Positions 1-64,000 of a stretch of DNA of 64,000 nucleotides are shown here, one piece after another. The notes beneath the pieces are model-generated. The model was not told the origin of the DNA, made no database searches, and was given only the letters and a program-made list of their open reading frames with translations. Origin of the DNA: an uncultured bacterium (GTDB lineage: Bacteria > UBA8481); assembly GCA_964499705.1 (NCBI GenBank), contig CAZCME010000010.1, positions 22,280 to 86,279 of the forward strand, read 5' to 3'. The position numbers and the translations under genes are program-made. How positions within the stretch are numbered: the first letter of the stretch is position 1; each line of letters opens with the position of its first letter.

Positions 1-2
1 TC

Positions 3-191
3 GATGTACTTAACGAGGAGGGTTACCGGGATGCAATCAAGGCGTTCACGAGCTGGCCTACGATTCCGCAGGTCTTCGTCGGAGGCAAGTTCATCGGGGG
101 CTGCGACATCACGCGTGAGATGCACAAGTCGGGCGAGCTGAAGAAGTTGGTGGATGCTCTGCCGGGCGGGGCGTCCGCGCCCGGGATTTGA
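3..191 (+). CDS. Monothiol glutaredoxin (Grx4-like), C-terminal fragment; 5' end lies outside the window
   Basis: Frame-3 translation reads DVLNEEGYRDAIKAFTSWPTIPQVFVGGKFIGGCDITREMHKSGELKKLVDALPGG, ending with TGA at 189-191. The TIPQ(V/I)F(V/I)GG...GGCD motif is the glutaredoxin fold signature. Confidence 0.7.
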   Translation, partial: DVLNEEGYRDAIKAFTSWPTIPQVFVGGKFIGGCDITREMHKSGELKKLVDALPGGASAPGI

Positions 192-444
192 TCAGAAATA
201 CTTTAGAATGAGCACCGTGGTGACCAGGAAGAAGAGACCCGGATAAAGTGTCGCTTCTATCGAGGCGAGCTTCTTCTTCGGGATGTAATGCAGGGCCATG
301 AATGTCTTGTCGTATGGGGGAGGAAAATCCTTTAGACGATTTCCGGGATATTATGATAGCATCGGAATCGCGACATCAGTTCGTGTTGCAAAGTTAGGCA
401 AAGCGGAAACGTTGAGTCATGTTCCAGAGGGAGGCAGGGCTAAT

Positions 445-786
445 ATGGCCAGGCAAGAAGAATCGGCAATTCAAGATGTGGCGAGGGATGTGCTTCTTAT
501 TCTCGGGGGAGCCCTCATAGGCGCGGCCATCGCGCTCCTGTACGCTCCTCAGTCCGGAGAACGGACGCGACGGCAGATCGGCCGGAAGGTCGAGGACGCC
601 AAGCACAAGGCGCAGGATGTGGGCGATGATGTCCTCTCCAAGGCTGAGGATCTGCGGCAGCATGTCGCCAAGCAGGTTGACGAGGGTCTTGACTACGTCG
701 GCGAAAAGCGGGATGTCTTTCTCTCCAACATCGGCGCGCTCGAAGATAAGCTGTCGAGCATCAAGAAGAAGCTGGTAAAAAGATAG
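445..786 (+). CDS. YtxH-like (DUF948) membrane-anchored coiled-coil protein
   Basis: ATG at 445 is preceded by GGAGG at about 427-433. One TM segment (LLILGGALIGAAIALLYAP) is followed by a charged K/E/D-rich helical region typical of YtxH. The ORF track's 298 start adds an unlikely N-terminal extension. Confidence 0.55.
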   Translation: MARQEESAIQDVARDVLLILGGALIGAAIALLYAPQSGERTRRQIGRKVEDAKHKAQDVGDDVLSKAEDLRQHVAKQVDEGLDYVGEKRDVFLSNIGALEDKLSSIKKKLVKR

Positions 787-818
787 CTTCCGCGACGCTG
801 CGCGTCTTCCGCGTCCGG

Positions 819-1724
819 TTGTCCTGCCGTCTCGCGGCGGCGGGACTTATCGCGTGCGGAGCCATCCTGTGCGCGATTCCGGCGGCGGATGCTCAGCTTG
901 AGCTTCGTCGCGTGGTCGACTCGCCCGGTGAGTTGACCGTGGATATTCCTCCCGCGGCCGGTCCCAGGCGCGTGCGGATCCAGTGTTCGCCTCCTAAGAA
1001 CGGCCGCGTGTCGGCGCTCCTTATCTGGACCCCCCCGGAATACGCTCTCACCGCAAGAATCCAGAGACTGGGCATGGCCGATCCTTTCGCGCGCGCATCG
1101 GGCAGGAGCCCGATCGCGCTCGGCGCCGCGGTCGATACCGGCGAAGGGCCGTGCTTTCTCATGATCGATGAGCCGGCGGGCGGAGCGGATTCCGTTCAGA
1201 TTTCTCTCCAGTTGAACTGGTCGGGGCCGACAGGGGAGAGGCCGTGGCCGACAGTGAGCGTGGAAACAAGCGCGACGCGCGCCACGTTCGAGGTCAAGCC
1301 TCCGGTCTCGGCTCCGGCATCTCTCACCTGCCGCATCACGGACATATCCTGGACGGAAGGCGCGGATCTGGATCGCATGAAACTGATGCGCGAAGGATTG
1401 AAAATCCGTTTCGGATCGGCGGTGAACAAGGAGATGCTGGAAGGTGCGATCCGCTGCTCCATAGGCATGCCCGGCTCCCAGGACGGCCTGATCCGGTTCG
1501 AGGACGTCCGGGTTGAACTTCGGATGGAAGACCAGGAAGTTCGGCTCATCTTTCCTCCGAAACTGCTCTTCGCCAGACGCTCGATCGTCCGCGTCACCGT
1601 CATCGGAGACCGGGTCCTGTCGCGCGACGGCACATTCGTGGACGCGGAAGGATCCGGATTCAAACTGCCATCCGGCAATGGAATGCCGGGGGGCATCTTT
1701 CAATCGGAATTCATCGTGCCGTGA
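819..1724 (+). CDS. Hypothetical secreted protein (signal peptide ...CAIPAADAQ)
   Basis: N-terminal signal peptide. The overlapping antisense ORF 693..1703 is Arg/Pro-rich junk. No recognisable domain. Confidence 0.45.
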   Translation: MSCRLAAAGLIACGAILCAIPAADAQLELRRVVDSPGELTVDIPPAAGPRRVRIQCSPPKNGRVSALLIWTPPEYALTARIQRLGMADPFARASGRSPIALGAAVDTGEGPCFLMIDEPAGGADSVQISLQLNWSGPTGERPWPTVSVETSATRATFEVKPPVSAPASLTCRITDISWTEGADLDRMKLMREGLKIRFGSAVNKEMLEGAIRCSIGMPGSQDGLIRFEDVRVELRMEDQEVRLIFPPKLLFARRSIVRVTVIGDRVLSRDGTFVDAEGSGFKLPSGNGMPGGIFQSEFIVP

Positions 1725-1744
1725 CGGGCGAAGAAGGCCGCGGA

Positions 1745-2200
1745 TCAGAAAAGAGGATCGCCGTTTTGCTGTTCAAGGAGCCATTTCCCGGCTGAACGGA
1801 CGAAGCGGAATTCGGACAGGCCGCTTCGCCACTGCACCTCGCCGTCCTCGCGCGCTGACCGGCTGAGCCGCCACGCCGCCACCACGACGCCACGGTCTTC
1901 GTTTTCCATGATCTCGACATGCTCCGGAGTGAGATGGATCGTGATTCCGGTGTAGCGTTCCAGGTCCTGGTCGATCGATGACTTCAACGCCAGCCTGGAC
2001 GGCGCGTAGGACTCCGCCACCAGCTCGAACACACCGAACGAATTCTCGTCTTCGAGCGCGCGGCAGATGGATTCGAGGACTTCGACGAGCGCGGCATCGT
2101 GCGGAGGCCGGCTCTTCTCTTCCCTTACGATATCGTGTTCCTTCAGGCAGGACGCCAGGAGGAGGCAGGATAGAAGAAGGAGCGCGCAGTGGCCTTTCAT
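1745..2200 (-). CDS. Hypothetical lipoprotein
   Basis: Internal start (minus strand, read as cat at 2198-2200) gives MKGHCALLLLSCLLLASC with a lipobox Cys. ATGA overlap with the stop of the upstream oxidoreductase gene indicates translational coupling. Confidence 0.5.
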   Translation of the reverse strand: MKGHCALLLLSCLLLASCLKEHDIVREEKSRPPHDAALVEVLESICRALEDENSFGVFELVAESYAPSRLALKSSIDQDLERYTGITIHLTPEHVEIMENEDRGVVVAAWRLSRSAREDGEVQWRSGLSEFRFVRSAGKWLLEQQNGDPLF

Positions 2201-3204
2201 GGCTCGATCCAGCCGCCGCCGCCCTTCAGCGATCGGGTCAAGGCATTCAATGTTTTCACCACCGCCACACCCGACGCGCCGTCGGAGACCGGGCGCGCGT
2301 TGTCGCGCACGCACTCGACAAAGTGAATCGCCTCCTGCTTGAGCGGTTCGACGGAGCTGATCTTCGGGAGGAGAATATCGCCGGTGCGGATGGAGAGATA
2401 CTGGCCATAGGACCGGAACGGCTGGCGCTGTGTTTCCACGGTGCGATTGTAGATGCGGAGTTTTTCGGAGGACTCGCCATCGTCGATGACCGCCATTTTT
2501 TCCGTGCCGATGATGGAGAGCTCGCGGACCTTCTGCGGATCCAGCCAGGAAACATGGCCGTGAAACATGACGTCTCCGGAGTATCGCAGCGTGTAAAAAA
2601 CGACATCCTCGACGCCGGGCTGAAGATAACAGTTTCCGACGGCCTGCACCTCCACGGGCGCGCTCCCGGCAATGGCGTCGCCGATCGCGATGTCGTGCGG
2701 CGCAAGCGACCAGAGCGCGTTCTCGTGGGAGCGGACGATGCCGAGATTGACGCGGCGGGAATGGAGATAGCGGAGCGTTCCGAATTCTCCGGAACGAAGG
2801 CGTTTCATCGCTTCCTGATACGCGGGGTGATACAGGAGAAGGTGCCCCACCATGAGAATTCTTCCGCGCGCGTCGGCCGCTTCCGACAGCCGTTCGGCAT
2901 CTTCCGTCTTCAGCGCGAGCGGCTTTTCCACGAAGAGATGCCGGCCGGATTCGAGAACTTTGAGGCCGAGTTCCGCATGGGTTTCGGCGGGCGTGGCGAT
3001 AACCACGGCGTCGATATCGGCCGCCAGCGCGTCCTGGAAATCGGTCGACGTCGCGACTCCGGGATGATGTCGGGATGCTTCCCGCAGGCGTTCCCCCGAG
3101 GCGTCCACGAGCAGGGCAAGCTCCGCGCCGGTGGTTTCGGCGAAGATTCGGGCGAGATTAGGCCCCCAGTAACCGAGGCCGACGGCGGCGATCCGGACGG
3201 ACAT
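2197..3204 (-). CDS. Gfo/Idh/MocA-family NAD(P)-dependent oxidoreductase
   Basis: N-terminal Rossmann motif MSVRIAAVGLGYWGPNLARIF. EKPLAL is the conserved Gfo/Idh/MocA motif. 335 aa. Confidence 0.85.
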   Translation of the reverse strand: MSVRIAAVGLGYWGPNLARIFAETTGAELALLVDASGERLREASRHHPGVATSTDFQDALAADIDAVVIATPAETHAELGLKVLESGRHLFVEKPLALKTEDAERLSEAADARGRILMVGHLLLYHPAYQEAMKRLRSGEFGTLRYLHSRRVNLGIVRSHENALWSLAPHDIAIGDAIAGSAPVEVQAVGNCYLQPGVEDVVFYTLRYSGDVMFHGHVSWLDPQKVRELSIIGTEKMAVIDDGESSEKLRIYNRTVETQRQPFRSYGQYLSIRTGDILLPKISSVEPLKQEAIHFVECVRDNARPVSDGASGVAVVKTLNALTRSLKGGGGWIEP

Positions 3205-3224
3205 GAAATCGATGATAGCGGAGG

Positions 3225-3270
3225 AAGTATGAAGTATGAAGTATGAAGTATGAAGTATGAAAGTGTATGA
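3225..3270. repeat. Heptanucleotide tandem repeat (AAGTATG) x5 plus one degenerate unit, in the divergent intergenic region
   Basis: Units at 3225-31, 3232-38, 3239-45, 3246-52 and 3253-59, then aaagtgtatga. It lies between the minus-strand oxidoreductase start (3204) and the plus-strand epimerase start (3267). Confidence 0.8.
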
Positions 3271-4232
3271 TTGTCCCCATGCACATTCTCGTCACGGGAG
3301 CTTCGGGTTTCATAGGGCGGCGGTTTCTGGAGCTTCTGCCTCCGTCGTGGAGCGCGAGCGCGATCTGGTCCCGGCGGGAGGATTTTCCGGAATTCGTCGC
3401 GGGCCTGGATGGTTCGCGTATCAGGGCATTACGTTGCGACCTGACGGATCAGTCCGCCGTCGAGGGTCTCGCGGCCCGCGTGGATCCGCTGGACGCGCTG
3501 GTTGTCCTCGCGGCCAACGGAGATCCCGTGCGGTCGGTGTCGGATCCCGTGGCGGACCTGATGGAAACAGCGGTGACGGCCATCAACACATTCCGTTTCT
3601 TCCGGGCGGACAGGCTGGTTTACTTCTCATCCGGCGCGGTGTACGAGGGGCTGTCCGGAGCTGTCGACCCTTCCGTGAACATCCGCCCTGCGCTTCCTTA
3701 CGCCGTGACGCATTACGCGGCGGAGCGTTACGCGGACTACTTCCGGAGTTTGAACCGCTTCAGGCACGCGGTGATGCTCCGCTTCTTCGGCGCCTACGGT
3801 CCGCATGAACCCTCCCGCAAGATTTACTCGCGCCTCGTGCGGAGATTCGCGTTCGACCGCGAACCGTCGATTGTGCTGAAAGGAAATGGCCGGAACATCA
3901 TCGATGCCATGTATGTGGACGATGCCGTGCGCGCGATCATCAGCGTGCTGGCTTCTCCGGAGGCGGCGGGAACGGAGATCCTGGACCTGCCCGGCGGAAA
4001 TCCCATGACGATCGAGGAACTGGTGCGCGCCGCGAGCCGCGCCTGCGGACTCGGCGAAATTGCGCTCCGATACGAGGGGCAGGTCGCCGAGGATCATGCC
4101 TTCACGGCTTCGCTCGATGGATTCCAGGACCGTTTCGGCCGTATCCGGCTCACACCGCTCGATGAGGGAATCGGAGGCCTGCGGCGATGGTTGGAAGCCC
4201 GTTCCGCGCTCGCGAGCGAACCGTTGCGTTGA
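3267..4232 (+). CDS. NAD-dependent epimerase/dehydratase family protein (SDR)
   Basis: ILVTGASGFIGRRF glycine-rich NAD-binding motif. A YAVTHYAAERY (YxxxK-like) region. The start could be ATG 3267 or ATG 3279. Confidence 0.8.
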   Translation: MIVPMHILVTGASGFIGRRFLELLPPSWSASAIWSRREDFPEFVAGLDGSRIRALRCDLTDQSAVEGLAARVDPLDALVVLAANGDPVRSVSDPVADLMETAVTAINTFRFFRADRLVYFSSGAVYEGLSGAVDPSVNIRPALPYAVTHYAAERYADYFRSLNRFRHAVMLRFFGAYGPHEPSRKIYSRLVRRFAFDREPSIVLKGNGRNIIDAMYVDDAVRAIISVLASPEAAGTEILDLPGGNPMTIEELVRAASRACGLGEIALRYEGQVAEDHAFTASLDGFQDRFGRIRLTPLDEGIGGLRRWLEARSALASEPLR

Positions 4233-4278
4233 AATATTTCAAATTGCGTGACGCCTAGGGTATGCTATCTTTGCAGAG

Positions 4279-4620
4279 ATGAACGATCGCCGCAGGTTCG
4301 AGAGGGTCGAGAGGACCCTCGTGACGTACTACCGCAAGCTCTGGGTTAACTCCCTCGAATATGCCGGTGTCACTTCGAATATCTCGCGCGGAGGAATTCT
4401 CGTCGAGTTGGAGGGCGAATTCCAGTCGGGCGATCTGCTAGCACTGGAAATGGTCATTTTCAACGGTGAACCGCCGATCAATCTGGTGGCGCGCGTCGTG
4501 AGAAATGACGTCTCGAATCCCCTGAAAGGGCTGGAATTCGTCCAGATTTCCGGGCCCGATGAGAAACGTCTGCATGATTATCTCGCTGCCCGCGAGAGAC
4601 AGGAGAAACAATCGGTCTGA
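4279..4620 (+). CDS. PilZ-domain protein (c-di-GMP receptor)
   Basis: RRRFERV (RxxxR) and NISRGG (D/NxSxGG) PilZ signature motifs. 113 aa. Confidence 0.75.
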   Translation: MNDRRRFERVERTLVTYYRKLWVNSLEYAGVTSNISRGGILVELEGEFQSGDLLALEMVIFNGEPPINLVARVVRNDVSNPLKGLEFVQISGPDEKRLHDYLAARERQEKQSV

Positions 4621-5495
4621 TGGAAAGGCTCGAAGTCAGGGAATTTCTCAAGAAGATAGAGAAGCTTCCCACGCTGCCCGGAATCGCGATGAAGATCATC
4701 CAGACCGCGAACAATCCCAAGTCGGCGGCCGACGATCTTTCCCGGATCATCCTGTCCGATCTCTCGCTCTCCGCGAAAGTGCTCAAGATGGTGAATTCCG
4801 CCTACTACGGAATCAGGAACAAGGTCGCATCCGTCAAGCAGGCGATCGTCATCCTGGGATTCAACACGATCAAATCTCTCGCGCTCTCCACCGCCATCAT
4901 GGACAAGTTCGGCACGACGGGTTCCATCGATGGTTTCTCCCGAGGCGCGTTCTGGAAGCACAGCCTGGGCGTCGGCATCACGAACAGGATCCTCGCCAAG
5001 CGGATTGTCAAGCAGAAGGACATGGAGGAGAATTACTTCATGGCCGGGCTCCTGCACGACATCGGCAAGGTCATCCTCGATGAGTATTTCCACGACGATT
5101 TCCTGAACGTCATCAATCACATGAAGGTGACGGGAAAGTCGTTCTATCGCGCAGAGATGGACGTCAACGGCTTGTCACATGCGGAGATCGGCGGCATGCT
5201 CGCCGGGCAGTGGCAGCTCCCTGAGGAACTTGTCGCGGCCATTCGATTCCATCACACGCCGGAGAATCGAACGGAACACGCGACGCTCATCTGCGCCACG
5301 CATTTCTCGAACATCCTTGCCAAGACCAAGAATTTCGGATCCGGCGGAGACAACGACATTTCCGAGCTGGTCGAGTCCTGCATCAACGCGCTGGGGCTGG
5401 CGGAGGAAGACATCGCTCAGATCGTGGGTGTGGAGATGGATGCGGAGTATGCGAAGGCGTCCGACTTCCTCCGGCTGATGGACATCGAGGCGTGA
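4620..5495 (+). CDS. HDOD-domain signalling protein
   Basis: LPTLPGIAMKIIQ...LSAKVLKMVNSAYYG...GLLHDIGKVIL...RFHH is the characteristic HDOD pattern. The ATG overlaps the PilZ stop (ATGA at 4617-4620). Confidence 0.8.
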   Translation: MERLEVREFLKKIEKLPTLPGIAMKIIQTANNPKSAADDLSRIILSDLSLSAKVLKMVNSAYYGIRNKVASVKQAIVILGFNTIKSLALSTAIMDKFGTTGSIDGFSRGAFWKHSLGVGITNRILAKRIVKQKDMEENYFMAGLLHDIGKVILDEYFHDDFLNVINHMKVTGKSFYRAEMDVNGLSHAEIGGMLAGQWQLPEELVAAIRFHHTPENRTEHATLICATHFSNILAKTKNFGSGGDNDISELVESCINALGLAEEDIAQIVGVEMDAEYAKASDFLRLMDIEA

Positions 5496-6967
5496 CGGGG
5501 AGTTCCCGAATTCCTGGCTCGACGATCCCGAAGCATCCGCTTCTCGTTTTCCTGCTTCTTCTCTTCGCCTGCGGCTCGACGCCGGCTCCCCCTTCATCTC
5601 CCGATTCTTCGCTCGGGCGGGTTCTCGAACCGCGAACGACGTGGATGGGATTGTATCTGAGCGAACAGAAGATCGGGTGGTCGAAAACCGCCATTGATCA
5701 GAACGAGCGGAAAAATCATACGCTCGTGAATGAAACCTTCATGGTCATGAAGATGATGGGAACGCGCATGGAAACGCGGTCCACGCTCTCGATCGAATTC
5801 ACGCCGAAACTCGAGCCCGTCGCCTATACGTTTTCTCTCAAGACCCCCATGTTCGCCGCGGACGCGGGCGGCACGGTGAAAGACGGCATCCTTACGACCT
5901 GGACCAGGACTCCGCAGGGGAAACGAGAGCAGGAAATCAAGCTTGACGACGAACTCGACATCTTCGGCCTGGCCGACATTCGCCGCGCGGCCGAGGGATA
6001 CAAGGTCGGGCAGATCTTCGAAGGGAAGATCTTCGAGCCGAACCTCTTTGCCGTGGTTCCGTATCGCGTGGAAATTCTCGACACGAAGGCGATCAAGATG
6101 GGCGCTTCGGAGGAGACAGTATTTCGCGTGAAGATGAAGATGAGCGAGATCGAGTCGATGTCTTATTCCCTGGCCAACGGCGATGTCATCCGGGTGGAAG
6201 GGCCGATGGGGATCGTGATGAAGAAGGAGACGGAGGAATCCGCGAAGGACATGACCGCGTCCGAAAACATCACCGACCTGATTCTCGCGTTCTCGGTCGA
6301 TGCCGGCAGGATCGTGGAAAATGCCGGATCCGTACGGCGGGCCGTGATGAGCGTGACGGGATTGAACGGGCCGTTGTTTCCCGGAGGCGCGCAGACGACC
6401 GCTTCGGCGTCGTCGACGGATACCGGCGCGGCAACGATCGTCACCGTCGATCTCGATGGCCCGAAGGAGAAGGTCGAGGATCTCTCGGAATACCTGAAGC
6501 CGTCCACGCATATCCAGTCGGACGATCCCCGCGTGATCGACAAGGCGAAACAGATCGCGGGCGCGGAGAAAAATCCTGCGAAGATCGTCGCGAAGATATT
6601 CTCATGGGTTAACGGAAATGTGGTGAAGGAACCGGCCTTCACCCTGCCCTCGACGGTGGATGTCCTGGCGACGATGCGCGGAGACTGCAACGAGCATTCC
6701 GCCCTGATGTGCGGCCTCTTGCGCGCGGCGGGCGTGCCGACCCGCATCGCGGCCGGTCTCGCGTACATGAAGGGGAAATTCTATTATCACGCGTGGAACG
6801 AGTGCTACTTCGACGGGAAATGGATTCCCGTGGATGCGACGTTCGGAGAAAATCCGGCCGGCGCCCTGCGGTTGAGGATTTCGGTGGGGGAACTGGAGGA
6901 GCAGATGAAGATTGCCGCGGTCGCCGGGAAAATCTCCATGAGAATCCTCGAGGCGGAAGCGCCCTGA
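5492..6967 (+). CDS. Lipoprotein with a C-terminal transglutaminase-like cysteine protease domain
   Basis: Signal/lipobox-like LLLLFACGS. C-terminal GDCNEHSALMCGLLRAAGVPTR...YHAWNECYFDGKWIPVDAT carries the Cys-His-Asp transglutaminase-core triad. Confidence 0.7.
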   Translation: MTGSSRIPGSTIPKHPLLVFLLLLFACGSTPAPPSSPDSSLGRVLEPRTTWMGLYLSEQKIGWSKTAIDQNERKNHTLVNETFMVMKMMGTRMETRSTLSIEFTPKLEPVAYTFSLKTPMFAADAGGTVKDGILTTWTRTPQGKREQEIKLDDELDIFGLADIRRAAEGYKVGQIFEGKIFEPNLFAVVPYRVEILDTKAIKMGASEETVFRVKMKMSEIESMSYSLANGDVIRVEGPMGIVMKKETEESAKDMTASENITDLILAFSVDAGRIVENAGSVRRAVMSVTGLNGPLFPGGAQTTASASSTDTGAATIVTVDLDGPKEKVEDLSEYLKPSTHIQSDDPRVIDKAKQIAGAEKNPAKIVAKIFSWVNGNVVKEPAFTLPSTVDVLATMRGDCNEHSALMCGLLRAAGVPTRIAAGLAYMKGKFYYHAWNECYFDGKWIPVDATFGENPAGALRLRISVGELEEQMKIAAVAGKISMRILEAEAP

Positions 6968-7506
6968 TGAAGTTGGGGCTGGATGTTCCGGACGATTTCG
7001 TGGAGATTCTCGCCGGCATTCGCGACGAATTGAGCGCGATCAGGAGGCTGATGGAATCTTCGGATTCGCCCGTTGCGGCGCGGCGGGAACGGAGTCAATC
7101 GTCCCCGTTCGAGCCCGCCGCGCGGCAGGAGCCGGTCGCGCGCCCCGAGTCCGCGGCGCGCCCCGTGAGCGACGTGCGCGATGAGCCGGCGGAGGCTCCG
7201 ATGGACTATCGGGAATTTTCCGGCAGGAGCATGGATCGGTCGGATGCGGGCGATTCCATGTCGCGGACGGCTCCGGATGCCCCGGTCCGGGACGTTGAGG
7301 AAGAGCGGGAGACGATGCGGGAGCGTCCTGAGGACGACACGAGCCATGACGATGCGCTCATGAAATTGCTCGGTTCGATGGAGACTCCCGGAGACGAGCC
7401 GGCGTTCAGTGACAGGCCGGCGCCCTCGCATGAGGAAGAGAGCAAGTTCGATCTCTCGATGGACGAGCTCGAGAAGATCTTCGGCCTCGACGAAGGAAAA
7501 AAATGA
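6964..7506 (+). CDS. Hypothetical acidic, low-complexity protein
   Basis: ATG at 6964 overlaps the upstream stop (ATGA). The protein is D/E/R/P-rich and probably disordered. The ORF-track start at 6709 overlaps the preceding gene. Confidence 0.4.
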   Translation: MMKLGLDVPDDFVEILAGIRDELSAIRRLMESSDSPVAARRERSQSSPFEPAARQEPVARPESAARPVSDVRDEPAEAPMDYREFSGRSMDRSDAGDSMSRTAPDAPVRDVEEERETMRERPEDDTSHDDALMKLLGSMETPGDEPAFSDRPAPSHEEESKFDLSMDELEKIFGLDEGKK

Positions 7507-7542
7507 GCCGGCGCGCCCGGACCGGGCCGGCCTGATCCGGGT

Positions 7543-9450
7543 GTGCCCGGGCAAGGCCGGATTGAGGGACGAACCATGATCGACCTGTCCTTGTTCTATG
7601 ACGTGGTGCACGCGGTCGGCCGGAGCCTGGACCGGACCGGCGTCATTCGCGAAATCGTGTCCCAATCCATCAGGATCATAGCCTGCCGCGCGTCCATTCT
7701 CCGGTCTTTCGACATCGCCACGAACCGGCTCGAAGTGGAGGCGATCGCCGGGGAGATCGCTTCGGAACTTCCGGCTCTGGCTCCCCTCGATCTGACCCTC
7801 GACGAGGATCAGGCGGGTGTGGCGGGGGAGGCGGTGCGAACGGCCCGAGCCGTTGTCATACAGGATGCCCGGGGCGATCGCCGCGCCGCCGCGTATCAAT
7901 CGCGCGGAGCACCCTGCGCCAACATCATCGCCGTGCCGTTGATTCATCGTAATCACGTCCTCGGGACGCTCGAACTGCTGGACAGGAGAGCGCCCGGGGG
8001 AGGAGACGGCAGCGGACATTTCAGCGAGGACGACATCCAGCTGCTGTCCATCCTGGCGCAGTCCGCGGCGGAGGCATATTCCAAGGCCGATCTGTACGCG
8101 GAGATCGAGGCGATGGCGCTGACGTTCCAGAGGAAGAACCAGGAATTGACGATTCTGTCGCATATTTCCCGCGAAATTCTCGGATCCACTTCGGTCGACG
8201 ACATTCTCTATATCATTCTTACGGGCATCACATCGGGACATGGCCTGGGGTATAACAGGGCCGTCGCGTTCTTCCTCGACCAGGAAGCGCGCGAGCTGTA
8301 CGGAGCGTTCGGCATCGGACCGACGGTCGACGCCGTGAATCGGGTATGGAGCGAAGCGCCGGAGAGATTCCGCACGCTGGGAGATTATTTCGAATCGATC
8401 GATCCTGAGTCGATCGCGCATTCTCCGTTCAATGAATTGATCCTGAAAATCCGTCTGCCCATCGAGAAAAACGGGTCGATCTTTTCCCGCGTCGTCGCGG
8501 AAAGCCGCGGATTCAACGTCAGGAGCACCGAGTCCCTGCGGGGGGTCGACCGGGGTTTCACGGATATCATCCGCTCGTCCGCATTCGCGGTCGTGCCTGT
8601 CTGCGCCCGGGAACTGGTGATCGGCGCGATCGCCGTGGACAACTGTTTCACAAGAAAGCCGATCCAGGACGAGGACCTTGTCCTCCTGCAGACCATCGCG
8701 AACCAGTGCGGCCTGGCGCTGGACGCGGCGCGCGTGGTGAATGAGCTTTCCATGGCGATGAAGAAACTCGAAGTGGCGACGGGAAAGCTGATCGAGGCGG
8801 AGCGGTTCGCGACGATCGGCGAAGTCGCGGCCGGGGTGGCGCATGACATCCGCAATCCCCTGACCGCGATCGGCGGTTTCACGCGCCGCCTGGCAAAGCG
8901 CCTTCCGCCGGATGACCTCGGGCAGAGCTATGTCGAGATCATCGCGAAGGAAGTCAGCCGCCTGGAAAAGCTGGCTTCGGAAGTGCTGGAACTGGCGAGC
9001 ACGCGGCAGATCCATCCCACCGACGTGGAGCTGACGGGATTCCTGACTTACTGGAAGGAATCACGCGCCCAGGCTCTGCGCGCGCGCAATATTACCATGA
9101 CGATCGAAGCGGCCCCCCTGACCATGAAGGCCGACGCGCGTGTGCTGGATCGCGCGCTGACGAACCTTCTCAACAATGCCTTTGATGCGGTTCAGGACGG
9201 AGGCCATATCATCACGCGAATCACCCGGGCCGACAGCGCGGCGTGCATCGAGATCGAGGATGACGGATGCGGCATGGAAGCCGGCGACGTCGAGAAGGCT
9301 TTCGATCCCTTCTTCACGACAAAAACCGAGGGCACCGGACTCGGCATGGCCCTGGCTCAGAAGGCGATCACCGCCCATTCCGGAGCGATTCATATCGAGT
9401 CGGAAAAAGGCAAGGGCACGGCTGTAAGGATCGTTCTGCCGCTCACATAG
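7543..9450 (+). CDS. Sensor histidine kinase with N-terminal GAF domains
   Basis: H-box HDIRNPLTAIGGF. HATPase_c N-box NLLNNAFDAV, with G1/G2 boxes DDGCGM and GTGLGMA. The upstream roughly 400 aa carry GAF-like regions. Confidence 0.85.
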   Translation: MPGQGRIEGRTMIDLSLFYDVVHAVGRSLDRTGVIREIVSQSIRIIACRASILRSFDIATNRLEVEAIAGEIASELPALAPLDLTLDEDQAGVAGEAVRTARAVVIQDARGDRRAAAYQSRGAPCANIIAVPLIHRNHVLGTLELLDRRAPGGGDGSGHFSEDDIQLLSILAQSAAEAYSKADLYAEIEAMALTFQRKNQELTILSHISREILGSTSVDDILYIILTGITSGHGLGYNRAVAFFLDQEARELYGAFGIGPTVDAVNRVWSEAPERFRTLGDYFESIDPESIAHSPFNELILKIRLPIEKNGSIFSRVVAESRGFNVRSTESLRGVDRGFTDIIRSSAFAVVPVCARELVIGAIAVDNCFTRKPIQDEDLVLLQTIANQCGLALDAARVVNELSMAMKKLEVATGKLIEAERFATIGEVAAGVAHDIRNPLTAIGGFTRRLAKRLPPDDLGQSYVEIIAKEVSRLEKLASEVLELASTRQIHPTDVELTGFLTYWKESRAQALRARNITMTIEAAPLTMKADARVLDRALTNLLNNAFDAVQDGGHIITRITRADSAACIEIEDDGCGMEAGDVEKAFDPFFTTKTEGTGLGMALAQKAITAHSGAIHIESEKGKGTAVRIVLPLT

Positions 9451-10345
9451 AGGGGAAGATTCGACAGCGCAGCAGGGATTTAATGAGCAGCGCCATCTGA
9501 CGGGTTTTCGAGACTTTCGGACGTGACTTCAACACGTCGAATCCGAGGCGCTCGATCTCGTCGAGAATCCCGAGTCCTCCCAGGCGAAAGAGCTCCACGT
9601 CGACGCGGAAGCGGCCCTGGATCGTCGGCGTGAGCGCGGCGCCGCGGTCGAAAAACTCCCTCGCGCGCTCCACCTCGAATTTCATCAGGTCCAGGAAGGC
9701 CTTCGTCGACCTCGTCGACTGGATGACGTTTTCCGGCACGGCGAACCGGTCGAGATCCTCCTGGGGCAGGTAGATTCTTCCTTTCACGATATCGACCGAA
9801 ACATCCTGCCAGTGATTGGCGAGCTGAAGGCCGGTGCATGTCTCGTCGGACAGGCGCTGCCGTTCCGGGTCGCGGTATCCGAATAGATGGAGGAAGAGAT
9901 GTCCGACGGGATTGGCGGAATCGCGGCAATAGTGCAGGAGGTCGGTGAAGGTGGCATAGCGCGTCTGCGTCTGGTCGCGCTTGAACGCGCGTATGAGGTG
10001 ATGAAACGGGTCCGGAGGAATATCGAACCGGCGCACGGTTTCCGAAAGGGCGCGGAAAACCGGGTGACGGGCATTCCCCGAGTAGCAATCTCCTATCTCC
10101 CGCTCGAAATCCTCCAGCAGCCGCAGCGACAGGGCCGGGTCTCCGACTTCATCGCCCAGGTCATCCGCCCACCGGCAGAAGGCATACACGGCGTGAAGAT
10201 GCGGACGGATGTCGCGCGGCATCAGAAGTGAACCCACGATGAAATTTTCATAGTGGCTTGTCGCCAGGTCCGCGCAATACGCGAAGGCCTCTTCAGGCGT
10301 CCAGGCGCGGCCACGGAGCTCGTCGAGCTGGAGGTAGAGCTTCAA
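9443..10345 (-). CDS. Squalene/phytoene synthase family protein (HpnC/HpnD/CrtB-like); start codon uncertain
   Basis: Asp-rich motifs YAFCRWADDLGDE and LQLANHWQDVSVD. An SHYENF motif. There is no in-frame ATG/GTG after the M50 gene stop; the nearest candidate is a TTG at 10343-10345. The ORF-track extension to 11152 is a junk N-terminus overlapping the M50 gene. Confidence 0.7.
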   Translation of the reverse strand: MKLYLQLDELRGRAWTPEEAFAYCADLATSHYENFIVGSLLMPRDIRPHLHAVYAFCRWADDLGDEVGDPALSLRLLEDFEREIGDCYSGNARHPVFRALSETVRRFDIPPDPFHHLIRAFKRDQTQTRYATFTDLLHYCRDSANPVGHLFLHLFGYRDPERQRLSDETCTGLQLANHWQDVSVDIVKGRIYLPQEDLDRFAVPENVIQSTRSTKAFLDLMKFEVERAREFFDRGAALTPTIQGRFRVDVELFRLGGLGILDEIERLGFDVLKSRPKVSKTRQMALLIKSLLRCRIFPSM

Positions 10346-11007
10346 GGCGCCATGACCCAGAGCATTTCGAAGAACCGAACGGCGGGGATGATGACCCGAT
10401 CCCCCTGATGGAAGGCGAAGAGAAGAATGAGTATCCAGAAACCGTAAGGCTCCATGTCGTCCATGACCTGCCGGAGCTGGGGAGGGAGGAAATAATAGAG
10501 GACCCGGGAACCGTCGAGCGGAGGCAGAGGGATCGCGTTGAATATGCCGTAGATGATGCTCGTCTTGTAGACGGCGTACAGAAGGATCTCGATCGCCGTC
10601 GCCTTGCTCGCGTCGAGGAAGGGGTAGAGGTAGTGGACCGCGACGACATTCAAGCCCAGCAGAAGCAACGCCAGCGCGAAATTGGACAGGGGGCCGGCCG
10701 CCGCGACGATCGCGTGGTCGCGGCGCATCCGGCGGAAGCGGAGCGGATTGACGGGAACCCAGGCCATGCCCATGGGCACGCCCCGGGCCGCCGTCATGAC
10801 CGGGAGGATGACGCCGAGCATGACGGAATTGAATTCCGTCCAGTTGATGTGCTTGAGAGGATCGATTGTCCTCTTGCCGAGGAGATAGGCCGTGTCGTCT
10901 CCGCAGCGCCAGGCCGCCCACGCGTGCGCGCCCTCGTGAATGCCCATCTGGATGAACCAGGCGAGTATGAAGCTGAGGTGCAGGGAGGAGAACATGGGCA
11001 GCATCAT
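10342..11007 (-). CDS. Peptidase M50 (site-2 protease family) integral membrane zinc metalloprotease
   Basis: HEGAHAWAAW (HExxH within a TM helix) and NAIPLPPLDGSRV (the LDG motif). Multiple TM helices. 221 aa. Confidence 0.75.
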   Translation of the reverse strand: MMLPMFSSLHLSFILAWFIQMGIHEGAHAWAAWRCGDDTAYLLGKRTIDPLKHINWTEFNSVMLGVILPVMTAARGVPMGMAWVPVNPLRFRRMRRDHAIVAAAGPLSNFALALLLLGLNVVAVHYLYPFLDASKATAIEILLYAVYKTSIIYGIFNAIPLPPLDGSRVLYYFLPPQLRQVMDDMEPYGFWILILLFAFHQGDRVIIPAVRFFEMLWVMAP

Positions 11008-11054
11008 AACCAGATTCCGCGGAATTCGATATTCGGATTCCGCGAATTCCTGTT

Positions 11055-12692
11055 ATGATGTTTTCATTCATGCATTCGAGCGAGCGGGTTATGGAGGCGG
11101 ATTTCAGCCGGGATGAGACACGGCAGTTTCCCGCGCGAATGTCTTCGATCACGGAAGCGACGGCGTTTCTCGTGGAACTCGTCAGGCAGTCTCATGGAAC
11201 GCGGCTCGATGAGACCACCTATTTCGATCTCCGCCTGGCCGTGACCGAGTCCCTGGCGAATATCGTGGAACACAGTTACGGAAACGAACCCGATCACACG
11301 GTCCGGATGAACGTCCGCATCCGCGAAGGGCGGGTGGAAATTCTCTTCACGGACCTGGGCCGGAGACCGGACCCGTCCCGCCTGAAGTCGCGCAATCTTG
11401 GAGAATATCGCGAGCGCGGTCTGGGTCTTTTTCTCATATCGAAATGCATGGACATGCTCCATTACTCCTTCGGCCGCGACGGCGTCAACACCCTGCGCAT
11501 GTACCGTGAACTTTCGCCGGGATCGCGGAGGCAGCCGCGGGAATCTCATCATCGCTCCTTCCATGCGGCGACTTTCGAGCATGAGGATGGGGGAAGAACG
11601 ATCTGTCTCTTCGGCTCCTTCGACGCCCTTCGTCCCGATCCGTTGCCGGCGGTCGTGGACGGGCCCGGGGCCCGTGTCATCCTCGACCTTTCGCTTCTCG
11701 ATGCCATCGATTTGCCGGGAGCCCAATCCGTCCACGAGTTCATCCGGCGGGAGAAGGAGGCGGGGGCGAACGTGGAACTGATTCCGCCCTCGGCCTCGGT
11801 CTGCGGCACGATCCGCAGGATCATCCCGGATTTTTTCTGGGCCTGTGTCGCTCCGGCCGCCGTCGAAACCGATCCCGACGGTTCGCCTCTGAAAGTCCCG
11901 GGTGCGCCTTCCGTCTCCGGGATCTCCGGCACACGGACGGCTGAGGCGCGCCACGAAGGCCGGCTTATCCCTCTCTTCAGATCAAGGCGACTCTCGGATC
12001 CGACGATTCCGGCGGATCGTGAGAAAGTCAGGAGCGCGTTGTGCAGAAGTTTTCTGTCGCGTGGCCGTATTTCCGCTAATGCGGCGGTCGTCTGGGGGAC
12101 GTCGGGCGGTTCGTATTTCGCGAGCATGATGGAGGATCCGGAATACGAGGACGGGGTCCTTATATTCCTCGGGTGTTCCACGCTTCAGGGATGGGAGGCT
12201 GTGCAGACATCGAGCCGATTGTATGCGGCTCTCGGCTGCTGGCCGGATCTGCGCAGGGAAGACGCGACGCTCCATTCGATCGAGGCCTTTGTCGCGCGCC
12301 TTTCTTCGGTGATGCGTGATCTGCTTCCGCATGCATCGGCCGCGTCGGAGTCCGGCTTGCTGCATGCCGCCGCGATCCGCATCACGCCGGACCGGGTCCG
12401 CGTCCTGACCGGAACCGGCATCGTCCTGGCCTCGGTCGGCTCCCTTCATCTGCGGTCGGTTCCCATCGGAGCGTCTGAAAGTTTTCCATCCGAAACCTTT
12501 GACCTGGATCCGCGGCTGGCGCATGCGGAAGCTCCTGGCGCCGACCTTCGGATTCTTCTCGGCCGTGTCGGAGCGGAGCAGGAAGGATCCTGGACCAATA
12601 ACTCTTTCGATTCGATCCAGGCACGACTGGCCGCAGAGCCGGAGCCGGCTGCTGATAAGGGCGTTCTTGACGTCCGAATTCTACCGGCGTAA
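11055..12692 (+). CDS. Partner-switching fusion protein: RsbW-like anti-sigma kinase (HATPase_c) + STAS domain + uncharacterised C-terminal domain
   Basis: N-terminal TESLANIVEHSY...GLGLFLI matches the anti-sigma regulatory factor kinase family. A central region (ICLFGSFDALRPDPLPAVVDGPGARVILDLSLLDAIDLPGAQSV) resembles STAS/anti-sigma-antagonist. The C-terminal roughly 250 aa are unassigned. The start may be ATG 11091. Confidence 0.55.
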   Translation: MMFSFMHSSERVMEADFSRDETRQFPARMSSITEATAFLVELVRQSHGTRLDETTYFDLRLAVTESLANIVEHSYGNEPDHTVRMNVRIREGRVEILFTDLGRRPDPSRLKSRNLGEYRERGLGLFLISKCMDMLHYSFGRDGVNTLRMYRELSPGSRRQPRESHHRSFHAATFEHEDGGRTICLFGSFDALRPDPLPAVVDGPGARVILDLSLLDAIDLPGAQSVHEFIRREKEAGANVELIPPSASVCGTIRRIIPDFFWACVAPAAVETDPDGSPLKVPGAPSVSGISGTRTAEARHEGRLIPLFRSRRLSDPTIPADREKVRSALCRSFLSRGRISANAAVVWGTSGGSYFASMMEDPEYEDGVLIFLGCSTLQGWEAVQTSSRLYAALGCWPDLRREDATLHSIEAFVARLSSVMRDLLPHASAASESGLLHAAAIRITPDRVRVLTGTGIVLASVGSLHLRSVPIGASESFPSETFDLDPRLAHAEAPGADLRILLGRVGAEQEGSWTNNSFDSIQARLAAEPEPAADKGVLDVRILPA

Positions 12693-12718
12693 TTTGATCG
12701 CATGACGACGGTTCCATC

Positions 12719-13024
12719 ATGAAGCTGGGCCGGGTGATCGGAAGCGTGACGGCGACCCGCAAGAGCCCGCGGCTCGAGGGTTTCAAGCTCCTCGTCGTGC
12801 GCGGCGTTAAACCCGACGGCACACTGGAAAAAGATTACCTGATCGCCGTGGACGCGGTCGGCGCGGGCGCGGGGGAATCCGTCCTGACCGTGGCCGGATC
12901 GTCCGCGCGCGAAGATGAAAAGACGAAGAAAGCCGCGACGGACACCACCATTGTCGCGATCATCGACGATCTGCAGTTATTGGTCGGCGATCGCCAGCCA
13001 TCCAGTCTGAAGCGAACGGCTTAG
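12719..13024 (+). CDS. BMC vertex protein, EutN/CcmL/PduN family (BMC-P), paralog 1
   Basis: MKLGRVIGSVTATRK...LLVV...YLIAVDAVGAGAGESVLTVAGSSAR aligns closely with the E. coli EutN pattern MKLAVVTGQIV...AVAIDNIGAGTGEWVLLVSGSSAR. Confidence 0.85.
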   Translation: MKLGRVIGSVTATRKSPRLEGFKLLVVRGVKPDGTLEKDYLIAVDAVGAGAGESVLTVAGSSAREDEKTKKAATDTTIVAIIDDLQLLVGDRQPSSLKRTA

Positions 13025-13031
13025 CCGGCCC

Positions 13032-13358
13032 ATGTTCATCGCCAGGGTTGCGGGCCGTGTCTGGGCGACGGCCAAGAACGAGAATTACAACGGCGTTCCT
13101 TTGCTGATCGTCCAACCGCTCGACGAAATGCTCGCGCCATCCGGCGAGCCTGAAATCGCGGTGGATGCTATCGGAATGGGCGAAGGCGAACTGGTCTGGG
13201 TGGAAGGGGGCAAGGAAGCGTCTTATGCTCTGCCCGCGAGATACGGCCCGAGCGATTCATCCATCGTCGCCAAGATCGACAGCCTTGATCTGGCGCTCTC
13301 GGCTCCGCTGGACCGCCCAGTCAGGATCGTCGGCGAGCGCGGAGGAAATACCCGGTGA
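13032..13358 (+). CDS. BMC vertex protein, EutN/CcmL/PduN family (BMC-P), paralog 2
   Basis: MFIARVAGRVWATAK...PLLIVQPLD...IAVDAIGMGEGELVWVEGG...SSIVAKIDSLD carries the same fold signature. It starts 8 nt after paralog 1. Confidence 0.85.
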   Translation: MFIARVAGRVWATAKNENYNGVPLLIVQPLDEMLAPSGEPEIAVDAIGMGEGELVWVEGGKEASYALPARYGPSDSSIVAKIDSLDLALSAPLDRPVRIVGERGGNTR

Positions 13359-13633
13359 AGCTGGCGCTCGTGCTGGGCAAGGCCGTCTCCACTCACAAGC
13401 TGGATACCTTCGACCGGATGAAGACGCTCATTTGTCAGCCGCTCGATCTGGACCTTCGGCCATCGGGTCGTTCGCTCATCGCGATCGACTCCGTGGGCGC
13501 GGGCGAAGGAGAAGTCGTCCTGGTGATTCAGGAGGGGCGCAGCGCCCGCGATTTCACGGGCAACCCCACCGCCGCGACACGCACCATGATCGTCGGCATT
13601 GTCGACGGGATTGACATTGATCATAGTCCTTAA
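13355..13633 (+). CDS. BMC vertex protein, EutN/CcmL/PduN family (BMC-P), paralog 3
   Basis: The GTG start at 13355 overlaps paralog 2's stop (GTGA), with GGAGG 9 nt upstream. [15 protein letters not shown]...[24 protein letters not shown]...[12 protein letters not shown]. Confidence 0.85.
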
Positions 13634-14636
13634 ACCGGGGCACACCGCGGGGGATCGGACCGCTGTCGAAGAGATCATCACGGGGCACGGATACAAACCC
13701 GTTGCGATCGTCGGTGAACTGCGCACCGTGATCGCCGCCGTCGGCGACGGCGACAAGGAAATCCTGTTCCAATGCCAGACTTTGCCGGGTGTCGAAAATG
13801 TGATGCGCGTCATGGCGCCATACAAGCTCGTGGCGCGCCTCGAGGGCCATCCCCGCATTCCCGTGAAAGTCGGCAACGTGGAGATCGGAGGGTCGACGAT
13901 TGTCGTCATGGCGGGACCGTGTTCCGTGGAGACGGAGGATTCGCTGGCGGCCATCGCCGATGCGGTGGCCGCCGCGGGCGCGCGCATCCTGCGCGGCGGC
14001 GCATTCAAGCCGAGGACATCGCCGTACGCGTTCCAGGGGCACGGAGAGAAAGCGCTCAAGATGCTGAGGCGCGTTGCGGATGCGTCGGGCCTGAAGGTCG
14101 TCACGGAGGTCATGGCGGTCGAAACGCTGGACCTCGTGGCGGAACACGCGGATATTCTGCAGATCGGCGCCCGCAACATGCAGAATTACCCGCTTCTTCT
14201 GGCGGCCGGCAGGACCCGCAAGCCCGTGCTGCTGAAAAGGGGCATGTCGTCCACGATCGAGGAATTCCTGATGGCGGCGGAATATGTCTGTTCGGAGGGA
14301 AATCCCGCGGTGCTCCTGTGCGAACGCGGCATTCGCACATTTGAAACCGCGACACGCTTCACGCTCGACATCAACGCCATACCGCTGCTGCAGAAACTGT
14401 CGCATCTGCCCGTGATCGTCGATCCCAGCCACGGTTGCGGCCGATGGGACCTCGTGGCTCCGGCTTCGCGCGCGGCTGTTGCAGCGGGAGCGGACGGCCT
14501 TATAATGGAGGTCCATGACCAGCCGGAACGGGCGGCCAGCGACGGATTCCAGTCTCTGAAGCCGGCTCGTTTTCATGCTTGCATGGACGAACTCCGGCGG
14601 ATCGCGGCGGCGATTGGAAAAAGCCTGGATGCCTGA
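13617..14636 (+). CDS. aroF: 3-deoxy-7-phosphoheptulonate (DAHP) synthase, type I-beta, with an N-terminal ferredoxin-like regulatory domain
   Basis: [18 protein letters not shown], plus VIVDPSHG...RW...EVH, are signatures of the KDO8P/DAHP synthase family. The N-terminus IIVLKPG resembles Thermotoga-type DAHPS. The start is TTG 13617 or TTG 13599 and overlaps the end of BMC-P3. Confidence 0.8.
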
Positions 14637-14658
14637 ACGGGAAGGAACGCGGAAATTG

Positions 14659-16107
14659 ATGAAGAGGAGCGACCACATGAAATCGCGGAATCGATGCTGC
14701 GACCTGAACCCGTTTCCAGCCCTGGCATGCCTGATGCTCGTCGTGCTGTCCGCTCCTTCGCGCGCTTTCATCGGGCCGTCACCGGAACTGAACGCGCATG
14801 ACAAGGAAATCGCGCTTGAGATCGGCACGGGAACGCGGGATGTCGAGTTCAGCGGCACCGTGGGAGGATCGGTCATCCAGCTGGCCGAGCTCAAGATGGC
14901 GCAGACGTCGTACGATCTGCGTTTGTCCTACGGGCTGTCCCGCAACTTCACGCCTTATGCCCTGATCGGCATCGCCAAGGCCAATCTCGGCCTCATCAAT
15001 CTGTCCGCCGGTGGGGTGTCTCAGGGAGCCTTGAACATGAACGGGGAGCACGGGCTCATGTGGGGCGTCGGCGCCGAATACCAGCTGAGTCCGTCGTCGT
15101 TCGCTCCGGACCTCGCGATCGGCGTCTCCGGCGAATACCGTACGTCCACATCCGACATCAATGCCGGCGAGATTCAGCTGGACGAATTCCGCATGGCTCT
15201 GAAGGGATCCGGGAAATTCGACAAGGCGACGTTGTATGGTGGAATTCTCTATTCGAGTCTCAACGGGAATTACGCGGGCAACACGACGGCCGGAGTCAGG
15301 ACTGCCGGCCCGCTCGATTCCAAGAATAACATTGGTGTATTCGCGGGAGCCGATTATGCCTTCACGGAGAAGATCAACGGCCGGATGGAATTGGAACTCC
15401 TGACGGCATTCCAATTCAACCTGAGCATCGCCTACAAGATCGGCGGCCCGTGGCTGAATCGCGAGCGAACGGTCGCGGCGCCTCCCCCCGAGCCGGCTCA
15501 GCCCATGGCGCGCCGCAGGGAACCGGCGGCGGCGCGAGCGGAGGCGGCACCCGCGAATGAAGTGCGCGCGTGGACGCCGGAGGGCCGGGAAGTGCCCGTC
15601 GCCGAACCGCAGGCTCCTGCGCCGGTTCGGCGCGTGAAACCGGCCACGCCGCCGCCGGAAGTCACCACGGCTCCATTGCCCCCGGCATCGACGAGGGAAG
15701 TGCGGGCTACGCGGGACCGACCGTCGGATGCCGAGGAGCGCCGGGAGTTCACGGAAAAGTCTGCCGAGGAACTGGTGAAGATCGGCAGCGAATTGACGGA
15801 ATTGGGACGATACGACGAGGCGATTTCCCATTTCCGCCGCGCCGTGACCGCCGATCCCGGCAATTTCCGCGCGCGCTACAATCTAGCGACCGCGCAGTAT
15901 CTGAACCGCGATTTCGCCGCGGCGAAAGTTTCCTACGAGGAATCCATCAAGCTGATGCCGCGCGATGAGGAATCCCATCTCTTCCTGGGATTCTGTTATT
16001 ATCGGATGGGCCAGTTTGACGGCGCTGTTCGAGCCTGGCAGCGGGTTCTGGAGCTCAATCCGGAAAACGCGGTCGCGCTGAATAATCTGCAGGCGATGGG
16101 AAGATAA
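14659..16107 (+). CDS. Secreted protein: N-terminal OMP-like beta domain, Pro/Ala-rich linker, C-terminal TPR repeats
   Basis: Signal peptide MKSRNRCCDLNPFPALACLMLVVLSAPSRA. Alternating beta-strand pattern. A low-complexity PA-rich linker at about 15480-15700. TPR-like C-terminus (YNLATAQYLNRDFAAAKVSYEESIKL...). Confidence 0.5.
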   Translation: MKRSDHMKSRNRCCDLNPFPALACLMLVVLSAPSRAFIGPSPELNAHDKEIALEIGTGTRDVEFSGTVGGSVIQLAELKMAQTSYDLRLSYGLSRNFTPYALIGIAKANLGLINLSAGGVSQGALNMNGEHGLMWGVGAEYQLSPSSFAPDLAIGVSGEYRTSTSDINAGEIQLDEFRMALKGSGKFDKATLYGGILYSSLNGNYAGNTTAGVRTAGPLDSKNNIGVFAGADYAFTEKINGRMELELLTAFQFNLSIAYKIGGPWLNRERTVAAPPPEPAQPMARRREPAAARAEAAPANEVRAWTPEGREVPVAEPQAPAPVRRVKPATPPPEVTTAPLPPASTREVRATRDRPSDAEERREFTEKSAEELVKIGSELTELGRYDEAISHFRRAVTADPGNFRARYNLATAQYLNRDFAAAKVSYEESIKLMPRDEESHLFLGFCYYRMGQFDGAVRAWQRVLELNPENAVALNNLQAMGR

Positions 16108-16122
16108 GAAGGAGGGCTGAAC

Positions 16123-17460
16123 ATGTCACTGATGGAAAAAATGAGCGCCTTGAGAGGCGGAGGCGAGGCGGAGCAGAAGAAGGTCGATCTGCATGAAAAA
16201 ATCACGGATGCCATCGCACCGACGCTCGATGTGGATCTGCTGCGTTCTCCCGACCAGGCGAATCGCGACAGGATCATCCGCGAGAAAATCACCGAGGCCG
16301 CGCTCCAGATCACGACCCAGGAAGGAATCAATCTTTCCAAGCAGCAGTTCGAGTCGCTTGTTTCCGACGTGCTCGCCGGCATCGTCGGATTTGGCCCTCT
16401 GGAAAGGTTGCTGCGCGACAAGGAGATCAGCGAAATCATGACGAAGGGCGCCAAGTGCATCTTCGTCGAAAAGAAGGGTAAGGTCGTGAAGTCCGAAGTT
16501 ACGTTCAAGGACGAGGCGGAACTCCGCGACATCGTCGAGCGGATCATGAAGCCGCTTGGCCGCGTATGCGACGACCAGGTGCCCTACCAGGACGCGCGCC
16601 TCCCGGATGGCTCCCGCGTCAATGTCGTTATCCCCCCGCTGGCGATCGACGGCACGGCCCTGACCATTCGCAAGTTTTCGAAGAATCGACTGACGCACCA
16701 CGATCTCATCAAGTTCGGCGCGATGACGCCCGAGATGGCGGAGTTCCTCCGCGCCTGCGTCGAGGTCAGGTTGAATATCATCGTCTCCGGCGGTACCGGT
16801 TCCGGCAAGACGACGCTCCTGAATGTATTGTCCTCTTTCATTCCGGAGGACGAACGGACGGTGACGATCGAGGACGCCGCCGAGCTTTCTTTCGCGCAGG
16901 AGCATGTGATCCGGTTGGAGACGCGTCCCGCGGACTTCGAGGGCAAAGGCGCCATCACGATCCGCGACATGGTCAAGAACGCGCTCCGCATGCGCCCCGA
17001 CAGGATCGTCATCGGAGAGTGCCGCGGTCCGGAAGCCTTCGACATGCTGCAGGCGATGAACACCGGCCATGACGGTTCCATGTCGACGCTCCACTCCAAC
17101 GCGCCCCAGGACGCCATAGGCCGCATCGAAACGCTCGTGATGATGGCCGGATACGATCTCCCCGTGAAGGCAATCCGCAAGCAGATCTCCAGCGCCGTCA
17201 ACCTGATCATCCAGCAGTCGCGACTCGTCGATGGATCGAGGAAGGTCACGTACATCACGGAGGTCCAGGGGATGGAGGGAGAATCGATTCTCATGCAGGA
17301 TATTTTCATATTCGAGCAGGAGGGCATGGGCCCTGACGGCAAGCTCATCGGGAAACTGAAACCCACCGGACTCGTGCCGAAATTCTACGAGCGATTCAAG
17401 GCGGAAGGAGTCGCCATCGACCAGTCCATCTTCCATACGCCGGCCGACGGAAAAAAATAA
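16123..17460 (+). CDS. cpaF: CpaF/TadA-type secretion ATPase (type II/IV secretion NTPase, Flp pilus assembly)
   Basis: Walker A SGGTGSGKTTLLN. Asp box, and GECRGPEAFDMLQAMNTGHDGSMSTLH (His box). 445 aa. Confidence 0.85.
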   Translation: MSLMEKMSALRGGGEAEQKKVDLHEKITDAIAPTLDVDLLRSPDQANRDRIIREKITEAALQITTQEGINLSKQQFESLVSDVLAGIVGFGPLERLLRDKEISEIMTKGAKCIFVEKKGKVVKSEVTFKDEAELRDIVERIMKPLGRVCDDQVPYQDARLPDGSRVNVVIPPLAIDGTALTIRKFSKNRLTHHDLIKFGAMTPEMAEFLRACVEVRLNIIVSGGTGSGKTTLLNVLSSFIPEDERTVTIEDAAELSFAQEHVIRLETRPADFEGKGAITIRDMVKNALRMRPDRIVIGECRGPEAFDMLQAMNTGHDGSMSTLHSNAPQDAIGRIETLVMMAGYDLPVKAIRKQISSAVNLIIQQSRLVDGSRKVTYITEVQGMEGESILMQDIFIFEQEGMGPDGKLIGKLKPTGLVPKFYERFKAEGVAIDQSIFHTPADGKK

Positions 17461-17517
17461 TGTCCGGCTCCCCGCTCCGCGGAATCACAGACTTCTTCGC
17501 ACGCTCCGGATAGCGAT

Positions 17518-17922
17518 TTGTCCGCGCGCCGCCCCCTTTTCTTTATTGTAATCGTCGTCTTGACCATTGGAGTCCTGTTCGAGGCGATGATGTTGCCGGA
17601 GGAGGAAACATGGTCGGTCACGTTGGAACGCGAATCGCGACGCGTGAAGGACAAGGAAGTCGTGGATCTGCAGCCGGGCCTTTCGGACCAGGAAAAGAAG
17701 GCGGAGTTGCGGAAAGCGGCCCGCGCCCAGTGGGATCTTGCCGAATGGCATTACGCCCGCGGAGACTATGACACCGCTGAAAAGGAATACCTGAGATACA
17801 TCAATGAATTTCCATACATGGACCTCGATTACGGATATCGGACCGATGACGCCCGGAACCGCCTGAATGAGATCCGGGCCTTTCGCGCCAGGGAGCAGCA
17901 AGGGACGTATCCGGGCCCGTGA
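17518..17922 (+). CDS. Hypothetical membrane-anchored protein
   Basis: One N-terminal TM (LFFIVIVVLTIGVLF) followed by a charged helical region. No recognisable domain. Confidence 0.4.
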   Translation: MSARRPLFFIVIVVLTIGVLFEAMMLPEEETWSVTLERESRRVKDKEVVDLQPGLSDQEKKAELRKAARAQWDLAEWHYARGDYDTAEKEYLRYINEFPYMDLDYGYRTDDARNRLNEIRAFRAREQQGTYPGP

Positions 17923-18455
17923 ACATATCGGAACATGTCAAGACCTGGACGGGCCAGATCAGGACACAGGGCTGCGATGCCCTGTGGCACAGGCTGTCCG
18001 ACGAGGAGCGGGAGGAATTCGAGATCTTCGGGCGGAAGATGGATGAGGCTCTGTCGATGGAGCTCGATCATCATTGGCAGAACGCCGCGGACCGGTACAA
18101 GTTCATCGCGGAGGAATTCCCGGCCTTCTCTGACATCGCGATCGCCCGGGCCAGCCACATCATCACCGAGAAGATCAATCGCGCCATCCGATATTACAAC
18201 CAGGGCGTGCGAAGCGTGGAAACGCGCCAATACAACAAAGCGCTCCAGTATTTCGACCTCGCCTTGAATGTGGACAGGAACATGGAGAATGCCATGTACA
18301 ATCTCGGCATGACCCACAAGATCGTTTACATTTCGGAGCCCGGCAAGAATCCGCTCGCGAAAATATCCGCGATCGATACGTTCAAGTCGCTCCTGAAGAA
18401 AAATCCCCGCCATGCGAAGGCCGCGGCCCAGATCGAGCAGCTGAAAGGGCTTTGA
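17919..18455 (+). CDS. TPR-like repeat protein
   Basis: Start overlaps the upstream stop. YYNQGVRSVETRQYNKALQYFDLALNVDRNMENAMYNLGMTH is TPR-like. Confidence 0.45.
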   Translation: MNISEHVKTWTGQIRTQGCDALWHRLSDEEREEFEIFGRKMDEALSMELDHHWQNAADRYKFIAEEFPAFSDIAIARASHIITEKINRAIRYYNQGVRSVETRQYNKALQYFDLALNVDRNMENAMYNLGMTHKIVYISEPGKNPLAKISAIDTFKSLLKKNPRHAKAAAQIEQLKGL

Positions 18456-19165
18456 ACTCCCCGTTACTTGCGGTCGCCACGGGCGCCGGGATGTCGGCCG
18501 AGAGCGGGGTGCCCACGTTTCGAGACGGCACGGATGCATTGTGGCAGGGGCGGCGTCCGGAGGAGGTTGCGACCCCGGAGGCGTTCACGCGGAATCCGGA
18601 GGACGTCTGGTCATTCTACATGGCGCGTCGAAAAAATCTTCACTCGGTGCGGCCGAACGAGGGGCATAAGGCGATCGCGGGGGCACAGGAGCTCTTCGGG
18701 GATTTTCAGGTCATCACTCAGAATGTGGATGGATTGCATCAGGCCGCGGGATCGAGGCGTGTCCTGGAATTGCATGGATCCATCTGGCGCGCCCGCTGTG
18801 GACGATGCGCGAGAAGCGAGGAGGATAGGCGGACCGAGGGGGAACTTCCGTACTGTCGCTGCGGCGGGCTTATGCGGCCGGATGTGACCTGGTTCGGAGA
18901 AGACCTTCCGGAGGGAGCGATGGCCGAAGCCCTGGCGACTGCCGGAGCGGTCAAGGTGCTGATCGTGATCGGCACATCGAACATGGTGTATCCGGCCGCT
19001 TCCATTCCCCTCGCCGCGTTGGAAGCCGGAGCGACTGTCATTGAAGTGAATCCCCAGCCGACTCCTTTATCCCGGCATGTTTCGCGGTTCATCCAGGGAC
19101 CGGCGGCCGCCTGCGTGCCGCCCCTCTTGCATGAACTCGCGGACACGTTCCATGTTCATGCATAG
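18452..19165 (+). CDS. cobB: NAD-dependent protein deacylase, Sir2 family
   Basis: GAGMSAESGVPTFRD, QNVDGLH, a Zn-binding CxxC...CxxC pair (CGRCARS...CRCGG), and VIEVN. 237 aa. Confidence 0.85.
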   Translation: MNSPLLAVATGAGMSAESGVPTFRDGTDALWQGRRPEEVATPEAFTRNPEDVWSFYMARRKNLHSVRPNEGHKAIAGAQELFGDFQVITQNVDGLHQAAGSRRVLELHGSIWRARCGRCARSEEDRRTEGELPYCRCGGLMRPDVTWFGEDLPEGAMAEALATAGAVKVLIVIGTSNMVYPAASIPLAALEAGATVIEVNPQPTPLSRHVSRFIQGPAAACVPPLLHELADTFHVHA

Positions 19166-19207
19166 GAATAATTACCTGTAGTCGCTTCGCGCGGTTTCAC
19201 GTAACAT

Positions 19208-22200
19208 TTGTCACGTCAAATGCTTCGGATTTTGAGATCTTCTTCATCCTGTTGTTTCTTTTTTCTTCTTTGCTTCGCTGATCCGTCCGCTGTATCCGGA
19301 TCGGTCAATCCTCCTGCTGCGCCCTCCAACCCGGCGTCGGTGGCGGATTCCAGGGAGGACAATTCGAGCGGAGGCATCGATGGTCTTTCTCAAAGTGAGA
19401 TTCAGGATCGTCTCCGGGAATTTCGGTCCCTGAATCCCGGCATCGTCGAAGCGCTCCTGGAACATCCTTCTCTCCTCAACGAAACAACCGTCGCCCTGGC
19501 CCTCGGGCTCGAACCATCCGATGTGCGCCGCGCGACGACGACGCGGTCGGTCACATACCGCGATCTCCTCGAAAATCCCGTCAGGCGTGTCGCCCGTGTT
19601 CTGTGGCGATCCGCGCATCCCAAGCCGTACGATCATCCCCAGGAAGCGGCCGCGCAGCGATTCGCCCAGTCGATCAATGAATTCGGCGTGATCCCGCATG
19701 GCGCGCTGATCGCCGCGCACCAGGAGCAGAAAGCGCTCCAGGCGCAAGCGCGCGCTTGGGCGCCGCGCGGATTCCAGGGCGCTCCGGAGGGACCGGAGGT
19801 CGCGGGAATCGATTCGATCTCCTGGCAGTTCGTGGGACCCGCGAACATCGGAGGCCGGGTCCGGTCCATCGTCATTCATCCCACCACGACGTCATCGATG
19901 TGGGCGGGGAGTGTCTCCGGGGGAATCTGGAAGACGGTCAACTCAGGCGAGACGTGGAGCGTGGTGAACGATTTCATGTCCAATGTCGCCGTCTCCACTC
20001 TTCTCATCGACACGACGAACGCGAACACGATGTATGCGGGAACGGGGGAGGGCTTCTACGGAGGGCACAGCATCCAGGGCGCCGGGGTATTCAAGTCCAC
20101 GGACGCTGGAGCGACATGGACGCAGCTGTCCGCGACGAACACGTCGAGCTGGTATTACGTCAACAGGCTGGCGCAATCTCCGGATGGAACCGTCATCCTG
20201 GCCGCGACGAGGTCGGGGATCTGGCGCACCACCAACGGGGGGACGAACTGGACCCAGTTGCTCGCCGACACGGATATCCTCGATGTGAAATTCGATCCGA
20301 CGAATGGAAATCGGGCGGCGGCCGGCGGTCGCTACGGCGATGCGTATTACTCGACGGATGCCGGCCAGAACTGGTCCAACGAAGCCGGGATTCCCAACAA
20401 CGCCAGTTTTCTTTCGCGCGTGGAACTGGCCTGGTCCGCCTCGGCATCGGGAACGCTGTACGCCGCCTACAATAACCAGGGCGTCACGGAAGGGGAGTTT
20501 TACCGGTCCACGGACGGCGGCCAGACTTACACGCGCCGGAACACGGGCGACACATCGAACTGGCTCGGGTCGCAGGGATGGTATGACAACATCATCTGGG
20601 TGGATCCGACGAACGCGGACACGGTCGTCGTCGGCGGCATCGATCTCTGGCGCTCCACGGACGGCGGCCAGACCTTCCAGAAGATCTCCATCTGGGAACA
20701 GAACCGAAACTCCGTTCACGCGGATCATCACTACATCGTCCACGATCCCGGATTCAACGGCACGGCGAACCGGCGCGTTTATCTTGGCAACGACGGAGGC
20801 GTTTACAAGACCGACAACATCTATACCGCGGTGGGCACGTCGGGTTTCCAGCCGCTTCTCAACAAGCTCGGCATCACGCAGTTTTACGGAGCCGCCGGGA
20901 ACGAGACGGCGAATATCTTCTGGGGCGGAGCGCAGGACAACGGCACGCTCCATTTCACGGGGACGGACAGCTGGGGAGAAGCCGTCGGCGGCGACGGCGG
21001 TTTCTGCGCCGCGGATCCCGTGGAGTCGGCATATCTGTACGGCGAATACACGTACCTCCAGATGTACCGCTCCACGAATTTCGGCGCTTCCGCCTCGGAT
21101 ATCTACAACGCGTCGGGTAACACCATCGCGGATGCGAATCAGAACAACGCTCTTTTCATCGCGCCGTTCCTGCTGGATCCGAATAACGCGAACACGATGT
21201 ACGGCGGCGCCGAGAGGCTTTGGCGGTCAACCAACGTCAAGGCCGGCACCCCGGACTGGTTTTCAGTCAAGGCCGTGGTCGCGGGAAATCCCAAGATCAG
21301 CGCGATCGCCGTCTCGCCCGGAGATCCGAGGGTCATCTGGGTCGGCTACGATGCCGGGGGCCGCGTCGAATATTCGAGCGACACCGGCGCCACATGGGTT
21401 CAGGTCGGAAACGGCACTCTTCCTTCGCGGTATGTTCAGCGCATCGTCATCGATCCGAACAGGCCGTCCCGCGTTCATGTCACCTTCGGCGGGTACGCGA
21501 TGGGAAACATCTGGCGCACGGAGGACACGGGCGCGACCTGGTACGACGTCAACACGAACGCCACCGTGAAGATTCCTTCCGTGCCGGTACGGGGATTCGC
21601 AGTCTGGGCCAGGAACAGCGATTCGATCTACGCGGGCACCGATATCGGCGTTTACGCTTCGACCGACAGCGGCAAAAACTGGTCGCCGACGAACGACGGC
21701 CCCTCGAATGTCTCCGTCGACGAGCTCTTCTGGCAGCGGACGGACACCTTGTATGCCGCCACTCACGGGCGCGGCCTGTGGCGCATCAACGTGGCGCGCG
21801 TCGTCCCGCCATCGGACACGGCGGCGCTCGGGCCGAACAAGTGGTACGTGAACGACGCGTCGACGACCGGCGACTCCTTCACGAGCGCGGCCGGCAGCAA
21901 CGGCAACAACGGGCTGACGATCGCGACGCCGAAGCTGACTCTTTCAGCCGTCATCCCGTTTCTCTCCGAGGGTGACACGGTCTACATCGACGCCGGGACT
22001 TTCACGCCTTCGGATACGGTCAGGATCGAGACGAATGCCGTCTGGATCCTCGGCAAGGATTCCATTTCCACCGTGATCGACTTTAATGATTCCTCGCAAT
22101 CCGGTCAGAAGTCGATATACGCGTCGGGGCGCAACAGGATCACGATTCGGGATCTCGCGGTAACGCGGGCCTATCACGGACTCTGGTTCAATAACGCCGA

Positions 22201-25030
22201 TACCTGCGTGATCGAGCGGGTACGCACGGATTCGCACAGCCAGGGCGGGATGAATTTCGAGAACGGATCGGACAGCAATCTCGTCGTCCATAGTCAGGCG
22301 ACCGCCACCGGCAATGGCGGCTTCCGATTCGTGACCGGAAGCGGGTACAATACACTGGCGGCGAATGTAGCGGCTTTCACCACGGGCAACGGCTTCCACT
22401 TGAATGCGTCGACCGGCAATACCTTGATCAACAACACGTTCTGGGGAAATGATGTCACGAACGACGGATTCAACCTCTCTGACACGAGCAATAACAATAC
22501 GCTCTTGAACAACCGCAGCGAGACCGGGCTCTATGGGTTCCTGATCAACAGATCCGCAGGCAACCTTCTGTCCGGAAATATCGCCATTGCCACCATGGGC
22601 GAAGGGTTTGAAGTCCTGAATGCCAGCCACAATAACGTACTGACGAATAATGTCGCGTCGCTCAGCCTCACTCCAGGTTTCGAAGTCTTCGCAAACAGCA
22701 ACGGAAATACATTTCTCAATAATCGTTCCACAAACGGCCGTTCTCACGGTTTCAGGGTCTTTTCGAGCAGCAACAACGTCTTTCGCCAGAACATGGCCGA
22801 TTCCAATCTCGGCTGGGGTTTCTACATCGACGGCGACTGCAGTGCCGACACTTTTCAGAAAAACGTCTATATCCCATCGCCCGCGCTTCCGGATTCCGCG
22901 CTCTTCGAGAGCACGTTCGCGCGGATGAACGTCGAACGGAACTGGTGGGGCTCCACGGATTCGGCCGCGATCAAGGCAAAATTCGCCGCCTTCGCGCGCG
23001 ATTCAGCCGTGTATATTCCCTATCGACTCGGCATCGTCGACACGACCGCCGGCGCGGACACTGTTGCTCCGCGAGCGCCCGACACGGTCGCGGCGGCGGT
23101 TTTATCGTCCAGCGCGATTCGCGTCTCCTGGTCGCCTGTGACGGTGAACGAGGAAGCATCGCCGTTCGCCGTGAGCCTGGCTCAGTACCGGATCCACAGG
23201 GCGCTCTCCGCGGATTCCGGCTCCTGGCCGCAGGTCGGCGTCGCCGGAGCGTCGGCGGTGTCATTCGACGATACTTCTCTCGCCGCCGGCGTGACGTACT
23301 ACTACCGGGTCACGGCTGTTGACTCGGCGACGCCCTTCGAGAACCAGAGTTTCTTCTCCGATTCGACCGGCTCCGCGATGACGCCGCCGGACACGTCGGG
23401 GCCGAATGCCTGGTATGTGAACGACACATCGACGACGGGAGACAGCTTCACTTCCTCCGTCGGAGACGATGCCAACAGCGGATTGTTCATCTCGACGCCG
23501 AAGCGCTCCCTGGCCGCGATCGATCATCTCCTCACGGCAGGAGACACGGTCTATGTCGATTCCGGATTCTACTACGAGGTCGAGACCGTGACGGTCGGCG
23601 TCAGCGGCGTTCTCATCCGGGGCGTGGATTCCTCCAGCTCGATCATCCGTTTCGACAGCAATTCCGTGCAGGCCTGTCGCGCGGTCCAGGTGTTGAACGC
23701 GACGGGAGTCACGATCCGCGATATTGCAGTGCTGAACGCATCGAAGGGAATATGGCTCAATAACGGCGACCAGGGATCGATCCAGCGCGTGAAGCTTTCT
23801 TCCAACGGCCGGGGGATCCATCTCCTGAATGCCGACACCAACTCGATCACGGACGCGTTCGCGTCGTCGTCTGGCACGATCGGGTTCTATCTGGTCACGA
23901 GCCATGGCAATACCATGACGGCGTGCGCCACGAGCTTCAGCACTTCGAGCGGAATCCAGATGGATACGTGTTTCGCCAACTCGGTGAGCGGATGCACGCT
24001 CGTGAGCGATCTGGAAGAGGCGCTGATCGTCCGGTGGGGAGGAAGAGTTACGATCACAGGGAACATTGTGAGCGGCTCTGCCTACGCGATCACGCTCGAA
24101 AACAGCTCGAACAACGTCGTCGAGCGCAACATCGCCGTTTCGAACCAGGATGGCATCTGGCTGGACACCGCGACGAATAATATCGTGCGGGGAAATCTGA
24201 GCGCTTCGAACACGCGGAGCGGCATCACGCTGCGAGGCGCGTCCACCGACAACTTCGTCTCTCAGAACCAGCTCTCGAATAACGGGTGGTACCAGATCAG
24301 CATCATTGACGCTGGCGCCGCCGACACTTTTCTTGCCAACAATATTCTCGTCTCAACGGGAAATCCGGACAGCGGCGTCTTCCTGGGATCGCGGAATCGG
24401 ATGAAGTTCGCGCGGAACTGGTGGGGCTCGGTCGACTCGGTCGCTATACGAGCTGATCTCGCGGGACTCGGTCGGGATTCCATCGACTACTCGCCGTTTC
24501 GTCTCACGATCGCCGATACCAACGTGGGCGCGGACTCGGTAGCGCCGGAAGCGCCGGCCGGCCTGACGGTCGACAGTCCGTACGCGCAGATCCGCATTTC
24601 CTGGGCGGCCGTCGCCGGGAACGAGGACGGGCTGGCGGGCGCGCCCGGCGTCGTGAAATACCTTGTCTATCGCTCGCGTCGCTCCGATACGTCCGTCTGG
24701 GGTGCGCCGGTGGGTGAAACCACGGCGACGTCATTTTCGGATACCTCTACCGCGCCGGACACGGACTATTTCTACCGGATCACGGCGCAGGACGGCGCGA
24801 GTCTGCCGAACCAGAGTTTCTATTCCTCGATCGTTTCGGGAAGATCGATTCGTGCGACGGGCGATTTCACGGGCGATTCCACGGTCACCCTGGCTGATTT
24901 CCGGTTGATCCAGGTTCGCTTCAAGACTCCGGGGCTGTACGATCCTCTATTCGACATCGGCAGGAACGGCGTTGACGGTGTGATTAATGAAGAGGACTTC
25001 CTGGAGCTGGCGAGGCGATACGGGCAGTAG
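19208..25030 (+). CDS. Giant secreted multi-domain protein (1940 aa): Asp-box (BNR) beta-propeller repeats, right-handed parallel beta-helix repeats, FN3-like domains, C-terminal dockerin-like module
   Basis: Signal-like N-terminus. Repeated SxDxGxTW Asp-box motifs (STDAGATWTQ, TTNGGTNWTQ, STDAGQNWSN, STDGGQTYT, STDGGQTFQ, SSDTGATWVQ, TEDTGATWYDV, STDSGKNWSP). Two blocks of Asn/Gly-rich beta-helix repeats. Three FN3-like modules ...YYYRVTAVD.... C-terminal GDFTGDSTVTLADFRLI...DIGRNGVDGVINEEDFLELARRYGQ resembles a two-repeat dockerin. Confidence 0.8.
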   Translation: MSRQMLRILRSSSSCCFFFLLCFADPSAVSGSVNPPAAPSNPASVADSREDNSSGGIDGLSQSEIQDRLREFRSLNPGIVEALLEHPSLLNETTVALALGLEPSDVRRATTTRSVTYRDLLENPVRRVARVLWRSAHPKPYDHPQEAAAQRFAQSINEFGVIPHGALIAAHQEQKALQAQARAWAPRGFQGAPEGPEVAGIDSISWQFVGPANIGGRVRSIVIHPTTTSSMWAGSVSGGIWKTVNSGETWSVVNDFMSNVAVSTLLIDTTNANTMYAGTGEGFYGGHSIQGAGVFKSTDAGATWTQLSATNTSSWYYVNRLAQSPDGTVILAATRSGIWRTTNGGTNWTQLLADTDILDVKFDPTNGNRAAAGGRYGDAYYSTDAGQNWSNEAGIPNNASFLSRVELAWSASASGTLYAAYNNQGVTEGEFYRSTDGGQTYTRRNTGDTSNWLGSQGWYDNIIWVDPTNADTVVVGGIDLWRSTDGGQTFQKISIWEQNRNSVHADHHYIVHDPGFNGTANRRVYLGNDGGVYKTDNIYTAVGTSGFQPLLNKLGITQFYGAAGNETANIFWGGAQDNGTLHFTGTDSWGEAVGGDGGFCAADPVESAYLYGEYTYLQMYRSTNFGASASDIYNASGNTIADANQNNALFIAPFLLDPNNANTMYGGAERLWRSTNVKAGTPDWFSVKAVVAGNPKISAIAVSPGDPRVIWVGYDAGGRVEYSSDTGATWVQVGNGTLPSRYVQRIVIDPNRPSRVHVTFGGYAMGNIWRTEDTGATWYDVNTNATVKIPSVPVRGFAVWARNSDSIYAGTDIGVYASTDSGKNWSPTNDGPSNVSVDELFWQRTDTLYAATHGRGLWRINVARVVPPSDTAALGPNKWYVNDASTTGDSFTSAAGSNGNNGLTIATPKLTLSAVIPFLSEGDTVYIDAGTFTPSDTVRIETNAVWILGKDSISTVIDFNDSSQSGQKSIYASGRNRITIRDLAVTRAYHGLWFNNADTCVIERVRTDSHSQGGMNFENGSDSNLVVHSQATATGNGGFRFVTGSGYNTLAANVAAFTTGNGFHLNASTGNTLINNTFWGNDVTNDGFNLSDTSNNNTLLNNRSETGLYGFLINRSAGNLLSGNIAIATMGEGFEVLNASHNNVLTNNVASLSLTPGFEVFANSNGNTFLNNRSTNGRSHGFRVFSSSNNVFRQNMADSNLGWGFYIDGDCSADTFQKNVYIPSPALPDSALFESTFARMNVERNWWGSTDSAAIKAKFAAFARDSAVYIPYRLGIVDTTAGADTVAPRAPDTVAAAVLSSSAIRVSWSPVTVNEEASPFAVSLAQYRIHRALSADSGSWPQVGVAGASAVSFDDTSLAAGVTYYYRVTAVDSATPFENQSFFSDSTGSAMTPPDTSGPNAWYVNDTSTTGDSFTSSVGDDANSGLFISTPKRSLAAIDHLLTAGDTVYVDSGFYYEVETVTVGVSGVLIRGVDSSSSIIRFDSNSVQACRAVQVLNATGVTIRDIAVLNASKGIWLNNGDQGSIQRVKLSSNGRGIHLLNADTNSITDAFASSSGTIGFYLVTSHGNTMTACATSFSTSSGIQMDTCFANSVSGCTLVSDLEEALIVRWGGRVTITGNIVSGSAYAITLENSSNNVVERNIAVSNQDGIWLDTATNNIVRGNLSASNTRSGITLRGASTDNFVSQNQLSNNGWYQISIIDAGAADTFLANNILVSTGNPDSGVFLGSRNRMKFARNWWGSVDSVAIRADLAGLGRDSIDYSPFRLTIADTNVGADSVAPEAPAGLTVDSPYAQIRISWAAVAGNEDGLAGAPGVVKYLVYRSRRSDTSVWGAPVGETTATSFSDTSTAPDTDYFYRITAQDGASLPNQSFYSSIVSGRSIRATGDFTGDSTVTLADFRLIQVRFKTPGLYDPLFDIGRNGVDGVINEEDFLELARRYGQ

Positions 25031-25104
25031 GAGGATTCTCCGTACGTTTTTACTCCGAATTCCCGCTCGACTCACCGGTTCGATTATCCCTATAATTCTC
25101 AGGT

Positions 25105-28100
25105 ATGATTCCGCCTGCCATGGCGCCAAGGTTTCTTCCCGTTCCGATGCGTTTTTTCCTCCTGTCCGCGATACTCTTCATTGCGCTTTCAGTTCCCTCG
25201 TGGTCCGCGCCGCTTCCTGATCATAAAAGCATCTCGAAGATCGCATGGAAGCATGGAGCCATCCACGCGGGCGATCGGTTTGCGGGACTGACGCGGGAAG
25301 AGTGGACGGAATACTTCGCCAGCCGGCCACGACAGATCCTGCCGGATTCCGCCACTCGCGACGTCGACGAAACGGTCGTGGCGCGCCGTCTTGGACTTGC
25401 TCCGAGCCTGGTGCGGAAGGTGCGGACGGAACGATCGGTGGATTATCGCAGGATGCTGGAATTTTCGCCTCCTCTCCTGGCGCGCGTTTTCTGGCGGACG
25501 CATCATCCCAAGCGGCCGGATCATCCCGGCGAAGCCGCCGCGTTCAGGGCGCTGCAGCAGCGGAGCGAGGACGGGCAGATCGTCGAGAACGGTCTCGCGA
25601 ACGCGGCCAGGCAGCTCGAGGAGATGCAGGAGAATGTCCGGGCCGGGATATCGCCGTCCTTCCCGGGAGATCCCGTGCCCGGAGAAGGCCCGGAGGTCGC
25701 GGGGATCGATTCGACGCGCTGGCAGGCCCTGGGTCCCGGAAATGTGCCCGGGCGAATTCGCTCCGCGATCATCTTTCCGGATTCGAACATCAAGGTGATC
25801 GGGAGTGTCGGTGGAGGAATTTTCCGGACGACGAACGGGGGGCAGAGCTGGACCGCCGTGAACGATTTTCTCGCCAATCTCGCCATCGGCTGCATGGCGC
25901 AAAGCCCCCTCCAGCGCGACACGATTTACGCGGGCACCGGAGAGGGCTTCTACAACTCGGATCGGATCCGGGGCGACGGCATCTTCAAGTCGACGGATTC
26001 GGGACAGACCTGGACCCAGCTTTCCGCGACCGCTTCGAACTCCAGTTATCGATATGTCAACCGAATTGCGATCGATCCCGGCAATGTCAACATCCTCCTG
26101 GCCGGAACGCAGACGGGAATATTCCGGTCGACGAACGCCGGGGCGAGCTGGAGCGCGACGGCGGGCGCAGGGGAGGCGATGGATGTCGACTTTCACCCCA
26201 ACAATGCGAGCTTCGCGGTGGCGAGCGGCCGGAACGGGAACACCTGGTACTCGACGGATGGCGGCCAGAACTGGACCGCCGCGACGGGAATCCCCTCCGA
26301 GGCGAACAACCGCGTGGAGGTCGCCTACGCGCCTTCCAACGGCGGCGTGGTCTATGCTTCCTGCCAGAGAAACAGCGGCGAGCTGTATCGCTCGACCGAC
26401 AGCGGAGTCACTTACTCTCTTCAGAATACCGGGTCCAGTTACCTCGGAAGCCAGGGCTGGTACGACAACTGCCTCTGGGTCGATCCCGTGAATCCGGATC
26501 ACGTGGCGACGGGAGGAATCGATGTCTGGCGCAGCACGAACGCGGGCGCCAACCTCACGCAGATCAGCGACTGGTCGCAGAATTCCTCGGGACTGTCCGC
26601 GCACGCGGATCACCACATTCTCCTGTCCCACCCGGATTACAACGGCACGACGAACCGGGAGTTCTACACGGGCAGCGACGGCGGGCTCGCCTTCACGAAC
26701 GACATAACGACCGTGGCGCAGACATCCGGGTGGACGCTCCTGCGGAACAACATCGTGACCACGCAGGCGTATGGGGGCGCGGGAAACCCGGCAGGGGTCT
26801 TCTGGCTGGGCACGCAGGACAACGGCACGCCCGCTTATTTCGGAGATTCCAATGCATGGACGCGCCATTCGTCCCGCAGCGGAGACGGAGGCCATTGCGC
26901 CGCGGATCAGCTCGATGCGAATTATCTCTACGGCGAGTACGTGTATCTGACGATCTACCGCAGTTCGAACGGGGGCGCCACCGCGACGGACATCTACTCC
27001 GGGATCACGGATGCCGACAACAGCGCGACGGCGTTCTTCATCGCGCCGTTCATCCTGGACCCGAACGATCAGGGCCGGATGTATGCCGGCGGCGTTCAAC
27101 TCTGGAGAACGAGCGATGTGAAGGCCACTCCGCCCACGTGGTCTTCAGTCAAGGCGTCGAACGGAAACAAGATCAGCGCGATCGCCGTGGCCCCCGGCAA
27201 TCCGAATGTCATTTGGGTCGCGACGTCCAACTCCACGATCACCGGAGCCAACGCCAGCGAGGTCTTCTACACGGCGAACGGGCTCGAGGTGTCTCCGACA
27301 TGGACGCAGGTGGACGGCAACGGTGTCACGCTTCCGAACCGCTATTGCAGCCGGATCGCGATCGATCCCCGGAATCCCGCTCACGTCTACGTGACGTTCG
27401 GCGGATATAATACTAACAATCTCTACGTCACGTCGGATACGGGCACGACATGGACGAACGTGAATGCGACGGCGAATCCCGCCCTGCCGACCGCGCCGAT
27501 CCGCACCGTCGTCTTCGGAAACTATTCCAGCGACTCGGTCTATGTCGGGACGGAAGTGGGGATTTTTGCCAGTGCGAACGCGGGCGCGGCCTGGTCGCCG
27601 TCGCAGGACGGGCCGGCCAATGTCTCCGTCGATCAGCTCTTCTGGGTCGGCGCGGATACGCTCCATGCGGCGACGCATGGTCGGGGGCTCTGGAGGATAT
27701 CCGTTCCGCGGCCGGATACGACGACGCCGCCTCCCATTGACACGACGGGGCCGAATGTCTGGTACGTGAACGATACCTCCACCACCGGGGATTCGTTCAC
27801 GTCCGGATTCGGCAGTGATGCCAACAGCGGTGTTTCGCGCACAGCTCCGAAGCGGACGATCGCAGCCGTTTGCGCCTTTCTCACGACAGGGGACACGGTC
27901 TACATCGACGCAGGGACGTTCGGGGAAACGATGGTCGCGGGATCCTGCACCGCGGTAGCGATTATCGATACGATGAACGTCACGCTCGTGGGTGTGGATT
28001 CGCTGGTGACGTTGCTCGATCCAGGGGATTCTTCAAGCGGATCCAACATACGAGGGATCTACGCCGATACGATTTCAGGTCTCACGATCCGGAACCTTCG

Positions 28101-31100
28101 GGTTTCAAACGCCCGCACCGGCATCGAGTGGTACAACGTCGATACTTCGACGATGGCGAGCGTGGATATGGTCCGCAACAGCGCCTATGGGCTATTGCTC
28201 TTCGGCGGCTCGGAGTCGATCCTCGTATCGACGTGCGGAGGTTCGAATAATGCGCAGGGAATCCGTATCCTGTCGAGTTCGCGGAATACGATTCGCGAGA
28301 ACGTCCTGGAAAGCGCCGCCGGCGCCGGCATTTCCAATGAGGGAAGCTCGAACAATGCGTTCATCGGGAACACGGCGCGGTTGAACAACGAGGAAGGCAT
28401 CTTTCTCACGGGGAGTTCGGGCAATTCCATTACCGGCAATGTCCTGGCGGCAAACGGCAGCGACGGCGTGTATCTCACATCGAATTCGAACGGCAACAGG
28501 ATCGAGGGGAACCATATTGCGGCCAACCTGCAGGGTATCCTGATCGACGGATCAAGCGGCAACGTCGTCGCTCAAAATGAGCTGAGCGCCAACACGACAT
28601 ACCAGATCCAACTGGGAATCGGCGCATCGGCGGACACAATCGAGCGGAACAACATAACGACATCCAGCGGAAAACCCGAAAGCGGCGTGCAGAACCAGAC
28701 GATCGCGAGATTCGATGCGACACGGAACTGGTGGGGGACGGCCGACTCCGCGACGATCCGGGCGCGAATCCGGGGTACGGGTCGGGATTCCGTAGTCTCC
28801 GTGCCCTTCCGGCTTGGTCGTGTCGATACGAGACCTGGTTTCGACACGCTGGCGCCGCGAGCGCCGGATACGGTCGCAGCGTCCGATCTTTCCGATACTT
28901 CCGTGCGCGTCACGTGGTCGACGGTCGGGTTGAATGAGGACGGATCGGCCGGAAACGGCGATCTTGCAGGATACCGTGTCTATCAGTCGTCTTCCCCCGA
29001 TTCGACGTCGTGGATTCTCCGGGGAACGGTGAGCACGGCGACGCGCACGTACGATGACTCGGGTCTGGCGCGGATGGCGACGTATTTCTACCGAGTGACG
29101 GCCTTCGATAACGCCTCGTTCGAGAATCAGTCGTTCTTCACTGACTCCATCATCGGCGTCGTTCCCGGCGCGATCGACTCGACAGGAGCGAATGTCTGGT
29201 ACGTGAACGACTCATCTACGAGCGGCGATTCTTTCACGTCGGCGGTCGGCCTTGTCGCCAATCACGGGCTGCTTCCTTCCGCGCCCAAACGCGGACTCGC
29301 CGGCGTCATCCCCTATCTCACCGCCGGGGACACCGTCTACATCGACGCAGGAACATTCCAGGACTCCAATCTTGTCCTCTCTGTTTCGGACGTGATCGTC
29401 GAAGGGAAGGATTCGCTCGCGACAATCGTGGACGCGAATTACGAAACGTGCTTCATCTTGCGCGGCGCTCATCGATCGATCTTCAGAAAAGTCCAGATCG
29501 TCAACGCCAATTATCCTGGCGGACTCGGCCAAGATCATGGAGCGGCGATACGGCTCGAGAATTCCGACAGCGTCGTCATTGCCTCGGACAGTTTCTTGCA
29601 GAACACCTGGGGAGTAAACCTCGCGCTCGGTTCCGATTCGGCCACCGTCACGAACTGCGTCTTCAATCCTCAGACACAGTTCGCGGTCTATGTCGAAAGC
29701 GGGCCTCAGGCCGTGATCACGGGAAATACGATGATATCGTTCGGCATCGGCATCGAAAATCGATCCGATTCCGGGATCGTTGCCGGGAACACAATGACGA
29801 ACACCGTGGTGAACGTCACGTCGTCCGATTCGATCAGGATTCTCGGTAATTCGTTCTCCAATGTCACGATTACTCTCACGACAGCGCAAAGGTGCGACAT
29901 CGAATCGAACACGATCACGACAGGCGGGATTGTTCTGAACGACGACGTGCTGCTTTGCCGGCTCAACGGAAATTCCGTGACCGCGGTCGGCGCCACATGT
30001 TTCGATATCGCCGGCGACACGAACACCCTCATTAATAATTTCGCCTTCGGGAGTGGCGTTTCCGGCCAGGGTTTCTGGCTGAAGACCGCAGCGGCAGGTA
30101 ACATCCTGACGAGCAACACGGCGTCGGCAAAAAGAAATTTCGGATATCTGGTGCAGGGCACGTCGAATATTCTCGACGCCAACTTGGCGGTGAGCTGCCA
30201 GGATGGCGGGTACCGGATCTCCGGCGACACGAACGTGCTCAATGCGAATACGGCGCGGACGATCACCGCCGGCGCCGGATTTGTCGTTGAAGGCAGGAAC
30301 AACGTCCTGCGAGGAAATCATGCGTCCGCGTGCAGCGACTCCGGCTTCCACCTCAACGGGGCGGTCGACAACATTCTCTCGGCGAATCATGCCGACTCCA
30401 ACCTGGGCTATGCGCTCGCGATCGTCGGATCGTCGAGCGGCAACACGGTCCGAAAGAACAGTTTCGTCACATCGCCGACGCGGCCCGATTCCGGTGTCCT
30501 CCTGGTTTCGGTGGCCGCGGTCGATCTGACGCGCTCATGGTGGAACACGACCGACAGCGCGTCCATCCGGAATCGTATCCGCGGCGCCGGCGTGGTGCTT
30601 GCCATGTACACGCCCTTCCGTTTCGGGGTTATCGATACGGGATACGGAGCCGACACGGTCGCGCCCGACTCGCCGGTGAATCTCATCGTGGATACGCCTG
30701 CGGGCCAGATAAGGATCTCCTGGACCGCGCCGAGCGTGAACGAGGGCGGAACCGGAGGCGCGACGGGAATCGCGAAGTATCACATCTATCGATCCCGCGC
30801 GGCGGACACGACGGACTGGATCGGTCCGATAGGGGAGACTACCGCGACGGTCTACTCCGATACGCGCATCGCGACGGATACGATCTATTACTATCGGGTG
30901 ACCGCCGAGGACAGCGCATCATATCCGAACCGCGGTTTCTACTCGGCGATCGTGAGCGGTTCGGTCCCGCGCGTTTTTGCGGATTTTTCGGGCGACTCCA
31001 CGGTCAATTCCGCGGACGTTCCCTTGATCCTCCCGCGGTACCGCCAGCCGGGCCTGTATAACTTAATCTACGACATCGGCAAAAACGGTGTGGACGGAGT

Positions 31101-31149
31101 GATCGACCACGAGGATTTTCTGGAACTGGGGAGACGCTACGGGCAGTAA
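25105..31149 (+). CDS. Giant secreted multi-domain protein (2014 aa), paralog of the preceding gene
   Basis: Same architecture and collinear conserved blocks: HHPKRPDHPGEAAAFRAL vs HPKPYDHPQEAAAQRF, GPEVAGIDS in both, Asp-box repeats, beta-helix repeats, FN3-like modules, and a near-identical dockerin-like tail ...DIGKNGVDGVIDHEDFLELGRRYGQ. Confidence 0.8.
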   Translation: MIPPAMAPRFLPVPMRFFLLSAILFIALSVPSWSAPLPDHKSISKIAWKHGAIHAGDRFAGLTREEWTEYFASRPRQILPDSATRDVDETVVARRLGLAPSLVRKVRTERSVDYRRMLEFSPPLLARVFWRTHHPKRPDHPGEAAAFRALQQRSEDGQIVENGLANAARQLEEMQENVRAGISPSFPGDPVPGEGPEVAGIDSTRWQALGPGNVPGRIRSAIIFPDSNIKVIGSVGGGIFRTTNGGQSWTAVNDFLANLAIGCMAQSPLQRDTIYAGTGEGFYNSDRIRGDGIFKSTDSGQTWTQLSATASNSSYRYVNRIAIDPGNVNILLAGTQTGIFRSTNAGASWSATAGAGEAMDVDFHPNNASFAVASGRNGNTWYSTDGGQNWTAATGIPSEANNRVEVAYAPSNGGVVYASCQRNSGELYRSTDSGVTYSLQNTGSSYLGSQGWYDNCLWVDPVNPDHVATGGIDVWRSTNAGANLTQISDWSQNSSGLSAHADHHILLSHPDYNGTTNREFYTGSDGGLAFTNDITTVAQTSGWTLLRNNIVTTQAYGGAGNPAGVFWLGTQDNGTPAYFGDSNAWTRHSSRSGDGGHCAADQLDANYLYGEYVYLTIYRSSNGGATATDIYSGITDADNSATAFFIAPFILDPNDQGRMYAGGVQLWRTSDVKATPPTWSSVKASNGNKISAIAVAPGNPNVIWVATSNSTITGANASEVFYTANGLEVSPTWTQVDGNGVTLPNRYCSRIAIDPRNPAHVYVTFGGYNTNNLYVTSDTGTTWTNVNATANPALPTAPIRTVVFGNYSSDSVYVGTEVGIFASANAGAAWSPSQDGPANVSVDQLFWVGADTLHAATHGRGLWRISVPRPDTTTPPPIDTTGPNVWYVNDTSTTGDSFTSGFGSDANSGVSRTAPKRTIAAVCAFLTTGDTVYIDAGTFGETMVAGSCTAVAIIDTMNVTLVGVDSLVTLLDPGDSSSGSNIRGIYADTISGLTIRNLRVSNARTGIEWYNVDTSTMASVDMVRNSAYGLLLFGGSESILVSTCGGSNNAQGIRILSSSRNTIRENVLESAAGAGISNEGSSNNAFIGNTARLNNEEGIFLTGSSGNSITGNVLAANGSDGVYLTSNSNGNRIEGNHIAANLQGILIDGSSGNVVAQNELSANTTYQIQLGIGASADTIERNNITTSSGKPESGVQNQTIARFDATRNWWGTADSATIRARIRGTGRDSVVSVPFRLGRVDTRPGFDTLAPRAPDTVAASDLSDTSVRVTWSTVGLNEDGSAGNGDLAGYRVYQSSSPDSTSWILRGTVSTATRTYDDSGLARMATYFYRVTAFDNASFENQSFFTDSIIGVVPGAIDSTGANVWYVNDSSTSGDSFTSAVGLVANHGLLPSAPKRGLAGVIPYLTAGDTVYIDAGTFQDSNLVLSVSDVIVEGKDSLATIVDANYETCFILRGAHRSIFRKVQIVNANYPGGLGQDHGAAIRLENSDSVVIASDSFLQNTWGVNLALGSDSATVTNCVFNPQTQFAVYVESGPQAVITGNTMISFGIGIENRSDSGIVAGNTMTNTVVNVTSSDSIRILGNSFSNVTITLTTAQRCDIESNTITTGGIVLNDDVLLCRLNGNSVTAVGATCFDIAGDTNTLINNFAFGSGVSGQGFWLKTAAAGNILTSNTASAKRNFGYLVQGTSNILDANLAVSCQDGGYRISGDTNVLNANTARTITAGAGFVVEGRNNVLRGNHASACSDSGFHLNGAVDNILSANHADSNLGYALAIVGSSSGNTVRKNSFVTSPTRPDSGVLLVSVAAVDLTRSWWNTTDSASIRNRIRGAGVVLAMYTPFRFGVIDTGYGADTVAPDSPVNLIVDTPAGQIRISWTAPSVNEGGTGGATGIAKYHIYRSRAADTTDWIGPIGETTATVYSDTRIATDTIYYYRVTAEDSASYPNRGFYSAIVSGSVPRVFADFSGDSTVNSADVPLILPRYRQPGLYNLIYDIGKNGVDGVIDHEDFLELGRRYGQ

Positions 31150-31151
31150 AG

Positions 31152-31314
31152 GGGGACATTCTCCAACATTACAACATTGAGATTGCTGCTACTTACGTGA
31201 GGTGGATGCCGGTTTCTTCGTAACATCATCATTTTGAATGTGGCAATGTGGGAGAATGTCCCCCTTACGTAAGTCCCTGTAATCTCAATGTTGGAATGTT
31301 GGAGAATGTCCCCT
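31152..31314. repeat. MITE-like / structured inverted-repeat element with GGGGACA...TGTCCCC termini
   Basis: 31152-31184 ggggacattctccaacattacaacattgagatt is the reverse complement of 31282-31314 with one mismatch in 33 bp. A third partial arm copy (gggagaatgtccccc) sits at 31249-31263, and an internal palindrome cttacgtaag is present. It lies between the giant gene's stop and the phosphohexomutase start. Confidence 0.6.
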
Positions 31315-31325
31315 ACTATTCCCCC

Positions 31326-32684
31326 ATGAAACTTCCGGATCATCCCAGGCTGAAATTCTCCGAAGCGGGCCTTCGCGGCGTCGTCGGCGAGACACTTTTG
31401 CCGCCGCTCATCTGCGGCATGTCGGCCGCCTTCGCGTCCACGCTCGGGCCGGGAGCGGTTGCGCTCGGGAGGGATACGCGGCTCTCGGGGCCGATGATAC
31501 TCGACCTGGTCGCGTCCTCGTTTCGAGCGGTCGGGCGGGATGTCATCGACCTCGGGATCTGTCCGGTGCCGACGGTGGAGTATTTCATCCGGACGGAGAA
31601 TCTGCCCGGCGGCATCGACGTCACGGCGTCGCACAATCCACCGGAATGGAATGCGCTGAAGCTGATCGGCGCCGGAGGATATTTTCTCGATCGAGCGGAA
31701 GCGATGGCGGTCAAGGCCGTGTACGAGTCGAGCTACGCGTGGTCGGCCTTCGACAGGCTGGGAAAACGCCGCGCCAACGATACCGCCATTCAGCGCCATA
31801 TCGACCGCATCCTCCAGGTCGTGGACGTGGACCTCATCCGGTCCCGGAAATTCACCGTCGCCCTGGATTGCGTCAACGGTTCCGGGTCCCTCATGACCCC
31901 TCAGCTCCTCGAAAAACTCGGCTGCAAGGTCGTCGCCATCCATGCCGACGCGTACTCCGACAAGCCGTTTCCGCATCCCGCGGAGCCGCGTCCGCATAAC
32001 CTCACCGACCTCATCAGGCTGACGAAGGACTCCGGAGCCGACATCGGATTCGCGCAGGATCCGGATGCCGACCGGCTCGCGTTGATCGCGGAAGGAGGCC
32101 GCGCGTTGTCGGAGGAATACACGCTTGTCCTCGCCGCCGAGCATGTGCTGTCGCACAAGCCGGGCCGCGCGGTCGTCGGAAACCTGTCCGGATCGCGGAT
32201 GCTGGACGACGCCGCGCAGCGCCACGGTTCTCCCGTTCACCGGACGGAAATCGGCGAGATCAACGTCTCCAAGAAGTTGCGCGAGGAGAAAGGGGCGATC
32301 GGCGGGGAGGGCAACGGCGGAGTCATGATCCCGGAGGTGCACGAGGGGCGCGATTCCTTCACGGGAATCGCCCTGATCCTGGAGATGATGGCGGAGCGCA
32401 GGAGTTCCGTGGGAACCATCGTGGACGGACTGCCGTCTTATTCGATGATGAAGTACCAGACCGAGATCGCTCCCGAGCGCGTGCAGGATGTCGTCGAAGC
32501 GGTCGCCTCGAAGATGGGCGCGGGAGCCTCCGGTGACCGCCGCGACGGCGTGAAGCTTTCCTGGAACGATCGATGGATTCATGTCAGGGGATCGAATACG
32601 GAGCCGATAATCAGGATCATGGCGGAGTCCCCGACGGAAAAAGAATCCCAGGCGCTCATTGACGCCGCGAAGGCCTTGATCTGA
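31326..32684 (+). CDS. Alpha-D-phosphohexomutase family (phosphoglucosamine mutase / phosphomannomutase-like)
   Basis: Active-site serine loop DVTASHNPPEWN. Four-domain length (452 aa). Metal-binding loop GFAQDPDADR. Start is ATG 31326 (MKLPDH). Confidence 0.8.
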   Translation: MKLPDHPRLKFSEAGLRGVVGETLLPPLICGMSAAFASTLGPGAVALGRDTRLSGPMILDLVASSFRAVGRDVIDLGICPVPTVEYFIRTENLPGGIDVTASHNPPEWNALKLIGAGGYFLDRAEAMAVKAVYESSYAWSAFDRLGKRRANDTAIQRHIDRILQVVDVDLIRSRKFTVALDCVNGSGSLMTPQLLEKLGCKVVAIHADAYSDKPFPHPAEPRPHNLTDLIRLTKDSGADIGFAQDPDADRLALIAEGGRALSEEYTLVLAAEHVLSHKPGRAVVGNLSGSRMLDDAAQRHGSPVHRTEIGEINVSKKLREEKGAIGGEGNGGVMIPEVHEGRDSFTGIALILEMMAERRSSVGTIVDGLPSYSMMKYQTEIAPERVQDVVEAVASKMGAGASGDRRDGVKLSWNDRWIHVRGSNTEPIIRIMAESPTEKESQALIDAAKALI

Positions 32685-32734
32685 TCCTCGCAGCTCTCAT
32701 CCTGTCCGCCTCGCTGCTCGGGCAAATCGCTCCC

Positions 32735-34051
32735 TTGGAAGGCGCGCGGCAGGCCGTGGCCCTGGAACAATGGGACACGGCTATTCCCATCCTGGAGGCA
32801 TTATCGGGTTCCTATCCCGAATCGGTGGAAGCGCGAGACCTGCTACTGTATGCGCTGCAGGCCCGGGCTCGAAGCCATCTTCTGCAGGGGAATCAGGGCC
32901 GGGCCATGCTGGACCTCGATCGAGCATACCAGATCGATCCGACCAGCAGGAATATCCGGCGCAATCTCATCTCCGTGTATGCGGCGGCGGCGCAAGCGCT
33001 CATCAAGGAAGGGGACACTGAAGGCGCCGAGCAGGCCTTTCGGAAAGCGCTCGACCTCGACACATCGCGCCGGGATATCCGTCGCGCTCTCGGTTCGACC
33101 ATCGTGGCGCGGGGGAAAGCCATGGAAGACGAGGGGCGATTTCTCGAGGCGTTGAATTTCTACAAGCGCGCATTGGATGTGGATTCGAACATGCTCGACG
33201 CTCATCTTCTCCGCGGTCAATTGTATTATTCCCGCGAAGAGTTCGAGCTCGCCCGTCATCACCTCCGTATCGCGCGCCAGATCGCCTCCACGAAGATCCA
33301 GGGGCTTGATGAGCTTCTTCAGCGCGTGGACAAGGAGTTCGAAGTCACCCGCAACTATCAGACGTATGAGATGGAAGGGTTCCTGGTCCGCTATGAGGGC
33401 GGCGCGCGGCCCGATCTCTTCTACCAAGTGCTGCCGATTCTTCGCGATGCCCGCGACCGGGCGACCCGTGTGCTGGAGAGAAGCGTGCACAGGCCCTTGA
33501 CGGTGATTCTCTATGCCGGTGAAGGTTTTCGCCGCGCCGCCGACGTGCCGGACTGGGCCGCGGGATTCTACGACGGAAAGATCCGCCTGCGAGAGGCGGA
33601 ACTGTCCGCGCCGACCGATTACCTGACGCGGATCATCCGGCACGAGGTGGCTCATGCCGTCATGGAAGAATTGGCGCCTCGCCGAGTGCCGGCGTGGATT
33701 CATGAAGGTGTCGCGAAATACATGGAGATCGACCGCTGGGACGCTCTGCAGGATGCCGCCTACCTTCTCCAGGCGATCCAGGCGCGACGGACGTTCAAGT
33801 TGACCGACCTGGAAAAGCCCTTCGCCAATCTCCCACCCGGATCCGATGTGCGGCTCGCCTATGCACAGTCGGCCGCAGCCATCCGTTATCTCGGCATCCA
33901 TCATGGGGATCGCGCTCTCTCGGACCTTGTCGCGCTACTCGCCGCCGGCCGGTCCGGCGAAAAAGCGATCGATTCCGTGACGTTCTACGACATGCCGACT
34001 TTCCAGAGCCGGGTCCAGGACTGGGTTGTGTGGGAGTATGCTCGGAAGTGA
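32735..34051 (+). CDS. TPR repeats + peptidase-MA-like (HExxH) domain protein; 5' end uncertain
   Basis: HExxH at IRHEVAHAVME with a downstream EGVAKY. The N-terminal half is TPR-like. The listed start is TTG. The in-frame upstream sequence LILAALILSASLLGQIAPL looks like a signal-peptide h-region, but it has no canonical start codon. Confidence 0.55.
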   Translation: MEGARQAVALEQWDTAIPILEALSGSYPESVEARDLLLYALQARARSHLLQGNQGRAMLDLDRAYQIDPTSRNIRRNLISVYAAAAQALIKEGDTEGAEQAFRKALDLDTSRRDIRRALGSTIVARGKAMEDEGRFLEALNFYKRALDVDSNMLDAHLLRGQLYYSREEFELARHHLRIARQIASTKIQGLDELLQRVDKEFEVTRNYQTYEMEGFLVRYEGGARPDLFYQVLPILRDARDRATRVLERSVHRPLTVILYAGEGFRRAADVPDWAAGFYDGKIRLREAELSAPTDYLTRIIRHEVAHAVMEELAPRRVPAWIHEGVAKYMEIDRWDALQDAAYLLQAIQARRTFKLTDLEKPFANLPPGSDVRLAYAQSAAAIRYLGIHHGDRALSDLVALLAAGRSGEKAIDSVTFYDMPTFQSRVQDWVVWEYARK

Positions 34052-34057
34052 TTAGAC

Positions 34058-34115
34058 ACCGATTTCACATTTCACATTCTCGATATAAATCTGGAATGTG
34101 AAATGTGAAATCGGT
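34058..34115. terminator. Bidirectional terminator hairpin between convergent genes (perfect 22-bp inverted repeat)
   Basis: accgatttcacatttcacattc (34058-34079) and gaatgtgaaatgtgaaatcggt (34094-34115) are exact reverse complements around a 14-nt loop. It lies between the + gene ending 34051 and the - gene ending 34121. Confidence 0.5.
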
Positions 34116-34120
34116 ATAGC

Positions 34121-35713
34121 TTACCGCGCAGCCGTGTCCGGAGCGGTTTCCATCTCCGGTATATTCCATGCCTGGTTGGCGACGATCGTTGCGAAAGTCT
34201 GGGGACCGGCGACTCCGTCGATGGGAAGCTTTTCCGCGGTTTGGAACTGGCGGACGGCCTTGACAGTCGTGGGGCCGTAGTTGCCGTTCACGACGCCTTT
34301 GAAATAGCGGAGTTTATACAGAGCATTCTGGAGCTTCGTGACATCCTCGCCGCTGGAACCCGCGTAATAGTTGCGGGTAGGAAAATCGGCGGGCATGATG
34401 AAGGAGGCTGGATAACTCCGATCCAGGGCGATCTGCGACCATGGAATCATCTCCTCCGCGGCGCCATGAACCACGATGGCGGAATCCGGGATGCCTTCCA
34501 CAGGCCGGACGACGGCCAGTTCCTCCCCGCCGATTCCCTTCAGGCGCACCATCGTACGGAGCCCGATCGCGGCGAGCACTTCCGGGCGGCAGGCGATCTG
34601 GATCCACTTTCTGTCGTTCGACGCGGCCAGCATGTCGGGGCGGATGGTCTCCAGCGCCGACGCGGTGAATCCGAGCTCGACTCCGTTTTCCTGAAAGAAT
34701 TTCCGCAGCATTTCGCCTTCGCCCGGTTTCTGCTCGATCACCTCACGGACGATCTGCTGTTGCGTGATGACGGGCGGGGGAGCCGACTCCGGCGCTTCCT
34801 CGCGGCCCGGGCGCTGCAGGAACATCCAGAGGACCAGCAGCAGCACGGCCCAGGCGCCGAGTGCAGGCATGAGTTTCACGAGGCGGACGCCAGTGGAGGG
34901 AGCGGGCGGCAGGATGTCGGCGAATTCCTTCTCGGCCGATTCCACGTGAACGCGTTTCACAACCTGGGAATCATCTCGGCCTGCCGCGCGCACGCTTCCG
35001 TCCGCCAGAATGTTGATGACGCGGGGAATGCCTCCGCTTTTCGCATGGATGCGTTTCACTCCGGCAGGGGAAAAAGACACGGGGACGGCGGCGCCGGCAT
35101 TGGCGAGCCGATGCGTGAGATACTCGCCTGTTTCCTTCAGCTCCAGGGGCTTCAGGTGGCGGTGAACCGCCACGCGGCTCCGAAGCTGAACCATTTCCGG
35201 GCGCGCCAGAATCTCGCGGAGCGGATCCTGGCCGAAGAGAATGATCTGGACGAGCTTCTCGCTCTCGGTCTCCAGGTTCGAAATCATCCGCAGGAGCTCG
35301 AAGGATTCGAAAGAAAGGTGCTGCGCCTCATCGATGAAAATGGCAGTGTGGCGTTTCTCGGAATACATCCGCATCAGGTGCTCATAGAGCGCATCGATGA
35401 GGCTCTTCCGGTCCTTCGCTTCGCCGGATGCAATGCCGAGATCGTCCGCGATGGCGCGCATGAGCCCGTCGGGATCGAGGCCGGTGTTCAGGATCGCGGC
35501 GGTATTGAGGTTTTCGTATTCGGCGGAGAGGAAGCTCCGCATCAGAGTCGTCTTTCCCGCTCCGACTTCACCGGTCACGACAATGAATCCCTTGCCGGTC
35601 ATGATGCCCCGTGTCAGGGCTTCCCAGGCTTCCTCGAATTGCTTGTGGCGATAGACCATCCTCGGATCGGGAGTGACGCCGAAAGGATTGTATTCGAAGC
35701 CGAAATCGATCAT
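34121..35713 (-). CDS. ExeA/GspA-like AAA ATPase with a C-terminal peptidoglycan-binding domain
   Basis: Walker A GEVGAGKTTLMRSF. A central TM segment. A C-terminal PG_binding_1-like motif DVTKLQNALYKLRYFKGVVNGNYGPTTVKAVRQFQ...GVAGPQTF. Confidence 0.75.
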   Translation of the reverse strand: MIDFGFEYNPFGVTPDPRMVYRHKQFEEAWEALTRGIMTGKGFIVVTGEVGAGKTTLMRSFLSAEYENLNTAAILNTGLDPDGLMRAIADDLGIASGEAKDRKSLIDALYEHLMRMYSEKRHTAIFIDEAQHLSFESFELLRMISNLETESEKLVQIILFGQDPLREILARPEMVQLRSRVAVHRHLKPLELKETGEYLTHRLANAGAAVPVSFSPAGVKRIHAKSGGIPRVINILADGSVRAAGRDDSQVVKRVHVESAEKEFADILPPAPSTGVRLVKLMPALGAWAVLLLVLWMFLQRPGREEAPESAPPPVITQQQIVREVIEQKPGEGEMLRKFFQENGVELGFTASALETIRPDMLAASNDRKWIQIACRPEVLAAIGLRTMVRLKGIGGEELAVVRPVEGIPDSAIVVHGAAEEMIPWSQIALDRSYPASFIMPADFPTRNYYAGSSGEDVTKLQNALYKLRYFKGVVNGNYGPTTVKAVRQFQTAEKLPIDGVAGPQTFATIVANQAWNIPEMETAPDTAAR

Positions 35714-35740
35714 TTTCCAGAGAATCTTTCCCGCCGCGCT

Positions 35741-36640
35741 CTAGCGCCGCGCACCCACCACCATGTCCTTCAGGTCCATGAATTCATCGGGCAGCAGATC
35801 CGAGTCGATGTTGAAAACGTCCAGCTCCGCGCCCTCTATGAGCCATTGTCCGCCTGTCTTCTTATACATGATCCGCCCCGCTCCGGCAAGCCTGATAGTG
35901 GGCACCAGACCGGTCCTGGGCGCCAAGTCCATGGCGAGAATGTAACGCGCGGAGATGTCCGTGGAGGAAGCCGACTGGAAATCGGTCAGCATCACTTCGC
36001 TTTTGCTGGACGACGTGACGCTCGATACCCGGTAGAGCAAATCCCTGAATTCACGGATGGTCCTGCCCGCGAATCGTCCGGACGGTGACGTGTAGGCCAG
36101 CGTGCCGTCGATGTCGAAAAACTCGAGCCGCCTGAGGGCCGCCCATGTGATGCGACCGAGCTCGGCCTTGTCGCGGGCCGAGACGGCGTCGGCTCCGCGA
36201 GTCGCGCCGCGCCATGTCAGAAGCTCGGCAGCCAACCGCAATAATTTTCCGCGCGCGGGACGCATGCGCTTATTCCGAGGAGCGGAGGCTCCTTCGTCCG
36301 CGTATTCCGCTTCCAATCCGGCCACCAGAACTTCGCCTGACAGCAGGACGATGGAACCCTGGGAAACGAAGAGCGTCGTTGTGGGATGAGCCGGCGAATC
36401 GGGTTGCTCCACTTGAGCGCGATGCAGGCGGCCCATCCGATCCGCAACGACAACCTCGCCAGGAACGGCTTCCGAGGAGCCGTGATCCGTTGTGACGGCA
36501 ACCCGCGATTTCGCCGGTTCCAGTTTTGTTCGCGCGGCCTGAACCGATGTTGCCGCAATCAGGAGAGCGATGACGAATGCAAAAAGACTACGAAAGGCAA
36601 GAACGTGTCTGGCGGGTGGATAGGACGTGCCAGGTTTCAT
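35741..36640 (-). CDS. Hypothetical secreted protein
   Basis: Signal peptide LFAFVIALLIAATSVQA. Start overlaps the upstream stop (ATGA). No recognisable domain. Confidence 0.45.
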   Translation of the reverse strand: MKPGTSYPPARHVLAFRSLFAFVIALLIAATSVQAARTKLEPAKSRVAVTTDHGSSEAVPGEVVVADRMGRLHRAQVEQPDSPAHPTTTLFVSQGSIVLLSGEVLVAGLEAEYADEGASAPRNKRMRPARGKLLRLAAELLTWRGATRGADAVSARDKAELGRITWAALRRLEFFDIDGTLAYTSPSGRFAGRTIREFRDLLYRVSSVTSSSKSEVMLTDFQSASSTDISARYILAMDLAPRTGLVPTIRLAGAGRIMYKKTGGQWLIEGAELDVFNIDSDLLPDEFMDLKDMVVGARR

Positions 36641-37161
36641 TTCGCCGCGTCGTCCTCCACGGAAAGCAGGAACTCCGTGCGGTGGGCTTCGAGGGGCGCG
36701 CAGCTCATGTTTGGAGAATGGACCGTGATGAGTCCCGTGTCGCCGTCGGAACCGGAAGCGGCCGACTCGAGGATGAAATAAGCCGAGCCTTCCTTGAGGA
36801 AGAGATCGAGCCCGGCGCGTGGACCGCGCTGGGCGGACAGAAACGACATGGCCGAAGCGGGTCCCAGCAGAACTTCCGCATAGCCCTCCACCGAAATGAC
36901 GGCGCGCGTCGTGGGTGACGTGCGTACGATTTCTCCGAGGGAGAGAACTTCGTCCTCCGAGGCGTCGCGGATTCCCAGAGGCGACGTCACCACCGCGTCA
37001 CCGTCGAGACGCGCGATGCGGATGACCAGGTCAGCGCTCTCAAAGGGCTCCACGCGAACGGGCGCGGAAACCGTCTGTTTCGGCGTCATCCTGTATAGAA
37101 AGAAGATCTGCGCCGCAATGAGGAGCAGAAGCAGGGCCGGTGTAAGAAGCTTCCGGATCAC
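36637..37161 (-). CDS. Hypothetical membrane-anchored protein
   Basis: The GTG start at 37159-37161 lies 4 nt after the Wzc-like gene's stop. An N-terminal TM (LLLLLIAAQIFFLY). The ORF-track start at 37236 would overlap the Wzc-like gene by 70 nt. Confidence 0.4.
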   Translation of the reverse strand: MIRKLLTPALLLLLIAAQIFFLYRMTPKQTVSAPVRVEPFESADLVIRIARLDGDAVVTSPLGIRDASEDEVLSLGEIVRTSPTTRAVISVEGYAEVLLGPASAMSFLSAQRGPRAGLDLFLKEGSAYFILESAASGSDGDTGLITVHSPNMSCAPLEAHRTEFLLSVEDDAAK

Positions 37162-37165
37162 GGGT

Positions 37166-39301
37166 TCAGAATCTCGAGCCTTCGTCTTCGTAGCGATAAT
37201 AGCTGTACTTATAGCCGTAGAACTGCCCGACGGCATTGGCGTCGTTCATCACGATGCCGATGATGTGGCCTCCGACGTCTTCGATCGTTCTGATGACGGA
37301 TGCCGCCGCGGCTTCCTCCGCTTTGCCGACCATGTACACGAAAAGAACTCCGTCGGCGATACGGGCCACATTCAGGGCGTCGGAGACGGGAGCGGTTGGC
37401 GGCACGTCCACTAGAACGAAGTCGTACTGGGTGAGCGTGTCCCTCAGCAGTTGCGCGAATTCGGGAGAAGAGAGAAGGGAGGCGACGTTCGCGGCTCCGC
37501 GCACGCCCGAGGGAAGAATGTCGAGGTTCTTGATGCGAGTGGGACAGGCCGCTTTCTTCCACTCCATGTCGCCGTTCATGACCTCGAAGATGCCGGGCGA
37601 TTCCGCGACCTCGAAGATCTTGTGAATCGTGGGACGGCGAAGATTGGCGGAAACCAGGAGAACTTTCCGTCCCATTTCCGCCAGTGCGGCGGAAAGGTTG
37701 GATGAGGTCGTGGATTTCCCCTCCTGCGGTTCGGTGCTCGTGATGACCAGCAACCGCTGCGGCCCCACGTCAATCTTATGAGCCAGCGCCCGATAGGCTT
37801 CGGCTTCCGCCGCATTCGGTCGGGTTTCCACCACGAGGCGCTCCGAAGCGACATCGGAATTACCGATGCCTCCGGTGAAATGAGGGATGATCCCGATTAC
37901 CCGGCGGCCTAGAAGCATCTCCGCGGATCCCGGAGTCTTGATCGACCGATCGAGCGATTCCACCAGCAGCACCATCGCGAACGCCACCATGACGCCGATG
38001 CCCGAACCGAGCCAGAACGAACGCGAAAGGTCGGGATTGTCCGGCGCGCTTGGGCGGATGGCCGGTCTCACCCACTGCGCCATGTTCTCCCGGCCGGATT
38101 GTTCCAGCTGGAGCTCCGTGCGCTTCTTCGTGAGTTCCGTCAGCAGGCTTTCCCGGACGGTGACTTCAGAGCGGTAACGAGCCAGCGACATCGGGTTGGG
38201 AGTTCCGGTTTCCATCGGAAGGAAAAGTTGCGCGACCGGAGTCGTGTCGACGGGAATCCCGCGCGGTATAGACGCTTCCCGCTCCGCAAGCTGCGCGTCG
38301 ACGGTCCGGCCCCAGAGTCCGATCTGCTGTATGAGGTCGATCGATGCCTCCATGAGCTGCTTGTGAGCCACCGCCTTGTCCGGGTGGAAATCCGTCAGGG
38401 TCTTGGCCACCTCACGATATTTCTTCGAGCGATCCTCCCAGACGGCGCGGGAGGAATTCATGCGGTCGAGCGCCGCGCCCTCCAGGCCCTGAGCTATGTC
38501 TTCCGGGATGGCGGCATGAATTCCGATAATCGCCATCTCCATGTCGTCAAGAGATGGAGCCTGGCCCGACGCGAGAGAATCGCTGACCTGGTTCAGCACC
38601 ATCATGCGCTCCCTCAGCATGCGTCGGGCGGCCGTGATCCTGGCGGCGGAAATCCCCACGTTCTCTTCCTTGCCCTGGTGACCCATGCGCCGTTCCAGTT
38701 CCGCGATGACGGCGCGGTAGTTGGCGATCTCCAGTTCCGTCTTCCTGATTTCCGCATCGAGAAACTTCACCATCCGCTGGGAGGAATAGACCATGTCCTC
38801 CACGAGCGAGGGCCCGAAGGACGCGCCAAACGCATTCGCCAGCGAATAGACATAGTCCGGATCGCCGCCGGCGACGCTGATGCGGACGATGCGGCGTTTT
38901 CCAAGTTGCTCCGCCGATGTGACGGCGGATATTTCCTCGAACATGTTCAGCCATTCGGGCGTCTTCTGCGGAGGAACTGTTCCCAGCACGCCCGTGCGGA
39001 TGACGGCGCCGATGCACCCTTCCGATTTCACATGGTTCACGTAATACGGGATATTGTTTTCGGCGCCGCTGCGAGGATCCGCCGGCGTGAAGATTCCCCG
39101 GGACATGATGGGTTCCGGAGCAATCGCGATGTCGATGAAGCAGGAGAAGTAACGGGGACGGTTGGTCTCGTGAAGAACGGCGGTTACGCACACGGAGAGC
39201 CAGGCGACCAGCGCCACGATCCAACGCTTCTTGAGGATTCTCCAGTAGTCGACCAGTCCGGGCGCGCGCTCCGTGGATTCGGCGGATCGTGGACTATTCA
39301 T
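37166..39301 (-). CDS. Polysaccharide co-polymerase / tyrosine autokinase (Wzc/GumC/CapB-like), exopolysaccharide transport family
   Basis: N-terminal Wzz-like domain with two TMs. C-terminal P-loop ATPase EGKSTTSSNLSAALA (Walker A) and a C-terminal Tyr-rich tail (YGYKYSYYRYE). Confidence 0.85.
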   Translation of the reverse strand: MNSPRSAESTERAPGLVDYWRILKKRWIVALVAWLSVCVTAVLHETNRPRYFSCFIDIAIAPEPIMSRGIFTPADPRSGAENNIPYYVNHVKSEGCIGAVIRTGVLGTVPPQKTPEWLNMFEEISAVTSAEQLGKRRIVRISVAGGDPDYVYSLANAFGASFGPSLVEDMVYSSQRMVKFLDAEIRKTELEIANYRAVIAELERRMGHQGKEENVGISAARITAARRMLRERMMVLNQVSDSLASGQAPSLDDMEMAIIGIHAAIPEDIAQGLEGAALDRMNSSRAVWEDRSKKYREVAKTLTDFHPDKAVAHKQLMEASIDLIQQIGLWGRTVDAQLAEREASIPRGIPVDTTPVAQLFLPMETGTPNPMSLARYRSEVTVRESLLTELTKKRTELQLEQSGRENMAQWVRPAIRPSAPDNPDLSRSFWLGSGIGVMVAFAMVLLVESLDRSIKTPGSAEMLLGRRVIGIIPHFTGGIGNSDVASERLVVETRPNAAEAEAYRALAHKIDVGPQRLLVITSTEPQEGKSTTSSNLSAALAEMGRKVLLVSANLRRPTIHKIFEVAESPGIFEVMNGDMEWKKAACPTRIKNLDILPSGVRGAANVASLLSSPEFAQLLRDTLTQYDFVLVDVPPTAPVSDALNVARIADGVLFVYMVGKAEEAAAASVIRTIEDVGGHIIGIVMNDANAVGQFYGYKYSYYRYEDEGSRF

Positions 39302-39322
39302 GGAGCGAGTGATTCAGGACGC

Positions 39323-40864
39323 TTACTGGTCTGAGCTCTTGAGATCATCCCCGACGGTTCCCACCTCGACGACCGTGCTGGCGGTGCCGTTCAAGGGGGC
39401 AAGGAGCTGATTCCAGAACGAGAGCGTGTAAGAGAGGATTCCCTGGGGTACGAAGACGACATCGCCGTTCTCCAGCATCATGTTCTGAGTAAGATCACCA
39501 TCCAACAGGCTCTTGATGCTGACCTTGTAAACCTTCGGATTATCCGGCCAACCGCGCACGACGCGGACGTCATACGTCCGGGCGTTGGCGGAGGAGATGT
39601 TGGCCATGGTGAGAGCCTGCAGAAGCGTGAAACTGCCCTGGCGGGTGTGCAGGCCGGGAGAACCAACCTGGCCCAGCACGAAGACTCCGATATCGGTGAT
39701 TTCGGGGATGATGATCGAATCGCCGTTGCGGAGCACCTTGTCCTCGCGCGCGTCGCCCTGGAACCAGAGCGCGTTGAGGTTGCAGGGCTCGATGGATCCG
39801 TCAGCCCGGAGAATGAAGGCCTTCGAGATGTGAGCTTTCGCTCCCCACGTGGATGATTCCAGGAGGAGATCGCGCACGCGGAGCGCGCGATTCATGGGAA
39901 AAACGTATTTTCCGGGCTTGGTGAAGGCGCCCAGGAGATTGACGACCTGCTCGCGGCTGGGAATGATCACGAGGTCGCCCGGCTCCACGTAGATATTTTC
40001 TTCGATGCGCTGGCCTTTCAGGACCGAGGCTATGTCGCACGTGATTTTCGAGTCGCCGCGGGAAACGGTCACATCGGAGAGATCCGCGCGATCTTTGCTC
40101 CATTTCGCCTGGACCAGGAGATCCAACAGGCGCGTGGGACGGTCGATGGTGAAGGGGCCCGGAGCTTCGACTTCACCCACGACCGTGACATCCTTACCGC
40201 CCGGTTCGGCCACGGTGACCGTGACGGCGGGCTGGATCAGGTAGCGCCGGAGCTTGCCGGCAATCGTGGCCGATGCCTGGTCGACAGTCAGGCCCGACAT
40301 CCGGATTGAACCGGCAAGCTTGACGACGATTGTGCCGTCCCGGGCCACTCGAGTCCGTGTGTTCAGATTGTCCTGTCCCCAGACGAAGACATCGAGAACG
40401 TCCCCGCTTCGGATGCGGTAAGCGTGAGGATCCACGGGCATGGAGTCTTCGTACGCGGGGGGAACTTCGGTGGGAAGCGGCGCCGCTTGATACGGTAGGT
40501 ATGGCGAATGAGCGACCAAGGGCGGAAGGGGATCGGGCGACATCTGAACTCGCTCTCGAATCGGGGCACCGGCCGGGAAGAGATCGCGCGGATCGATGAT
40601 GATCTCCCAGGGGCCCGGAGGCGCCGCATGCGACAGATCCTCGATCGGGGCGGCAGTGATGGGCGGCTCGGGTGTGGACGCCACGAACCGAAAGGTGTCG
40701 CGTGTGATTTGGGCGTTGGTGTCGACGTCAGGCAGTGAAGAAGTGCCCCAGGCGGCGGGGCTGACGAGCGCGGTCAGGGACTTTTTGACAGTGACTGTGT
40801 CGCAGAGAAGGATCAGAACCGCGATGGTCGCGGGCAACATCGGATTCTGAAACCATTTCCTCAT
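39323..40864 (-). CDS. Polysaccharide export outer-membrane protein (Wza-like; Poly_export + SLBB domains)
   Basis: YRIRSGDVLDVFVWG (Poly_export motif). Repeated SLBB-like soluble-ligand-binding beta-grasp segments. Signal peptide. 513 aa. Confidence 0.8.
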   Translation of the reverse strand: MRKWFQNPMLPATIAVLILLCDTVTVKKSLTALVSPAAWGTSSLPDVDTNAQITRDTFRFVASTPEPPITAAPIEDLSHAAPPGPWEIIIDPRDLFPAGAPIRERVQMSPDPLPPLVAHSPYLPYQAAPLPTEVPPAYEDSMPVDPHAYRIRSGDVLDVFVWGQDNLNTRTRVARDGTIVVKLAGSIRMSGLTVDQASATIAGKLRRYLIQPAVTVTVAEPGGKDVTVVGEVEAPGPFTIDRPTRLLDLLVQAKWSKDRADLSDVTVSRGDSKITCDIASVLKGQRIEENIYVEPGDLVIIPSREQVVNLLGAFTKPGKYVFPMNRALRVRDLLLESSTWGAKAHISKAFILRADGSIEPCNLNALWFQGDAREDKVLRNGDSIIIPEITDIGVFVLGQVGSPGLHTRQGSFTLLQALTMANISSANARTYDVRVVRGWPDNPKVYKVSIKSLLDGDLTQNMMLENGDVVFVPQGILSYTLSFWNQLLAPLNGTASTVVEVGTVGDDLKSSDQ

Positions 40865-41053
40865 GGGTGACCTGTCCCCCGTGCCCTTAATGCGAGTTCA
40901 CTTCTTTCAGCGTGTCCATCCCTGGCTCCTGCGTTCCGAAAAAGTATGTCGATGTAAATTATCCACAACTTATTCCATGCTGCAACTTCTGTCAATGCAA
41001 AAAGTTACGACTATTTCGGCATGTTTATTTTTGGAAGGAAATGAAAGGGCGGA

Positions 41054-41278
41054 TCAGCAGTCACCTACGGGAAAAGGCAGCGGATTTACTCCTTCGTTGC
41101 AGGTATTGGCCGCATCGCAGCCGATACACGCCGGTGTCCAGGACGTGGCAACCAGATCACAGACAAGCGAATTGCAGTCGACCTGGCAGAGCGAGCTGGA
41201 ATTGGAAGGCGATTGACCGTGATGGCCGATCGTGATTCTTTCGTAGCACGTCAGTGCCGGCTTCTTATAGAGCTTCAT
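41054..41278 (-). CDS. Candidate RiPP precursor peptide (74 aa, 8 Cys)
   Basis: MKLYKKPALTCYERITIGHHGQSPSNSSSLCQVDCNSLVCDLVATSWTPACIGCDAANTCNEGVNPLPFPVGDC. It sits immediately downstream of two radical-SAM/SPASM genes in the same orientation, overlapping the second by 14 nt. Its GC content is noticeably lower than that of its neighbours. Confidence 0.5.
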   Translation of the reverse strand: MKLYKKPALTCYERITIGHHGQSPSNSSSLCQVDCNSLVCDLVATSWTPACIGCDAANTCNEGVNPLPFPVGDC

Positions 41279-42311
41279 AGGGTCCCGGTTTGGATCCGTA
41301 AAGTGCCATGGTCACCAGGCATCGCTCCAGGGGAGGTTCATGGAACATTCCCGTGGCAGCGTGGCTGTGGCCGAGGCAGGTATGACAACGTGTGACATAT
41401 TGGCATCCGGAGCAACGACTGAAGCGGTCGTACTCGACGTCGTGGGGGATTGGATGCGAACCCTCCTCACGGGCATGGAGGGATTGCCACGTCTCGATCA
41501 GTCCTTCGCGGCGGACATGACCAATGGGTTTCCTGATGGTTACGCAGGTGAGTATCTCCCCGCGCGCCGTGACGGCGAGCGTGTTCATTCCCTGGGCGCA
41601 GATTTTAATCCCGCCCGTCCCGTTCTGGCTCGAGGGCAGTGTGGCCCCGGGCCATCGGGCTTCGACGAGGCGGATCTGTTCCGGTGTGAGAAAATCCCCG
41701 TCCAGATTCCGGCCGAGATCAGAGTTCATGAGGAAGTAATCCCTCTTCACGGAGCAATCCAGTTCCCCGGCGAGTGCTCGCATCGCTTCGAGTTCATGAA
41801 CGTTCCAGCGGAACAGTGTCACGGAAAGGGAGACCGGGATTTTTTTCGCGCGGACGGCTTTGATGCCCTCGATTGTCTTTTCGAAGGATCCGGCGATTCG
41901 CGTGCAACGCTCGTGCGTCGCGGCTGTCGCTCCGTAAAGAGAGACATCCATGTGCCCGACGCCCGCGTCGGCGAGCTGGAGCGCGAGCCTCTGGAGCAGG
42001 ATACCGTTGCTTTTCAGGGAGACGCACATCCGGAGGCGGCGGGCATGCCGGATGAGCGGCAGGAGACCCGGGAAGGTTGTCGCTTCGCCTCCCGTGAAAC
42101 AGACGGCGAATGTCTTGATCGCCGCGAGTTCATCCAGCACCCGGTGCCAATGCTCCTCCGTCATATCGTCCGCCGCATAATACGCCGGGCTTTCCCGCAC
42201 GCAGTGGACGCAGCCGTGATTGCATCGGTTCGTCAGTTCCAGGATGGCGACGGAGGGAGCGGGAAACTGGATGAATTTGCGGTTGAGCACCATGGGGTCG
42301 GCGCGATTCAT
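41265..42311 (-). CDS. Radical SAM / SPASM-domain peptide-modifying enzyme (paralog B)
   Basis: CNHGCVHC (the CxxxCxxC radical-SAM cluster motif). C-terminal SPASM cysteines CSGCQYVTRCHTCLGH. 348 aa. ATGA overlap with the upstream paralog. Confidence 0.85.
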   Translation of the reverse strand: MNRADPMVLNRKFIQFPAPSVAILELTNRCNHGCVHCVRESPAYYAADDMTEEHWHRVLDELAAIKTFAVCFTGGEATTFPGLLPLIRHARRLRMCVSLKSNGILLQRLALQLADAGVGHMDVSLYGATAATHERCTRIAGSFEKTIEGIKAVRAKKIPVSLSVTLFRWNVHELEAMRALAGELDCSVKRDYFLMNSDLGRNLDGDFLTPEQIRLVEARWPGATLPSSQNGTGGIKICAQGMNTLAVTARGEILTCVTIRKPIGHVRREGLIETWQSLHAREEGSHPIPHDVEYDRFSRCSGCQYVTRCHTCLGHSHAATGMFHEPPLERCLVTMALYGSKPGPYEAL

Positions 42312-43321
42312 GCCGTTGGAAATCCGTGGAGAGACATCATTGCATAGCAGCGTTCGAGCGGCGGCTCGTAAAATTCTCCGGTGGCTGCCTGGTTATGCCC
42401 CGGACAGACATGGCACTTCGGAAGGAAGTCGCACTTCAGGCAACGGGAAAACCGATCATAGTCCAGATTGTGCGGCCGGCCATTCTCCGTCGATCTTCTC
42501 CAGACGGCCGCCACGCCTTCGCCGCGAACATGACCCATGGGTTCGCGGATCGTGATGCAGGAAAGGATCTCTCCGCGCGCGGTGATCGCCATGCGATTGA
42601 TCCCCTGCGTGCAGAACCTCACTTTCGTGGATCCGTTCTGGTGCGAGGGAATTGTCATCATTGGCCACGATTGTTCGATGGCGCGGATCTGGGACGGGGT
42701 GCAGATATCCCCGGGCGTTCTTCCCAGGTCGGTGGTCGTCATGATGTATTCGCGATTGACGGAGCAGCCTGTCTCGGCGGCGAATTGCCGGATGGCATGC
42801 AACTCGTCGGCATTCCAACGGAAGAGCGAGATGTTGATCATGACGGCGATGCCCTCGGCTCGCGCGGCGCGGATGCCGGCCGTCGTGCGGGCGAACGATC
42901 CCGGCACGAGCGTGCATCGTTCGTGAGTCGCGGCCGTGGATCCGTACAGCGAGACGTCGATCAGGCCGACGCCATCCGCTTTCAGCGGCGAGGCCAGCCG
43001 GGACAAGTTCAGGCCGTTTGTCTTCAGTGCCACTCTCATATTCAGCTTTCTGGCGTAACGGATCAGGAGGAGCAGGTCGGGATGGAGCGTGGCTTCGCCG
43101 CCGGTGAAGCAGACCGTGAAGGTGTTGATGTCGGCGAGCTCATCGAGGACGCGAAGCCACTCCTCCGTCGTCAGTTCGTCGGTATGATGGAGACTGGGAC
43201 TTTCCCGGACACAGTGCGTGCAATCGAGATTGCACCGGTTGGTGAGCTCCAGCATGGCAGCCGTGGGAGTAGGTTTTCGCTGAAAAACCTGATTAACTTC
43301 CCCTGACGTGAGCTTGATCAC
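42308..43321 (-). CDS. Radical SAM / SPASM-domain peptide-modifying enzyme (paralog A)
   Basis: CNLDCTHC (the CxxxCxxC motif). SPASM tail CLKCDFLPKCHVCPGH. About 55% identical to paralog B along the full length. Confidence 0.85.
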   Translation of the reverse strand: MIKLTSGEVNQVFQRKPTPTAAMLELTNRCNLDCTHCVRESPSLHHTDELTTEEWLRVLDELADINTFTVCFTGGEATLHPDLLLLIRYARKLNMRVALKTNGLNLSRLASPLKADGVGLIDVSLYGSTAATHERCTLVPGSFARTTAGIRAARAEGIAVMINISLFRWNADELHAIRQFAAETGCSVNREYIMTTTDLGRTPGDICTPSQIRAIEQSWPMMTIPSHQNGSTKVRFCTQGINRMAITARGEILSCITIREPMGHVRGEGVAAVWRRSTENGRPHNLDYDRFSRCLKCDFLPKCHVCPGHNQAATGEFYEPPLERCYAMMSLHGFPTA

Positions 43322-43418
43322 GATCCCGATGGATTATTATATTCCCCTTTAAACTGGCGTGCGAGGGTTATGTAAGTAATTTACCAATCTTCAACGTACT
43401 AGGGGCTTTTACACAGGC

Positions 43419-44237
43419 ATGATAATCTGTCTTATCCTCATGTTTCCACTCCAGCTTGGAAAAACTGAATTTGAGATTTTTCTACCCGATGTCGTCATTT
43501 CCTCCATGTTGCCGGCCTACCTCCACTCCCTGCCCTGTGAAGAACTACCCCTCGTCGGTTCGCAAATACGAATGCACGCCATGGATGAAGCACCCGCGAC
43601 GGCGCTCGACGTGCCGGATCAATTCGGATTCTACCGGGCCAGATATCTCCGTTCCGGGAATTCCTGGGATTTTTTCACAAGCGTCCCACAGGGGCCGACC
43701 AAGCCGGATATTCTTCCGACCAGGTCCGTGACGCCCGCCGTGCTGACCGTTCTGGCTCACCAGGGAGTCCTCGCGATTCATGGTTCCGCTGTAATCCGTC
43801 ATGACAAGGCTCTGCTCTTCGTGGGGCCCAGCGGGAGCGGAAAATCCACGATGGCGGATCAGCTCTCAAGTTTCGGGTGTGAGTTTTTTTCCGAGGATAG
43901 AGTGCTTGTCTGGCGAACATCGGAAGGCATCATGGCGACTCCGTCGTTCGAAGCCGGTAATCCGTTCGGCCGGTGGGTCGGTTGTGTGCCCGAAACCGGA
44001 CGGCGGCCTCCGAAGCGGAGAACGCCTCCTTATGGCCGCGTGGCGCCTGCGGGGAAAGTTTATTTTCCGGAAGTGAGGCCCGGCGAGGAATCCTCCCGAT
44101 TCGCCCTTCCACGCCAGGAAGCATTCGTGCGATTGGCCGCGTCCACGATCGGCACATGGGATGCTCTGCCGGAAGGGATGGAAACGGAAGGGCTGATACT
44201 GGGGACAAATGCGGTGAAGCTGGCGGCTGAGCTTTAA
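43419..44237 (+). CDS. HPr kinase/phosphorylase C-terminal-domain-like P-loop protein (HprK-related kinase)
   Basis: GVLAIHGSAVIRHDKALLFVGPSGSGKSTMADQL matches the HprK C-terminal P-loop pattern (GxSGxGKS plus the preceding HG motif). It is divergent from the rSAM operon. Confidence 0.65.
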   Translation: MIICLILMFPLQLGKTEFEIFLPDVVISSMLPAYLHSLPCEELPLVGSQIRMHAMDEAPATALDVPDQFGFYRARYLRSGNSWDFFTSVPQGPTKPDILPTRSVTPAVLTVLAHQGVLAIHGSAVIRHDKALLFVGPSGSGKSTMADQLSSFGCEFFSEDRVLVWRTSEGIMATPSFEAGNPFGRWVGCVPETGRRPPKRRTPPYGRVAPAGKVYFPEVRPGEESSRFALPRQEAFVRLAASTIGTWDALPEGMETEGLILGTNAVKLAAEL

Positions 44238-45301
44238 GGATATTGCCCCGGAAAATCCAGACCTGCCGTTTCCGGAAGACCCATCATGATATTCAGGTTC
44301 TGGATCGCGTTGCCGGCCTGCCCCTTCATCAGGTTGTCGATGTGCGAGACGATGATCGCCTTCTTCGTCCGGGTATCGAGATTGATCCAGATGTTGACGT
44401 AGTTCGAACCCCGGACGTCGGATGTGGACGGAGCGGCGGACGGCGGCAGGATGCGGACGAACTTCTCGTTCTTATAGAAATCCTGGTAGCTTTCGACGAG
44501 GCTGTCCACGCATGTGACCCGTGTGCCGGCGTAGATCGTCGCGAGGATTCCTCTGGTCATCGGCGCCACATGAGGTGTGAATGTGATCGTGACCTCTTTT
44601 CCAGCCAGCCGCGACAATTCCCGTTCGACTTCGTAGACGTGCTGGTGGCCCGCGACCTTGTACGCGTTGAACGAATCGTATCGGGCGGGATAATGGAATC
44701 CGGGAGCGGGCTTCTTGCCGGCGCCCGAGACGCCGGACTTGCAGTCGCAGATGATGGATTCCGGATCGATGAGCGACCTCTGCACGGCGGGCGCGAGCCC
44801 GAGTATGCAGGCGATGGCGAAGCAACCCGGGTTGCCGACGAGCTTCGACTGCGCGATGGCGTTTCGATGGAGCTCGGGAATGCCGTACACGGTTCGGGAT
44901 AACAGCGCCGGCGCATCATGATCCGCCGGCTTGCCGATTCTCGTGGAGTATGCCGCGAAGTGGTTCTCCGAGGAGAACCGGAAGTCGCCGGAATAGTCGA
45001 TGACCTTGACGCCCTTTTCGATGAACCGGGCGGCGTGTTTCTGGCCGACGCCGTCGGGCGTGGAGAAGAGCGCGATATCGAGATTATCGCATACGGCAGG
45101 ATCTTCGAGCGAAGTGATGGGGAGGTCGCAATATCCCGCGAGATGGGGGTAAATGGCGGAGAGCGGCTTTCCGACTTCGGTCAGCGAAACGACGCGGACG
45201 ATCCGCGTGTAAGGATGCCTGAGCAGAAGTTCAATCGCCCCCACGCCGCCATATCCGCCTGCTCCGATGACGGCGACCCTGATTCCGGTTTCATCCTTCA
45301 T
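44234..45301 (-). CDS. argC: N-acetyl-gamma-glutamyl-phosphate reductase
   Basis: AVIGAGGYGG (NAD-binding motif). Active-site Cys in GCFAIACILGLAP. SGVSGAGKK. NLMKGQAGNAIQNLN. 355 aa. Confidence 0.85.
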   Translation of the reverse strand: MKDETGIRVAVIGAGGYGGVGAIELLLRHPYTRIVRVVSLTEVGKPLSAIYPHLAGYCDLPITSLEDPAVCDNLDIALFSTPDGVGQKHAARFIEKGVKVIDYSGDFRFSSENHFAAYSTRIGKPADHDAPALLSRTVYGIPELHRNAIAQSKLVGNPGCFAIACILGLAPAVQRSLIDPESIICDCKSGVSGAGKKPAPGFHYPARYDSFNAYKVAGHQHVYEVERELSRLAGKEVTITFTPHVAPMTRGILATIYAGTRVTCVDSLVESYQDFYKNEKFVRILPPSAAPSTSDVRGSNYVNIWINLDTRTKKAIIVSHIDNLMKGQAGNAIQNLNIMMGLPETAGLDFPGQYP

Positions 45302-45336
45302 ACATCATCCCTCATCCTTGATATAATGATGGCGCC

Positions 45337-46956
45337 ATGACGCCCCAGGAACTTGCAGAGCGGCTCCGCGTTTCGCCGCGAACCGGCTCGGCCGGGCCGC
45401 CCGACAGCGCCGGAGTATATATCTTCCGCGATGGAAGAAAACATCCCATTTACATCGGAAAGGCCCTGTCGCTCGCGGACAGGCTCTCCTCCTACCGCGC
45501 CTCCAACCTGCCCGACAAGACGGCGGCGATGATCGCGGCCGCGCGGAGCGTGGACTGGATCGTTTTCCAGACGGAGATGGAAGCGCTCTTGTGCGAAGCG
45601 GCGATGGTGCGGCAGTACAAGCCCAAGTACAACATCCTCCTGCGGGATGATAAACGATTTCCGATGATCCTCCTGACGGACGAGCCATACCCGAAGGCGT
45701 TGAAAGTGCGACGCGCCAGGAAGGGAGCCGGGCGCCACTTCGGTCCCTTCGGCGGTTCGACGGCGTTTCATCTCCTGGAGATCATATCCCGGAGGTTCAA
45801 GATCCGGCGCTGCGGAGGACCCCTGCCGAAGCGCGACAGACCCTGCATCGATCACGAGATCGGGCGGTGCGACGCGCCGTGCGTCGGTTCCATCGGCCGG
45901 GCGGAATACGGCATGCTCGTGGAGAGCGCCGCGCATCTGCTCGCGGGGGATGTTCGCGCGTTGGCGCGCGAACTGGAGGAGGAGATGCGCCATGCTTCTT
46001 CGGAGAAGCAATTCGAGAAAGCCGCGTCGCTTCGGGATGAAGTCGCCGCGCTGAAAAGCGTCCTGGAGAAACAGAACGCGGAGAAGCCGGGCCGCGATGA
46101 CGCGGACGCCGTTGCCGTGGAAATCGGCGATTCGTTCGCGGTAGGCGTGGTTCTCTCGCGAAGAAACGGCGCCGTGGTGGATCGGGCTGCGTATGTGTTC
46201 GAGACTCCCATCGAGACCGATGCGGATGAAATCCTTGCGAAGACGGCGTCGGCTCATTATGAGCAACACGCGGCGCCGCCGGAAATCCTCGTGCCGAAAC
46301 CGGTGTCGATGCCGGGTCGCGTTTATCGAGTGCCGATGCGCGGTCCCGATGCCGCGCTTTTGAAACTGGCCGATGACAACGCGCGCGAGACACTGCGGGA
46401 TGTCTCCGGGGCGCGCGGTTCCGAGGTCAGGAACCGCGCGCTCGTCGAACTGGCGGAGGCGCTCGGCATGGAGAATGCTCCGCGCACGATCGAGGGGATC
46501 GACATCGCGACCTTCGCCGGGAAGGACACCGTCGGGGCCTGCGTTCATTTTCATGACGCTCTGCCCCGGAAGGCCGGCTATCGGCTCTTTCGGATCCGCG
46601 GCCGCCAGGACAGCGACGTCGACGCGATCGAGGAAGTGATGGCGCGTAGAATGCACCTGAAGGAACCGTGGCCGGATCTCTTTCTCATCGACGGCGGAAT
46701 GGGACAGCTTCTGGCCGCGTTCCGCGCCCTGGAGGAATCGGCGAGGGAACGAGGGATCGTGGCGCCGGCGATCGTCTCGCTCGAAAAACGCGACGAGCTG
46801 ATTCGAACGGTGGAAGGGGAGGTGATCGAGCTGCCTCGGCACGCGGCGGCGTTGAAGCTCCTGCAGCATGTCCGCGACGAAGCGCACCGGTTCGGAGGAA
46901 ATTATCACCGGAAGATTCGCGGAAGCTCAGGCGGACTGGCTCGAACGTCGCGTTAA
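45337..46956 (+). CDS. uvrC: Excinuclease ABC subunit C
   Basis: N-terminal GIY-YIG (GVYIFRD...IYIGKA). A central Cys-rich segment. UvrB-interacting and C-terminal RNaseH-like/HhH regions. 539 aa. Confidence 0.85.
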   Translation: MTPQELAERLRVSPRTGSAGPPDSAGVYIFRDGRKHPIYIGKALSLADRLSSYRASNLPDKTAAMIAAARSVDWIVFQTEMEALLCEAAMVRQYKPKYNILLRDDKRFPMILLTDEPYPKALKVRRARKGAGRHFGPFGGSTAFHLLEIISRRFKIRRCGGPLPKRDRPCIDHEIGRCDAPCVGSIGRAEYGMLVESAAHLLAGDVRALARELEEEMRHASSEKQFEKAASLRDEVAALKSVLEKQNAEKPGRDDADAVAVEIGDSFAVGVVLSRRNGAVVDRAAYVFETPIETDADEILAKTASAHYEQHAAPPEILVPKPVSMPGRVYRVPMRGPDAALLKLADDNARETLRDVSGARGSEVRNRALVELAEALGMENAPRTIEGIDIATFAGKDTVGACVHFHDALPRKAGYRLFRIRGRQDSDVDAIEEVMARRMHLKEPWPDLFLIDGGMGQLLAAFRALEESARERGIVAPAIVSLEKRDELIRTVEGEVIELPRHAAALKLLQHVRDEAHRFGGNYHRKIRGSSGGLARTSR

Positions 46957-47079
46957 TTTCTGATCAAAGCTGCGCAATTCCGCCCGCCGTAAATACTCGC
47001 CTCATATTATCCTCATATTCGCTTAACAAATCGATCCTGTCTCCGATGAGAAAGCTGGAACCAATTCAGGAGGCGAGAA

Positions 47080-48309
47080 ATGCTCGACGGAAGATTTATG
47101 GCAAAGGGTCTGGCTCTTGCGGTATGCCTGTCCCTGCTGCCGACGCAGGCGGATGCGAAGCTCTTCAAGGACAAGGCAACGGGCATGATCTACGCGACCG
47201 CCGGAGAGAACAGGGAGGAATACAAGCCCTGGGGACTGGATATCGGATTCCAGTTCTTCGTGCAGTACCGAACCGAGCTGGAAGACCGGAATCAACCCGC
47301 CGGCACCGCCTATGCCGCGAAGAACACGACGACGAGTCCTTATGATGTCTTCGAAGCGACGAGGACGATCATGGATATCAAGAAGAGCTTCACGAATACA
47401 TCCCGTGCGCGGTTTGTCCTCGATTCCCGCAACACGGCGGTCGGTAATTACGATCTCTTTGTCCGCCACGTCTACGGCGAGCAGGATTTCCCCTCGATCA
47501 ACTCGACCTTTCTTTTCGGCGAGATACCGATGCCGGTCATTCCTCATTCCGACGGACTCTGGGGATACCGCGTGCAGGGAACGATCTTTTCGGAACGAGA
47601 ACAATACTTCACATCGGGCGACTGGGGCATCGGGTGGAGGACGAAGTTCTCGTTTCTTCCGCTGGATTGGTACACCACGTTCACGAACGGCGAGGGCCGG
47701 ACAACCGCGGAAGTCAACAGCGGCAAGGCCATCGAATCGCGCCTGACCTGGAAGGTGGAGCAGGTCGAAGGGCTGTCGATTTCCGCGGGAGGATCGTATC
47801 TCTCCGGCGGCAACATTGTCGGCACGGCCAACACGGGCGTGGGAGTTCGCCAGGTCCGCGCCGTCGGCGACGTCTTCTACGTCCGCCCGAAATGGCGGAT
47901 CGGCGGTACGTATCTCTGGACGAGCGACGAGGCGAACTCATGGGCCAATTCCGTCAGCATCATCGGAAATTCCACGGCCAACATGAACCGCCAGTCGATC
48001 CCTCTCACCGGATATTCCATCACGAAAATTCAGGGCCAGGGCTTCTCCCTGATGGGAGTTGTCGATCTGAGTTCCCGATGGTCCGTAATCGGCCGGTGGG
48101 ATACGTTCGATCCGGCGGAAAACGTGCCGGATAATTCGCATGACCGATTCATGGTCGGGCCGGTGTATCGCGTGAACGACAACATCAAGGTTCTGGCGAA
48201 CTACGAGAGCCTGGATTTCAATCCCGGCGCGGAAATCGCCTCCGGCAATATCACCGGAAACGCCTACGACCAGTCACGCCTTCTTGTGCAGACGGAGATC
48301 AAGTTCTAG
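47080..48309 (+). CDS. Outer-membrane beta-barrel protein (porin-like)
   Basis: RBS AGGAGG before the ATG. Signal peptide LALAVCLSLLPTQADA. Alternating amphipathic strands. C-terminal ...VQTEIKF (terminal Phe). Confidence 0.55.
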   Translation: MLDGRFMAKGLALAVCLSLLPTQADAKLFKDKATGMIYATAGENREEYKPWGLDIGFQFFVQYRTELEDRNQPAGTAYAAKNTTTSPYDVFEATRTIMDIKKSFTNTSRARFVLDSRNTAVGNYDLFVRHVYGEQDFPSINSTFLFGEIPMPVIPHSDGLWGYRVQGTIFSEREQYFTSGDWGIGWRTKFSFLPLDWYTTFTNGEGRTTAEVNSGKAIESRLTWKVEQVEGLSISAGGSYLSGGNIVGTANTGVGVRQVRAVGDVFYVRPKWRIGGTYLWTSDEANSWANSVSIIGNSTANMNRQSIPLTGYSITKIQGQGFSLMGVVDLSSRWSVIGRWDTFDPAENVPDNSHDRFMVGPVYRVNDNIKVLANYESLDFNPGAEIASGNITGNAYDQSRLLVQTEIKF

Positions 48310-50006
48310 GAGAACGTTCCCTGCCTTAACTCTTTGGGCACGAATTCCAGGTCGCTCGCTTCCTTGATCGCCAGTTCGATCTGGAAAGCCATCACCTTCG
48401 GATCGACCGGCGGCTGGTAATCCTGGAGGCAGGCCGCCAGCGCTTCGATGGGCTTCAACTTTTTGACTTTCACGAGGCGGTAGATCTTCACGGATAATGC
48501 CTCGGCCGCTCCGGGGGTGAGGCGATCGGGGATCGCAGCTTCCATTTCGCCAAGCAATGTCTCGTCGATCTCCACGCCACGACGTTTGCAGAGCGCGCGG
48601 ATCAGGTTGTAGCCTTCCTTAGGAGTTGTCGTCGGGAAGATCGGTATCTTCACATCGACGCGGCCGGGCCGCTTCAGATCGACTTCAACGAGATCGGGCC
48701 GGGATGTCGCGAGGACCCATATGATCTTCCCGCGATTTTCCGAATCGCTCATCTCCTGCGCCAGCATCGAATAGACGCGGCCGGACAATCCCGAGTCATT
48801 CGACCCGGAATCGCGCTTGCCCATCGTCTGATCGGCTTCGTCGATGAAGACATAGCATCGGCCGAGCGCCCGCAGCAGCCGGAAGATCTTCTCGAGATTC
48901 GACTCCGTGCTGCCGACCCACTTGTCGCGGAAATTCTTGAGCTTCACGACCGGCACGGCCGCCTCCCCGGCGATGCACTCGACCATGAAGGTCTTGCCGG
49001 TGCCGACCGGTCCGCAGATCAGGTAGCCCTTCGGCAGGGCGTCGATGTCGTTCTTGCGCCACAATTCGATATCCTGCCGGATCCAGGTCTTGATCTTCTC
49101 CTGACCGTACAACGCGTCGAGATTCTTCTTCGGCTCGATGAATTCTATGAGGCCGTTGCAGTCGTTCTCGATCAGTTCCTTCTTCAGTTTCGAGAGATCC
49201 GCCTCCGCCAGCGCGATGTTCGCGTGCTCCTTCGTCTTCAGAAGGCTCTCGATCGAGGCGAGCGTTGCTCCGCGCAAGGCTTCCGCGGGCGCCGTGTGAT
49301 CGTCCTTGAACGGCGCGAGCGCGGTCGGATATCGCGGTGCCATGATGCGGAATGCGGATGCGAGATCCGCCGATTCCGGAAGGGGGACCTTGATGCGGGA
49401 TGCGCGTGGATGATTGACGAGCAGGGGATGGAGGTCGTTCAGGTTTTCGGCGACGAGAAACGTCACGAGGGCATGTTCCGTCAGGAGCGTCTCGCTCGAC
49501 CAGTCGCGCATGAGAAACGCGAGCGCGTTCAGGTCGTAGTTCAGGCCCTGCGGCAGGGCGGGCGCCAGGAGGTGCGCGTCGCGGATGATGCATCCGACAT
49601 GCGGCGCGGGCTTGCCCAGCCGCGCGAGATTCGCGGTGTAACGGAAATAATGCGTCAGCGTTTCGATCGCGGGGCGCGGAGCGCGAGGCAGGTCCTGCCC
49701 CTTGAAGGCGGGCCACTGCGTGAAGGTTTCTCCGCCCTTGTCGATCCGTATTCCGTTGCCGAGATCGAAGTTCAGGACGACGTCGAACGAAGGCATCAGG
49801 ATGCGGATCAGGAAATCATGCAGGCTTCCCAGCTCCGGTTGCTTCAGCGGCAGGATCAACCGGTCGTGGACGTTTCCGTGCAGGATGAACTGGTTCCGGG
49901 AACCGCTCTCGTACTGACCGATCAGTTCCAGAGCCCAGGCGGGAAGCGACGTTTCTTTATCGGATCCCGGACTCGCGAGATCCTTGTCCGCAGATTTCGG
50001 TTCCAC
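48306..50006 (-). CDS. AAA+ ATPase (classic AAA clade, single C-terminal AAA domain with a roughly 300-aa N-terminal domain)
   Basis: Walker A ICGPVGTGKTF. Walker B VFIDEAD. Sensor/arginine-finger region ATSRPDLVEVDLKRPGRVD. Sits 32 nt downstream of the PspA-family gene on the same strand. Confidence 0.8.
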   Translation of the reverse strand: MEPKSADKDLASPGSDKETSLPAWALELIGQYESGSRNQFILHGNVHDRLILPLKQPELGSLHDFLIRILMPSFDVVLNFDLGNGIRIDKGGETFTQWPAFKGQDLPRAPRPAIETLTHYFRYTANLARLGKPAPHVGCIIRDAHLLAPALPQGLNYDLNALAFLMRDWSSETLLTEHALVTFLVAENLNDLHPLLVNHPRASRIKVPLPESADLASAFRIMAPRYPTALAPFKDDHTAPAEALRGATLASIESLLKTKEHANIALAEADLSKLKKELIENDCNGLIEFIEPKKNLDALYGQEKIKTWIRQDIELWRKNDIDALPKGYLICGPVGTGKTFMVECIAGEAAVPVVKLKNFRDKWVGSTESNLEKIFRLLRALGRCYVFIDEADQTMGKRDSGSNDSGLSGRVYSMLAQEMSDSENRGKIIWVLATSRPDLVEVDLKRPGRVDVKIPIFPTTTPKEGYNLIRALCKRRGVEIDETLLGEMEAAIPDRLTPGAAEALSVKIYRLVKVKKLKPIEALAACLQDYQPPVDPKVMAFQIELAIKEASDLEFVPKELRQGTFS

Positions 50007-50038
50007 CTATGATGTCCTTGCCGCGCCGGTATTCCTCT

Positions 50039-50779
50039 TCAGGCTGCCGTCGTCTCCGGTCCCATCGTCTTGGTCGTCGCGGCTCCGGATCCGACTCCTT
50101 CGAGCGCGATGCCTTCGTGCGCGGCGAAGTCGGCGAGCGCCTGTTCCGCGAGCGCATTCTGCTCGCCTTCCTTCAGGACCACATCGGTCATCTCCAGGGA
50201 GTCTCTTGCGACGCGAGCGCGTCCCGCCGCTTTCGTTCGATCTTCCTCAACCATCGTATGAAGCCGATCCAGTGTGTCGCCGGAACCGCCGATGGTCGTG
50301 ATCATGCCGGAAGCCATCTCCGTCAATTCCGCCATCGCCTTCTTCATCTTCAGATCGTCAATGGAGGACTTCAGCGCTTCCATCTTCGCCCTCGCCGCGT
50401 TGACGGCGACATCGCGGGCGCGGACGAGGTTCTTGTAGGTTTCTTCAGACGACGCGAGCTGTGTTCTATTTTCTTCCAGCTCACGAGCGACGGTCTGCAG
50501 GCGCAGCGCATACTGTCCGGCGGCCTGCCGGTTGCCGGCCTTCAGGTTGGCCGATGCCTTGGCGCGAAGATCGCGCTCCTCGGTTTCGAGCCTTTTCACC
50601 TGCGTCATCAGGCGCTCGCAAAGTCCGGCGTGTGAGGCCAGGCCCATGTTGTATTTGCCGATCTGCTCCCGAAGATTTTCCTTCTCCACTTCGAGAAGCG
50701 CTTCCGGATTCTGTCGCTCCATGCCGCTGATGAAGAGCCCGAGAAAACCCCGGACCAGGTTCGATAAGCGTCTGAACAT
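50039..50779 (-). CDS. pspA: PspA/IM30/Vipp1 family protein (bacterial ESCRT-III-like)
   Basis: MFRRLSNLVRGFLGLFISGMERQNPEALLEVEKENLREQ matches the conserved PspA N-terminus. The rest is long coiled-coil. 246 aa. Confidence 0.8.
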   Translation of the reverse strand: MFRRLSNLVRGFLGLFISGMERQNPEALLEVEKENLREQIGKYNMGLASHAGLCERLMTQVKRLETEERDLRAKASANLKAGNRQAAGQYALRLQTVARELEENRTQLASSEETYKNLVRARDVAVNAARAKMEALKSSIDDLKMKKAMAELTEMASGMITTIGGSGDTLDRLHTMVEEDRTKAAGRARVARDSLEMTDVVLKEGEQNALAEQALADFAAHEGIALEGVGSGAATTKTMGPETTAA

Positions 50780-51045
50780 CTATGCCCTGACCTCCTGTGT
50801 GATCCTGCCGCGATCATAGGGAGAGATAATACCGGCGTCTACAGCGGATTGGCCCGCATAGAAGTTCCCCATCCGAAGGCGGGAAATTTAACAGGATGGG
50901 CAGGATTTGAGAGGGATGAAAACCACTCCCCGATAACAGGACTACATTACCTTCATTTCCACTGAAAATCGATCCTGCCTATCCTGCCTATCCTGCTCAT
51001 CCTGTTAATATTGTTTGGAACTTCTGTGGCCCGCGGATGGGCCCG

Positions 51046-52113
51046 TCACCGCGCCCCCTTGTTCGACCGCGCGATCCGGGCGAGCGTTTCGTTGTCCGCC
51101 AGGATCGCGATGTGGTCTCCCGTGTCCAGGATCACTTCGCCGGCGGGATGCATGTCGACCGGTCGATTCTTCACATGGTGAGCCATGATCGTGGCATCGA
51201 ACGTCCGCTCGACTTCGTCGACGCGCTTTCCCGCCAGCTCCCCCGCGGCGACCACCGTCAGCTGGCCGATGGAGAGCATGCGATTGTCGAAGTAGAAGGA
51301 GTGCACGATGTCCATCTCGGCGGCCGCGTAGGCGAAGGCCGGCGCGGAGAGCGACGACGTGGAGAACGCCATCATGCGGGCGGATTTTTCGATCTTGTCG
51401 GCCAGGCTCTGGTCGAACATCCGGAGAACGACCCGGATGTCGGGGCGAACTTCGCGCGCCGTCAGGCCGGCGTCGAGATTCACGAGGTCGTCGTTGGTGG
51501 CGGCGATGAGCGCTTTGGCGTGCGCGAGGCCGGCCTCATGGAGGACGGGGGCATATTTCGCGTTGCCCGTCAGGACGCACGTACCCGCGTTGCGCACGAT
51601 CTCGAGAAATTCCGCGTCGCCTTTCTTCTCGATGACGACGACTTCTTCTCCCATCCTGTCCAGTTCCTTCCAGATCTTGAAGCCCACCTTTCCCAGTCCG
51701 CAGAGAATGATGTGATCCTTGTGCGTTGCCGCGAGCGCCATCTGCCATGCCTCCAATCGATTGGATCTGTTAAAGAGCGAAACGCCGAACCGCATGAGCC
51801 CGTCGCCGACGGCGACGAGACCGAGGAGCGGCACGAGAAAATACGCGATGTTCATCATGAACCCGCCGTGATACGGCAGCGGGTTGTTGCCGAGGATCAT
51901 GATGAGCGAGGTGTAGAGCGCCTGCGGAAAGGGGATCGCTTCGCCGGGATAGCACCAGTGCAGGATGGAGGCGCCCGCCAATAATACAAGCAGGAACGCG
52001 GCGATCGCTCCCCATGAGTTCATGACGATGATCCGCGTGTCCCGCAAAAGGGCGTTGAATCTTCTCCGCGCGCGGCGCTTCATTCGGCGTGAACCCGCTT
52101 TTTCATCCGTCAT
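51046..52113 (-). CDS. Membrane protein with a TrkA-N/RCK domain (putative ion-channel-like protein)
   Basis: N-terminal TM segments, then ILCGLGKVGFKIWKELDRMGEEVVVIE (a Rossmann GxGxxG RCK motif). No canonical TVGYGD selectivity filter was seen. The ORF-track N-terminal extension to 52911 is junk. Confidence 0.6.
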   Translation of the reverse strand: MTDEKAGSRRMKRRARRRFNALLRDTRIIVMNSWGAIAAFLLVLLAGASILHWCYPGEAIPFPQALYTSLIMILGNNPLPYHGGFMMNIAYFLVPLLGLVAVGDGLMRFGVSLFNRSNRLEAWQMALAATHKDHIILCGLGKVGFKIWKELDRMGEEVVVIEKKGDAEFLEIVRNAGTCVLTGNAKYAPVLHEAGLAHAKALIAATNDDLVNLDAGLTAREVRPDIRVVLRMFDQSLADKIEKSARMMAFSTSSLSAPAFAYAAAEMDIVHSFYFDNRMLSIGQLTVVAAGELAGKRVDEVERTFDATIMAHHVKNRPVDMHPAGEVILDTGDHIAILADNETLARIARSNKGAR

Positions 52114-52202
52114 GGAACTCAGGTCGATGGAGGAAGCGGTGAACCAGCGGTTTGTACCCGCGATTTGTTCTGAAGGTTGCGACGGATCGGGCGCGCCCGT
52201 GA

Positions 52203-53291
52203 TCAGTCTTCGACCTCGGTCCGGAGCGCCGCGAATCCGGGCTTGATGATATTGTAGATGAGCTTCAATCGCTTCTTGTACGGAAAGAACGCCGACTTCA
52301 TCGCGTTCAACATCAGCTTCTCCACATCGTCGAAGGTGAGATTCCACTGGTTGACGATCGTCATGATCTCCTTCGTCATCGTCGTGTCCGACATCAGGCG
52401 GTTGTCCGTGTTGACCGTCACGCGGAACCGATACCGCCAGAAGATCCCGAAGGGATGCTCGGCGATGGAGTTCGCGGCGCCGGTCTGGATGTTCGACAGC
52501 AGGCAGATTTCCAGGGGGATGCGCTTGTCGAGAACATACTGGGCGAGCGTGCCCATGCTGTGGACTTTGCCCTCGTCGTCGATCGTCATGTCCTCGATGA
52601 GGTGCGTCGCGTGGCCGATCCGGTGCGCTCCGCACCACTGGATCGCCTGCCAGATCGATTTCATGCCGAAGGCCTCGCCCGCGTGGATCGTGATATTGAA
52701 GTTCTCGCGCTGGATGTGATGGAAGGCGTCGACGTGTTTCTTCGGAGGGTGGCCGGCTTCCTCGCCGGCGAGGTCGAAGCCGATGACGCCGCGGTTGCGG
52801 TAGGCGACCGCGAGCTCGGCCATCTCCATGGCGATCTCCGGATCCATGTTCCGCATCGCGCAGATGAGGATCCCCCAGGCGACGCCGGTCTCCTTTTCGG
52901 CGCGCGCGCAACCGGACAGGACGGCGTTCATGACGGCTTCGAGCGAAAGCCCCTTCTGAGTGTGGTAGCCGGGATGGAATCGCAGTTCGATGTACGCGAT
53001 GTTGTCGGCGGCGGCATCGACGATGGCTTCGTAGGCGATTCGTTCGAGCGCTTCCTTCGATTGCATCACGGCGATCGTCGTTCCGAAACCTTCGAGGTAG
53101 AGCGGGAGGCTCTTGCGATTGCAGCCGCGATGAAACCAGGCGGCGAGCTTCGCGGGATCGGACTCCGGGAGATCGACCTTTTCCTTCTCGGCGATTTCAC
53201 AGATGGTTTGCGGGCGGAGGCATCCGTCCAGGTGTTCATGCAGGAGAACTTTCGGCATCCGCCGGACGATCTCCTCGGTAAGCGGGATCAT
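52203..53291 (-). CDS. add: Adenosine deaminase
   Basis: PKVLLHEHLDGCLRP (the HxHxDG metal site). HAGEAFG. SLNTDD-like VNTDNRLMSDTT. Internal start (minus strand, read as cat at 53289-53291). The upstream 376 aa of the listed ORF are junk. Confidence 0.8.
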   Translation of the reverse strand: MIPLTEEIVRRMPKVLLHEHLDGCLRPQTICEIAEKEKVDLPESDPAKLAAWFHRGCNRKSLPLYLEGFGTTIAVMQSKEALERIAYEAIVDAAADNIAYIELRFHPGYHTQKGLSLEAVMNAVLSGCARAEKETGVAWGILICAMRNMDPEIAMEMAELAVAYRNRGVIGFDLAGEEAGHPPKKHVDAFHHIQRENFNITIHAGEAFGMKSIWQAIQWCGAHRIGHATHLIEDMTIDDEGKVHSMGTLAQYVLDKRIPLEICLLSNIQTGAANSIAEHPFGIFWRYRFRVTVNTDNRLMSDTTMTKEIMTIVNQWNLTFDDVEKLMLNAMKSAFFPYKKRLKLIYNIIKPGFAALRTEVED

Positions 53292-53429
53292 GCACGGATA
53301 TTTGCATGGGTTGAGTTGTGCGTCAAGACACACACGCGTTGGAAGAACGAAAGATTTTGGAACCGGTTCGCGCATGCACGGTCTATAATCGCTGGAATGC
53401 ACAATCTGTTCGCACCGAGGGAGGCTCCC

Positions 53430-54578
53430 ATGAAGAAATTGTCCGGATCCCTGATCATCGCGCTCGCCTTGATGGCCGCGGTCTTCACATCGTCCGCGCC
53501 CGCGCGCATCAAGCTTGTCACTCTGCCGGATCGGGCGAACATCTCCCTCTCCATCGAGCATCCGACGGCGAATCTCATCCAGGAAGAACGCGTGCTGTCG
53601 CTGCAAAAGGGTGTGAACCAGGTCGATTTCAACTGGCAGGGCGTGCAGATCGATGCGTCGGCGGTGCTGCTGGAACCGTTGGAACATCCCCAGGAAGTGA
53701 CGTTGATTTCCGTTCAGTATCCGCCCGGAGAAAACGCGCTCGTGTGGGAAGTCTATTCGCCGCGGGCTATGGCGGAGCGGGTACGCGTGACCTATTTTCT
53801 CGACGGGATCGGGCGCGAAGTGACCTACAGGGCGGTCGCCGACAAGGACGAGGAGAAACTCTCCTTCAAGCAGTACATCCGCCTTCGGAATGATTCCGGA
53901 GAGAAGCTCGACGGCGTGAAGATCCTCTCGGGATTCGCTCCGGAATATGCGACCGATCTCGATAACGGGGAGATGCGCCAGACTCTGGCAGGATCGAACA
54001 CGATCCCGCTGAAGAGGACCTTCACATGGGACTCCCTGGAAAAGCCTCACGATCCGTCGAAGGAACAGATGAACGTCGGCGTGCCGATTCACTACGTGAT
54101 CGCGAATACCGCGGAAGCTGGGCTCGGCCGCGCGGCGCTGAAATATGGAAAGGTGCGCGTCTTCCAGGATGACGGCCGGGGCGGGACGGCGTTTCTCGGG
54201 GAGGACTGGGGCGAGTACGCTCCGGTATCGAAGGATATGAAGGTGGGAGTCGGCGAGTCGAGGGATATCGTCGTGACGCGGAAGCAGCTGGAGCTGGAGC
54301 GGACGCGCGAGCGTCGCAATGCGCGGAACGAAGTGGTGATCTACGACACGAAGGAGAGCTATGAGGTTGTCGTCGAGAACCGCCGGAACAAGGATGCCGT
54401 CATCACCGTCGTCGATCACTTCGATGAAACATGGGATGTCGCGTCCGCGTCGCAGAAGTGGGAGCGCAAGGATTACCGGACGCTGAAGTTCGAAGTGCCC
54501 GTTCCGGCATCGGACTCCGTGACGGTGAATTTCGTCATCGCGCGCAGCAACCTGCGTCCTTCGGGAGCGCTTCGATGA
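53430..54578 (+). CDS. DUF4139/DUF4140-like secreted protein (MuiA-like), paralog 1
   Basis: RBS GAGGGAGG before ATG 53430. Signal peptide. Shares conserved blocks with the next two genes (VxFxWxG..IDxxS, YxxxGLxWxADYEGLVD, VKxxNxSGE.xDxxxIxLVxGxIHLVENIA). Confidence 0.6.
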   Translation: MKKLSGSLIIALALMAAVFTSSAPARIKLVTLPDRANISLSIEHPTANLIQEERVLSLQKGVNQVDFNWQGVQIDASAVLLEPLEHPQEVTLISVQYPPGENALVWEVYSPRAMAERVRVTYFLDGIGREVTYRAVADKDEEKLSFKQYIRLRNDSGEKLDGVKILSGFAPEYATDLDNGEMRQTLAGSNTIPLKRTFTWDSLEKPHDPSKEQMNVGVPIHYVIANTAEAGLGRAALKYGKVRVFQDDGRGGTAFLGEDWGEYAPVSKDMKVGVGESRDIVVTRKQLELERTRERRNARNEVVIYDTKESYEVVVENRRNKDAVITVVDHFDETWDVASASQKWERKDYRTLKFEVPVPASDSVTVNFVIARSNLRPSGALR

Positions 54579-55921
54579 CGGGGAAATACCAAATACCGAA
54601 TATCAAATATCAGATATCAAAAGTGGTGATTGCGGCGGGCGTCATTTTTCTCGCTTCGCTTGCTGCGGATGCCCGCGTCGGGCTCGTCACCGTGCCGCGC
54701 CGGGACGCGGTCCAGGTCACGATCTACAATTCCGCCGACTTGACTCTTGTTCGGGAGCAGCGGCTGTTGACGCTAGCCAAGGGCAGGAACAAGCTGGAAT
54801 TTTCCTGGGCAGGGACGCTCATCGATCCGACCTCGATCCAGTTCGAGGCCAAAACGCACGCGGACAAGGTGGAAGTGATCGATGTTTCGTTTCCGGCACA
54901 GGCTCCGAATGCGCTCGTCTGGAACGTGGAATCGGAGCAGGAAGGCGAGGTCCTGGTGGAGATTTCCTACTTCACATCGGGTCTCACCTGGTCCGCCGAC
55001 TATGAAGGGCTTGTGGACGCGGCCGGGAAAAGGATGAAGATCGCCTCGTTCGTGAAAGTGACGAACAGGTCCGGAGAAGAATACGACGGCGCGCAGGTAA
55101 GGCTTGTCGTCGGGAAGATTCACCTCGTGGAGAATATCGCGGAACTGGCGAACCGGGCGGGACGGCCGGTGCCGGCTCCCGTGCAGTCGCGAGCACGCGC
55201 AATGATGAGGAGACCATCGGCGGCCGCGCCTGCGCCGGCGATGGGAATGCTGATGGCGGAGTCGGCCGGGCCGCCGGAGATCATCCGCGAAGGCCTCTCG
55301 GAGTATTTTCTCTACACGGTCGCGGGAGTTCATGCCGTTCCCGACCAGTGGTCGGTCCGTTGGCCGAACTTCGCGAAAGACAATGTGGAGATCGAGAATT
55401 TCTATCGGTATGAACAGGGCCGGTATAACCAGCCCCAGCGGTTTGTGCGCCTCCGGAACGACAAGCCGCACAACCTCGGCGAGGAACCGCTGCCCGACGG
55501 CGAGGTCTTGATCTACCAGTCGCGTGAAAACAACACCCGATACTTTTTCGGTCGATCGCTCTCCAAATACATTCCGATCGGCGAGACCTGGGAGATCGAC
55601 CTGGGAGCGGATCCGGAAGTCGTCGTGAAGCCGACCCTGGCAAGATGGGCCGTCACGGATGTGGAATTCCACGATAACAGCGAGCCATCGGGCTGGGATG
55701 TGAAAGAGGACTGGACCATCGAGATCCTCAACTCCCGCAACCAGCCGATCTCCATCGAAGCCGACCAGAACTTCAGCGGCGACTTTGCTTTTGCAAGCGA
55801 AGCGAGTCATGAGAAATACGATCTCGACTCGATCCGCTTCAAGAGAACGCTCCAGCCGCAATCGAGCGAAGTGCTCTCCTACTCCATCACCACCCGCAAG
55901 GGCACCCGTGCTCGGAGGTAA
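54575..55921 (+). CDS. DUF4139/DUF4140-like secreted protein, paralog 2
   Basis: ATG overlaps the upstream stop (ATGA). Signal peptide VVIAAGVIFLASLAADA. VTIYNSADLTLVREQRLLTL, ...EFSWAGTLIDPTSIQFEA, and C-terminal ...TTRKGTRARR shared with paralog 3. Confidence 0.6.
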   Translation: MTGKYQIPNIKYQISKVVIAAGVIFLASLAADARVGLVTVPRRDAVQVTIYNSADLTLVREQRLLTLAKGRNKLEFSWAGTLIDPTSIQFEAKTHADKVEVIDVSFPAQAPNALVWNVESEQEGEVLVEISYFTSGLTWSADYEGLVDAAGKRMKIASFVKVTNRSGEEYDGAQVRLVVGKIHLVENIAELANRAGRPVPAPVQSRARAMMRRPSAAAPAPAMGMLMAESAGPPEIIREGLSEYFLYTVAGVHAVPDQWSVRWPNFAKDNVEIENFYRYEQGRYNQPQRFVRLRNDKPHNLGEEPLPDGEVLIYQSRENNTRYFFGRSLSKYIPIGETWEIDLGADPEVVVKPTLARWAVTDVEFHDNSEPSGWDVKEDWTIEILNSRNQPISIEADQNFSGDFAFASEASHEKYDLDSIRFKRTLQPQSSEVLSYSITTRKGTRARR

Positions 55922-55926
55922 ATACG

Positions 55927-56046
55927 GGGACAGTATACTGATTTTCCGTGAATTTATTCACGGCTGTCTGCGCGCCCTCCGCCGCCCCGCTGATGGCGGC
56001 GGCTTCTTCTCAATCCGTCCGGTCGGAATAATAGTATACTGTCCCC
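55927..56046. repeat. MITE-like inverted-repeat element (14-bp perfect terminal inverted repeats GGGGACAGTATACT / AGTATACTGTCCCC)
   Basis: 55927-55940 and 56033-56046 are exact reverse complements. An internal hairpin ccgtgaatttattcacgg. It shares GGGGACA...TGTCCCC termini with the element at 31152-31314. It begins 5 nt after the stop of paralog 2. Confidence 0.6.
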
Positions 56047-56090
56047 ATATTATTCTCATCGCTCTGCTGGGGACGGCGGCGTATGCGCGC

Positions 56091-57371
56091 ATGGGGATCG
56101 TCACGATCCCGAAGCGCGATGCCGTGCAGATCACCATTTACAATTCGGCCGATCTGACGCTCGTACGGGAACGACGGCTCCTCACCCTTTCGAAGGGGAA
56201 GAACCGGCTGGAGTTTTCCTGGGCGGGCACGCTCATCGATCCCACATCGATCCAGTTCGACGCGAGGACGCACGCGGATGAAGTCGAGTTGATCGATCTC
56301 TCCTTTCCACCCGGCGCTCCGAATGCGCTCGTCTGGAATATCGAATCGAAATATGAGGGCGAAGTGGCGGTGGAGATCTCCTATTTCACCTCGGGCCTTT
56401 CCTGGTCGGCGGATTACGAAGGGCTCGTCGATGCGGACGGCAGGAAGATGAAGATGGCATCCTACGTCAAGGTGACGAACGGATCCGGCGAAGATTACGA
56501 CGATGCGCAGATCAGGCTTGTCGTGGGGACGATTCACCTCGTGGAGAACATCGCGGACCTGGCGAACAGGGGAGGGCGGCCGATACCGGTGGAAGTGCAG
56601 TATGAGGCGCGGGAGGAGATGAGCGAGTCCATGATGGATTGGGATAAAAGTGCCATCGCCATCAGCGGCTCCATGGATGGCGTCCTGGGAAGCGGCGCGT
56701 ATGCGCTCGACGCCATTGCTCCCCCCGAGATCATCCGCGAAGGACTCTCCGAATATTTTCTCTACACCGTCTCCGGAATTCATGCGGTGCCCGACCGGTG
56801 GTCCGTCCGATGGCCGAATTTTTCGCAGGACGGGATCGAGATCGAGAATTTCTATCGCCAGGAGGAAGGCCGCTACGACGACGCGCGCCGCTTTGTCCGC
56901 CTGAGAAACGACAAGGCGCATCATCTGGGCGAGGAACCCCTGCCGGATGGCGCGGTGCTCGTGTATCAAGTGCGCGCGCGGGGCGAACGGATCTTTCTTG
57001 GTCGGGCAAATTCGAAATACATTCCCATCGGAGAAACCTGGGAGATCGACCTGGGCGCCGATCCGGATGTGACCGTGAAGCCGAGGCTTCTGAAACGCTC
57101 CGTCGAGAGCGTCGAGTTCAACAATCGAGGGAATCCCGCCGGATGGGACATTCGCGAGGAGTGGCGGATCGAGATCCTCAATTCCCGAGACGGAGCCATC
57201 GAGATCGAGGTCGACAGGAATCTTGACGGGGATTTCGATTTTCGCTCCGACGTCCGTCACGAGAAATACGATCTCGACACGTACCGGTTCAAGAGAATCC
57301 TGAAGCCGCAGGAGCGTGAGGAAATTCCCTATGTCGTGACAACGCGGAAGGGAACCCGCGCCCGGCGATGA
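56091..57371 (+). CDS. DUF4139/DUF4140-like protein, paralog 3 (5' end apparently disrupted or displaced by the inverted-repeat element)
   Basis: From ATG 56091: MGIVTIPKRDAVQITIYNSADLTLVRERRLLTL.... An in-frame upstream signal-peptide-like stretch IILIALLGTAAYA runs into the element's right terminal repeat, with no ATG/GTG/TTG. Confidence 0.5.
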   Translation: MGIVTIPKRDAVQITIYNSADLTLVRERRLLTLSKGKNRLEFSWAGTLIDPTSIQFDARTHADEVELIDLSFPPGAPNALVWNIESKYEGEVAVEISYFTSGLSWSADYEGLVDADGRKMKMASYVKVTNGSGEDYDDAQIRLVVGTIHLVENIADLANRGGRPIPVEVQYEAREEMSESMMDWDKSAIAISGSMDGVLGSGAYALDAIAPPEIIREGLSEYFLYTVSGIHAVPDRWSVRWPNFSQDGIEIENFYRQEEGRYDDARRFVRLRNDKAHHLGEEPLPDGAVLVYQVRARGERIFLGRANSKYIPIGETWEIDLGADPDVTVKPRLLKRSVESVEFNNRGNPAGWDIREEWRIEILNSRDGAIEIEVDRNLDGDFDFRSDVRHEKYDLDTYRFKRILKPQEREEIPYVVTTRKGTRARR

Positions 57372-57901
57372 ATAAGTCGACCGCGGACCGGCGGATACCG
57401 ATTCTCGTGGCTGTCCTCCTGATGGCCGGCGTTGTCTACCAGATGCGCACCCGACCCGCGCCGCCCCCGCCCGCCGTCGTGCGGGAAACTCAGGATCCCC
57501 TGAAACTGGCGGAGACGATCCACCAGGCGATCGCGGATTCGCTGGCCCTCGACCCCGCCGCGAAAATTGAGCACGCGGTGGAGGAGGCCACTGCGCACTA
57601 TGCAACGGCCTCCACCAATCCGGATTCCTTCGTCGCCGCCCGCGCTTGCTTCGGCATGGGCCAGCTTCAACTTCTGCGGGGCGACACGACATCGGCCCTC
57701 GAAGCCTGGCAACAGGTCGTCTCCCTCGGAAGCGACGACTTCTCCACGATGCGCGCCATGAAATCGATCGCCGACGCGGCGTCGGCGTCGGGAGATACGA
57801 TTCTCGCCCACCGGACCTACGGCGAAATTGTCCGCATCTTCGGTGACAGCGAATTGACCCAGGCCGGCAAGCTCATCGTCAATGCCTCAAGGAGGAAATA
57901 A
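57368..57901 (+). CDS. Hypothetical membrane-anchored protein
   Basis: ATGA overlap with the upstream stop. One TM (ILVAVLLMAGVVY). An Ala-rich helical remainder. Confidence 0.4.
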   Translation: MNKSTADRRIPILVAVLLMAGVVYQMRTRPAPPPPAVVRETQDPLKLAETIHQAIADSLALDPAAKIEHAVEEATAHYATASTNPDSFVAARACFGMGQLQLLRGDTTSALEAWQQVVSLGSDDFSTMRAMKSIADAASASGDTILAHRTYGEIVRIFGDSELTQAGKLIVNASRRK

Positions 57902-57958
57902 GGAAGCGGATTTGTCCCGGAAAGCCGGCGAGGCGGGGAGACACTGGCATTTTGAAAC

Positions 57959-58285
57959 ATGCGAAGTATACTCCTGCCGCTCATGCCTTATGAACGCCAC
58001 ATCTTCATCTGCACCAACGAGCGACCTCCGGATGCACCGCGCCCGTCCTGCCGGGGAACGGCCCTGCAGTCGCGGTTCAAGGATTCGCTCAAGAAGCACG
58101 GCGTATCGCCCGATCGGGTGCGCGCCAACAAATCAGGATGCCTCGATCACTGCGAGACCGGTCCGACCGTCGTCGTCTATCCCGATGCGATCTGGTACGG
58201 ACATGTCACGGAGGCGGATGTCGACGAGATCGTCGCATCCCACATCGTCGGAGGTGTTCCGGTGGAAAGGCTGCGCCTGAAATGA
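57959..58285 (+). CDS. Thioredoxin-like [2Fe-2S] ferredoxin
   Basis: Four Cys in the characteristic spacing (FICTNERP...C...SGCLDHCETGP). Roughly 108 aa. Confidence 0.6.
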   Translation: MRSILLPLMPYERHIFICTNERPPDAPRPSCRGTALQSRFKDSLKKHGVSPDRVRANKSGCLDHCETGPTVVVYPDAIWYGHVTEADVDEIVASHIVGGVPVERLRLK

Positions 58286-58956
58286 AGATCAATGTCGAAG
58301 CATTCGCGGCCGCTCGCCAGAAGTTCGGCTTCTCCAAGAGCACGATCGAGATCGTCGCGGGAGGCACGATCGAGTCGCTGGCCGCTCTTCTCGCGAAAAC
58401 CTATCCCGATACCCAGCGAGTCCTTTCCCTGTCGCGTTTCGCGCTCGACGGAGAATACGTCGAACGCGACGCGATCCTGAAGGACGGTTCCGTTGTATCC
58501 ATCATTCCGCCCGTCTCAGGTGGCGCGCCCCGCGCCATCATCTCGGAAGATCCCATCAGCCTCGACGAAGCCTTCCGGTGCGTGGCCACTCCGGCCGCAG
58601 GCGCCGTCGTCTTCTTCATCGGGACCGTGCGGGACCGGAATAACAACGCGGTGGTCCGGTATATCGAATATGAAAGCAAGACCGACATGGCGGCGCGGGA
58701 ACTTGAAAAGCTGATCACGGAAGCGCGGACCCAGTTCATCATCTCGGACGCCTTCATCCGCCATCGCATCGGCCGCATATCCACCGGCGAAGCGTCCGTC
58801 GTCATTGCCGTCGCCGCTCCGCATCGCGACGCGGCTTACCAGGCGAACGCGTGGCTGCTGGAGGAACTGAAGAAGAACGTTCCTATCTGGAAGAATGAAT
58901 CGCGTTTTGTGGACGGGCGTGTCGAAGAGGTCTGGCTGGGGATGGGTGGGGGCTGA
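58282..58956 (+). CDS. moaDE: Molybdopterin synthase MoaD-MoaE fusion protein
   Basis: The N-terminal roughly 80 aa end in ...SIIPPVSGG (the MoaD C-terminal GG). The remainder is MoaE-like (VVFFIGTVRD...YIEYESKTDMA...IWKNE). ATGA overlap with the ferredoxin stop. Confidence 0.7.
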   Translation: MKINVEAFAAARQKFGFSKSTIEIVAGGTIESLAALLAKTYPDTQRVLSLSRFALDGEYVERDAILKDGSVVSIIPPVSGGAPRAIISEDPISLDEAFRCVATPAAGAVVFFIGTVRDRNNNAVVRYIEYESKTDMAARELEKLITEARTQFIISDAFIRHRIGRISTGEASVVIAVAAPHRDAAYQANAWLLEELKKNVPIWKNESRFVDGRVEEVWLGMGGG

Positions 58957-58989
58957 AACAAAAGGATGAATTATGAAGGATGAAGTACT

Positions 58990-59700
58990 TCACCCTTTCA
59001 TGACGACGACATTGCCGGGAGGTAACCAATCCGCCGGATCCGAACCCCTATAGCATATCCTCGTAGAGAGCCCTCCCAACGCCGCCAGATGCGCCGGACC
59101 CGAATCGTTCCCCAGGAATGAATCATGATCAAGAATGAGTTTCTTCATGTCCAAAAGCGTCTCCGGCCGCTTCCAAACGAATCCCGCGGCGGAAATCAGG
59201 CGCTCCATGGAGGCGGCCTCGGCGGGGCCCAGCAGAAAGGTCGGATGATTCCCGCGATGCGCCTCCTCCAGGAAAAATTCGAGAGGCGCGTTTTTCGCGG
59301 CGCTGCCGGAGCCGGGGTGAATGATGAGACCCTTGCCGGTCGCTTCCGGTATCCGGAGAATCGCGGCTGCATCGCCCCCCAGCGACAGAGCGATATTCCG
59401 CATGTAGTCGTAGATGTTCGTCCGGTCCGCGGGAAACGGAGCTCGCCGCACCTGGAATCCTTCCATCGCTCCGGCGCTGAACGCGACGGACAAATCCGCC
59501 TTCTCCGCCAAGCGCGCCACGTCGCGGCGCGCGAGATCGTAGGACAGAACTTCATCATACAGGCCGGGATCGATCAGGCGGAGCCGCTCTTCCTGGCCTG
59601 ACAAGATGATCACGTCGAACTTCGCGCGCAGCGGAGCGAGAAATGCCGAGAGCGTCAGCGTGTCGCCGATCGCGCCATAACGATGCACGAGGAGCTTCAT
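58990..59700 (-). CDS. Glycosyltransferase family 9-like protein (short heptosyltransferase-like)
   Basis: The C-terminal LGNDSGPAHLAALGG is the GT9 signature. At 236 aa it is shorter than typical GT9 enzymes. Confidence 0.55.
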   Translation of the reverse strand: MKLLVHRYGAIGDTLTLSAFLAPLRAKFDVIILSGQEERLRLIDPGLYDEVLSYDLARRDVARLAEKADLSVAFSAGAMEGFQVRRAPFPADRTNIYDYMRNIALSLGGDAAAILRIPEATGKGLIIHPGSGSAAKNAPLEFFLEEAHRGNHPTFLLGPAEAASMERLISAAGFVWKRPETLLDMKKLILDHDSFLGNDSGPAHLAALGGLSTRICYRGSDPADWLPPGNVVVMKG

Positions 59701-60806
59701 TTCAGCTCGCGGTATACCTTCTCCATGTCGAACATCATCCGGTCCAGAGCGTACTCGCGCCGGACGAAATCGAGCGCCTTCCGGCGCACCTGACGGGCCA
59801 ACTCCGGTTCGCGGATGAATCGCAGGATATTCGCCGCCAGTGCCCCGGCGTCTCCGATCTCGGAGAGAAGCCCGCGCTCTTCCGCGAGCAGGTCGACAAC
59901 CCCGCCCGCTCCGGTTCCGACCACGACCACGCCCGCGGCGAAAGCTTCGATCACCGACATCGGAGTGCCTTCGTTCTTCGATGAGATCGCGAGGATATCC
60001 AGGGTCGGCATCAGATTCTCGATGTCATTGCGGTTTCCCAGGAACTCCGCCTCTGCGCCAGCCGCCCGCTCCAGTTCCGCACGCATCTCCCCGTCTCCGA
60101 TGAAGACGAGCCTGGCTCGCGGCTCCTCTTTCATGACGATCCGGCCCGCTTCGAGAAAAAGAAACGGATCCTTGATCGCCGTGAGCCGGCCCACCAGCCC
60201 GATGCGGATGTTCGCTCCGCCTTCACCCATGTCAGCACTCCGGGGCTTGAAGGCGTTCACATCGATGCCGAGCGGAACGATCCGGAAGACGGATGGATCG
60301 GCGACGCGGTAATGCAGAGCCAGCTCGTCGAATTGCTGCCGCGATATGACGATGATCCGGTCGGAGGCGAACCGACCGAGAAAACGCTCGATTCCCCGGA
60401 AGACCGTCGTCATCAGCGGAGAAAAATATCCATGCAGAACGTGACCGTGGAACGTGTGCACTGTTCTGATGCGTTTCGCCCGGACAAGATTCAGCACAAG
60501 CGCCGCGCTCCGGCCCAGCATGCCCGCCTTGGCCGTGTGCGTGTCGATGATGTCGGGATTATGCAGATGGATGAGCCGGAGAATCTTCAGAAAGACCGCC
60601 AGGTCCTTCAAGCCGATGGACCGCCCCAGCCCCGACAGGTAAAGCGGCGTCACGCCTTCCGCCCGGCAGAACGCGGTCATTTCTTCCTCGTTCGCCTCCA
60701 CATGGCCTGAAACGAGAATCGGCTCGAAATCGGGACCCGCGCGGGAAGTGAGCCAGATGACGTGGCGCGCGGGGCCGCCGATGTTCAGGCGGGCGATGAT
60801 CCTCAT
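59697..60806 (-). CDS. Glycosyltransferase family 4 (GT-B, glycosyl transferases group 1)
   Basis: Start MRIIARLNIGGPARH is a typical GT4 N-terminus. The C-terminal ExxxxxxE-type region SSKNEGTPMSVIEAFAAG. Upstream ORF-track residues are rejected as an extension. Confidence 0.75.
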   Translation of the reverse strand: MRIIARLNIGGPARHVIWLTSRAGPDFEPILVSGHVEANEEEMTAFCRAEGVTPLYLSGLGRSIGLKDLAVFLKILRLIHLHNPDIIDTHTAKAGMLGRSAALVLNLVRAKRIRTVHTFHGHVLHGYFSPLMTTVFRGIERFLGRFASDRIIVISRQQFDELALHYRVADPSVFRIVPLGIDVNAFKPRSADMGEGGANIRIGLVGRLTAIKDPFLFLEAGRIVMKEEPRARLVFIGDGEMRAELERAAGAEAEFLGNRNDIENLMPTLDILAISSKNEGTPMSVIEAFAAGVVVVGTGAGGVVDLLAEERGLLSEIGDAGALAANILRFIREPELARQVRRKALDFVRREYALDRMMFDMEKVYRELK

Positions 60807-60851
60807 GATTTTGATTTTATGCATGCAGGCTCTATAATAGCCGCCTTCATC

Positions 60852-62942
60852 ATGAAGCGCATCAGCCTGTTTGACGACATATCCGTGATTCGCGGCGTGG
60901 GACCCAAGCGCGTCGAGGCGTTTCATCACCTTGGCATCCGCAGGATGATCGATCTCGTGACCCATGTCCCGCGCCGCTACGAAGACCGCCGCGTTCTCAC
61001 TCCGATCGGCGCGCTTCATTACAATCAGACCGCGATCATTCTCGGCCGGCTCGAGGAGATCACGTCGCGCCAGATCCGCCCCCGGCTTTCCCTGCACAAG
61101 GCCACGCTGTCGGACTCCTCGGGCAGCATCTCCGTCAATTTCTTCAACCAGGATTACATCCTCGGTCGCACGGCGCCGGGATCCGACTGGGCCGTCTTCG
61201 GGAAATGCGTGAAGTTCGGCCATGACCTCGTCTTCTCCATGAAGGAGCTCGATCTCCGGTCACGCGGCGCCGCGATCGGGCTCGGCACGATTCTCTCCTA
61301 CTACCCGGCTTCGTCCGCGACTCCGCAGGGCTACATGCGCAGGACGATCCAGGACCTGGTGCTGCACCTCGACGGCATCGAGCCGGCTCCTCCGGTGTAT
61401 CCCGAATTGCCGTCGTTCGCCGACGCCGCGCGCATGGCTCACATGCCGCGCACGATCGACAGCGAGGCTCGGCGGCTGAAGAAATACGTGCGCGACGAGC
61501 CCGAACTGGGCCGACGCCGCCTGGCGATGGACGAACTGGTGATGGTGCGGATCTGCGTGGAGCAGGTGCGCCGGGCCCGGCCGCCCGTCGCGCGCGCCGC
61601 CGTCGTCCGCTCGATCGCGCTCGCGTTGCCGTATGAGCTCACGACCGAGCAGGCATCGATCCGCGATGAAATATTCGCGGACCTCGACGGATCGAGACCG
61701 ATGCGGAGGCTCGTGGAGGGCGACGTCGGATCGGGAAAGACCGTGCTCGGCATTCTTGCGGCCGTGCATGCGGCGGAGCGCGGCCGAAAAACGGCGTTTC
61801 TCTCCCCGACGGAAATTCTCGCGGAGCAGCATTACGGCACGTGGCGGGAAGCGCTCGACAAGGCCGGGCTCAAGTCGCATCTCCTCATGGGCGCGACTCC
61901 GAAGAAAGCGCGCGAGGTGATCCTGGCGGCGGCGGTTTCGGACGAGCCCGCCGTTTTCTTCGGAACGCATGCGCTTCTGTCCACATCCGTCCGCTACGAA
62001 CGGCTCGGGCTCGTCATCGTCGACGAGCAGCAGCGGTTCGGCGTGGCGCAGCGCGATGCGCTGGTCCGCAAGGGGGAACAGGGCGGCGCGGAACCCGATC
62101 TCCTGATCCTGACGGCGACTCCGATCCCGAGGACCCTGGCGATGACGATGTATGGAGACTTGGAAATCTCCACGCTGCTTCACCGCCTTCCCGGGCGCAC
62201 CGGCGTCCAGACGATTCACCTCACGGAGTCGCAGCGGAAACAGATGATGCCTTTGGTGCGCGGAGCGTTGGCGCGCGGGGAGCGGATCTACATCGTGTAT
62301 CCGATCATCGAGGAAGAAGACGAGGACGAGGAGAATGACGAGCGGCCCACGCTGAAGAACGCGAAGAGCCAGCACAAGAAGATCCGGGAAGCCTTTCCGG
62401 ATGCGAACGCGGCGCTCTTGACCGGCCAGACGAAATCGGACCAGAAGGAATCGACCATGCGGGATTTCCGCGACGGGAAAATATCCATACTCGTCGCGAC
62501 ATCGGTGGTGGAAGTGGGGATCGACGTTCCGGAAGCGACGCTGATGGTGATCGAGCACGCGGAGCACTTCGGGCTGGCGCAACTGCACCAGTTGCGGGGG
62601 CGCGTCGGGCGCGGAGGCAGGCCCGGCACGTGCGTCCTGACGACCGCGGACAATCTCGCCGAATATGCCGCGCAGAGAATCGAGGCGCTCCTGACGACGC
62701 AGGACGGTTTCAGGATCGCGGAAGAAGACCTGGAGCTCCGCGGGCCCGGTGAAATGCTCGGCGAACGCCAGCACGGCGGCACGGAGCTGCGCGTCGCCCA
62801 GCTCCTGACCGACAAGGATCTGATCCCGGGCGCCTCCGACGAGGCTCAGCGCATCATGGACGCGGATCCGGCGCTTGAGGCTCATCCCTTCATCCGCGGC
62901 TACAAGGAATCGCTCGAAGCCGTCGGCGCGGATCTCCTGTGA
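60852..62942 (+). CDS. recG: ATP-dependent DNA helicase RecG
   Basis: N-terminal wedge domain. Helicase motif I GDVGSGKT. DEQQRFG (motif II). C-terminal helicase motifs. A TATAAT box at 60832-60838 upstream. Start is ATG 60852 (MKRISLFDD). Confidence 0.85.
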   Translation: MKRISLFDDISVIRGVGPKRVEAFHHLGIRRMIDLVTHVPRRYEDRRVLTPIGALHYNQTAIILGRLEEITSRQIRPRLSLHKATLSDSSGSISVNFFNQDYILGRTAPGSDWAVFGKCVKFGHDLVFSMKELDLRSRGAAIGLGTILSYYPASSATPQGYMRRTIQDLVLHLDGIEPAPPVYPELPSFADAARMAHMPRTIDSEARRLKKYVRDEPELGRRRLAMDELVMVRICVEQVRRARPPVARAAVVRSIALALPYELTTEQASIRDEIFADLDGSRPMRRLVEGDVGSGKTVLGILAAVHAAERGRKTAFLSPTEILAEQHYGTWREALDKAGLKSHLLMGATPKKAREVILAAAVSDEPAVFFGTHALLSTSVRYERLGLVIVDEQQRFGVAQRDALVRKGEQGGAEPDLLILTATPIPRTLAMTMYGDLEISTLLHRLPGRTGVQTIHLTESQRKQMMPLVRGALARGERIYIVYPIIEEEDEDEENDERPTLKNAKSQHKKIREAFPDANAALLTGQTKSDQKESTMRDFRDGKISILVATSVVEVGIDVPEATLMVIEHAEHFGLAQLHQLRGRVGRGGRPGTCVLTTADNLAEYAAQRIEALLTTQDGFRIAEEDLELRGPGEMLGERQHGGTELRVAQLLTDKDLIPGASDEAQRIMDADPALEAHPFIRGYKESLEAVGADLL

Positions 62943-62952
62943 AGGTGCGCGC

Positions 62953-63474
62953 ATGATCCGGATCATCGCGGGCTCTCTCAAGAACCGCGCGATCGCGGTC
63001 CCGCACCACGGGCTCGTGAGGCCCACGGCGAACATGGTCCGGAAGGCGGTCTTCGACATTCTCGGAGCCCGGATCGAATTCACGGGAATGCGCTTCCTGG
63101 ATCTCTGCGCCGGGACCGGCGCCGTCGGCCTGGAGGCGATCTCGCGCGGAGCCTCCTTCGTCGAATTCATCGAGTCTGACGCTCAGGCGTTGAAGCTCAT
63201 CCAGGAGAATCTCCGCGTCTTCCGCGTCGAAGATCGCGCGCTCGCGCACACCGGGCTCATGCCGAGGAACAAGCATTTCGACGCGGCCTTCGTGGATCCG
63301 CCGTATGCGGAAGGCGAACTCGGGCTCGATGCGGCGATCGCCTCGTTGAATCCGGGCGCCTATCTTTTTCATGAGACGGATATGCCGGAACCTGCTCCGG
63401 TCGCGGGCGCGGCAATCGAAAAAATCTACAAGTACGGCAAGACGTTTCTCCATCTCTATTCGAGAAAAGCATGA
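62953..63474 (+). CDS. rsmD: 16S rRNA (guanine966-N2)-methyltransferase
   Basis: RIIAGSLKNR. DLCAGTGAVGLEAISRGA (SAM-binding). FVDPPY (catalytic DPPY). 173 aa. Confidence 0.8.
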   Translation: MIRIIAGSLKNRAIAVPHHGLVRPTANMVRKAVFDILGARIEFTGMRFLDLCAGTGAVGLEAISRGASFVEFIESDAQALKLIQENLRVFRVEDRALAHTGLMPRNKHFDAAFVDPPYAEGELGLDAAIASLNPGAYLFHETDMPEPAPVAGAAIEKIYKYGKTFLHLYSRKA

Positions 63475-64000
63475 AGCGACGCATCCTCGTATCTCTTACG
63501 GCCGCCTGCGTCACCGCGCTCATCTGCGTCATCGTCGGCAAGGGAGCCGCGGCGATCCTCGACGAGCGCGTGCGCACCGCGATCGAAAAGGTCGCGGTTC
63601 GCTACGGCGTGGAATGCCGGTACGATGCCGTGTCGTTCGTCAGCCTCACCGGCGTCTCGATCGCCGGCCTCCGGGTTTCCGTGCCCGGATGCCCCTCCTT
63701 TCTCCGCGCGGCCGACGTCAAGGTGCTCTTCGACCTTCGCGCCTACATGACGGGGAAACCGTACGTGACCGGGATCGACGCGGACGAGGCCGAGCTGATT
63801 CTGCGAAGGGATGCACAGGGCATATGGGATCTGACGCGCCTCTCCATCCGGGAGGATTCGGCCGCGGGAAAACGTGCTTCGACGATCGCGTGGCCGCTCT
63901 CCATCGAGGTCGACGAATTCGCGATGACGCTCGACCTGTCGCAAGACAGCGCCACAAAGACGATCGAAACCGTCGAAGGAACGATGGACCTTCCGGGCAA
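63471..64000 (+). CDS. Hypothetical membrane-anchored protein; 3' end lies outside the window
   Basis: ATG at 63471 overlaps the rsmD stop (ATGA). An N-terminal TM (ILVSLTAACVTALICVIVG). The reading frame is open to the window end. Confidence 0.4.
   Translation, partial: MKRRILVSLTAACVTALICVIVGKGAAAILDERVRTAIEKVAVRYGVECRYDAVSFVSLTGVSIAGLRVSVPGCPSFLRAADVKVLFDLRAYMTGKPYVTGIDADEAELILRRDAQGIWDLTRLSIREDSAAGKRASTIAWPLSIEVDEFAMTLDLSQDSATKTIETVEGTMDLPG

Follow-up and report, generated by a model that had tools for sequence, protein, structure and literature searches.

A rare family of Cys-rich candidate precursor peptides linked to a radical SAM/SPASM enzyme subfamily of uncultured bacteria

SCIFF and other ranthipeptide systems (CteA–CteB, Tte1186a, freyrasin PapA–PapB) consist of a Cys-rich precursor and a radical SAM (rSAM)/SPASM maturase in a minimal cassette. 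SCIFF sequences have a CQxxC-type Cys spacing. The acceptors of ranthipeptide thioethers are Thr in Tte1186a and CteA, Asp in freyrasin and Asn in NxxcA, the CteA link having first been reported as Cys32–Thr37, and the wide distribution of SCIFFs in Clostridia has been taken as an argument against an antibiotic role (PMC8326336). Thioethers from Cys to Asp or Glu are made in QhpC by the rSAM enzyme QhpD (PMC10114670). Sactipeptide maturases (SkfB, AlbA, StsB) also form thioethers on Cys-containing precursors, and have an N-terminal RRE. In SkfB the auxiliary domain is a twitch domain, not a full SPASM domain. The qhp operon has the order qhpD and then qhpC. SynChlorMet (ScmC/ScmE/ScmF) and GeoRSP cassettes, going by their NCBIfam family names, combine an HprK-like P-loop protein with two paralogous rSAM/SPASM enzymes, and to our knowledge no precursor is assigned to either (TIGRFAM descriptions). 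A leader motif, YxxPxL, is bound by the RRE in actinobacterial lasso peptides (PMC6784204), and a related RRE-binding leader motif occurs in another RiPP family, LPP (PMC13381572).

rSAM/SPASM enzymes are one of the main sources of new peptide chemistry, with substrate assignment as the bottleneck. Strong comparative evidence here points to a substrate for an uncurated rSAM/SPASM subfamily of uncultured bacteria. Enzyme and peptide appear to form a new, rarely found precursor/maturase family that falls within a known kind, the rSAM/SPASM-modified Cys-rich peptides; since such peptides are already well known, no new principle is involved. The locus lies in a window of 64,000 nucleotides, the whole stretch of DNA that was analysed, with the following features around the peptide gene:

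37166–39301, downstream of the peptide gene: Wzc-like tyrosine kinase, exopolysaccharide locus
39323–40864, downstream of the peptide gene: Wza-like exporter, exopolysaccharide locus
40865–41053, no strand: spacer from the peptide stop to the Wza-like start, 189 bp, AT-rich, GC 0.455, ordinary intergenic DNA
41054–41278, minus strand: small peptide gene, 74 aa and stop codon, from translation and homologues
41265–42311, minus strand: rSAM/SPASM enzyme 2 (rSAM2), 348 aa, peptide-proximal, Pfam Radical_SAM and SPASM
42308–43321, minus strand: rSAM/SPASM enzyme 1 (rSAM1), 337 aa from GTG at 43321, Pfam Radical_SAM and SPASM, paralogue of enzyme 2
43322–43418, no strand: divergent spacer between rSAM1 and the ScmC-like gene, AT-rich, GC 0.423
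43419–44237, plus strand: P-loop protein resembling HprK-related kinases and ScmC, divergent from rSAM1, a possible accessory

The small ORF stands last in a same-strand run of three genes, behind rSAM1 and rSAM2. The two rSAM genes overlap by 4 nt. The last 14 nt of the rSAM2 ORF, stop codon counted, are also the first of the small ORF, for which no alternative in-frame start codon was found upstream. Translation of 41054–41278 on the minus strand gives MKLYKKPALTCYERITIGHHGQSPSNSSSLCQVDCNSLVCDLVATSWTPACIGCDAANTCNEGVNPLPFPVGDC, 74 aa before the stop codon, and reproduces exactly the peptide of the original prediction, with Cys at positions 11, 31, 35, 40, 51, 54, 60 and 74 and SPSNSSS from residue 23. 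Eight Cys had been called unlikely by chance, and they are indeed the top count among the 132 ORFs of 60–100 aa in six frames of the whole window, with a binomial P of 7e-7 at 0.97% Cys (14 large window ORFs taken as genes) and of 4e-4 at 2.4% Cys (all such ORFs). The gene and the DNA downstream of it had further been described as markedly AT-rich. The gene is slightly lower in GC (0.551) and GC3 (0.64) than its neighbours (0.60–0.61 and 0.72–0.76), and the ScmC-like gene is close to it in composition (GC 0.578, GC3 0.62), but the spacer shows no anomaly; because it matches other intergenic DNA, the composition argument carries no weight.

The relatives of the peptide were reached first via the neighbouring rSAM gene and then by profile; searched by itself against a word index, the peptide retrieved nothing but its own record. 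With rSAM2 as query, a compact subfamily of ~16 proteins is found at 49–68% identity, and on every contig fetched for these proteins a called small ORF of 75–94 aa directly follows the rSAM gene, its translation clearly alignable with that of the window gene. Searched with a profile, 5.8 billion cluster representatives yield 13 members; HMMER, run exhaustively on 1.84 billion representatives, adds only two close and two distant ones, and genome and metagenome scans supply further loci. In total, the family comprises ~20 distinct sequences among roughly 15 billion public proteins; as the deep scans add so few members, it is real but very rare. Searches of Pfam, NCBIfam and PDB profiles with all peptide members give no meaningful match, none of 13 members matches an NCBIfam peptide family at E <= 10, and nothing relevant to the peptide family was found in the literature.

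A codon comparison across seven loci gives pN of 0.19–0.41 against pS of 0.43–0.88 (largely saturated) and dN/dS of 0.09–0.34, with changes mostly at third positions; judged from these aligned codons, purifying selection at the protein level is clear. The 74-aa ORF is thus, on comparative grounds, very probably a genuine rSAM-linked peptide gene. An artefact at the end of the rSAM gene, whether a spurious ORF or an error of assembly or frame, would fit the weak Shine–Dalgarno sequence of the window ORF (GGGA) and its GC3 below that of the neighbours, but is extremely unlikely: the peptide is identical across three independent Hainich groundwater assemblies, its homologues show dN/dS well under 1, and the relatives have start codons of their own, preceded by strong GGAGG-type Shine–Dalgarno-like sites in four loci (L005, L007, L008 and L012) and, in L008, separated from the rSAM gene by a gap of 95 nt. 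The codon pattern, the Shine–Dalgarno sites of the relatives and the L008 gap together exclude both a spurious ORF and the frameshifted larger gene that the original prediction had named as the alternative. Two plus-strand ORFs, at 40863–41216 and 40912–41235, were also considered with such a larger gene and are ruled out by the protein-level conservation on the minus strand.

A conserved ORF at the same position in orthologous loci, proposed earlier as a check, is what the related loci contain. In all of those with enough upstream sequence (L004, L005, L007, L008, L011, L012 and L020–L024), a small ORF of this family lies directly after the rSAM gene, and in most the peptide start overlaps the rSAM gene end by 4–17 nt; one further locus, on a contig of 555 bp (L019), shows upstream only a 61-aa fragment with no Pfam match. 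Within this set the peptide is strictly linked to a single uncurated rSAM/SPASM subfamily, and the linkage strongly supports the predicted precursor-like gene at the 3′ end of the rSAM operon. Two loci carry a Hydrogenedentota or Candidatus Hydrogenedentes label, L011 and L020, the rSAM protein of the latter (P0013) being accession RMH59082.1. At least four genomic contexts contain the pair of rSAM and peptide genes:

flgG, recR, (NHL), one or two rSAM genes, peptide, GYF_2, glnD, lactamase_B: L004, L005, L007, L008, L011, L012, L022, L023 and L024
rSAM, peptide, ABC ATPase: L020
a competence/Wzy/YceG/methyltransferase block facing rSAM, peptide and a TlyA-like gene: L021
uvrC, argC, ScmC-like gene, rSAM1, rSAM2, peptide, wza, wzc: the window

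The commonest setting is thus the conserved housekeeping region of recR and glnD, with no dedicated protease or transporter gene.

No accessory gene (RRE, protease or transporter) is shared between contexts, and only the rSAM and peptide genes are constant. No homology across contexts was found for the ScmC-like, GYF_2, NHL and ABC ATPase genes or for the small ORFs of L020 and L021. In this comparison of gene neighbourhoods, rSAM and peptide travel as one unit. The ScmC-like gene of the window is missing from eight related loci (tblastn) and from the gene lists of L020–L024, so that, being found at the window locus only, its place in the system is uncertain; its protein matches HprK_rel_B (E 8e-10, 38.3 bits against a cut-off of 200) and ScmC (E 0.005, 16.2 bits against a cut-off of 125) in NCBIfam and has a weak precomputed Pfam match to PF27840 ScmC. 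The divergent spacer at 43322–43418 is probably the promoter region of the operon; sigma-70-like matches within it are weak and not above shuffle expectation. On the minus strand, the peptide gene is followed by no predicted intrinsic terminator, and no Rfam RNA family matches within the window.

The order of an rSAM/SPASM gene directly before the gene of a small polypeptide containing Cys and Asp resembles that of the qhp operon, and raises the idea of a QhpC-like subunit, which the rSAM enzyme would cross-link before its incorporation in a larger enzyme complex or cofactor, so that no free peptide product arises. The Cys and Asp pairs of the peptide would suit the Cys–Asp/Glu thioethers that QhpD makes (PMC10114670), conservation is strong in its N- and C-terminal halves alike, and the setting is mostly one of housekeeping genes (recR/glnD) with no export gene. 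We nevertheless regard this role as very unlikely, as neither dehydrogenase subunits nor any other conserved partner genes occur in any of the contexts, and Pfam and NCBIfam give no convincing match, hence no QhpC match if these libraries hold a QhpC model. Identity with the QhpC/QhpD pair itself was rejected: there is no sequence similarity, and QHNDH subunit genes, protease and transporter are missing nearby, the neighbours being argC, the HprK-like gene, wza and wzc in the window and recR, GYF_2 and glnD elsewhere.

An alignment of 18 close members divides the peptide into two parts, whose conserved residues are given here in the numbering of the window peptide:

41213–41278, minus strand: putative leader (residues 1–22), with Y4, K6, P7, L9, Y12, E13, R14 and G18
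41057–41212, minus strand: putative core (residues 23–74), with S23, N26, C31-Q32-x-D34-C35, C40-x-L42-x-x-T45, C51-x-x-C54-D55, C60 and a C-terminal Cys

Y4, P7, L9, Y12, G18, S23, C31, Q32, C35, C40, C51, C54, D55 and C60 are invariant (18/18), and K/R6, E13, R14, N26, L42, T45, P50 and G63 nearly so; T45 is Thr in 17 members and Asp in one, and position 34 is Asp in 15 and Asn in three. The N-terminal 30 residues contain no conserved Cys and are conserved as strongly as the Cys region, the C-terminal half of the peptide is acidic, and there are almost no conserved aromatic residues in the core. The leader/core division proposed earlier roughly matches this pattern, but lysines are not the hallmark of the leader. 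It had been described as Lys-rich and has 3 Lys per 20 residues, of which only K6 (Lys or Arg) is kept in relatives; its defining feature is Y-x-x-P-x-L-x-x-Y. Cys11, counted among the Cys set in the original prediction, is Cys in 11 of the 18 members and Ser in the other seven, and therefore falls outside the conserved set; we reject it as a functional Cys. No cleavage site is identifiable between leader and core.

An AlphaFold2 (AF2) model of the peptide, computed with the family alignment, has a mean pLDDT of 38.5 and is predicted to be disordered, on a shallow alignment of 13 sequences. Such disorder fits the expectation for a precursor, not for a folded mini-protein. It bears on a quite different role, that of a Cys-rich partner protein which is no substrate at all and which would bind a metal or Fe–S cluster as electron carrier or chaperone, made at a ratio of ~1:1 to the enzyme via translational coupling. 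A precursor gene downstream of its enzyme gene and translationally coupled to it is unusual for RiPPs, and a partner protein would be in keeping with a gene that overlaps the stop codon of the enzyme, with the CxxxC and CxxC spacings and conserved acidic residues, and with the lack of a protease gene in any related locus, where the ABC ATPase of L020 is the only transporter component. We consider this role improbable, though, because the peptide is predicted to be disordered throughout, matches no ferredoxin, rubredoxin or zinc ribbon in Pfam, NCBIfam or PDB, and combines a leader-type YxxPxL motif with an N-terminal region as conserved as the Cys region, while two auxiliary clusters are already present in the rSAM enzymes themselves.

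From its family alignment and gene linkage, the peptide most likely serves as an enzyme substrate and belongs to a small, undescribed family of enzyme-modified peptides. For an rSAM/SPASM-modified RiPP precursor, both the conserved linkage to an rSAM gene and, in the enzyme, the CxxxCxxC motif and a seven-Cys SPASM domain are found. The rSAM motif is C30-x3-C34-x2-C37 and the SPASM set is C238, C256, C300-x2-C303-x5-C309-x2-C312 and C331, which provides for two auxiliary clusters; both are kept in 16 family members. rSAM1 and rSAM2 are 57% identical by BLASTP and 62% in a MAFFT alignment. Their best NCBIfam matches are ScmE, AhbD, NirJ2, TIGR04053 and PqqE, every NCBIfam family matched lies far under its curated cut-off, and the nearest solved structures by sequence are SkfB (E 6e-15) and PqqE. 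An AF2 model of rSAM2 (pTM 0.79) has PqqE, BlsE, SkfB, MoaA, EpeE, SuiB, anSME and CteB as its nearest folds. Most of these are rSAM enzymes whose auxiliary clusters sit in a SPASM or twitch domain, and many of them act on peptides. The sequences are as close to cores of the AhbD, NirJ, ScmE and PqqE type as to thioether synthases, and the nearest families do not point to a single chemistry, as the matches to AhbD, NirJ, ScmE, PqqE and SkfB cover the generic rSAM core only.

With moderate confidence, we read the ORF as the precursor and substrate of the upstream rSAM/SPASM enzymes, cross-linked by them and most likely through thioethers. The peptide would be made ribosomally from the same mRNA as rSAM1 and rSAM2, its translation probably coupled to rSAM2 termination. 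The conserved N-terminus (Y4-x-x-P7-x-L9-x-x-Y12 to G18) would act as the recognition leader, covering residues ~1–22 to 30, and the acidic core, from residues ~23–31 on, would offer six invariant Cys and the C-terminal Cys. There, the enzyme or enzymes would use the 5′-deoxyadenosyl radical and the SPASM auxiliary Fe–S clusters to form intramolecular cross-links, the most likely being Cys-S-to-carbon thioethers with D/N34, T45 and D55 as candidate acceptors, and the product would be a polycyclic peptide akin to sactipeptides and ranthipeptides. One rSAM enzyme and one peptide would make up the minimal functional unit.

Leader and core roles, thioether linkage and acceptor residues are all inferred here. 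Thioethers are favoured because the conservation of the core falls on Cys and the neighbouring Asp, Asn and Thr; taken by itself, a thioether-cross-linked peptide has, by analogy with the known systems, roughly even chances. Drawing on the same analogy, one may speculate that the links follow the motifs C31-x2-D/N34, C40-x4-T45 and C51-x3-D55. The spacing of C40-x4-T45 is that of Cys32–Thr37 in CteA, and the single replacement of T45 is Asp, another known ranthipeptide acceptor type.

The peptide might also be a substrate for other radical chemistry: epimerization (as by EpeE/YydG), C–C or C–O cross-linking, or oxidation of Cys to a formylglycine-type residue (as by anSME), with the Cys kept for later disulfides or metal binding. 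The fold and sequence neighbours of the enzymes do include PqqE and SuiB (both C–C), EpeE (epimerase) and anSME, no NCBIfam thioether-maturase family is reached, and the invariant Tyr4, Tyr12 and Gln32 are possible sites. The strongest conservation in the core, however, is that of the six Cys and the adjacent Asp, Thr and Asn, like the donors and acceptors of thioethers (PMC8326336), and there are hardly any conserved core aromatics for cyclophane or C–C links, so we judge a modification other than thioethers unlikely, if the most plausible of the alternatives considered.

The leader poses a puzzle of recognition, as an RRE-type motif, YxxPxL, meets an enzyme without an RRE. Pfam detects no RRE/PqqD domain in the rSAM enzymes, and there is no room for one in proteins of ~350 aa whose rSAM motif begins at residue 30. 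Nor is there intergenic room for a separate RRE gene, the window gaps measuring 97 and 189 bp and the recR–rSAM gap of L005 86 bp. Since the motif is present and an RRE absent here, the leader could be recognized directly, or by an RRE encoded elsewhere. The invariant Y-x-x-P-x-L of the window family is a likeness to leaders of the lasso type and of LPP (PMC6784204; PMC13381572), but the locus is no lasso cluster: the RRE (B1), the B2 protease and the Asn-synthetase-like cyclase are all missing from the neighbouring genes, and among ten nearby window ORFs scanned we found no gene for an RRE/PqqD protein, a lasso cyclase or a B-protease.

SCIFF would be the closest functional analogue, judged by the shared layout of a minimal Cys-rich precursor and an rSAM/SPASM maturase. 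The likeness extends to the conservation of both leader and core and to Asp, Asn and Thr near Cys, the known acceptors of non-alpha thioethers. The CQxxC-type spacing of SCIFF sequences also occurs in the window family. The peptides are nevertheless not SCIFFs, as none of 13 members matches a SCIFF model and the family peptides have 70–94 aa and 7–12 Cys, as opposed to about 45 aa and six C-terminal Cys. Nor is the enzyme a SCIFF maturase: no SCIFF family is among the best 25 NCBIfam families listed, an N-terminal RRE is lacking, and CteB (5why) is a distant fold neighbour of rSAM2, at Foldseek rank 36 with 16% identity. As opposed to SCIFF, the Cys spacing differs, the precursor gene comes second and overlaps that of the enzyme, and the two labelled related loci belong to Hydrogenedentota, not Clostridia.

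SkfB, the closest solved structure by sequence, is a sactipeptide maturase, but sactipeptide maturases differ in their N-terminal RRE, residues 1–~100 of SkfB being unmatched, and the scores are far under the cut-offs of their families. The HprK-like gene and the two paralogous rSAM/SPASM genes of the window recall SynChlorMet and GeoRSP, and ScmE is the best NCBIfam match of rSAM2. Identity with SynChlorMet was rejected, as ScmE (117.8 and 107.1 bits for the two enzymes, cut-off 400), ScmF (60.0 and 65.8, cut-off 400) and ScmC are all below their cut-offs and a PqqD-like ScmD is lacking, 41054–44237 leaving neither an ORF nor intergenic space for a PqqD-like gene. Identity with GeoRSP was rejected likewise, with GeoRSP_rSAM (77.8 and 73.0 bits, cut-off 400) and HprK_rel_B (38.3, cut-off 200) under theirs. 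The ScmC-like gene, moreover, is absent from every related locus. The layout of an HprK-like gene with two rSAM genes may still guide the search for substrates of the precursor-less SynChlorMet and GeoRSP cassettes.

Tentatively, enzyme and peptide could represent an undescribed RiPP family of uncultured bacteria (Hydrogenedentota where labelled), with a YxxPxL leader, an RRE-less maturase and a polycyclic, acidic, multi-thioether product. The recR/glnD core-genome setting in most lineages suggests a physiological role, in signalling, redox or metal handling, and not an antibiotic one. Minimal as it is, with one enzyme, one peptide, no RRE, no protease and a transporter component in a single locus, the system lends itself to a direct test by co-expression in E. 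coli.

Of all family members, the window peptide diverges most, at 38–51% identity, with a 2-residue GQ insertion after residue 20, HH at positions 19–20 where the family has YY, and without the penultimate Cys of the family's D-C-F-P ending. Given the missing Cys and the insertion, it could be a drifting copy. Two loci, the window and L004, have a tandem rSAM duplicate, a natural experiment on the division of cross-linking, as the two copies may split the cross-links between them. In a neighbour-joining tree, rSAM1 of the window groups with the first enzyme of L004 (L004_a) and rSAM2 with the second (L004_b), which indicates that the duplication is common to both loci and older than the relocation of the window cassette.

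In all loci of the recR type, in which flgG, recR, an optional NHL-repeat gene and one or two rSAM genes precede the peptide gene, the gene directly 3′ of the peptide gene encodes a protein with a GYF_2 domain, a B-box-like zinc finger and a transmembrane segment (loci L004, L005, L007, L008, L011, L012, L022, L023 and L024). Two examples are as follows.

L022, 3633-4316: GYF_2 protein gene
L008, 7426-8331: GYF_2 protein gene

In some of these loci, just 4-8 nt separate the peptide gene from the GYF_2 gene. This arrangement could reflect either a functional tie to the peptide or synteny alone, as with recR and glnD. The 64-kb window lacks the GYF_2 protein.

Downstream of the peptide gene, the window carries an exopolysaccharide-type gene set (31248-40864), comprising an exporter and a tyrosine autokinase that resemble Wza and Wzc, respectively, an ExeA-like ATPase (AAA_22 and PG_binding), a TPR and peptidase_MA protein, a PGM/PMM and two unknown ORFs. 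Its top NCBIfam names are of XrtA/PEP-CTERM-system types, with scores under the cut-offs. A possible promoter of the exopolysaccharide operon, TTGACA-17 nt-TAAGTT (40930-40990, minus strand), lies in the spacer that precedes the Wza-like gene; the consensus promoter scan did not list it. If this candidate is genuine, the peptide gene would end its own transcription unit.

The enzyme gene rSAM1 (42308-43321, minus strand) probably starts at GTG 43321, giving 337 residues, as suggested by an alignment in which 22 additional N-terminal residues match the family consensus (..N.xFxRxPTPTxAxLELTNRCN). Metagenome gene calls start at ATG 43255, which yields a 315-residue protein (P0011) and hence cuts off the conserved N-terminus.

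Family members in two of the related loci are as follows.

L023, ERZ1292641, Hain_H51 contig 3221: family member P0047, 71 residues
L020, 2348-3349, Hydrogenedentota MAG RFFU01000028.1: variant peptide locus

P0047 sits in the canonical recR-NHL-rSAM-peptide-GYF_2-glnD context. Its contig and the window cassette come from a common Hainich H51 sample series and have similar coverage; L023 could represent a second cassette in the window's genome or a different organism. In L020, the rSAM gene is followed by a distant variant peptide (P0050), with 'YGS' replacing 'YER' and a different Cys spacing, and then by a DrrA-like ABC transporter ATPase, the only export-type gene seen among the family loci.

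Elsewhere in the window, two long antisense ORFs overlap and two giant ORFs lie side by side.

45337-46956, plus strand: UvrC, from Pfam matches to the identical gene in L001
45298-46908, minus strand: 536-residue ORF with no family match, probably a shadow ORF in GC-rich DNA
19208-25030, plus strand: giant ORF, 1940 residues
25105-31149, plus strand: giant ORF, 2014 residues

The adjacent giant ORFs are paralogues with Sortilin/BNR, fn3 and NosD/right-handed beta-helix domains; their products are probably large proteins, either secreted or at the surface.

Follow-up and report, generated by a model that had tools for sequence, protein, structure and literature searches.

Results

The analysed window, a stretch of 64,000 nucleotides from an uncultured bacterium (GCA_964499705.1, CAZCME010000010.1:22280-86279), carries two ORFs on its minus strand, a gene for PspA/IM30, a protein of the ESCRT-III superfamily that serves in membrane repair, and, after it, a gene for an AAA ATPase (Table 1). 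The ORF coordinates confirmed what an earlier note on this DNA had read from the sequence, i.e., that the two genes lie on the same strand and are only 32 nt apart, and together they form a two-gene operon. A candidate sigma-70-like promoter was found 5' of pspA; its match to the consensus is weak, and its promoter function is putative. The same two genes were called on three independent groundwater metagenome contigs. In the window, it is flanked by housekeeping genes (uvrC, an argC-like gene and a K+ channel gene) and the GC content is uniform. Of the genes in the flanks, an OMP-like ORF and a TrkA-type channel were absent from the other loci, and a 210-aa downstream protein was found only in 16 acidobacterial loci. 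Because the other neighbouring genes vary between the loci, the conserved unit is the PspA-AAA pair itself.

Table 1. Features of the pspA-AAA locus (positions are counted from the first letter of the window).
Feature	Position	Strand	Basis
Sigma-70-like promoter candidate, TAGACG-17-TATGAT, 5' of pspA	50813..50841	-	consensus scan, 9/12
AGGAGG ribosome-binding site, 11 nt 5' of the pspA ATG	50791..50796	-	sequence read, verified
pspA, PspA/IM30 gene, 246 aa, ATG start	50039..50779	-	ORF listing and Pfam
C-terminal K-T-M-G-P motif, PspA residues 237-241	50057..50071	-	alignment of PspA homologues
Intergenic spacer, 32 nt; AAGGA 9 nt 5' of the GTG start	50007..50038	-	sequence read
AAA gene, 566-aa tandem AAA protein, GTG start	48306..50006	-	ORF listing and Pfam
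D1-like degenerate AAA module, residues ~20-285	49152..49949	-	AF2 and Foldseek
Active D2 AAA core, residues 290-460	48627..49139	-	coordinates verified by translation
Walker A GPVGTGKT, residues 332-339	48990-49013	-	translation
Pore loop KWVG, residues 362-365	48912-48923	-	translation
Walker B VFIDEAD, residues 386-392 (DEAD at 389-392)	48831-48851	-	translation
Arginine fingers RPGR, residues 446-449	48660-48671	-	translation
D2 helical lid and C-terminal region, residues 461-566	48309..48626	-	AF2 secondary structure

The product of the upstream gene matched the Pfam family PspA_IM30 (PF04012) with E=4e-12 and a score of 46.7 bits, the gathering cut-off being 33.9, and the alignment was full-length, with residues 2-220 covering positions 3-216 of the 220 in the profile. 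More than 100 homologues in the database share 73-79% identity with it, and together they make up a subfamily that is divergent yet very conserved within itself: similarity of the window protein to E. coli PspA was not detectable using BLASTP, and the subfamily profile matched no PDB sequence. Towards the C-terminus, a helix that is conserved (ALADFAAHEGIALE) leads via a short, variable linker of Gly/Ala/Thr to the motif K-T-M-G-P; G240 and P241 are the same in every aligned sequence, and K237 and M239 in at least 90% of them. The strict form [KR]x[ML]GP was present in 48 of the 73 AAA-linked PspAs, most of the others had looser K/R-x-M-small variants, and the K-x-M-G-P motif is absent from E. 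coli PspA. Judging from this alignment, the tail may be a docking peptide for the ATPase.

The 566-aa ATPase consists of a disordered N-terminus (residues 1-18), a degenerate D1-like AAA module, an active D2 module and a helical lid. Residues 329-455 matched the Pfam AAA family (PF00004, E=6e-25), which, with the VFIDEAD sequence, bears out the earlier description of a classic-clade AAA protein with a DEAD Walker B. D2 has the Walker A, the Walker B, the aromatic pore loop and the two-arginine second region of homology that characterise this clade; the two Walker motifs, KWVG and RPGR were all invariant in 32 homologues, and family members share 78% identity in the D2 core. Since the pore loop and the arginine fingers are intact, the ATPase appears to be a translocating motor. 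The lid and C-terminal region matched neither AAA_lid_3 nor Vps4_C in Pfam, nor any PDB sequence.

The earlier note had also pointed to a long N-terminal domain and asked whether its fold was MIT-like. The domain is present, and it proved to be a degenerate AAA module without the Walker A lysine: the Walker A site reads FILHGNVHDR, and neither GK[ST] nor hhhhDE was found. The AF2 model of residues 1-290 (pLDDT 86, pTM 0.83) has an alpha/beta AAA fold and not that of a helical bundle, and the MIT-like domain was rejected. All of the Foldseek PDB matches of this segment were AAA modules (probability 1.0, 257-327 columns), among them the Vps4 ATPase domain 4d82, Rpt subunits, Cdc48/p97, Pex1/6 and Afg2; by sequence, D1 matched no protein in the PDB. 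D1 is 60% identical across the family and, as judged from its sequence and model, is a catalytically dead AAA fold. The model of the complete ATPase (pLDDT 77) aligned with the tandem AAA proteins Afg2/Drg1, p97, Rix7 and Cdc48 over 562-628 columns in Foldseek. Neither a transmembrane segment nor a recognisable substrate-binding domain of its own was found in the ATPase.

As the earlier note maintained, the protein is not a sigma-54 activator of the PspF type, a candidate that was rejected because the ATPase contains no GAFTGA motif and had no Sigma54_activat or HTH match, and because the BLASTP comparison with E. coli PspF gave E=0.33. The NCBIfam models scored 76 bits for CDC48 (TIGR01243; the cut-off of 802.65 places the protein outside the Cdc48/p97/VAT family), 72 for FtsH, 63 for PAN and 39.8 for CdvC (NF041006; cut-off 650), the last of which was also below Mpa. 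The best PDB matches, both by sequence and by fold, were tandem type-II AAA proteins (VAT, Cdc48, p97, Afg2 and Rix7), and D2 is a classic-clade AAA module that is closest to the D2 of Cdc48/p97/Afg2. No Pfam match to MIT (E<=1) or Vps4_C was found in the ATPase, and its arginine-finger region reads KRPGRVD, with no RRR. The R-R-R-F/L signature marks the meiotic clade (Vps4, spastin and katanin), and fingers of the RPGR type are characteristic of Cdc48, FtsH and Rpt. The model scores, PDB rankings, motifs and architecture indicate that the ATPase is not specifically related to Vps4, spastin or katanin.

The least credible of the explanations that we considered, and one that is largely refuted, is true orthology of the ATPase with Vps4 or the meiotic clade, which would make the locus a homologue of the archaeal Cdv/ESCRT system. 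The gene order, an ESCRT-III-superfamily gene and then an AAA gene, is like that of archaeal cdvB-cdvC, and the top Foldseek match of the N-domain was a Metallosphaera Vps4 ATPase domain (E=2.7e-6), a match that is indistinguishable from those to other AAA proteins. However, the missing MIT and Vps4_C domains, the tandem AAA modules, RPGR in the place of RRR and a CdvC score below those of CDC48, FtsH and PAN all contradict orthology, and Ravi et al. also label the ATPase of such dyads "distinct" from Vps4-like ATPases (PMC11237479). Of the Vps4-like module suggested in the earlier note, what stands is the functional analogy: a Vps4-like role on an ESCRT-III polymer is plausible because the ATPase belongs to the classic clade and is conserved as a pair with PspA. 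The kinship with Vps4, spastin and katanin does not stand.

The genomic linkage agrees with the claim that the two genes form a conserved pair. The PspA subfamily was encoded upstream of the ATPase, on the same strand, in 70 of the 75 informative genomes (93% linkage), which belong to at least seven phyla: Abditibacteriota, Armatimonadota, Acidobacteriota, Verrucomicrobiota, Planctomycetota, Desulfobacterota and Firmicutes, the last represented by one MAG (L074). The gap was shorter than 300 nt in 34 of the 70 linked genomes, and in about 14 of them the genes abutted or overlapped; the recurrence of the adjacency is far beyond chance. The linkage was kept in distant family members (L084, L085 and L088; N-domain identity 31-42%), and the identity across phyla was unusually high, 73-79% for PspA and 62-69% for the AAA protein. 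In the five remaining genomes, including an Akkermansia muciniphila MAG (L051), there was no PspA near the ATPase, nor was a neighbouring PspA detected for its most distant relatives (P0322, P0360 and P0385), which means that the ATPase can occur with no PspA gene beside it.

It is very improbable that this adjacency has no functional meaning or that the pair is a mobile or anti-phage defence element. What could suggest defence is a weak PADLOC match of the ATPase, to IetA only (50 bits), a PHROG match and one distant relative with TerC/TerD neighbours in a phage-like context, but the PADLOC match covers only the generic AAA core, the PHROG match only the D2 core, and no close homologue was found in 50,697 phage records. 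An anti-phage or phage origin was rejected on these grounds, and both the linkage across phyla and the housekeeping surroundings with their uniform GC content argue against the wider explanation.

A protein with two transmembrane segments and a coiled coil was encoded in 38 of 80 related loci, usually between pspA and the AAA gene. The 64-kb window contains no convincing homologue (the best, an ORF without a Pfam family, had E=0.0018), and a conserved third partner was absent both from the window and from the 34 minimal two-gene loci. That this protein is a Snf7/PspA relative was unsupported (hhalign probability 0.3%, no Pfam or PDB match), and the Snf7 relationship that Ravi et al. assigned to their third protein was not reproduced. 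Additionally, VWA and OmpA-domain proteins were found beside some of the related ATPase loci.

Discussion

On balance, we lean slightly towards a function in which the ATPase uses ATP to extract PspA subunits and thereby disassembles the PspA polymer, as an analogue and not an orthologue of Vps4. PspA would polymerise on the stressed or damaged inner membrane via its N-terminal amphipathic helix, and its C-terminal tail, which is flexible and has K-x-M-G-P at its end, would recruit the ATPase. The dead D1-like ring would probably be a scaffold and a docking platform for PspA, while the active D2 ring would supply the substrate-threading pore loop. ATP hydrolysis by D2 would then pull PspA subunits from the polymer, which would be disassembled and recycled or remodelled. 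Classic-clade AAA hexamers such as Vps4, Cdc48, Pex1/6 and katanin are known to take polymers and complexes apart by pore-loop threading. Against this reading stand the ATPases without a neighbouring PspA, the reversed direction in PspA-PspF, where PspA inhibits the ATPase, and the reported nucleotide binding of some PspA/Vipp1 proteins themselves (PMC11746142), by which an external motor would not be obligatory.

A different role for PspA, which we regard as unlikely, is that of a membrane adaptor that brings a soluble AAA unfoldase to the damaged membrane, where the ATPase would extract or unfold clients other than PspA, i.e., mislocalised or damaged membrane and envelope proteins, in a quality control like that of Msp1, Cdc48 or FtsH. 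The lack of a transmembrane segment and of a recognisable substrate-binding domain in the ATPase would fit such a division of labour, as would the family members without an adjacent PspA and the frequent addition of the 2-TM coiled-coil, VWA/OmpA-domain or TerC/TerD proteins at related loci. On the other hand, neither the window nor the minimal loci have the conserved third partner, and PspA as a direct substrate or partner would account at least equally well for the extreme co-conservation and for a terminal motif specific to PspA.

To our knowledge, PspA-PspF is the only bacterial partnership of PspA with an AAA+ protein that has been studied. There the direction is reversed, with PspA inhibiting the ATPase (PMC7619361), and Ravi et al. 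term the associated AAA+ proteins "chaperones" for assembling sub-membrane complexes (PMC11237479). Both of these observations favour a reversed direction at the present locus, in which PspA would inhibit the ATPase or the ATPase would be an assembly chaperone that maintains PspA as a monomer and loads it onto the membrane instead of taking polymers apart. We consider this somewhat less likely still: the ATPase shows no relationship to PspF, it lacks an output domain through which inhibition by PspA could act, and, with both its pore loop and its arginine fingers intact, it looks like a translocating motor.

Several known systems resemble the pair in part. The stacked D1-D2 layout is shared with Cdc48/p97/VAT, Afg2/Drg1, Rix7 and Pex1/Pex6, which also gave the best sequence and fold matches. 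Pex1/Pex6 are known to combine an inactive D1 with a motor in D2, and the sequence and model of the window ATPase suggest the same division. Unlike the Cdc48-type proteins, it has no double-psi-barrel N domain, only the 18 disordered residues directly before D1; its D1 is beyond recognition by sequence, and at 566 aa it is much shorter. With Vps4/CdvC and ESCRT-III, the locus shares an ESCRT-III-superfamily polymer gene that adjoins the gene of a classic-clade AAA motor, a flexible tail with a short conserved motif on the polymer protein that is comparable to a MIM, and, as the likely mechanism, extraction by pore-loop threading. It differs in that the ATPase has two AAA modules instead of one, RPGR fingers, and no MIT, Vps4 beta-domain or C-terminal helix. 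The PspF-PspA pair of Proteobacteria is similar in that a bacterial AAA+ protein is tied genetically and functionally to PspA, whereas PspF is a sigma-54 enhancer-binding protein that has the GAFTGA loop and HTH missing here and is encoded divergently from pspA. For the "Halo_adaptin" loci of halobacteria, Makarova et al. (2024) described a PspA-like gene followed by that of a Vps4-like ATPase with a VAT-type N domain and no MIT (PMC10936438). Going by that description, both cases have a PspA-like gene of the ESCRT-III superfamily immediately 5' of one for a Cdc48-flavoured AAA without MIT, but the archaeal ATPase has a single module with VAT-N, and winged-helix and adaptin-like genes lie alongside.

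The closest counterpart has already been published. Ravi, Anantharaman, Aravind and Gennaro (mSystems 2024) described PspA adjoining an "Inactive-Classical-AAA+Classical-AAA" protein in "various bacterial clades", with AEY64321.1/AEY64320.1 of Clostridium sp. BNL1100 and OGG56892.1 of Handelsmanbacteria as exemplars, and independently arrived at the same hypothesis, an ATP-dependent membrane remodelling comparable to Snf7-Vps4 (PMC11237479). By its architecture and adjacency, i.e., PspA beside a dead N-terminal and an active classic AAA module, the present locus is a further case of this dyad, in which a third membrane-anchored coiled-coil protein is optional and is missing from the window; the order differs, AAA then PspA in the Clostridium exemplar and PspA then AAA here. 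Our analysis newly contributes the linkage figure of 93%, the K-x-M-G-P motif at the C-terminus of PspA, and the loci with TerD/TerC or VWA/OmpA neighbours. As the pairing was published computationally in 2024, the value of our analysis lies in confirmation, quantification and sharper predictions and not in discovery.

Liu et al. (2021) left open whether the bacterial ESCRT-III relatives PspA and Vipp1 are remodelled by an external ATPase. The operon family is a compact, widespread and tightly linked two-gene system in which this question is directly testable in vitro, and it can be approached with a trap mutant in Walker B, by deleting the tail motif and through the dead D1 ring. We suggest tentatively, with a confidence just short of even, that many non-model phyla, Acidobacteriota, Verrucomicrobiota, Planctomycetota and Abditibacteriota among others, possess an ATP-driven machine of the ESCRT-III type in which a Cdc48-like tandem AAA protein dismantles the PspA polymer via the MIM-like K-x-M-G-P. 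According to a 2025 review (PMC7619361), a Vps4-like ATPase "appears absent in bacteria"; if our suggestion is true, a bacterial PspA with a Cdc48-like motor would contradict this view, and ESCRT-III and a Cdc48-derived motor would have become paired either at least twice or before bacteria and archaea split.

The gene pair and its setting

The window carries a PspA/IM30 gene followed on the same strand, after a gap of 32 nt, by the gene of a classic AAA ATPase, an arrangement that had been proposed in an earlier note from the sequence alone and that was borne out by the ORF and Pfam calls. The pair is best read as a motor dedicated to the remodelling of PspA, a reading that we favour with modest confidence. 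Gene calls on three independent contigs from groundwater metagenomes recovered the same pair. Because a terminator-like hairpin lies 5' of pspA (see table) and the 3' end of the AAA gene overlaps a convergent outer-membrane-like ORF by 4 nt, the transcription unit consists of these two genes. The GC content is uniform, and the flanks of the pair are housekeeping genes (uvrC, semialdehyde dehydrogenase).

Features of the pair in the window and examples of the additional protein of related loci
Feature	Position	Strand	Description
pspA	50039..50779	-	246 aa, ORF call
AAA gene	48306..50006	-	566 aa, ORF call
AGGAGG ribosome-binding site	11 nt before the pspA ATG	-	sequence read
sigma-70-like promoter candidate	50841-50813	-	weak match
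terminator-like hairpin	between pspA and the TrkA-type channel gene 5' of it		in the intergenic spacer
2-TM coiled-coil protein (related loci)	L008:5243-6040, L013:5156-5977, L017:5129-5962		alignment A4

The convergent ORF (47080-48309, +, 409 aa) has a weak match to an outer-membrane beta-barrel as its sole family match, and none of the 80 related loci has a homologue of it. Elsewhere in the window, at 41054-44237, the Pfam calls made on the identical contig L001 indicate a pair of radical-SAM genes, of which one also matches SPASM weakly, together with an ORF of 74 aa and a divergent gene that weakly resembles ScmC; the stretch looks like a small peptide-maturation cluster. Two adjacent long ORFs of 707 and 496 aa occupy 52455-55921 (+); the second has a sub-threshold match to DUF4139 (30.5 bits; cut-off 31.8). 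As the 707-aa ORF overlaps a 738-aa ORF on the minus strand, it is uncertain which ORFs are genes here.

The ATPase

The AAA protein is a classic-clade, Cdc48-flavoured tandem ATPase with a dead N-terminal module (D1) and a live C-terminal one (D2). Pfam placed residues 329-455 in the classic AAA family (E=6e-25), and the Walker A (GPVGTGKT), pore loop (KWVG), Walker B (VFIDEAD) and arginine-finger region (KRPGRVD) of D2 were invariant in 32 homologues. The family models ranked CDC48 (76 bits) before FtsH (72), PAN (63), Mpa (46) and CdvC/Vps4 (40), each score lying far below the model's own curated cut-off. VAT, Cdc48, Afg2 and p97 D2 headed the PDB sequence matches, and the full-length AF2 model (pLDDT 77) aligned over 562-628 columns with tandem type-II AAA proteins, namely Afg2/Drg1, p97, Rix7, Cdc48 and SPATA5.

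The earlier note had suggested testing the long N-terminal domain for a MIT-like fold; the structure prediction returned an AAA fold. Modelled separately (pLDDT 86, pTM 0.83), residues 1-290 matched exclusively AAA modules (probability 1.0, 257-327 columns), and the expected position of the Walker A is occupied by FILHGNVHDR; this domain is therefore a degenerate D1-type AAA module and not a MIT domain. A PDB search found no protein similar to it at the sequence level, and MIT, Vps4_C and AAA_lid_3 were all absent from the Pfam matches of the ATPase at E<=1. The RPGR type of arginine finger is found in Cdc48, FtsH and Rpt and the RRR-F type in Vps4, katanin and spastin; the window ATPase has the former. 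True orthology with Vps4, which the pairing with an ESCRT-III superfamily protein might bring to mind, is hardly credible in view of the rank of the CdvC/Vps4 model, the tandem architecture, the RPGR finger and the missing MIT and Vps4_C domains. The sequence confirmed that Walker B contains DEAD literally and that GAFTGA is missing, and an identity with PspF was rejected, since there is no such loop and the comparison with PspF was negative. A regulatory or loading-chaperone relationship in the style of PspA and PspF is doubtful.

Conservation of the pair

When one genome per GTDB species was scanned, at least 545 ATPase relatives turned up, and the 80 best loci (53-68% identical) were used. 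These loci come from Abditibacteriota, Armatimonadota, Acidobacteriota, Verrucomicrobiota, Planctomycetota, Desulfobacterota and one Oscillospiraceae MAG. Their six-frame ORFs were searched with the window PspA. Of the 75 loci whose upstream sequence was long enough, 70 have a member of its subfamily upstream on the same strand (E 1e-76 to 1e-116); the pairing is conserved across phyla. The two genes are less than 300 nt apart in 34 loci, around 14 of which abut or overlap, and 300-1300 nt apart in another 33. The longer gaps are usually filled by a protein of around 265 aa that combines two transmembrane helices at its N-terminus with a long coiled coil; 38 of the 80 loci have it, and the window lacks it. 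This protein probably corresponds to the "TM+Snf7" protein of Ravi et al.; neither hhalign with PspA (probability of 0.3%) nor the Pfam and PDB searches supported a kinship with ESCRT-III/Snf7. Neighbours other than the pair partners and this protein were not conserved in the related loci. In 16 acidobacterial loci, mostly Thermoanaerobaculia, a conserved Cys-rich protein of around 210 aa, a lineage-restricted one that is not found in the window, lies directly downstream of the ATPase gene (e.g., L035:7664-8296).

Five genomes with an ATPase homologue 58-60% identical (L051, an Akkermansia muciniphila MAG, L052, L056, L067 and L071) had no PspA in the 4-6 kb upstream or in the rest of the locus; PspA is present in the sister Akkermansia locus L031. 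That PspA is a membrane adaptor for an unfoldase working on other clients seems unlikely.

The N-domain family comprises 579 cluster representatives at 50% identity. Among its distant members, gene orders of VWA-PspA-x-AAA (L088), PspA-AAA-YopX (L085-087) and TerD-TerC-TerD-PspA-AAA (L084) were observed, and in the three most divergent members examined, the ATPase gene is not behind a PspA gene. The L084 array (L084:1898-6620, 47-kb Logan contig SRR25158211; N-domain identity 33%) has an RNA ligase, an HNH gene and numerous small ORFs of no annotation on its flanks, a phage-like or mobile context, and its PspA still terminates in QKTMGP. A defence or mobile role, or no functional link at all, is very improbable: the PADLOC, PHROG and phage searches gave only generic similarity to the AAA core. 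VWA- and OmpA-domain proteins precede the ATPase relatives of L088:1-5695 and L089:842-5716; in L089, a 226-aa unannotated protein stands directly upstream in place of a recognisable PspA.

The PspA subfamily and a proposed mechanism

The window PspA matched PspA_IM30 over its full length and above the curated threshold (E=4e-12) and shares 73-79% identity with over 100 proteins in the database. Pairwise BLASTP against the E. coli PspA was not significant, and the subfamily profile matched no solved structure by sequence; judged by its sequence, the protein belongs to a divergent PspA subfamily. Its alignment has a conserved N-terminal amphipathic segment and late helix (ALADFAAKEGI), followed by a variable Pro/Ala/Gly/Thr linker and a terminal K-x-M-G-P motif that is not present in the E. 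coli PspA. Strict [KR]x[ML]GP occurs in 48 of 73 AAA-linked PspAs, and most of the others, the distant member L084 among them, have looser K/R-x-M-small variants.

In the favoured reading of a motor acting on PspA, PspA would polymerise on the membrane, as is a property of its family; its flexible tail motif would recruit the hexameric ATPase, probably via the highly conserved dead D1 ring; and the active D2 ring would thread and extract PspA subunits, by which the polymer would be disassembled or recycled. Extraction is suggested by the classic-clade AAA mechanism together with a pore loop and arginine fingers that are both intact.

Relation to published work

The idea of a PspA-AAA remodelling module is already in the literature. 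Ravi et al. 2024 (PMC11237479) proposed a dyad of PspA and an Inactive-Classical-AAA+Classical-AAA protein for ATP-dependent membrane remodelling comparable to Snf7-Vps4, and the window locus, which has both its architecture and its linkage, belongs to this kind. Of the Vps4-analogous module that the earlier note had envisaged, the conserved analogue stands, but it is neither a Vps4 homologue nor MIT-bearing. New here are the 93% linkage across phyla, the two-gene and three-gene locus variants, the TerD/TerC and VWA/OmpA settings in which distant members occur, the demonstration of a dead AAA module in the N-domain by structure prediction and the terminal K-x-M-G-P as a candidate docking peptide. 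The dyad proposal was not taken up by Makarova et al. (PMC10936438), the association is unmentioned by Popp et al. 2022, and no experimental work on the pair came up in our literature search. According to a 2025 review (PMC7619361), a Vps4-like ATPase appears to be absent in bacteria, and Liu et al. 2021 counted an external ATPase among the open questions. The PspA-AAA system makes this stated question directly testable.

Follow-up and report, generated by a model that had tools for sequence, protein, structure and literature searches.

A candidate TIRYT-type palindromic repeat at the expected start of a tandemly duplicated DUF4139 gene

The window analysed here, a stretch of 64,000 nt (64 kb) from an uncultured bacterium, contains three tandem DUF4139 genes. 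Paralog 1 starts at ATG 53431, preceded by GGAGG, and paralog 2 starts at ATG 54575, overlapping the paralog-1 stop; paralog 2 ends with a TAA codon at 55919-55921 (+ strand). Paralog 3 is 67% identical to paralog 2, and its mature part (56091-57371, + strand) matches Pfam PF13598 with 39.4 bits. In a more distant syntenic locus (L004), where the same TPR / 2Fe-2S / MoaD-MoaE genes follow, there are just two DUF4139 genes, and we therefore regard paralog 3 as a later tandem duplicate. The gene is found at 93% protein identity in one relative, the Logan assembly L001, and the low ratio of substitutions between the two copies (dN/dS 0.12 at dS 0.31) indicates that paralog 3 is functional and under purifying selection.

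Between these duplicated secreted-protein genes, paralogs 2 and 3, lies a 121-nt hairpin element (55926-56046). Its left arm begins with GGGGACAGTATACT (55926-55939), the exact reverse complement of AGTATACTGTCCCC at the right end (56033-56046), so that the perfect 14-nt terminal repeats reported in a first-pass annotation of this DNA are real; chance alone would give about 0.05 perfect 14-nt inverted repeats within 200 nt per 64 kb. The inverted repeat extends imperfectly to 28 nt per arm, at 86% (55921-55948 / 56024-56051). That annotation had also placed the element just after the paralog-2 stop, which is correct, although the element starts at 55926 rather than 55927 and four bases (ATAC) separate the TAA from the first G of the hairpin foot. 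The left arm as a whole comprises a core, GGGGACAGTATAC, followed by a semi-conserved TGATTTT (55926-55945; the first 14 nt pair with 56033-56046), and the right arm comprises AATAATA followed by GTATACTGTCCCC (56027-56046). The motif GGGG[AT][CG]A[CG] is present at both outer ends, as GGGGACAG (55926-55933) and CTGTCCCC (56039-56046). Outside the arms are AAATAC on the left (55920-55925) and ATATTA on the right (56047-56052), the latter partly complementary to the left flank and the same in L001.

The centre of the element contains the internal hairpin noticed earlier, an AT-rich CCGTGAAT-TT-ATTCACGG at 55946-55963, and a second, GC-rich one at 55979-56002. The GC-rich hairpin belongs to a GC-rich segment of 63 nt (55964-56026) that occurs once in the window, as judged by a copy search of the 64 kb. 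A terminator scan marked it as terminator-like, with 8 G-C pairs, an 8-nt loop and a weak T-rich tail, CTTCTTCTCA (55979-56012, + strand). It is the only part of the element that the scan picked up as resembling an intrinsic terminator, and it is missing in L001; the main stem, by contrast, is rich in A and T, with ATATTATTCTC next to it on the 3' side. The RNA of 55915-56060 is predicted to fold with -61.3 kcal/mol on the + strand (z = -6.0) and with -65.0 kcal/mol on the - strand (z = -7.3), and none of 200 shuffles folded as stably. No promoter was found in a scan around the element, no Rfam family matched the window at gathering thresholds, and no further copies of the 14-mer, with up to 3 mismatches, occur within the 64-kb window.

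In L001 this hairpin is present at the corresponding position in a form that lacks 63 nt and makes one almost perfect stem, AATATGGGGACAGTATACTATTTTTCCGTGAAT-TT-ATTCACGGAAAATTAGTATACTGTCCCCATATT. Adding a 63-nt block between the inner hairpin and the right arm gives the window copy, and the inner hairpin corresponds in L001 to the tip of a continuous stem of about 28-33 bp. CGG stands at both borders of the block, which leaves its placement ambiguous by 3 nt. By this comparison, the centre of the element has undergone an in-frame indel specific to one lineage, namely the GC-rich segment of 63 nt; it amounts to 21 codons and is stop-free in the paralog-3 frame, an outcome with a roughly 1-in-6 chance. 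The remainder of the hairpin has changed little. Only 4 of 58 shared positions differ, where about 15 substitutions would be expected under neutrality (P = 3e-4), and the core arms have none in 28 positions (P = 3e-4). Since the hairpin substitutions are few and mostly non-synonymous (3 vs 1-2), it is the nucleotide sequence or structure that is conserved, not the encoded peptide.

Because L001 carries the hairpin at the same site, the insertion is not recent but old, and must predate the split of the two sampled lineages. L001 was the only close ortholog found, and it bears the hairpin. A metagenome scan with the lineage-specific arm GGGGACAGTATACTNNTTTTCCG returned 3 matches, all of them members of the wider repeat family described below from unrelated organisms, and it yielded no additional relatives of the locus and no empty site. 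As no orthologous empty site was found, we infer the insertion from family membership rather than from direct observation.

The hairpin occupies the exact position expected for the start codon and the signal-peptide n-region of paralog 3. After the right arm, the frame encodes H-IILIALLGTAAYA-R-M-GIVTIPKRDAV, in which IILIALLGTAAYA, followed by R, provides the hydrophobic core and cleavage motif of a signal peptide (56049-56090, + strand) and aligns with the signal peptides of homologues. All homologues are of the secreted type, and the more distant ones have an ordinary M-K-x n-region immediately 5' of the hydrophobic core. Relative to L001, positions 56049-56090 show 3 synonymous changes and 1 non-synonymous change, with the A-x-A cleavage motif kept. 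Purifying selection on paralog 3 extends to this hydrophobic core. At the boundary with the element, two in-frame near-cognate codons, ATT ATT (56049-56054), overlap the right outer flank and are conserved in L001.

The first-pass annotation had stated that this coding stretch has no canonical start before ATG 56091, and there is indeed no ATG, GTG or TTG in the paralog-3 frame between the element and that codon. The frame is, however, open from GTG 55908-55910 (+ strand) across the whole element to 57371, and backwards as far as an in-frame TTG at 55785; in neither genome does a stop interrupt it within the element, even though the two differ by the 63-nt indel. GTG 55908, the sole canonical start from which the signal-peptide core could be translated, lies 11 nt upstream of the paralog-2 stop, so that paralogs 2 and 3 would share 14 nt, and is conserved in L001. 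The gene callers of two independent assemblies began paralog 3 at this GTG (L001, 1034, 466 aa; L002, 3463, 487 aa). The suggestion that the insertion had removed the 5' end of the gene is not supported in its simple form, in view of the open frame and of a GTG that is conserved in L001 and was used by both gene callers. ATG 56091, for its part, reads GTG (valine) in L001 and lines up with the residues AR[VI]GLV with which the mature homologues begin. In this alignment, it is a lineage-specific V-to-M change within the mature protein, neither a conserved nor an ancestral start.

To look for relatives of the element, we scanned one genome per bacterial and archaeal species with the pattern GGGGACAGTA, N16..76, TACTGTCCCC. 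Family hairpins were found at a minimum of 120 loci in this species-representative scan, against about 33 expected by chance; the search for further elements with GGGGACA/TGTCCCC ends thus bore out the expectation that the element is not unique. Among the matches listed, at least 5 of the 8 unconstrained inner positions are complementary in 115 of 125 elements, and the outer flanks are complementary at a mean of 5.7 of 8 positions (2 expected). A family matrix was built from 258 arms of other genomes, leaving out those of the window. Several positions are conserved though unfixed by the search, namely AAAT at -6 to -3, TAC at 11-13 and TATTTC (T-A-T/A-T-T-C) at 15-20. Against this matrix, the left arm of the window element scored 40 bits and the right arm 34 bits (on the - strand), and the outer AAAT of the left flank also fits the consensus, in which AAAT-NN immediately precedes the GGGG foot; elsewhere in the window no score rose above 12 bits. 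In the window copy, which is somewhat degenerate, pairing covers 5 of the 8 inner positions, as against the usual 7-8. Family centres range from 3 to about 70 nt, and the 121-nt form in the window is long yet in range.

Among the matches listed, the hosts include Alpha-, Gamma- and Deltaproteobacteria, Nitrospiraceae, Acidobacteria, Elusimicrobia, Bacteriovoracaceae, Sulfurimonas, Aminicenantes, Hatepunaea and a Hydrogenedentota genome (L066). Several genomes are multi-copy, one Hatepunaea genome having at least 16 copies. The copies are intergenic, occur in every gene orientation and often lie within 5-40 nt of a stop codon, and the same genomes also carry variants with different bases after GGGGACA(G/C), as well as nested or partly duplicated arms. 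When seven loci with short copies were compared with Rfam at E-value thresholds, all matches were spurious ones to miRNA precursors, well below their thresholds, and a full-text literature search for the 13-mers of the family returned no paper with the longer core. Judged by its arms and flanks, the window element is a member of a widespread, mobile-type inverted-repeat family with GGGGACA.../...TGTCCCC feet.

When the genes around the listed hairpins were clustered, the sole recurrent family of mobile DNA was that of the IS200-like Y1 (HUH) transposases; no DDE transposase was among the recurrent neighbours. Response regulators, ABC ATPases and LysR proteins also recurred, and we took these common families as background. 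Searches with tblastn located Y1 transposase genes in 8 of the 120 listed loci (8 kb each). In three of them (L036, L058 and L062) the Y1 gene has a family hairpin or half-site immediately on both sides, and in two loci (L104 and L105) it is flanked by GGGGTCAG/CTGACCCC variants. The neighbouring transposases match Pfam Y1_Tnp (E = 4e-12), reach 76 bits against the NCBIfam model REP_Tyr_transpos ('REP-associated tyrosine transposase'; cut-off 80) and have E. coli TnpA-REP (4ER8) as their best PDB match. About 70-100 residues follow the Y1 domain, with no Pfam match to a helix-turn-helix (HTH) even at E = 5, a result to be read with the ease with which small HTH domains are missed. Within the 64-kb window there is no Y1 transposase gene, and the element is present in one copy, plus a doubtful relative at 31152.

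This association bears on how the element may have arrived. Target-site duplications, proposed earlier as a sign of insertion, are absent, the flanks being inverted rather than direct repeats; none would be expected, because the enzyme associated with the family is a Y1/HUH transposase, which makes none. The earlier idea of a MITE-like insertion therefore holds in so far as the element belongs to a mobile, Y1-linked inverted-repeat family and sits at the start of paralog 3, but not in the sense of a classical MITE. RAYT-like genes with long terminal inverted repeats, in place of GTAG-tagged REPs, have been described as 'TIRtrons' encoding 'TIRYT' (Di Nocera et al., 2013, PMC3733652).

The heptamer GGGGACA occurs 12 times in the window against 8.0 expected, with no enrichment overall. 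Hairpins with GGGG[AT][CG]A feet are found at two places only, 55926-56046 and 31152, and such a pair, as the only two in the window, is unlikely by chance. The second hairpin (31152-31313) has a GGGGACA/TGTCCCC foot with one left and two right arms, and is a possible relative of the family. Its long, AT-rich stem begins a single base downstream of a stop codon; its centre is expanded, and its right arm is duplicated, as in several family members. Its foot, GGGGACAT, agrees with GGGGWSAS at 7 of 8 positions, the eighth base being T. The common part with the element at 55926-56046 is the 7-nt foot only, and the family matrix did not detect the second hairpin (below 12 bits). In a relative that is 86% identical in the downstream gene (L128), the corresponding sequence ends with ...GTATGACACC directly before the ATG, not with ...GAATGTCCCC; this orthologous locus ends 26 nt upstream of the gene and the TGTCCCC foot is absent. 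A scan of viral contigs for GGGGACATTC...GAATGTCCCC gave 3 distinct matches, about the chance level, without family features. The first-pass assignment of both hairpins to one mobile family thus keeps the shared 7-nt foot and the reality of a GGGGACA-footed family, but not a detectable matrix match or a foot conserved in L128. That the 31152 element is a diverged relative is, in our view, a serious possibility that falls somewhat short of probable.

Taken together, these results are, in our view, probably best explained by a non-autonomous palindromic repeat of the TIRYT type that inserted long ago at the junction of paralogs 2 and 3 and through which paralog 3 is read. The element would be a MITE/REPIN-like palindrome built from the terminal inverted repeats of RAYT/TIRYT-type, IS200-like Y1 genes. 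By analogy with RAYT/REP and IS200/IS605 systems, it may have been mobilised in trans by a TIRYT as a single-stranded DNA hairpin, without target-site duplication. One copy would have become fixed between the tandem duplicates before the two sampled lineages split, and would have taken the place of the original start codon and n-region of paralog 3. The signal-peptide core would then most likely be translated from GTG 55908, with the ribosome reading through the element, whose encoded residues would form a long n-region of the signal peptide. Because GTG 55908 lies 11 nt upstream of the paralog-2 stop, it is suited to coupling by termination-reinitiation, and its use may depend on termination of paralog 2. 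The 5' end of the gene was probably supplied through the element, not simply lost.

Read-through from GTG 55908, though the most likely route, is the weakest step of this explanation. A given frame is stop-free across 33% of family elements, and because a third of such frames are open, the open frame across this element, like the stop-free indel with its 1-in-6 chance, is suggestive but not statistically compelling; we rejected it as proof, by itself, of translation through the element. At the RNA level, the transcribed hairpin (about -60 kcal/mol, 4 nt after the paralog-2 stop) would be expected to act as a barrier or processing site that uncouples the expression of the two neighbours, as REP hairpins do in operons, and in the window genome the extra GC hairpin may add partial termination. 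Work by Liang, Rudd and Deutscher in 2015 reportedly found that in E. coli, when a REP lies no more than about 15 nt from a stop codon, ribosomes stall and the gene upstream is translated less.

The position of the hairpin, directly before the signal-peptide core, also allows other accounts of how paralog 3 begins. The element might be a family member as proposed, with initiation at ATT 56049 or 56052, the folded hairpin bringing GGAGG (55914-55918) adjacent to these codons; a hairpin-bridged ribosome-binding site of this sort is known for phage T4 gene 38. GGAGG stands 7 nt before the foot and ATT ATT directly after it, the flanks add 4 base pairs, the two codons are conserved in L001, and such a start would yield a short signal peptide of ordinary length. 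ATT is a very rare initiator, however, L001 has GGAAG in place of the GGAGG, which is under constraint as paralog-2 codons as well, and ATT 56049 would itself be paired in the extended stem; we hold this to be an unlikely start. Slightly less likely still, to our minds, is a paralog 3 without an export signal, either cytoplasmic from ATG 56091 or a decaying duplicate whose 5' end the element destroyed. It would account for the missing canonical start between the element and 56091, and the ATG here and the GTG in L001 are both usable as starts. Decay is hard to reconcile with a dN/dS of 0.12 over the whole gene, and loss of export with a region upstream of 56091 that has mainly synonymous changes and an intact A-x-A motif, as well as with homologues that are uniformly of the secreted type and whose first mature residues align with 56091.

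The origin of the hairpin can likewise be read in other ways. A stable fold that starts 4 nt after a stop codon within an operon, includes a terminator-like GC hairpin and is conserved beyond the neutral rate could be a locally evolved RNA regulatory structure (an intercistronic terminator, a stabiliser or an RNase III site) with no mobile origin and a likeness to the family by convergence. We regard this as very improbable, and largely refuted: convergence cannot explain a core of 13-20 nt and a flank consensus common to more than 120 hairpins in many phyla, Y1 transposase genes are bracketed by family hairpins, L001 lacks the terminator-like part, and there is no Rfam match. A classical MITE, moved by a DDE transposase and inserted with target-site duplication, would have inverted repeats at its ends around a short non-coding body whose length varies, and would be multi-copy in other genomes, as the family is. 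The flanks AAATAC / ATATTA are nonetheless inverted complements rather than direct repeats, in keeping with the complementary flanks of the family (mean 5.7/8), and Y1/HUH genes, not DDE transposases, recur beside the listed loci; we give this reading hardly any credence. That the tandem duplication itself created the palindrome was rejected on family membership.

If an old TIRYT-type insertion is accepted, the missing normal start codon of paralog 3 would be explained by a transposase-linked palindromic repeat in its place, and the repeat at the start of the gene should be borne in mind when the annotated protein of 487 residues, which has a long extension at its N-terminus, is interpreted. 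We put forward only tentatively, as a rather doubtful combination, that a transposase-linked repeat was recruited to serve as the translated 5' end of a duplicated gene for a secreted protein (start context and n-region), tolerating a 21-codon in-frame indel, and that its core of 13-20 nt is common to many phyla. If true, the occurrence of this core in many phyla would imply either frequent horizontal spread of the TIRYT-repeat system or recognition by a conserved host factor. The GGGGACAGTATAC hairpins would offer a defined substrate, and the transposases of L062 and L036 candidate enzymes, for the study of DNA recognition by a little-studied branch of Y1 proteins.

In size and build, the element recalls the Correia/NEMIS MITEs of Neisseria, which measure 100-150 nt, have inverted ends and exist in a long and a short form set apart by an internal segment; they are co-transcribed with neighbouring genes and form RNA hairpins. 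The element falls in the same size class and shares the inverted ends, the long and short forms and, as far as can be predicted, co-transcription and an RNA hairpin. Correia elements differ in having TA target duplications and an unrelated sequence, and we know of no Y1 transposase linked to them. Palindromic repeats in frame within genes that remain functional are also known, as Rickettsia palindromic elements and intragenic REPs (PMC3733652). Paralog 3 would be a similar case, with a palindromic repeat in frame in a functional gene. Unlike these repeats, the window element stands at the extreme 5' end, before the signal-peptide core, its read-through is a prediction, and there is no sequence relationship.

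The REP/REPIN-RAYT systems are closer. They too consist of short, multi-copy extragenic palindromes, mostly downstream of genes, which flank a single-copy Y1 transposase and form hairpins from two inverted units, and the best PDB match of the transposases beside our family is TnpA-REP itself (4ER8). A canonical REP has an unpaired GTAG (GT[AG]G) or CGTC at one end of a palindrome of 20-40 nt (PMC3733652). A canonical REP or REPIN identity was excluded for the window element, since its flanks, AAATAC and ATATTA, lack GTAG and CGTC and its conserved motif lies within the stem; the stems of the family are also much longer (20-33 bp). For the most part, REPIN-RAYT systems are reported to be inherited vertically and to be lineage-specific (10.1101/2022.05.22.493013), whereas in this family the same core is found across phyla. 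Horizontal spread and recognition by a host factor, if either applies, would both contrast with that lineage-specific, vertically inherited picture.

The closest match is with the TIRYT repeats. Many TIRtron repeats share GGGGWSAS and form moderately abundant families in some genomes, often as dimers or clusters; this 2013 description of GGGGWSAS-footed repeats covered a few genomes (PMC3733652). Most TIRYTs belong to TnpA-Y1 subclass 2.1, for which the consensus GGGG[AT][CG]A[CG] has been repeated and a C-terminal helix-turn-helix or Bac_DnaA_C-like domain after the Y1 core reported (Quentin et al., 2018, PMC6006769). The GGGGACAG of the window element agrees with this foot, the inverted repeats around a RAYT-like Y1 gene in L036, L058 and L062 reproduce the TIRtron arrangement, and in other genomes the dispersed copies likewise form moderately abundant families, often as dimers or clusters. 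Among the differences, Pfam showed no C-terminal HTH like that of subclass 2.1 in the transposases beside the hairpins, where so small a domain is easily missed, and the 64-kb window has a single copy without a transposase gene. In the two papers the motif is limited to 8 nt, whereas here GGGGACAGTATAC-N-TATTTC with an AAAT-NN flank extends across many phyla. On these comparisons, the window element is a TIRYT-type repeat, of a kind described before but little studied, and its chief interest lies in the length and reach of the shared core and in the apparent service of the repeat as the coding 5' end of paralog 3. On the present data, the GGGGWSAS-footed repeats make up a hairpin family that is very widespread and whose conserved core, far longer than the foot, reaches Hydrogenedentota and other poorly studied phyla.

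The AT-rich inverted repeat at 31141-31324 is long and starts 1 base past the stop codon of the gene for a 2014-aa surface protein. Within it, the left arm of the hairpin element that begins at 31152 finds its best partner in a second right arm (31281-31313); an extra, diverged right arm occupies 31237-31263. The database start of the downstream gene, which encodes a 462-aa phosphoglucosamine-mutase-like protein (P0121), is ATG 31296, within the right arm. At L128, a locus related to this one, AAGTGGCAAAGTGGTAGTATGACACC precedes the ATG of the corresponding gene, and the contig stops at that point. The duplicated right arm resembles structures at loci of the GGGGACA/TGTCCCC-footed palindromic family: at L045, L047, L069, L071, L084, L088 and L108, one arm together with its outer flank is partly tandem-duplicated, adjoining complete elements. 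These partial duplications beside family elements may stem from cleavage and rejoining chemistry or from replication slippage.

Several other AT-rich repeats were observed in the window. Directly past the TPR/Peptidase_MA_2 gene, at 34058-34115, TTTCACA repeats build a hairpin whose stem is 27 bp and whose loop is 4 nt long, whereas L128 has a GC-rich, terminator-like hairpin in its place (2746-2790); thus, such AT-rich hairpins come and go among closely related genomes. A divergent intergenic region (3224-3281) carries five tandem copies of the heptamer GAAGTAT followed by TGTCCCC, a third intergenic occurrence of this motif, which has no partner arm and sits directly before ATG 3279 of an epimerase-like gene. 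The AT-rich intergenic stretch at 50888-51008 contains a 19-nt inverted repeat (TTAACAGGATGGGCAGGAT / ATCCTGCTCATCCTGTTAA) with arms 83 nt apart, and its right arm holds three to four tandem ATCCTGCCT units.

Similar to the intergenic simple repeats elsewhere in the window, short AT-rich tandem repeats (AAATACC / AATATC / AGATATC) occur at 54586-54622, here within the coding sequence of the second DUF4139 paralog, where they encode part of the signal-peptide n-region (KYQIPNIKYQISK). Tandem arrangement of DUF4139 paralogs is common: there are three such genes with 4-nt overlaps at L003 (1089-4899) and two at L004 (1369-3845), followed at both loci by the same small TPR protein. Past the DUF4139 genes, L004 also encodes a thioredoxin-like 2Fe-2S protein and a fusion of MoaD with MoaE. 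Such conservation of the surrounding genes may offer a clue to what the secreted DUF4139 proteins do.

Two typical, identical copies of the palindromic family lie 600 nt apart (5531-5604 and 6126-6199) on a contig that IMG/VR classes as viral (L142); either a phage or prophage carries the family, or this contig is of bacterial origin. Family hairpins can also be nested, as at L023 (3363-3464), L058 (962-1007 and 1653-1698), L074 (4003-4082) and L077 (2610-2713), where the outer layer, too, starts with GGGGACAG, finishes with CTGTCCCC and encloses a complete inner element. At L058, such nested palindromes stand on either side of a Y1 transposase gene. Finally, five GGGGACAGTTAC-type hairpins are arrayed in tandem, with a period of ~85 nt, at 3846-4202 of an alphaproteobacterial MAG locus (L052), an arrangement that resembles a BIME-like cluster, here built from the GGGGACA-footed family.
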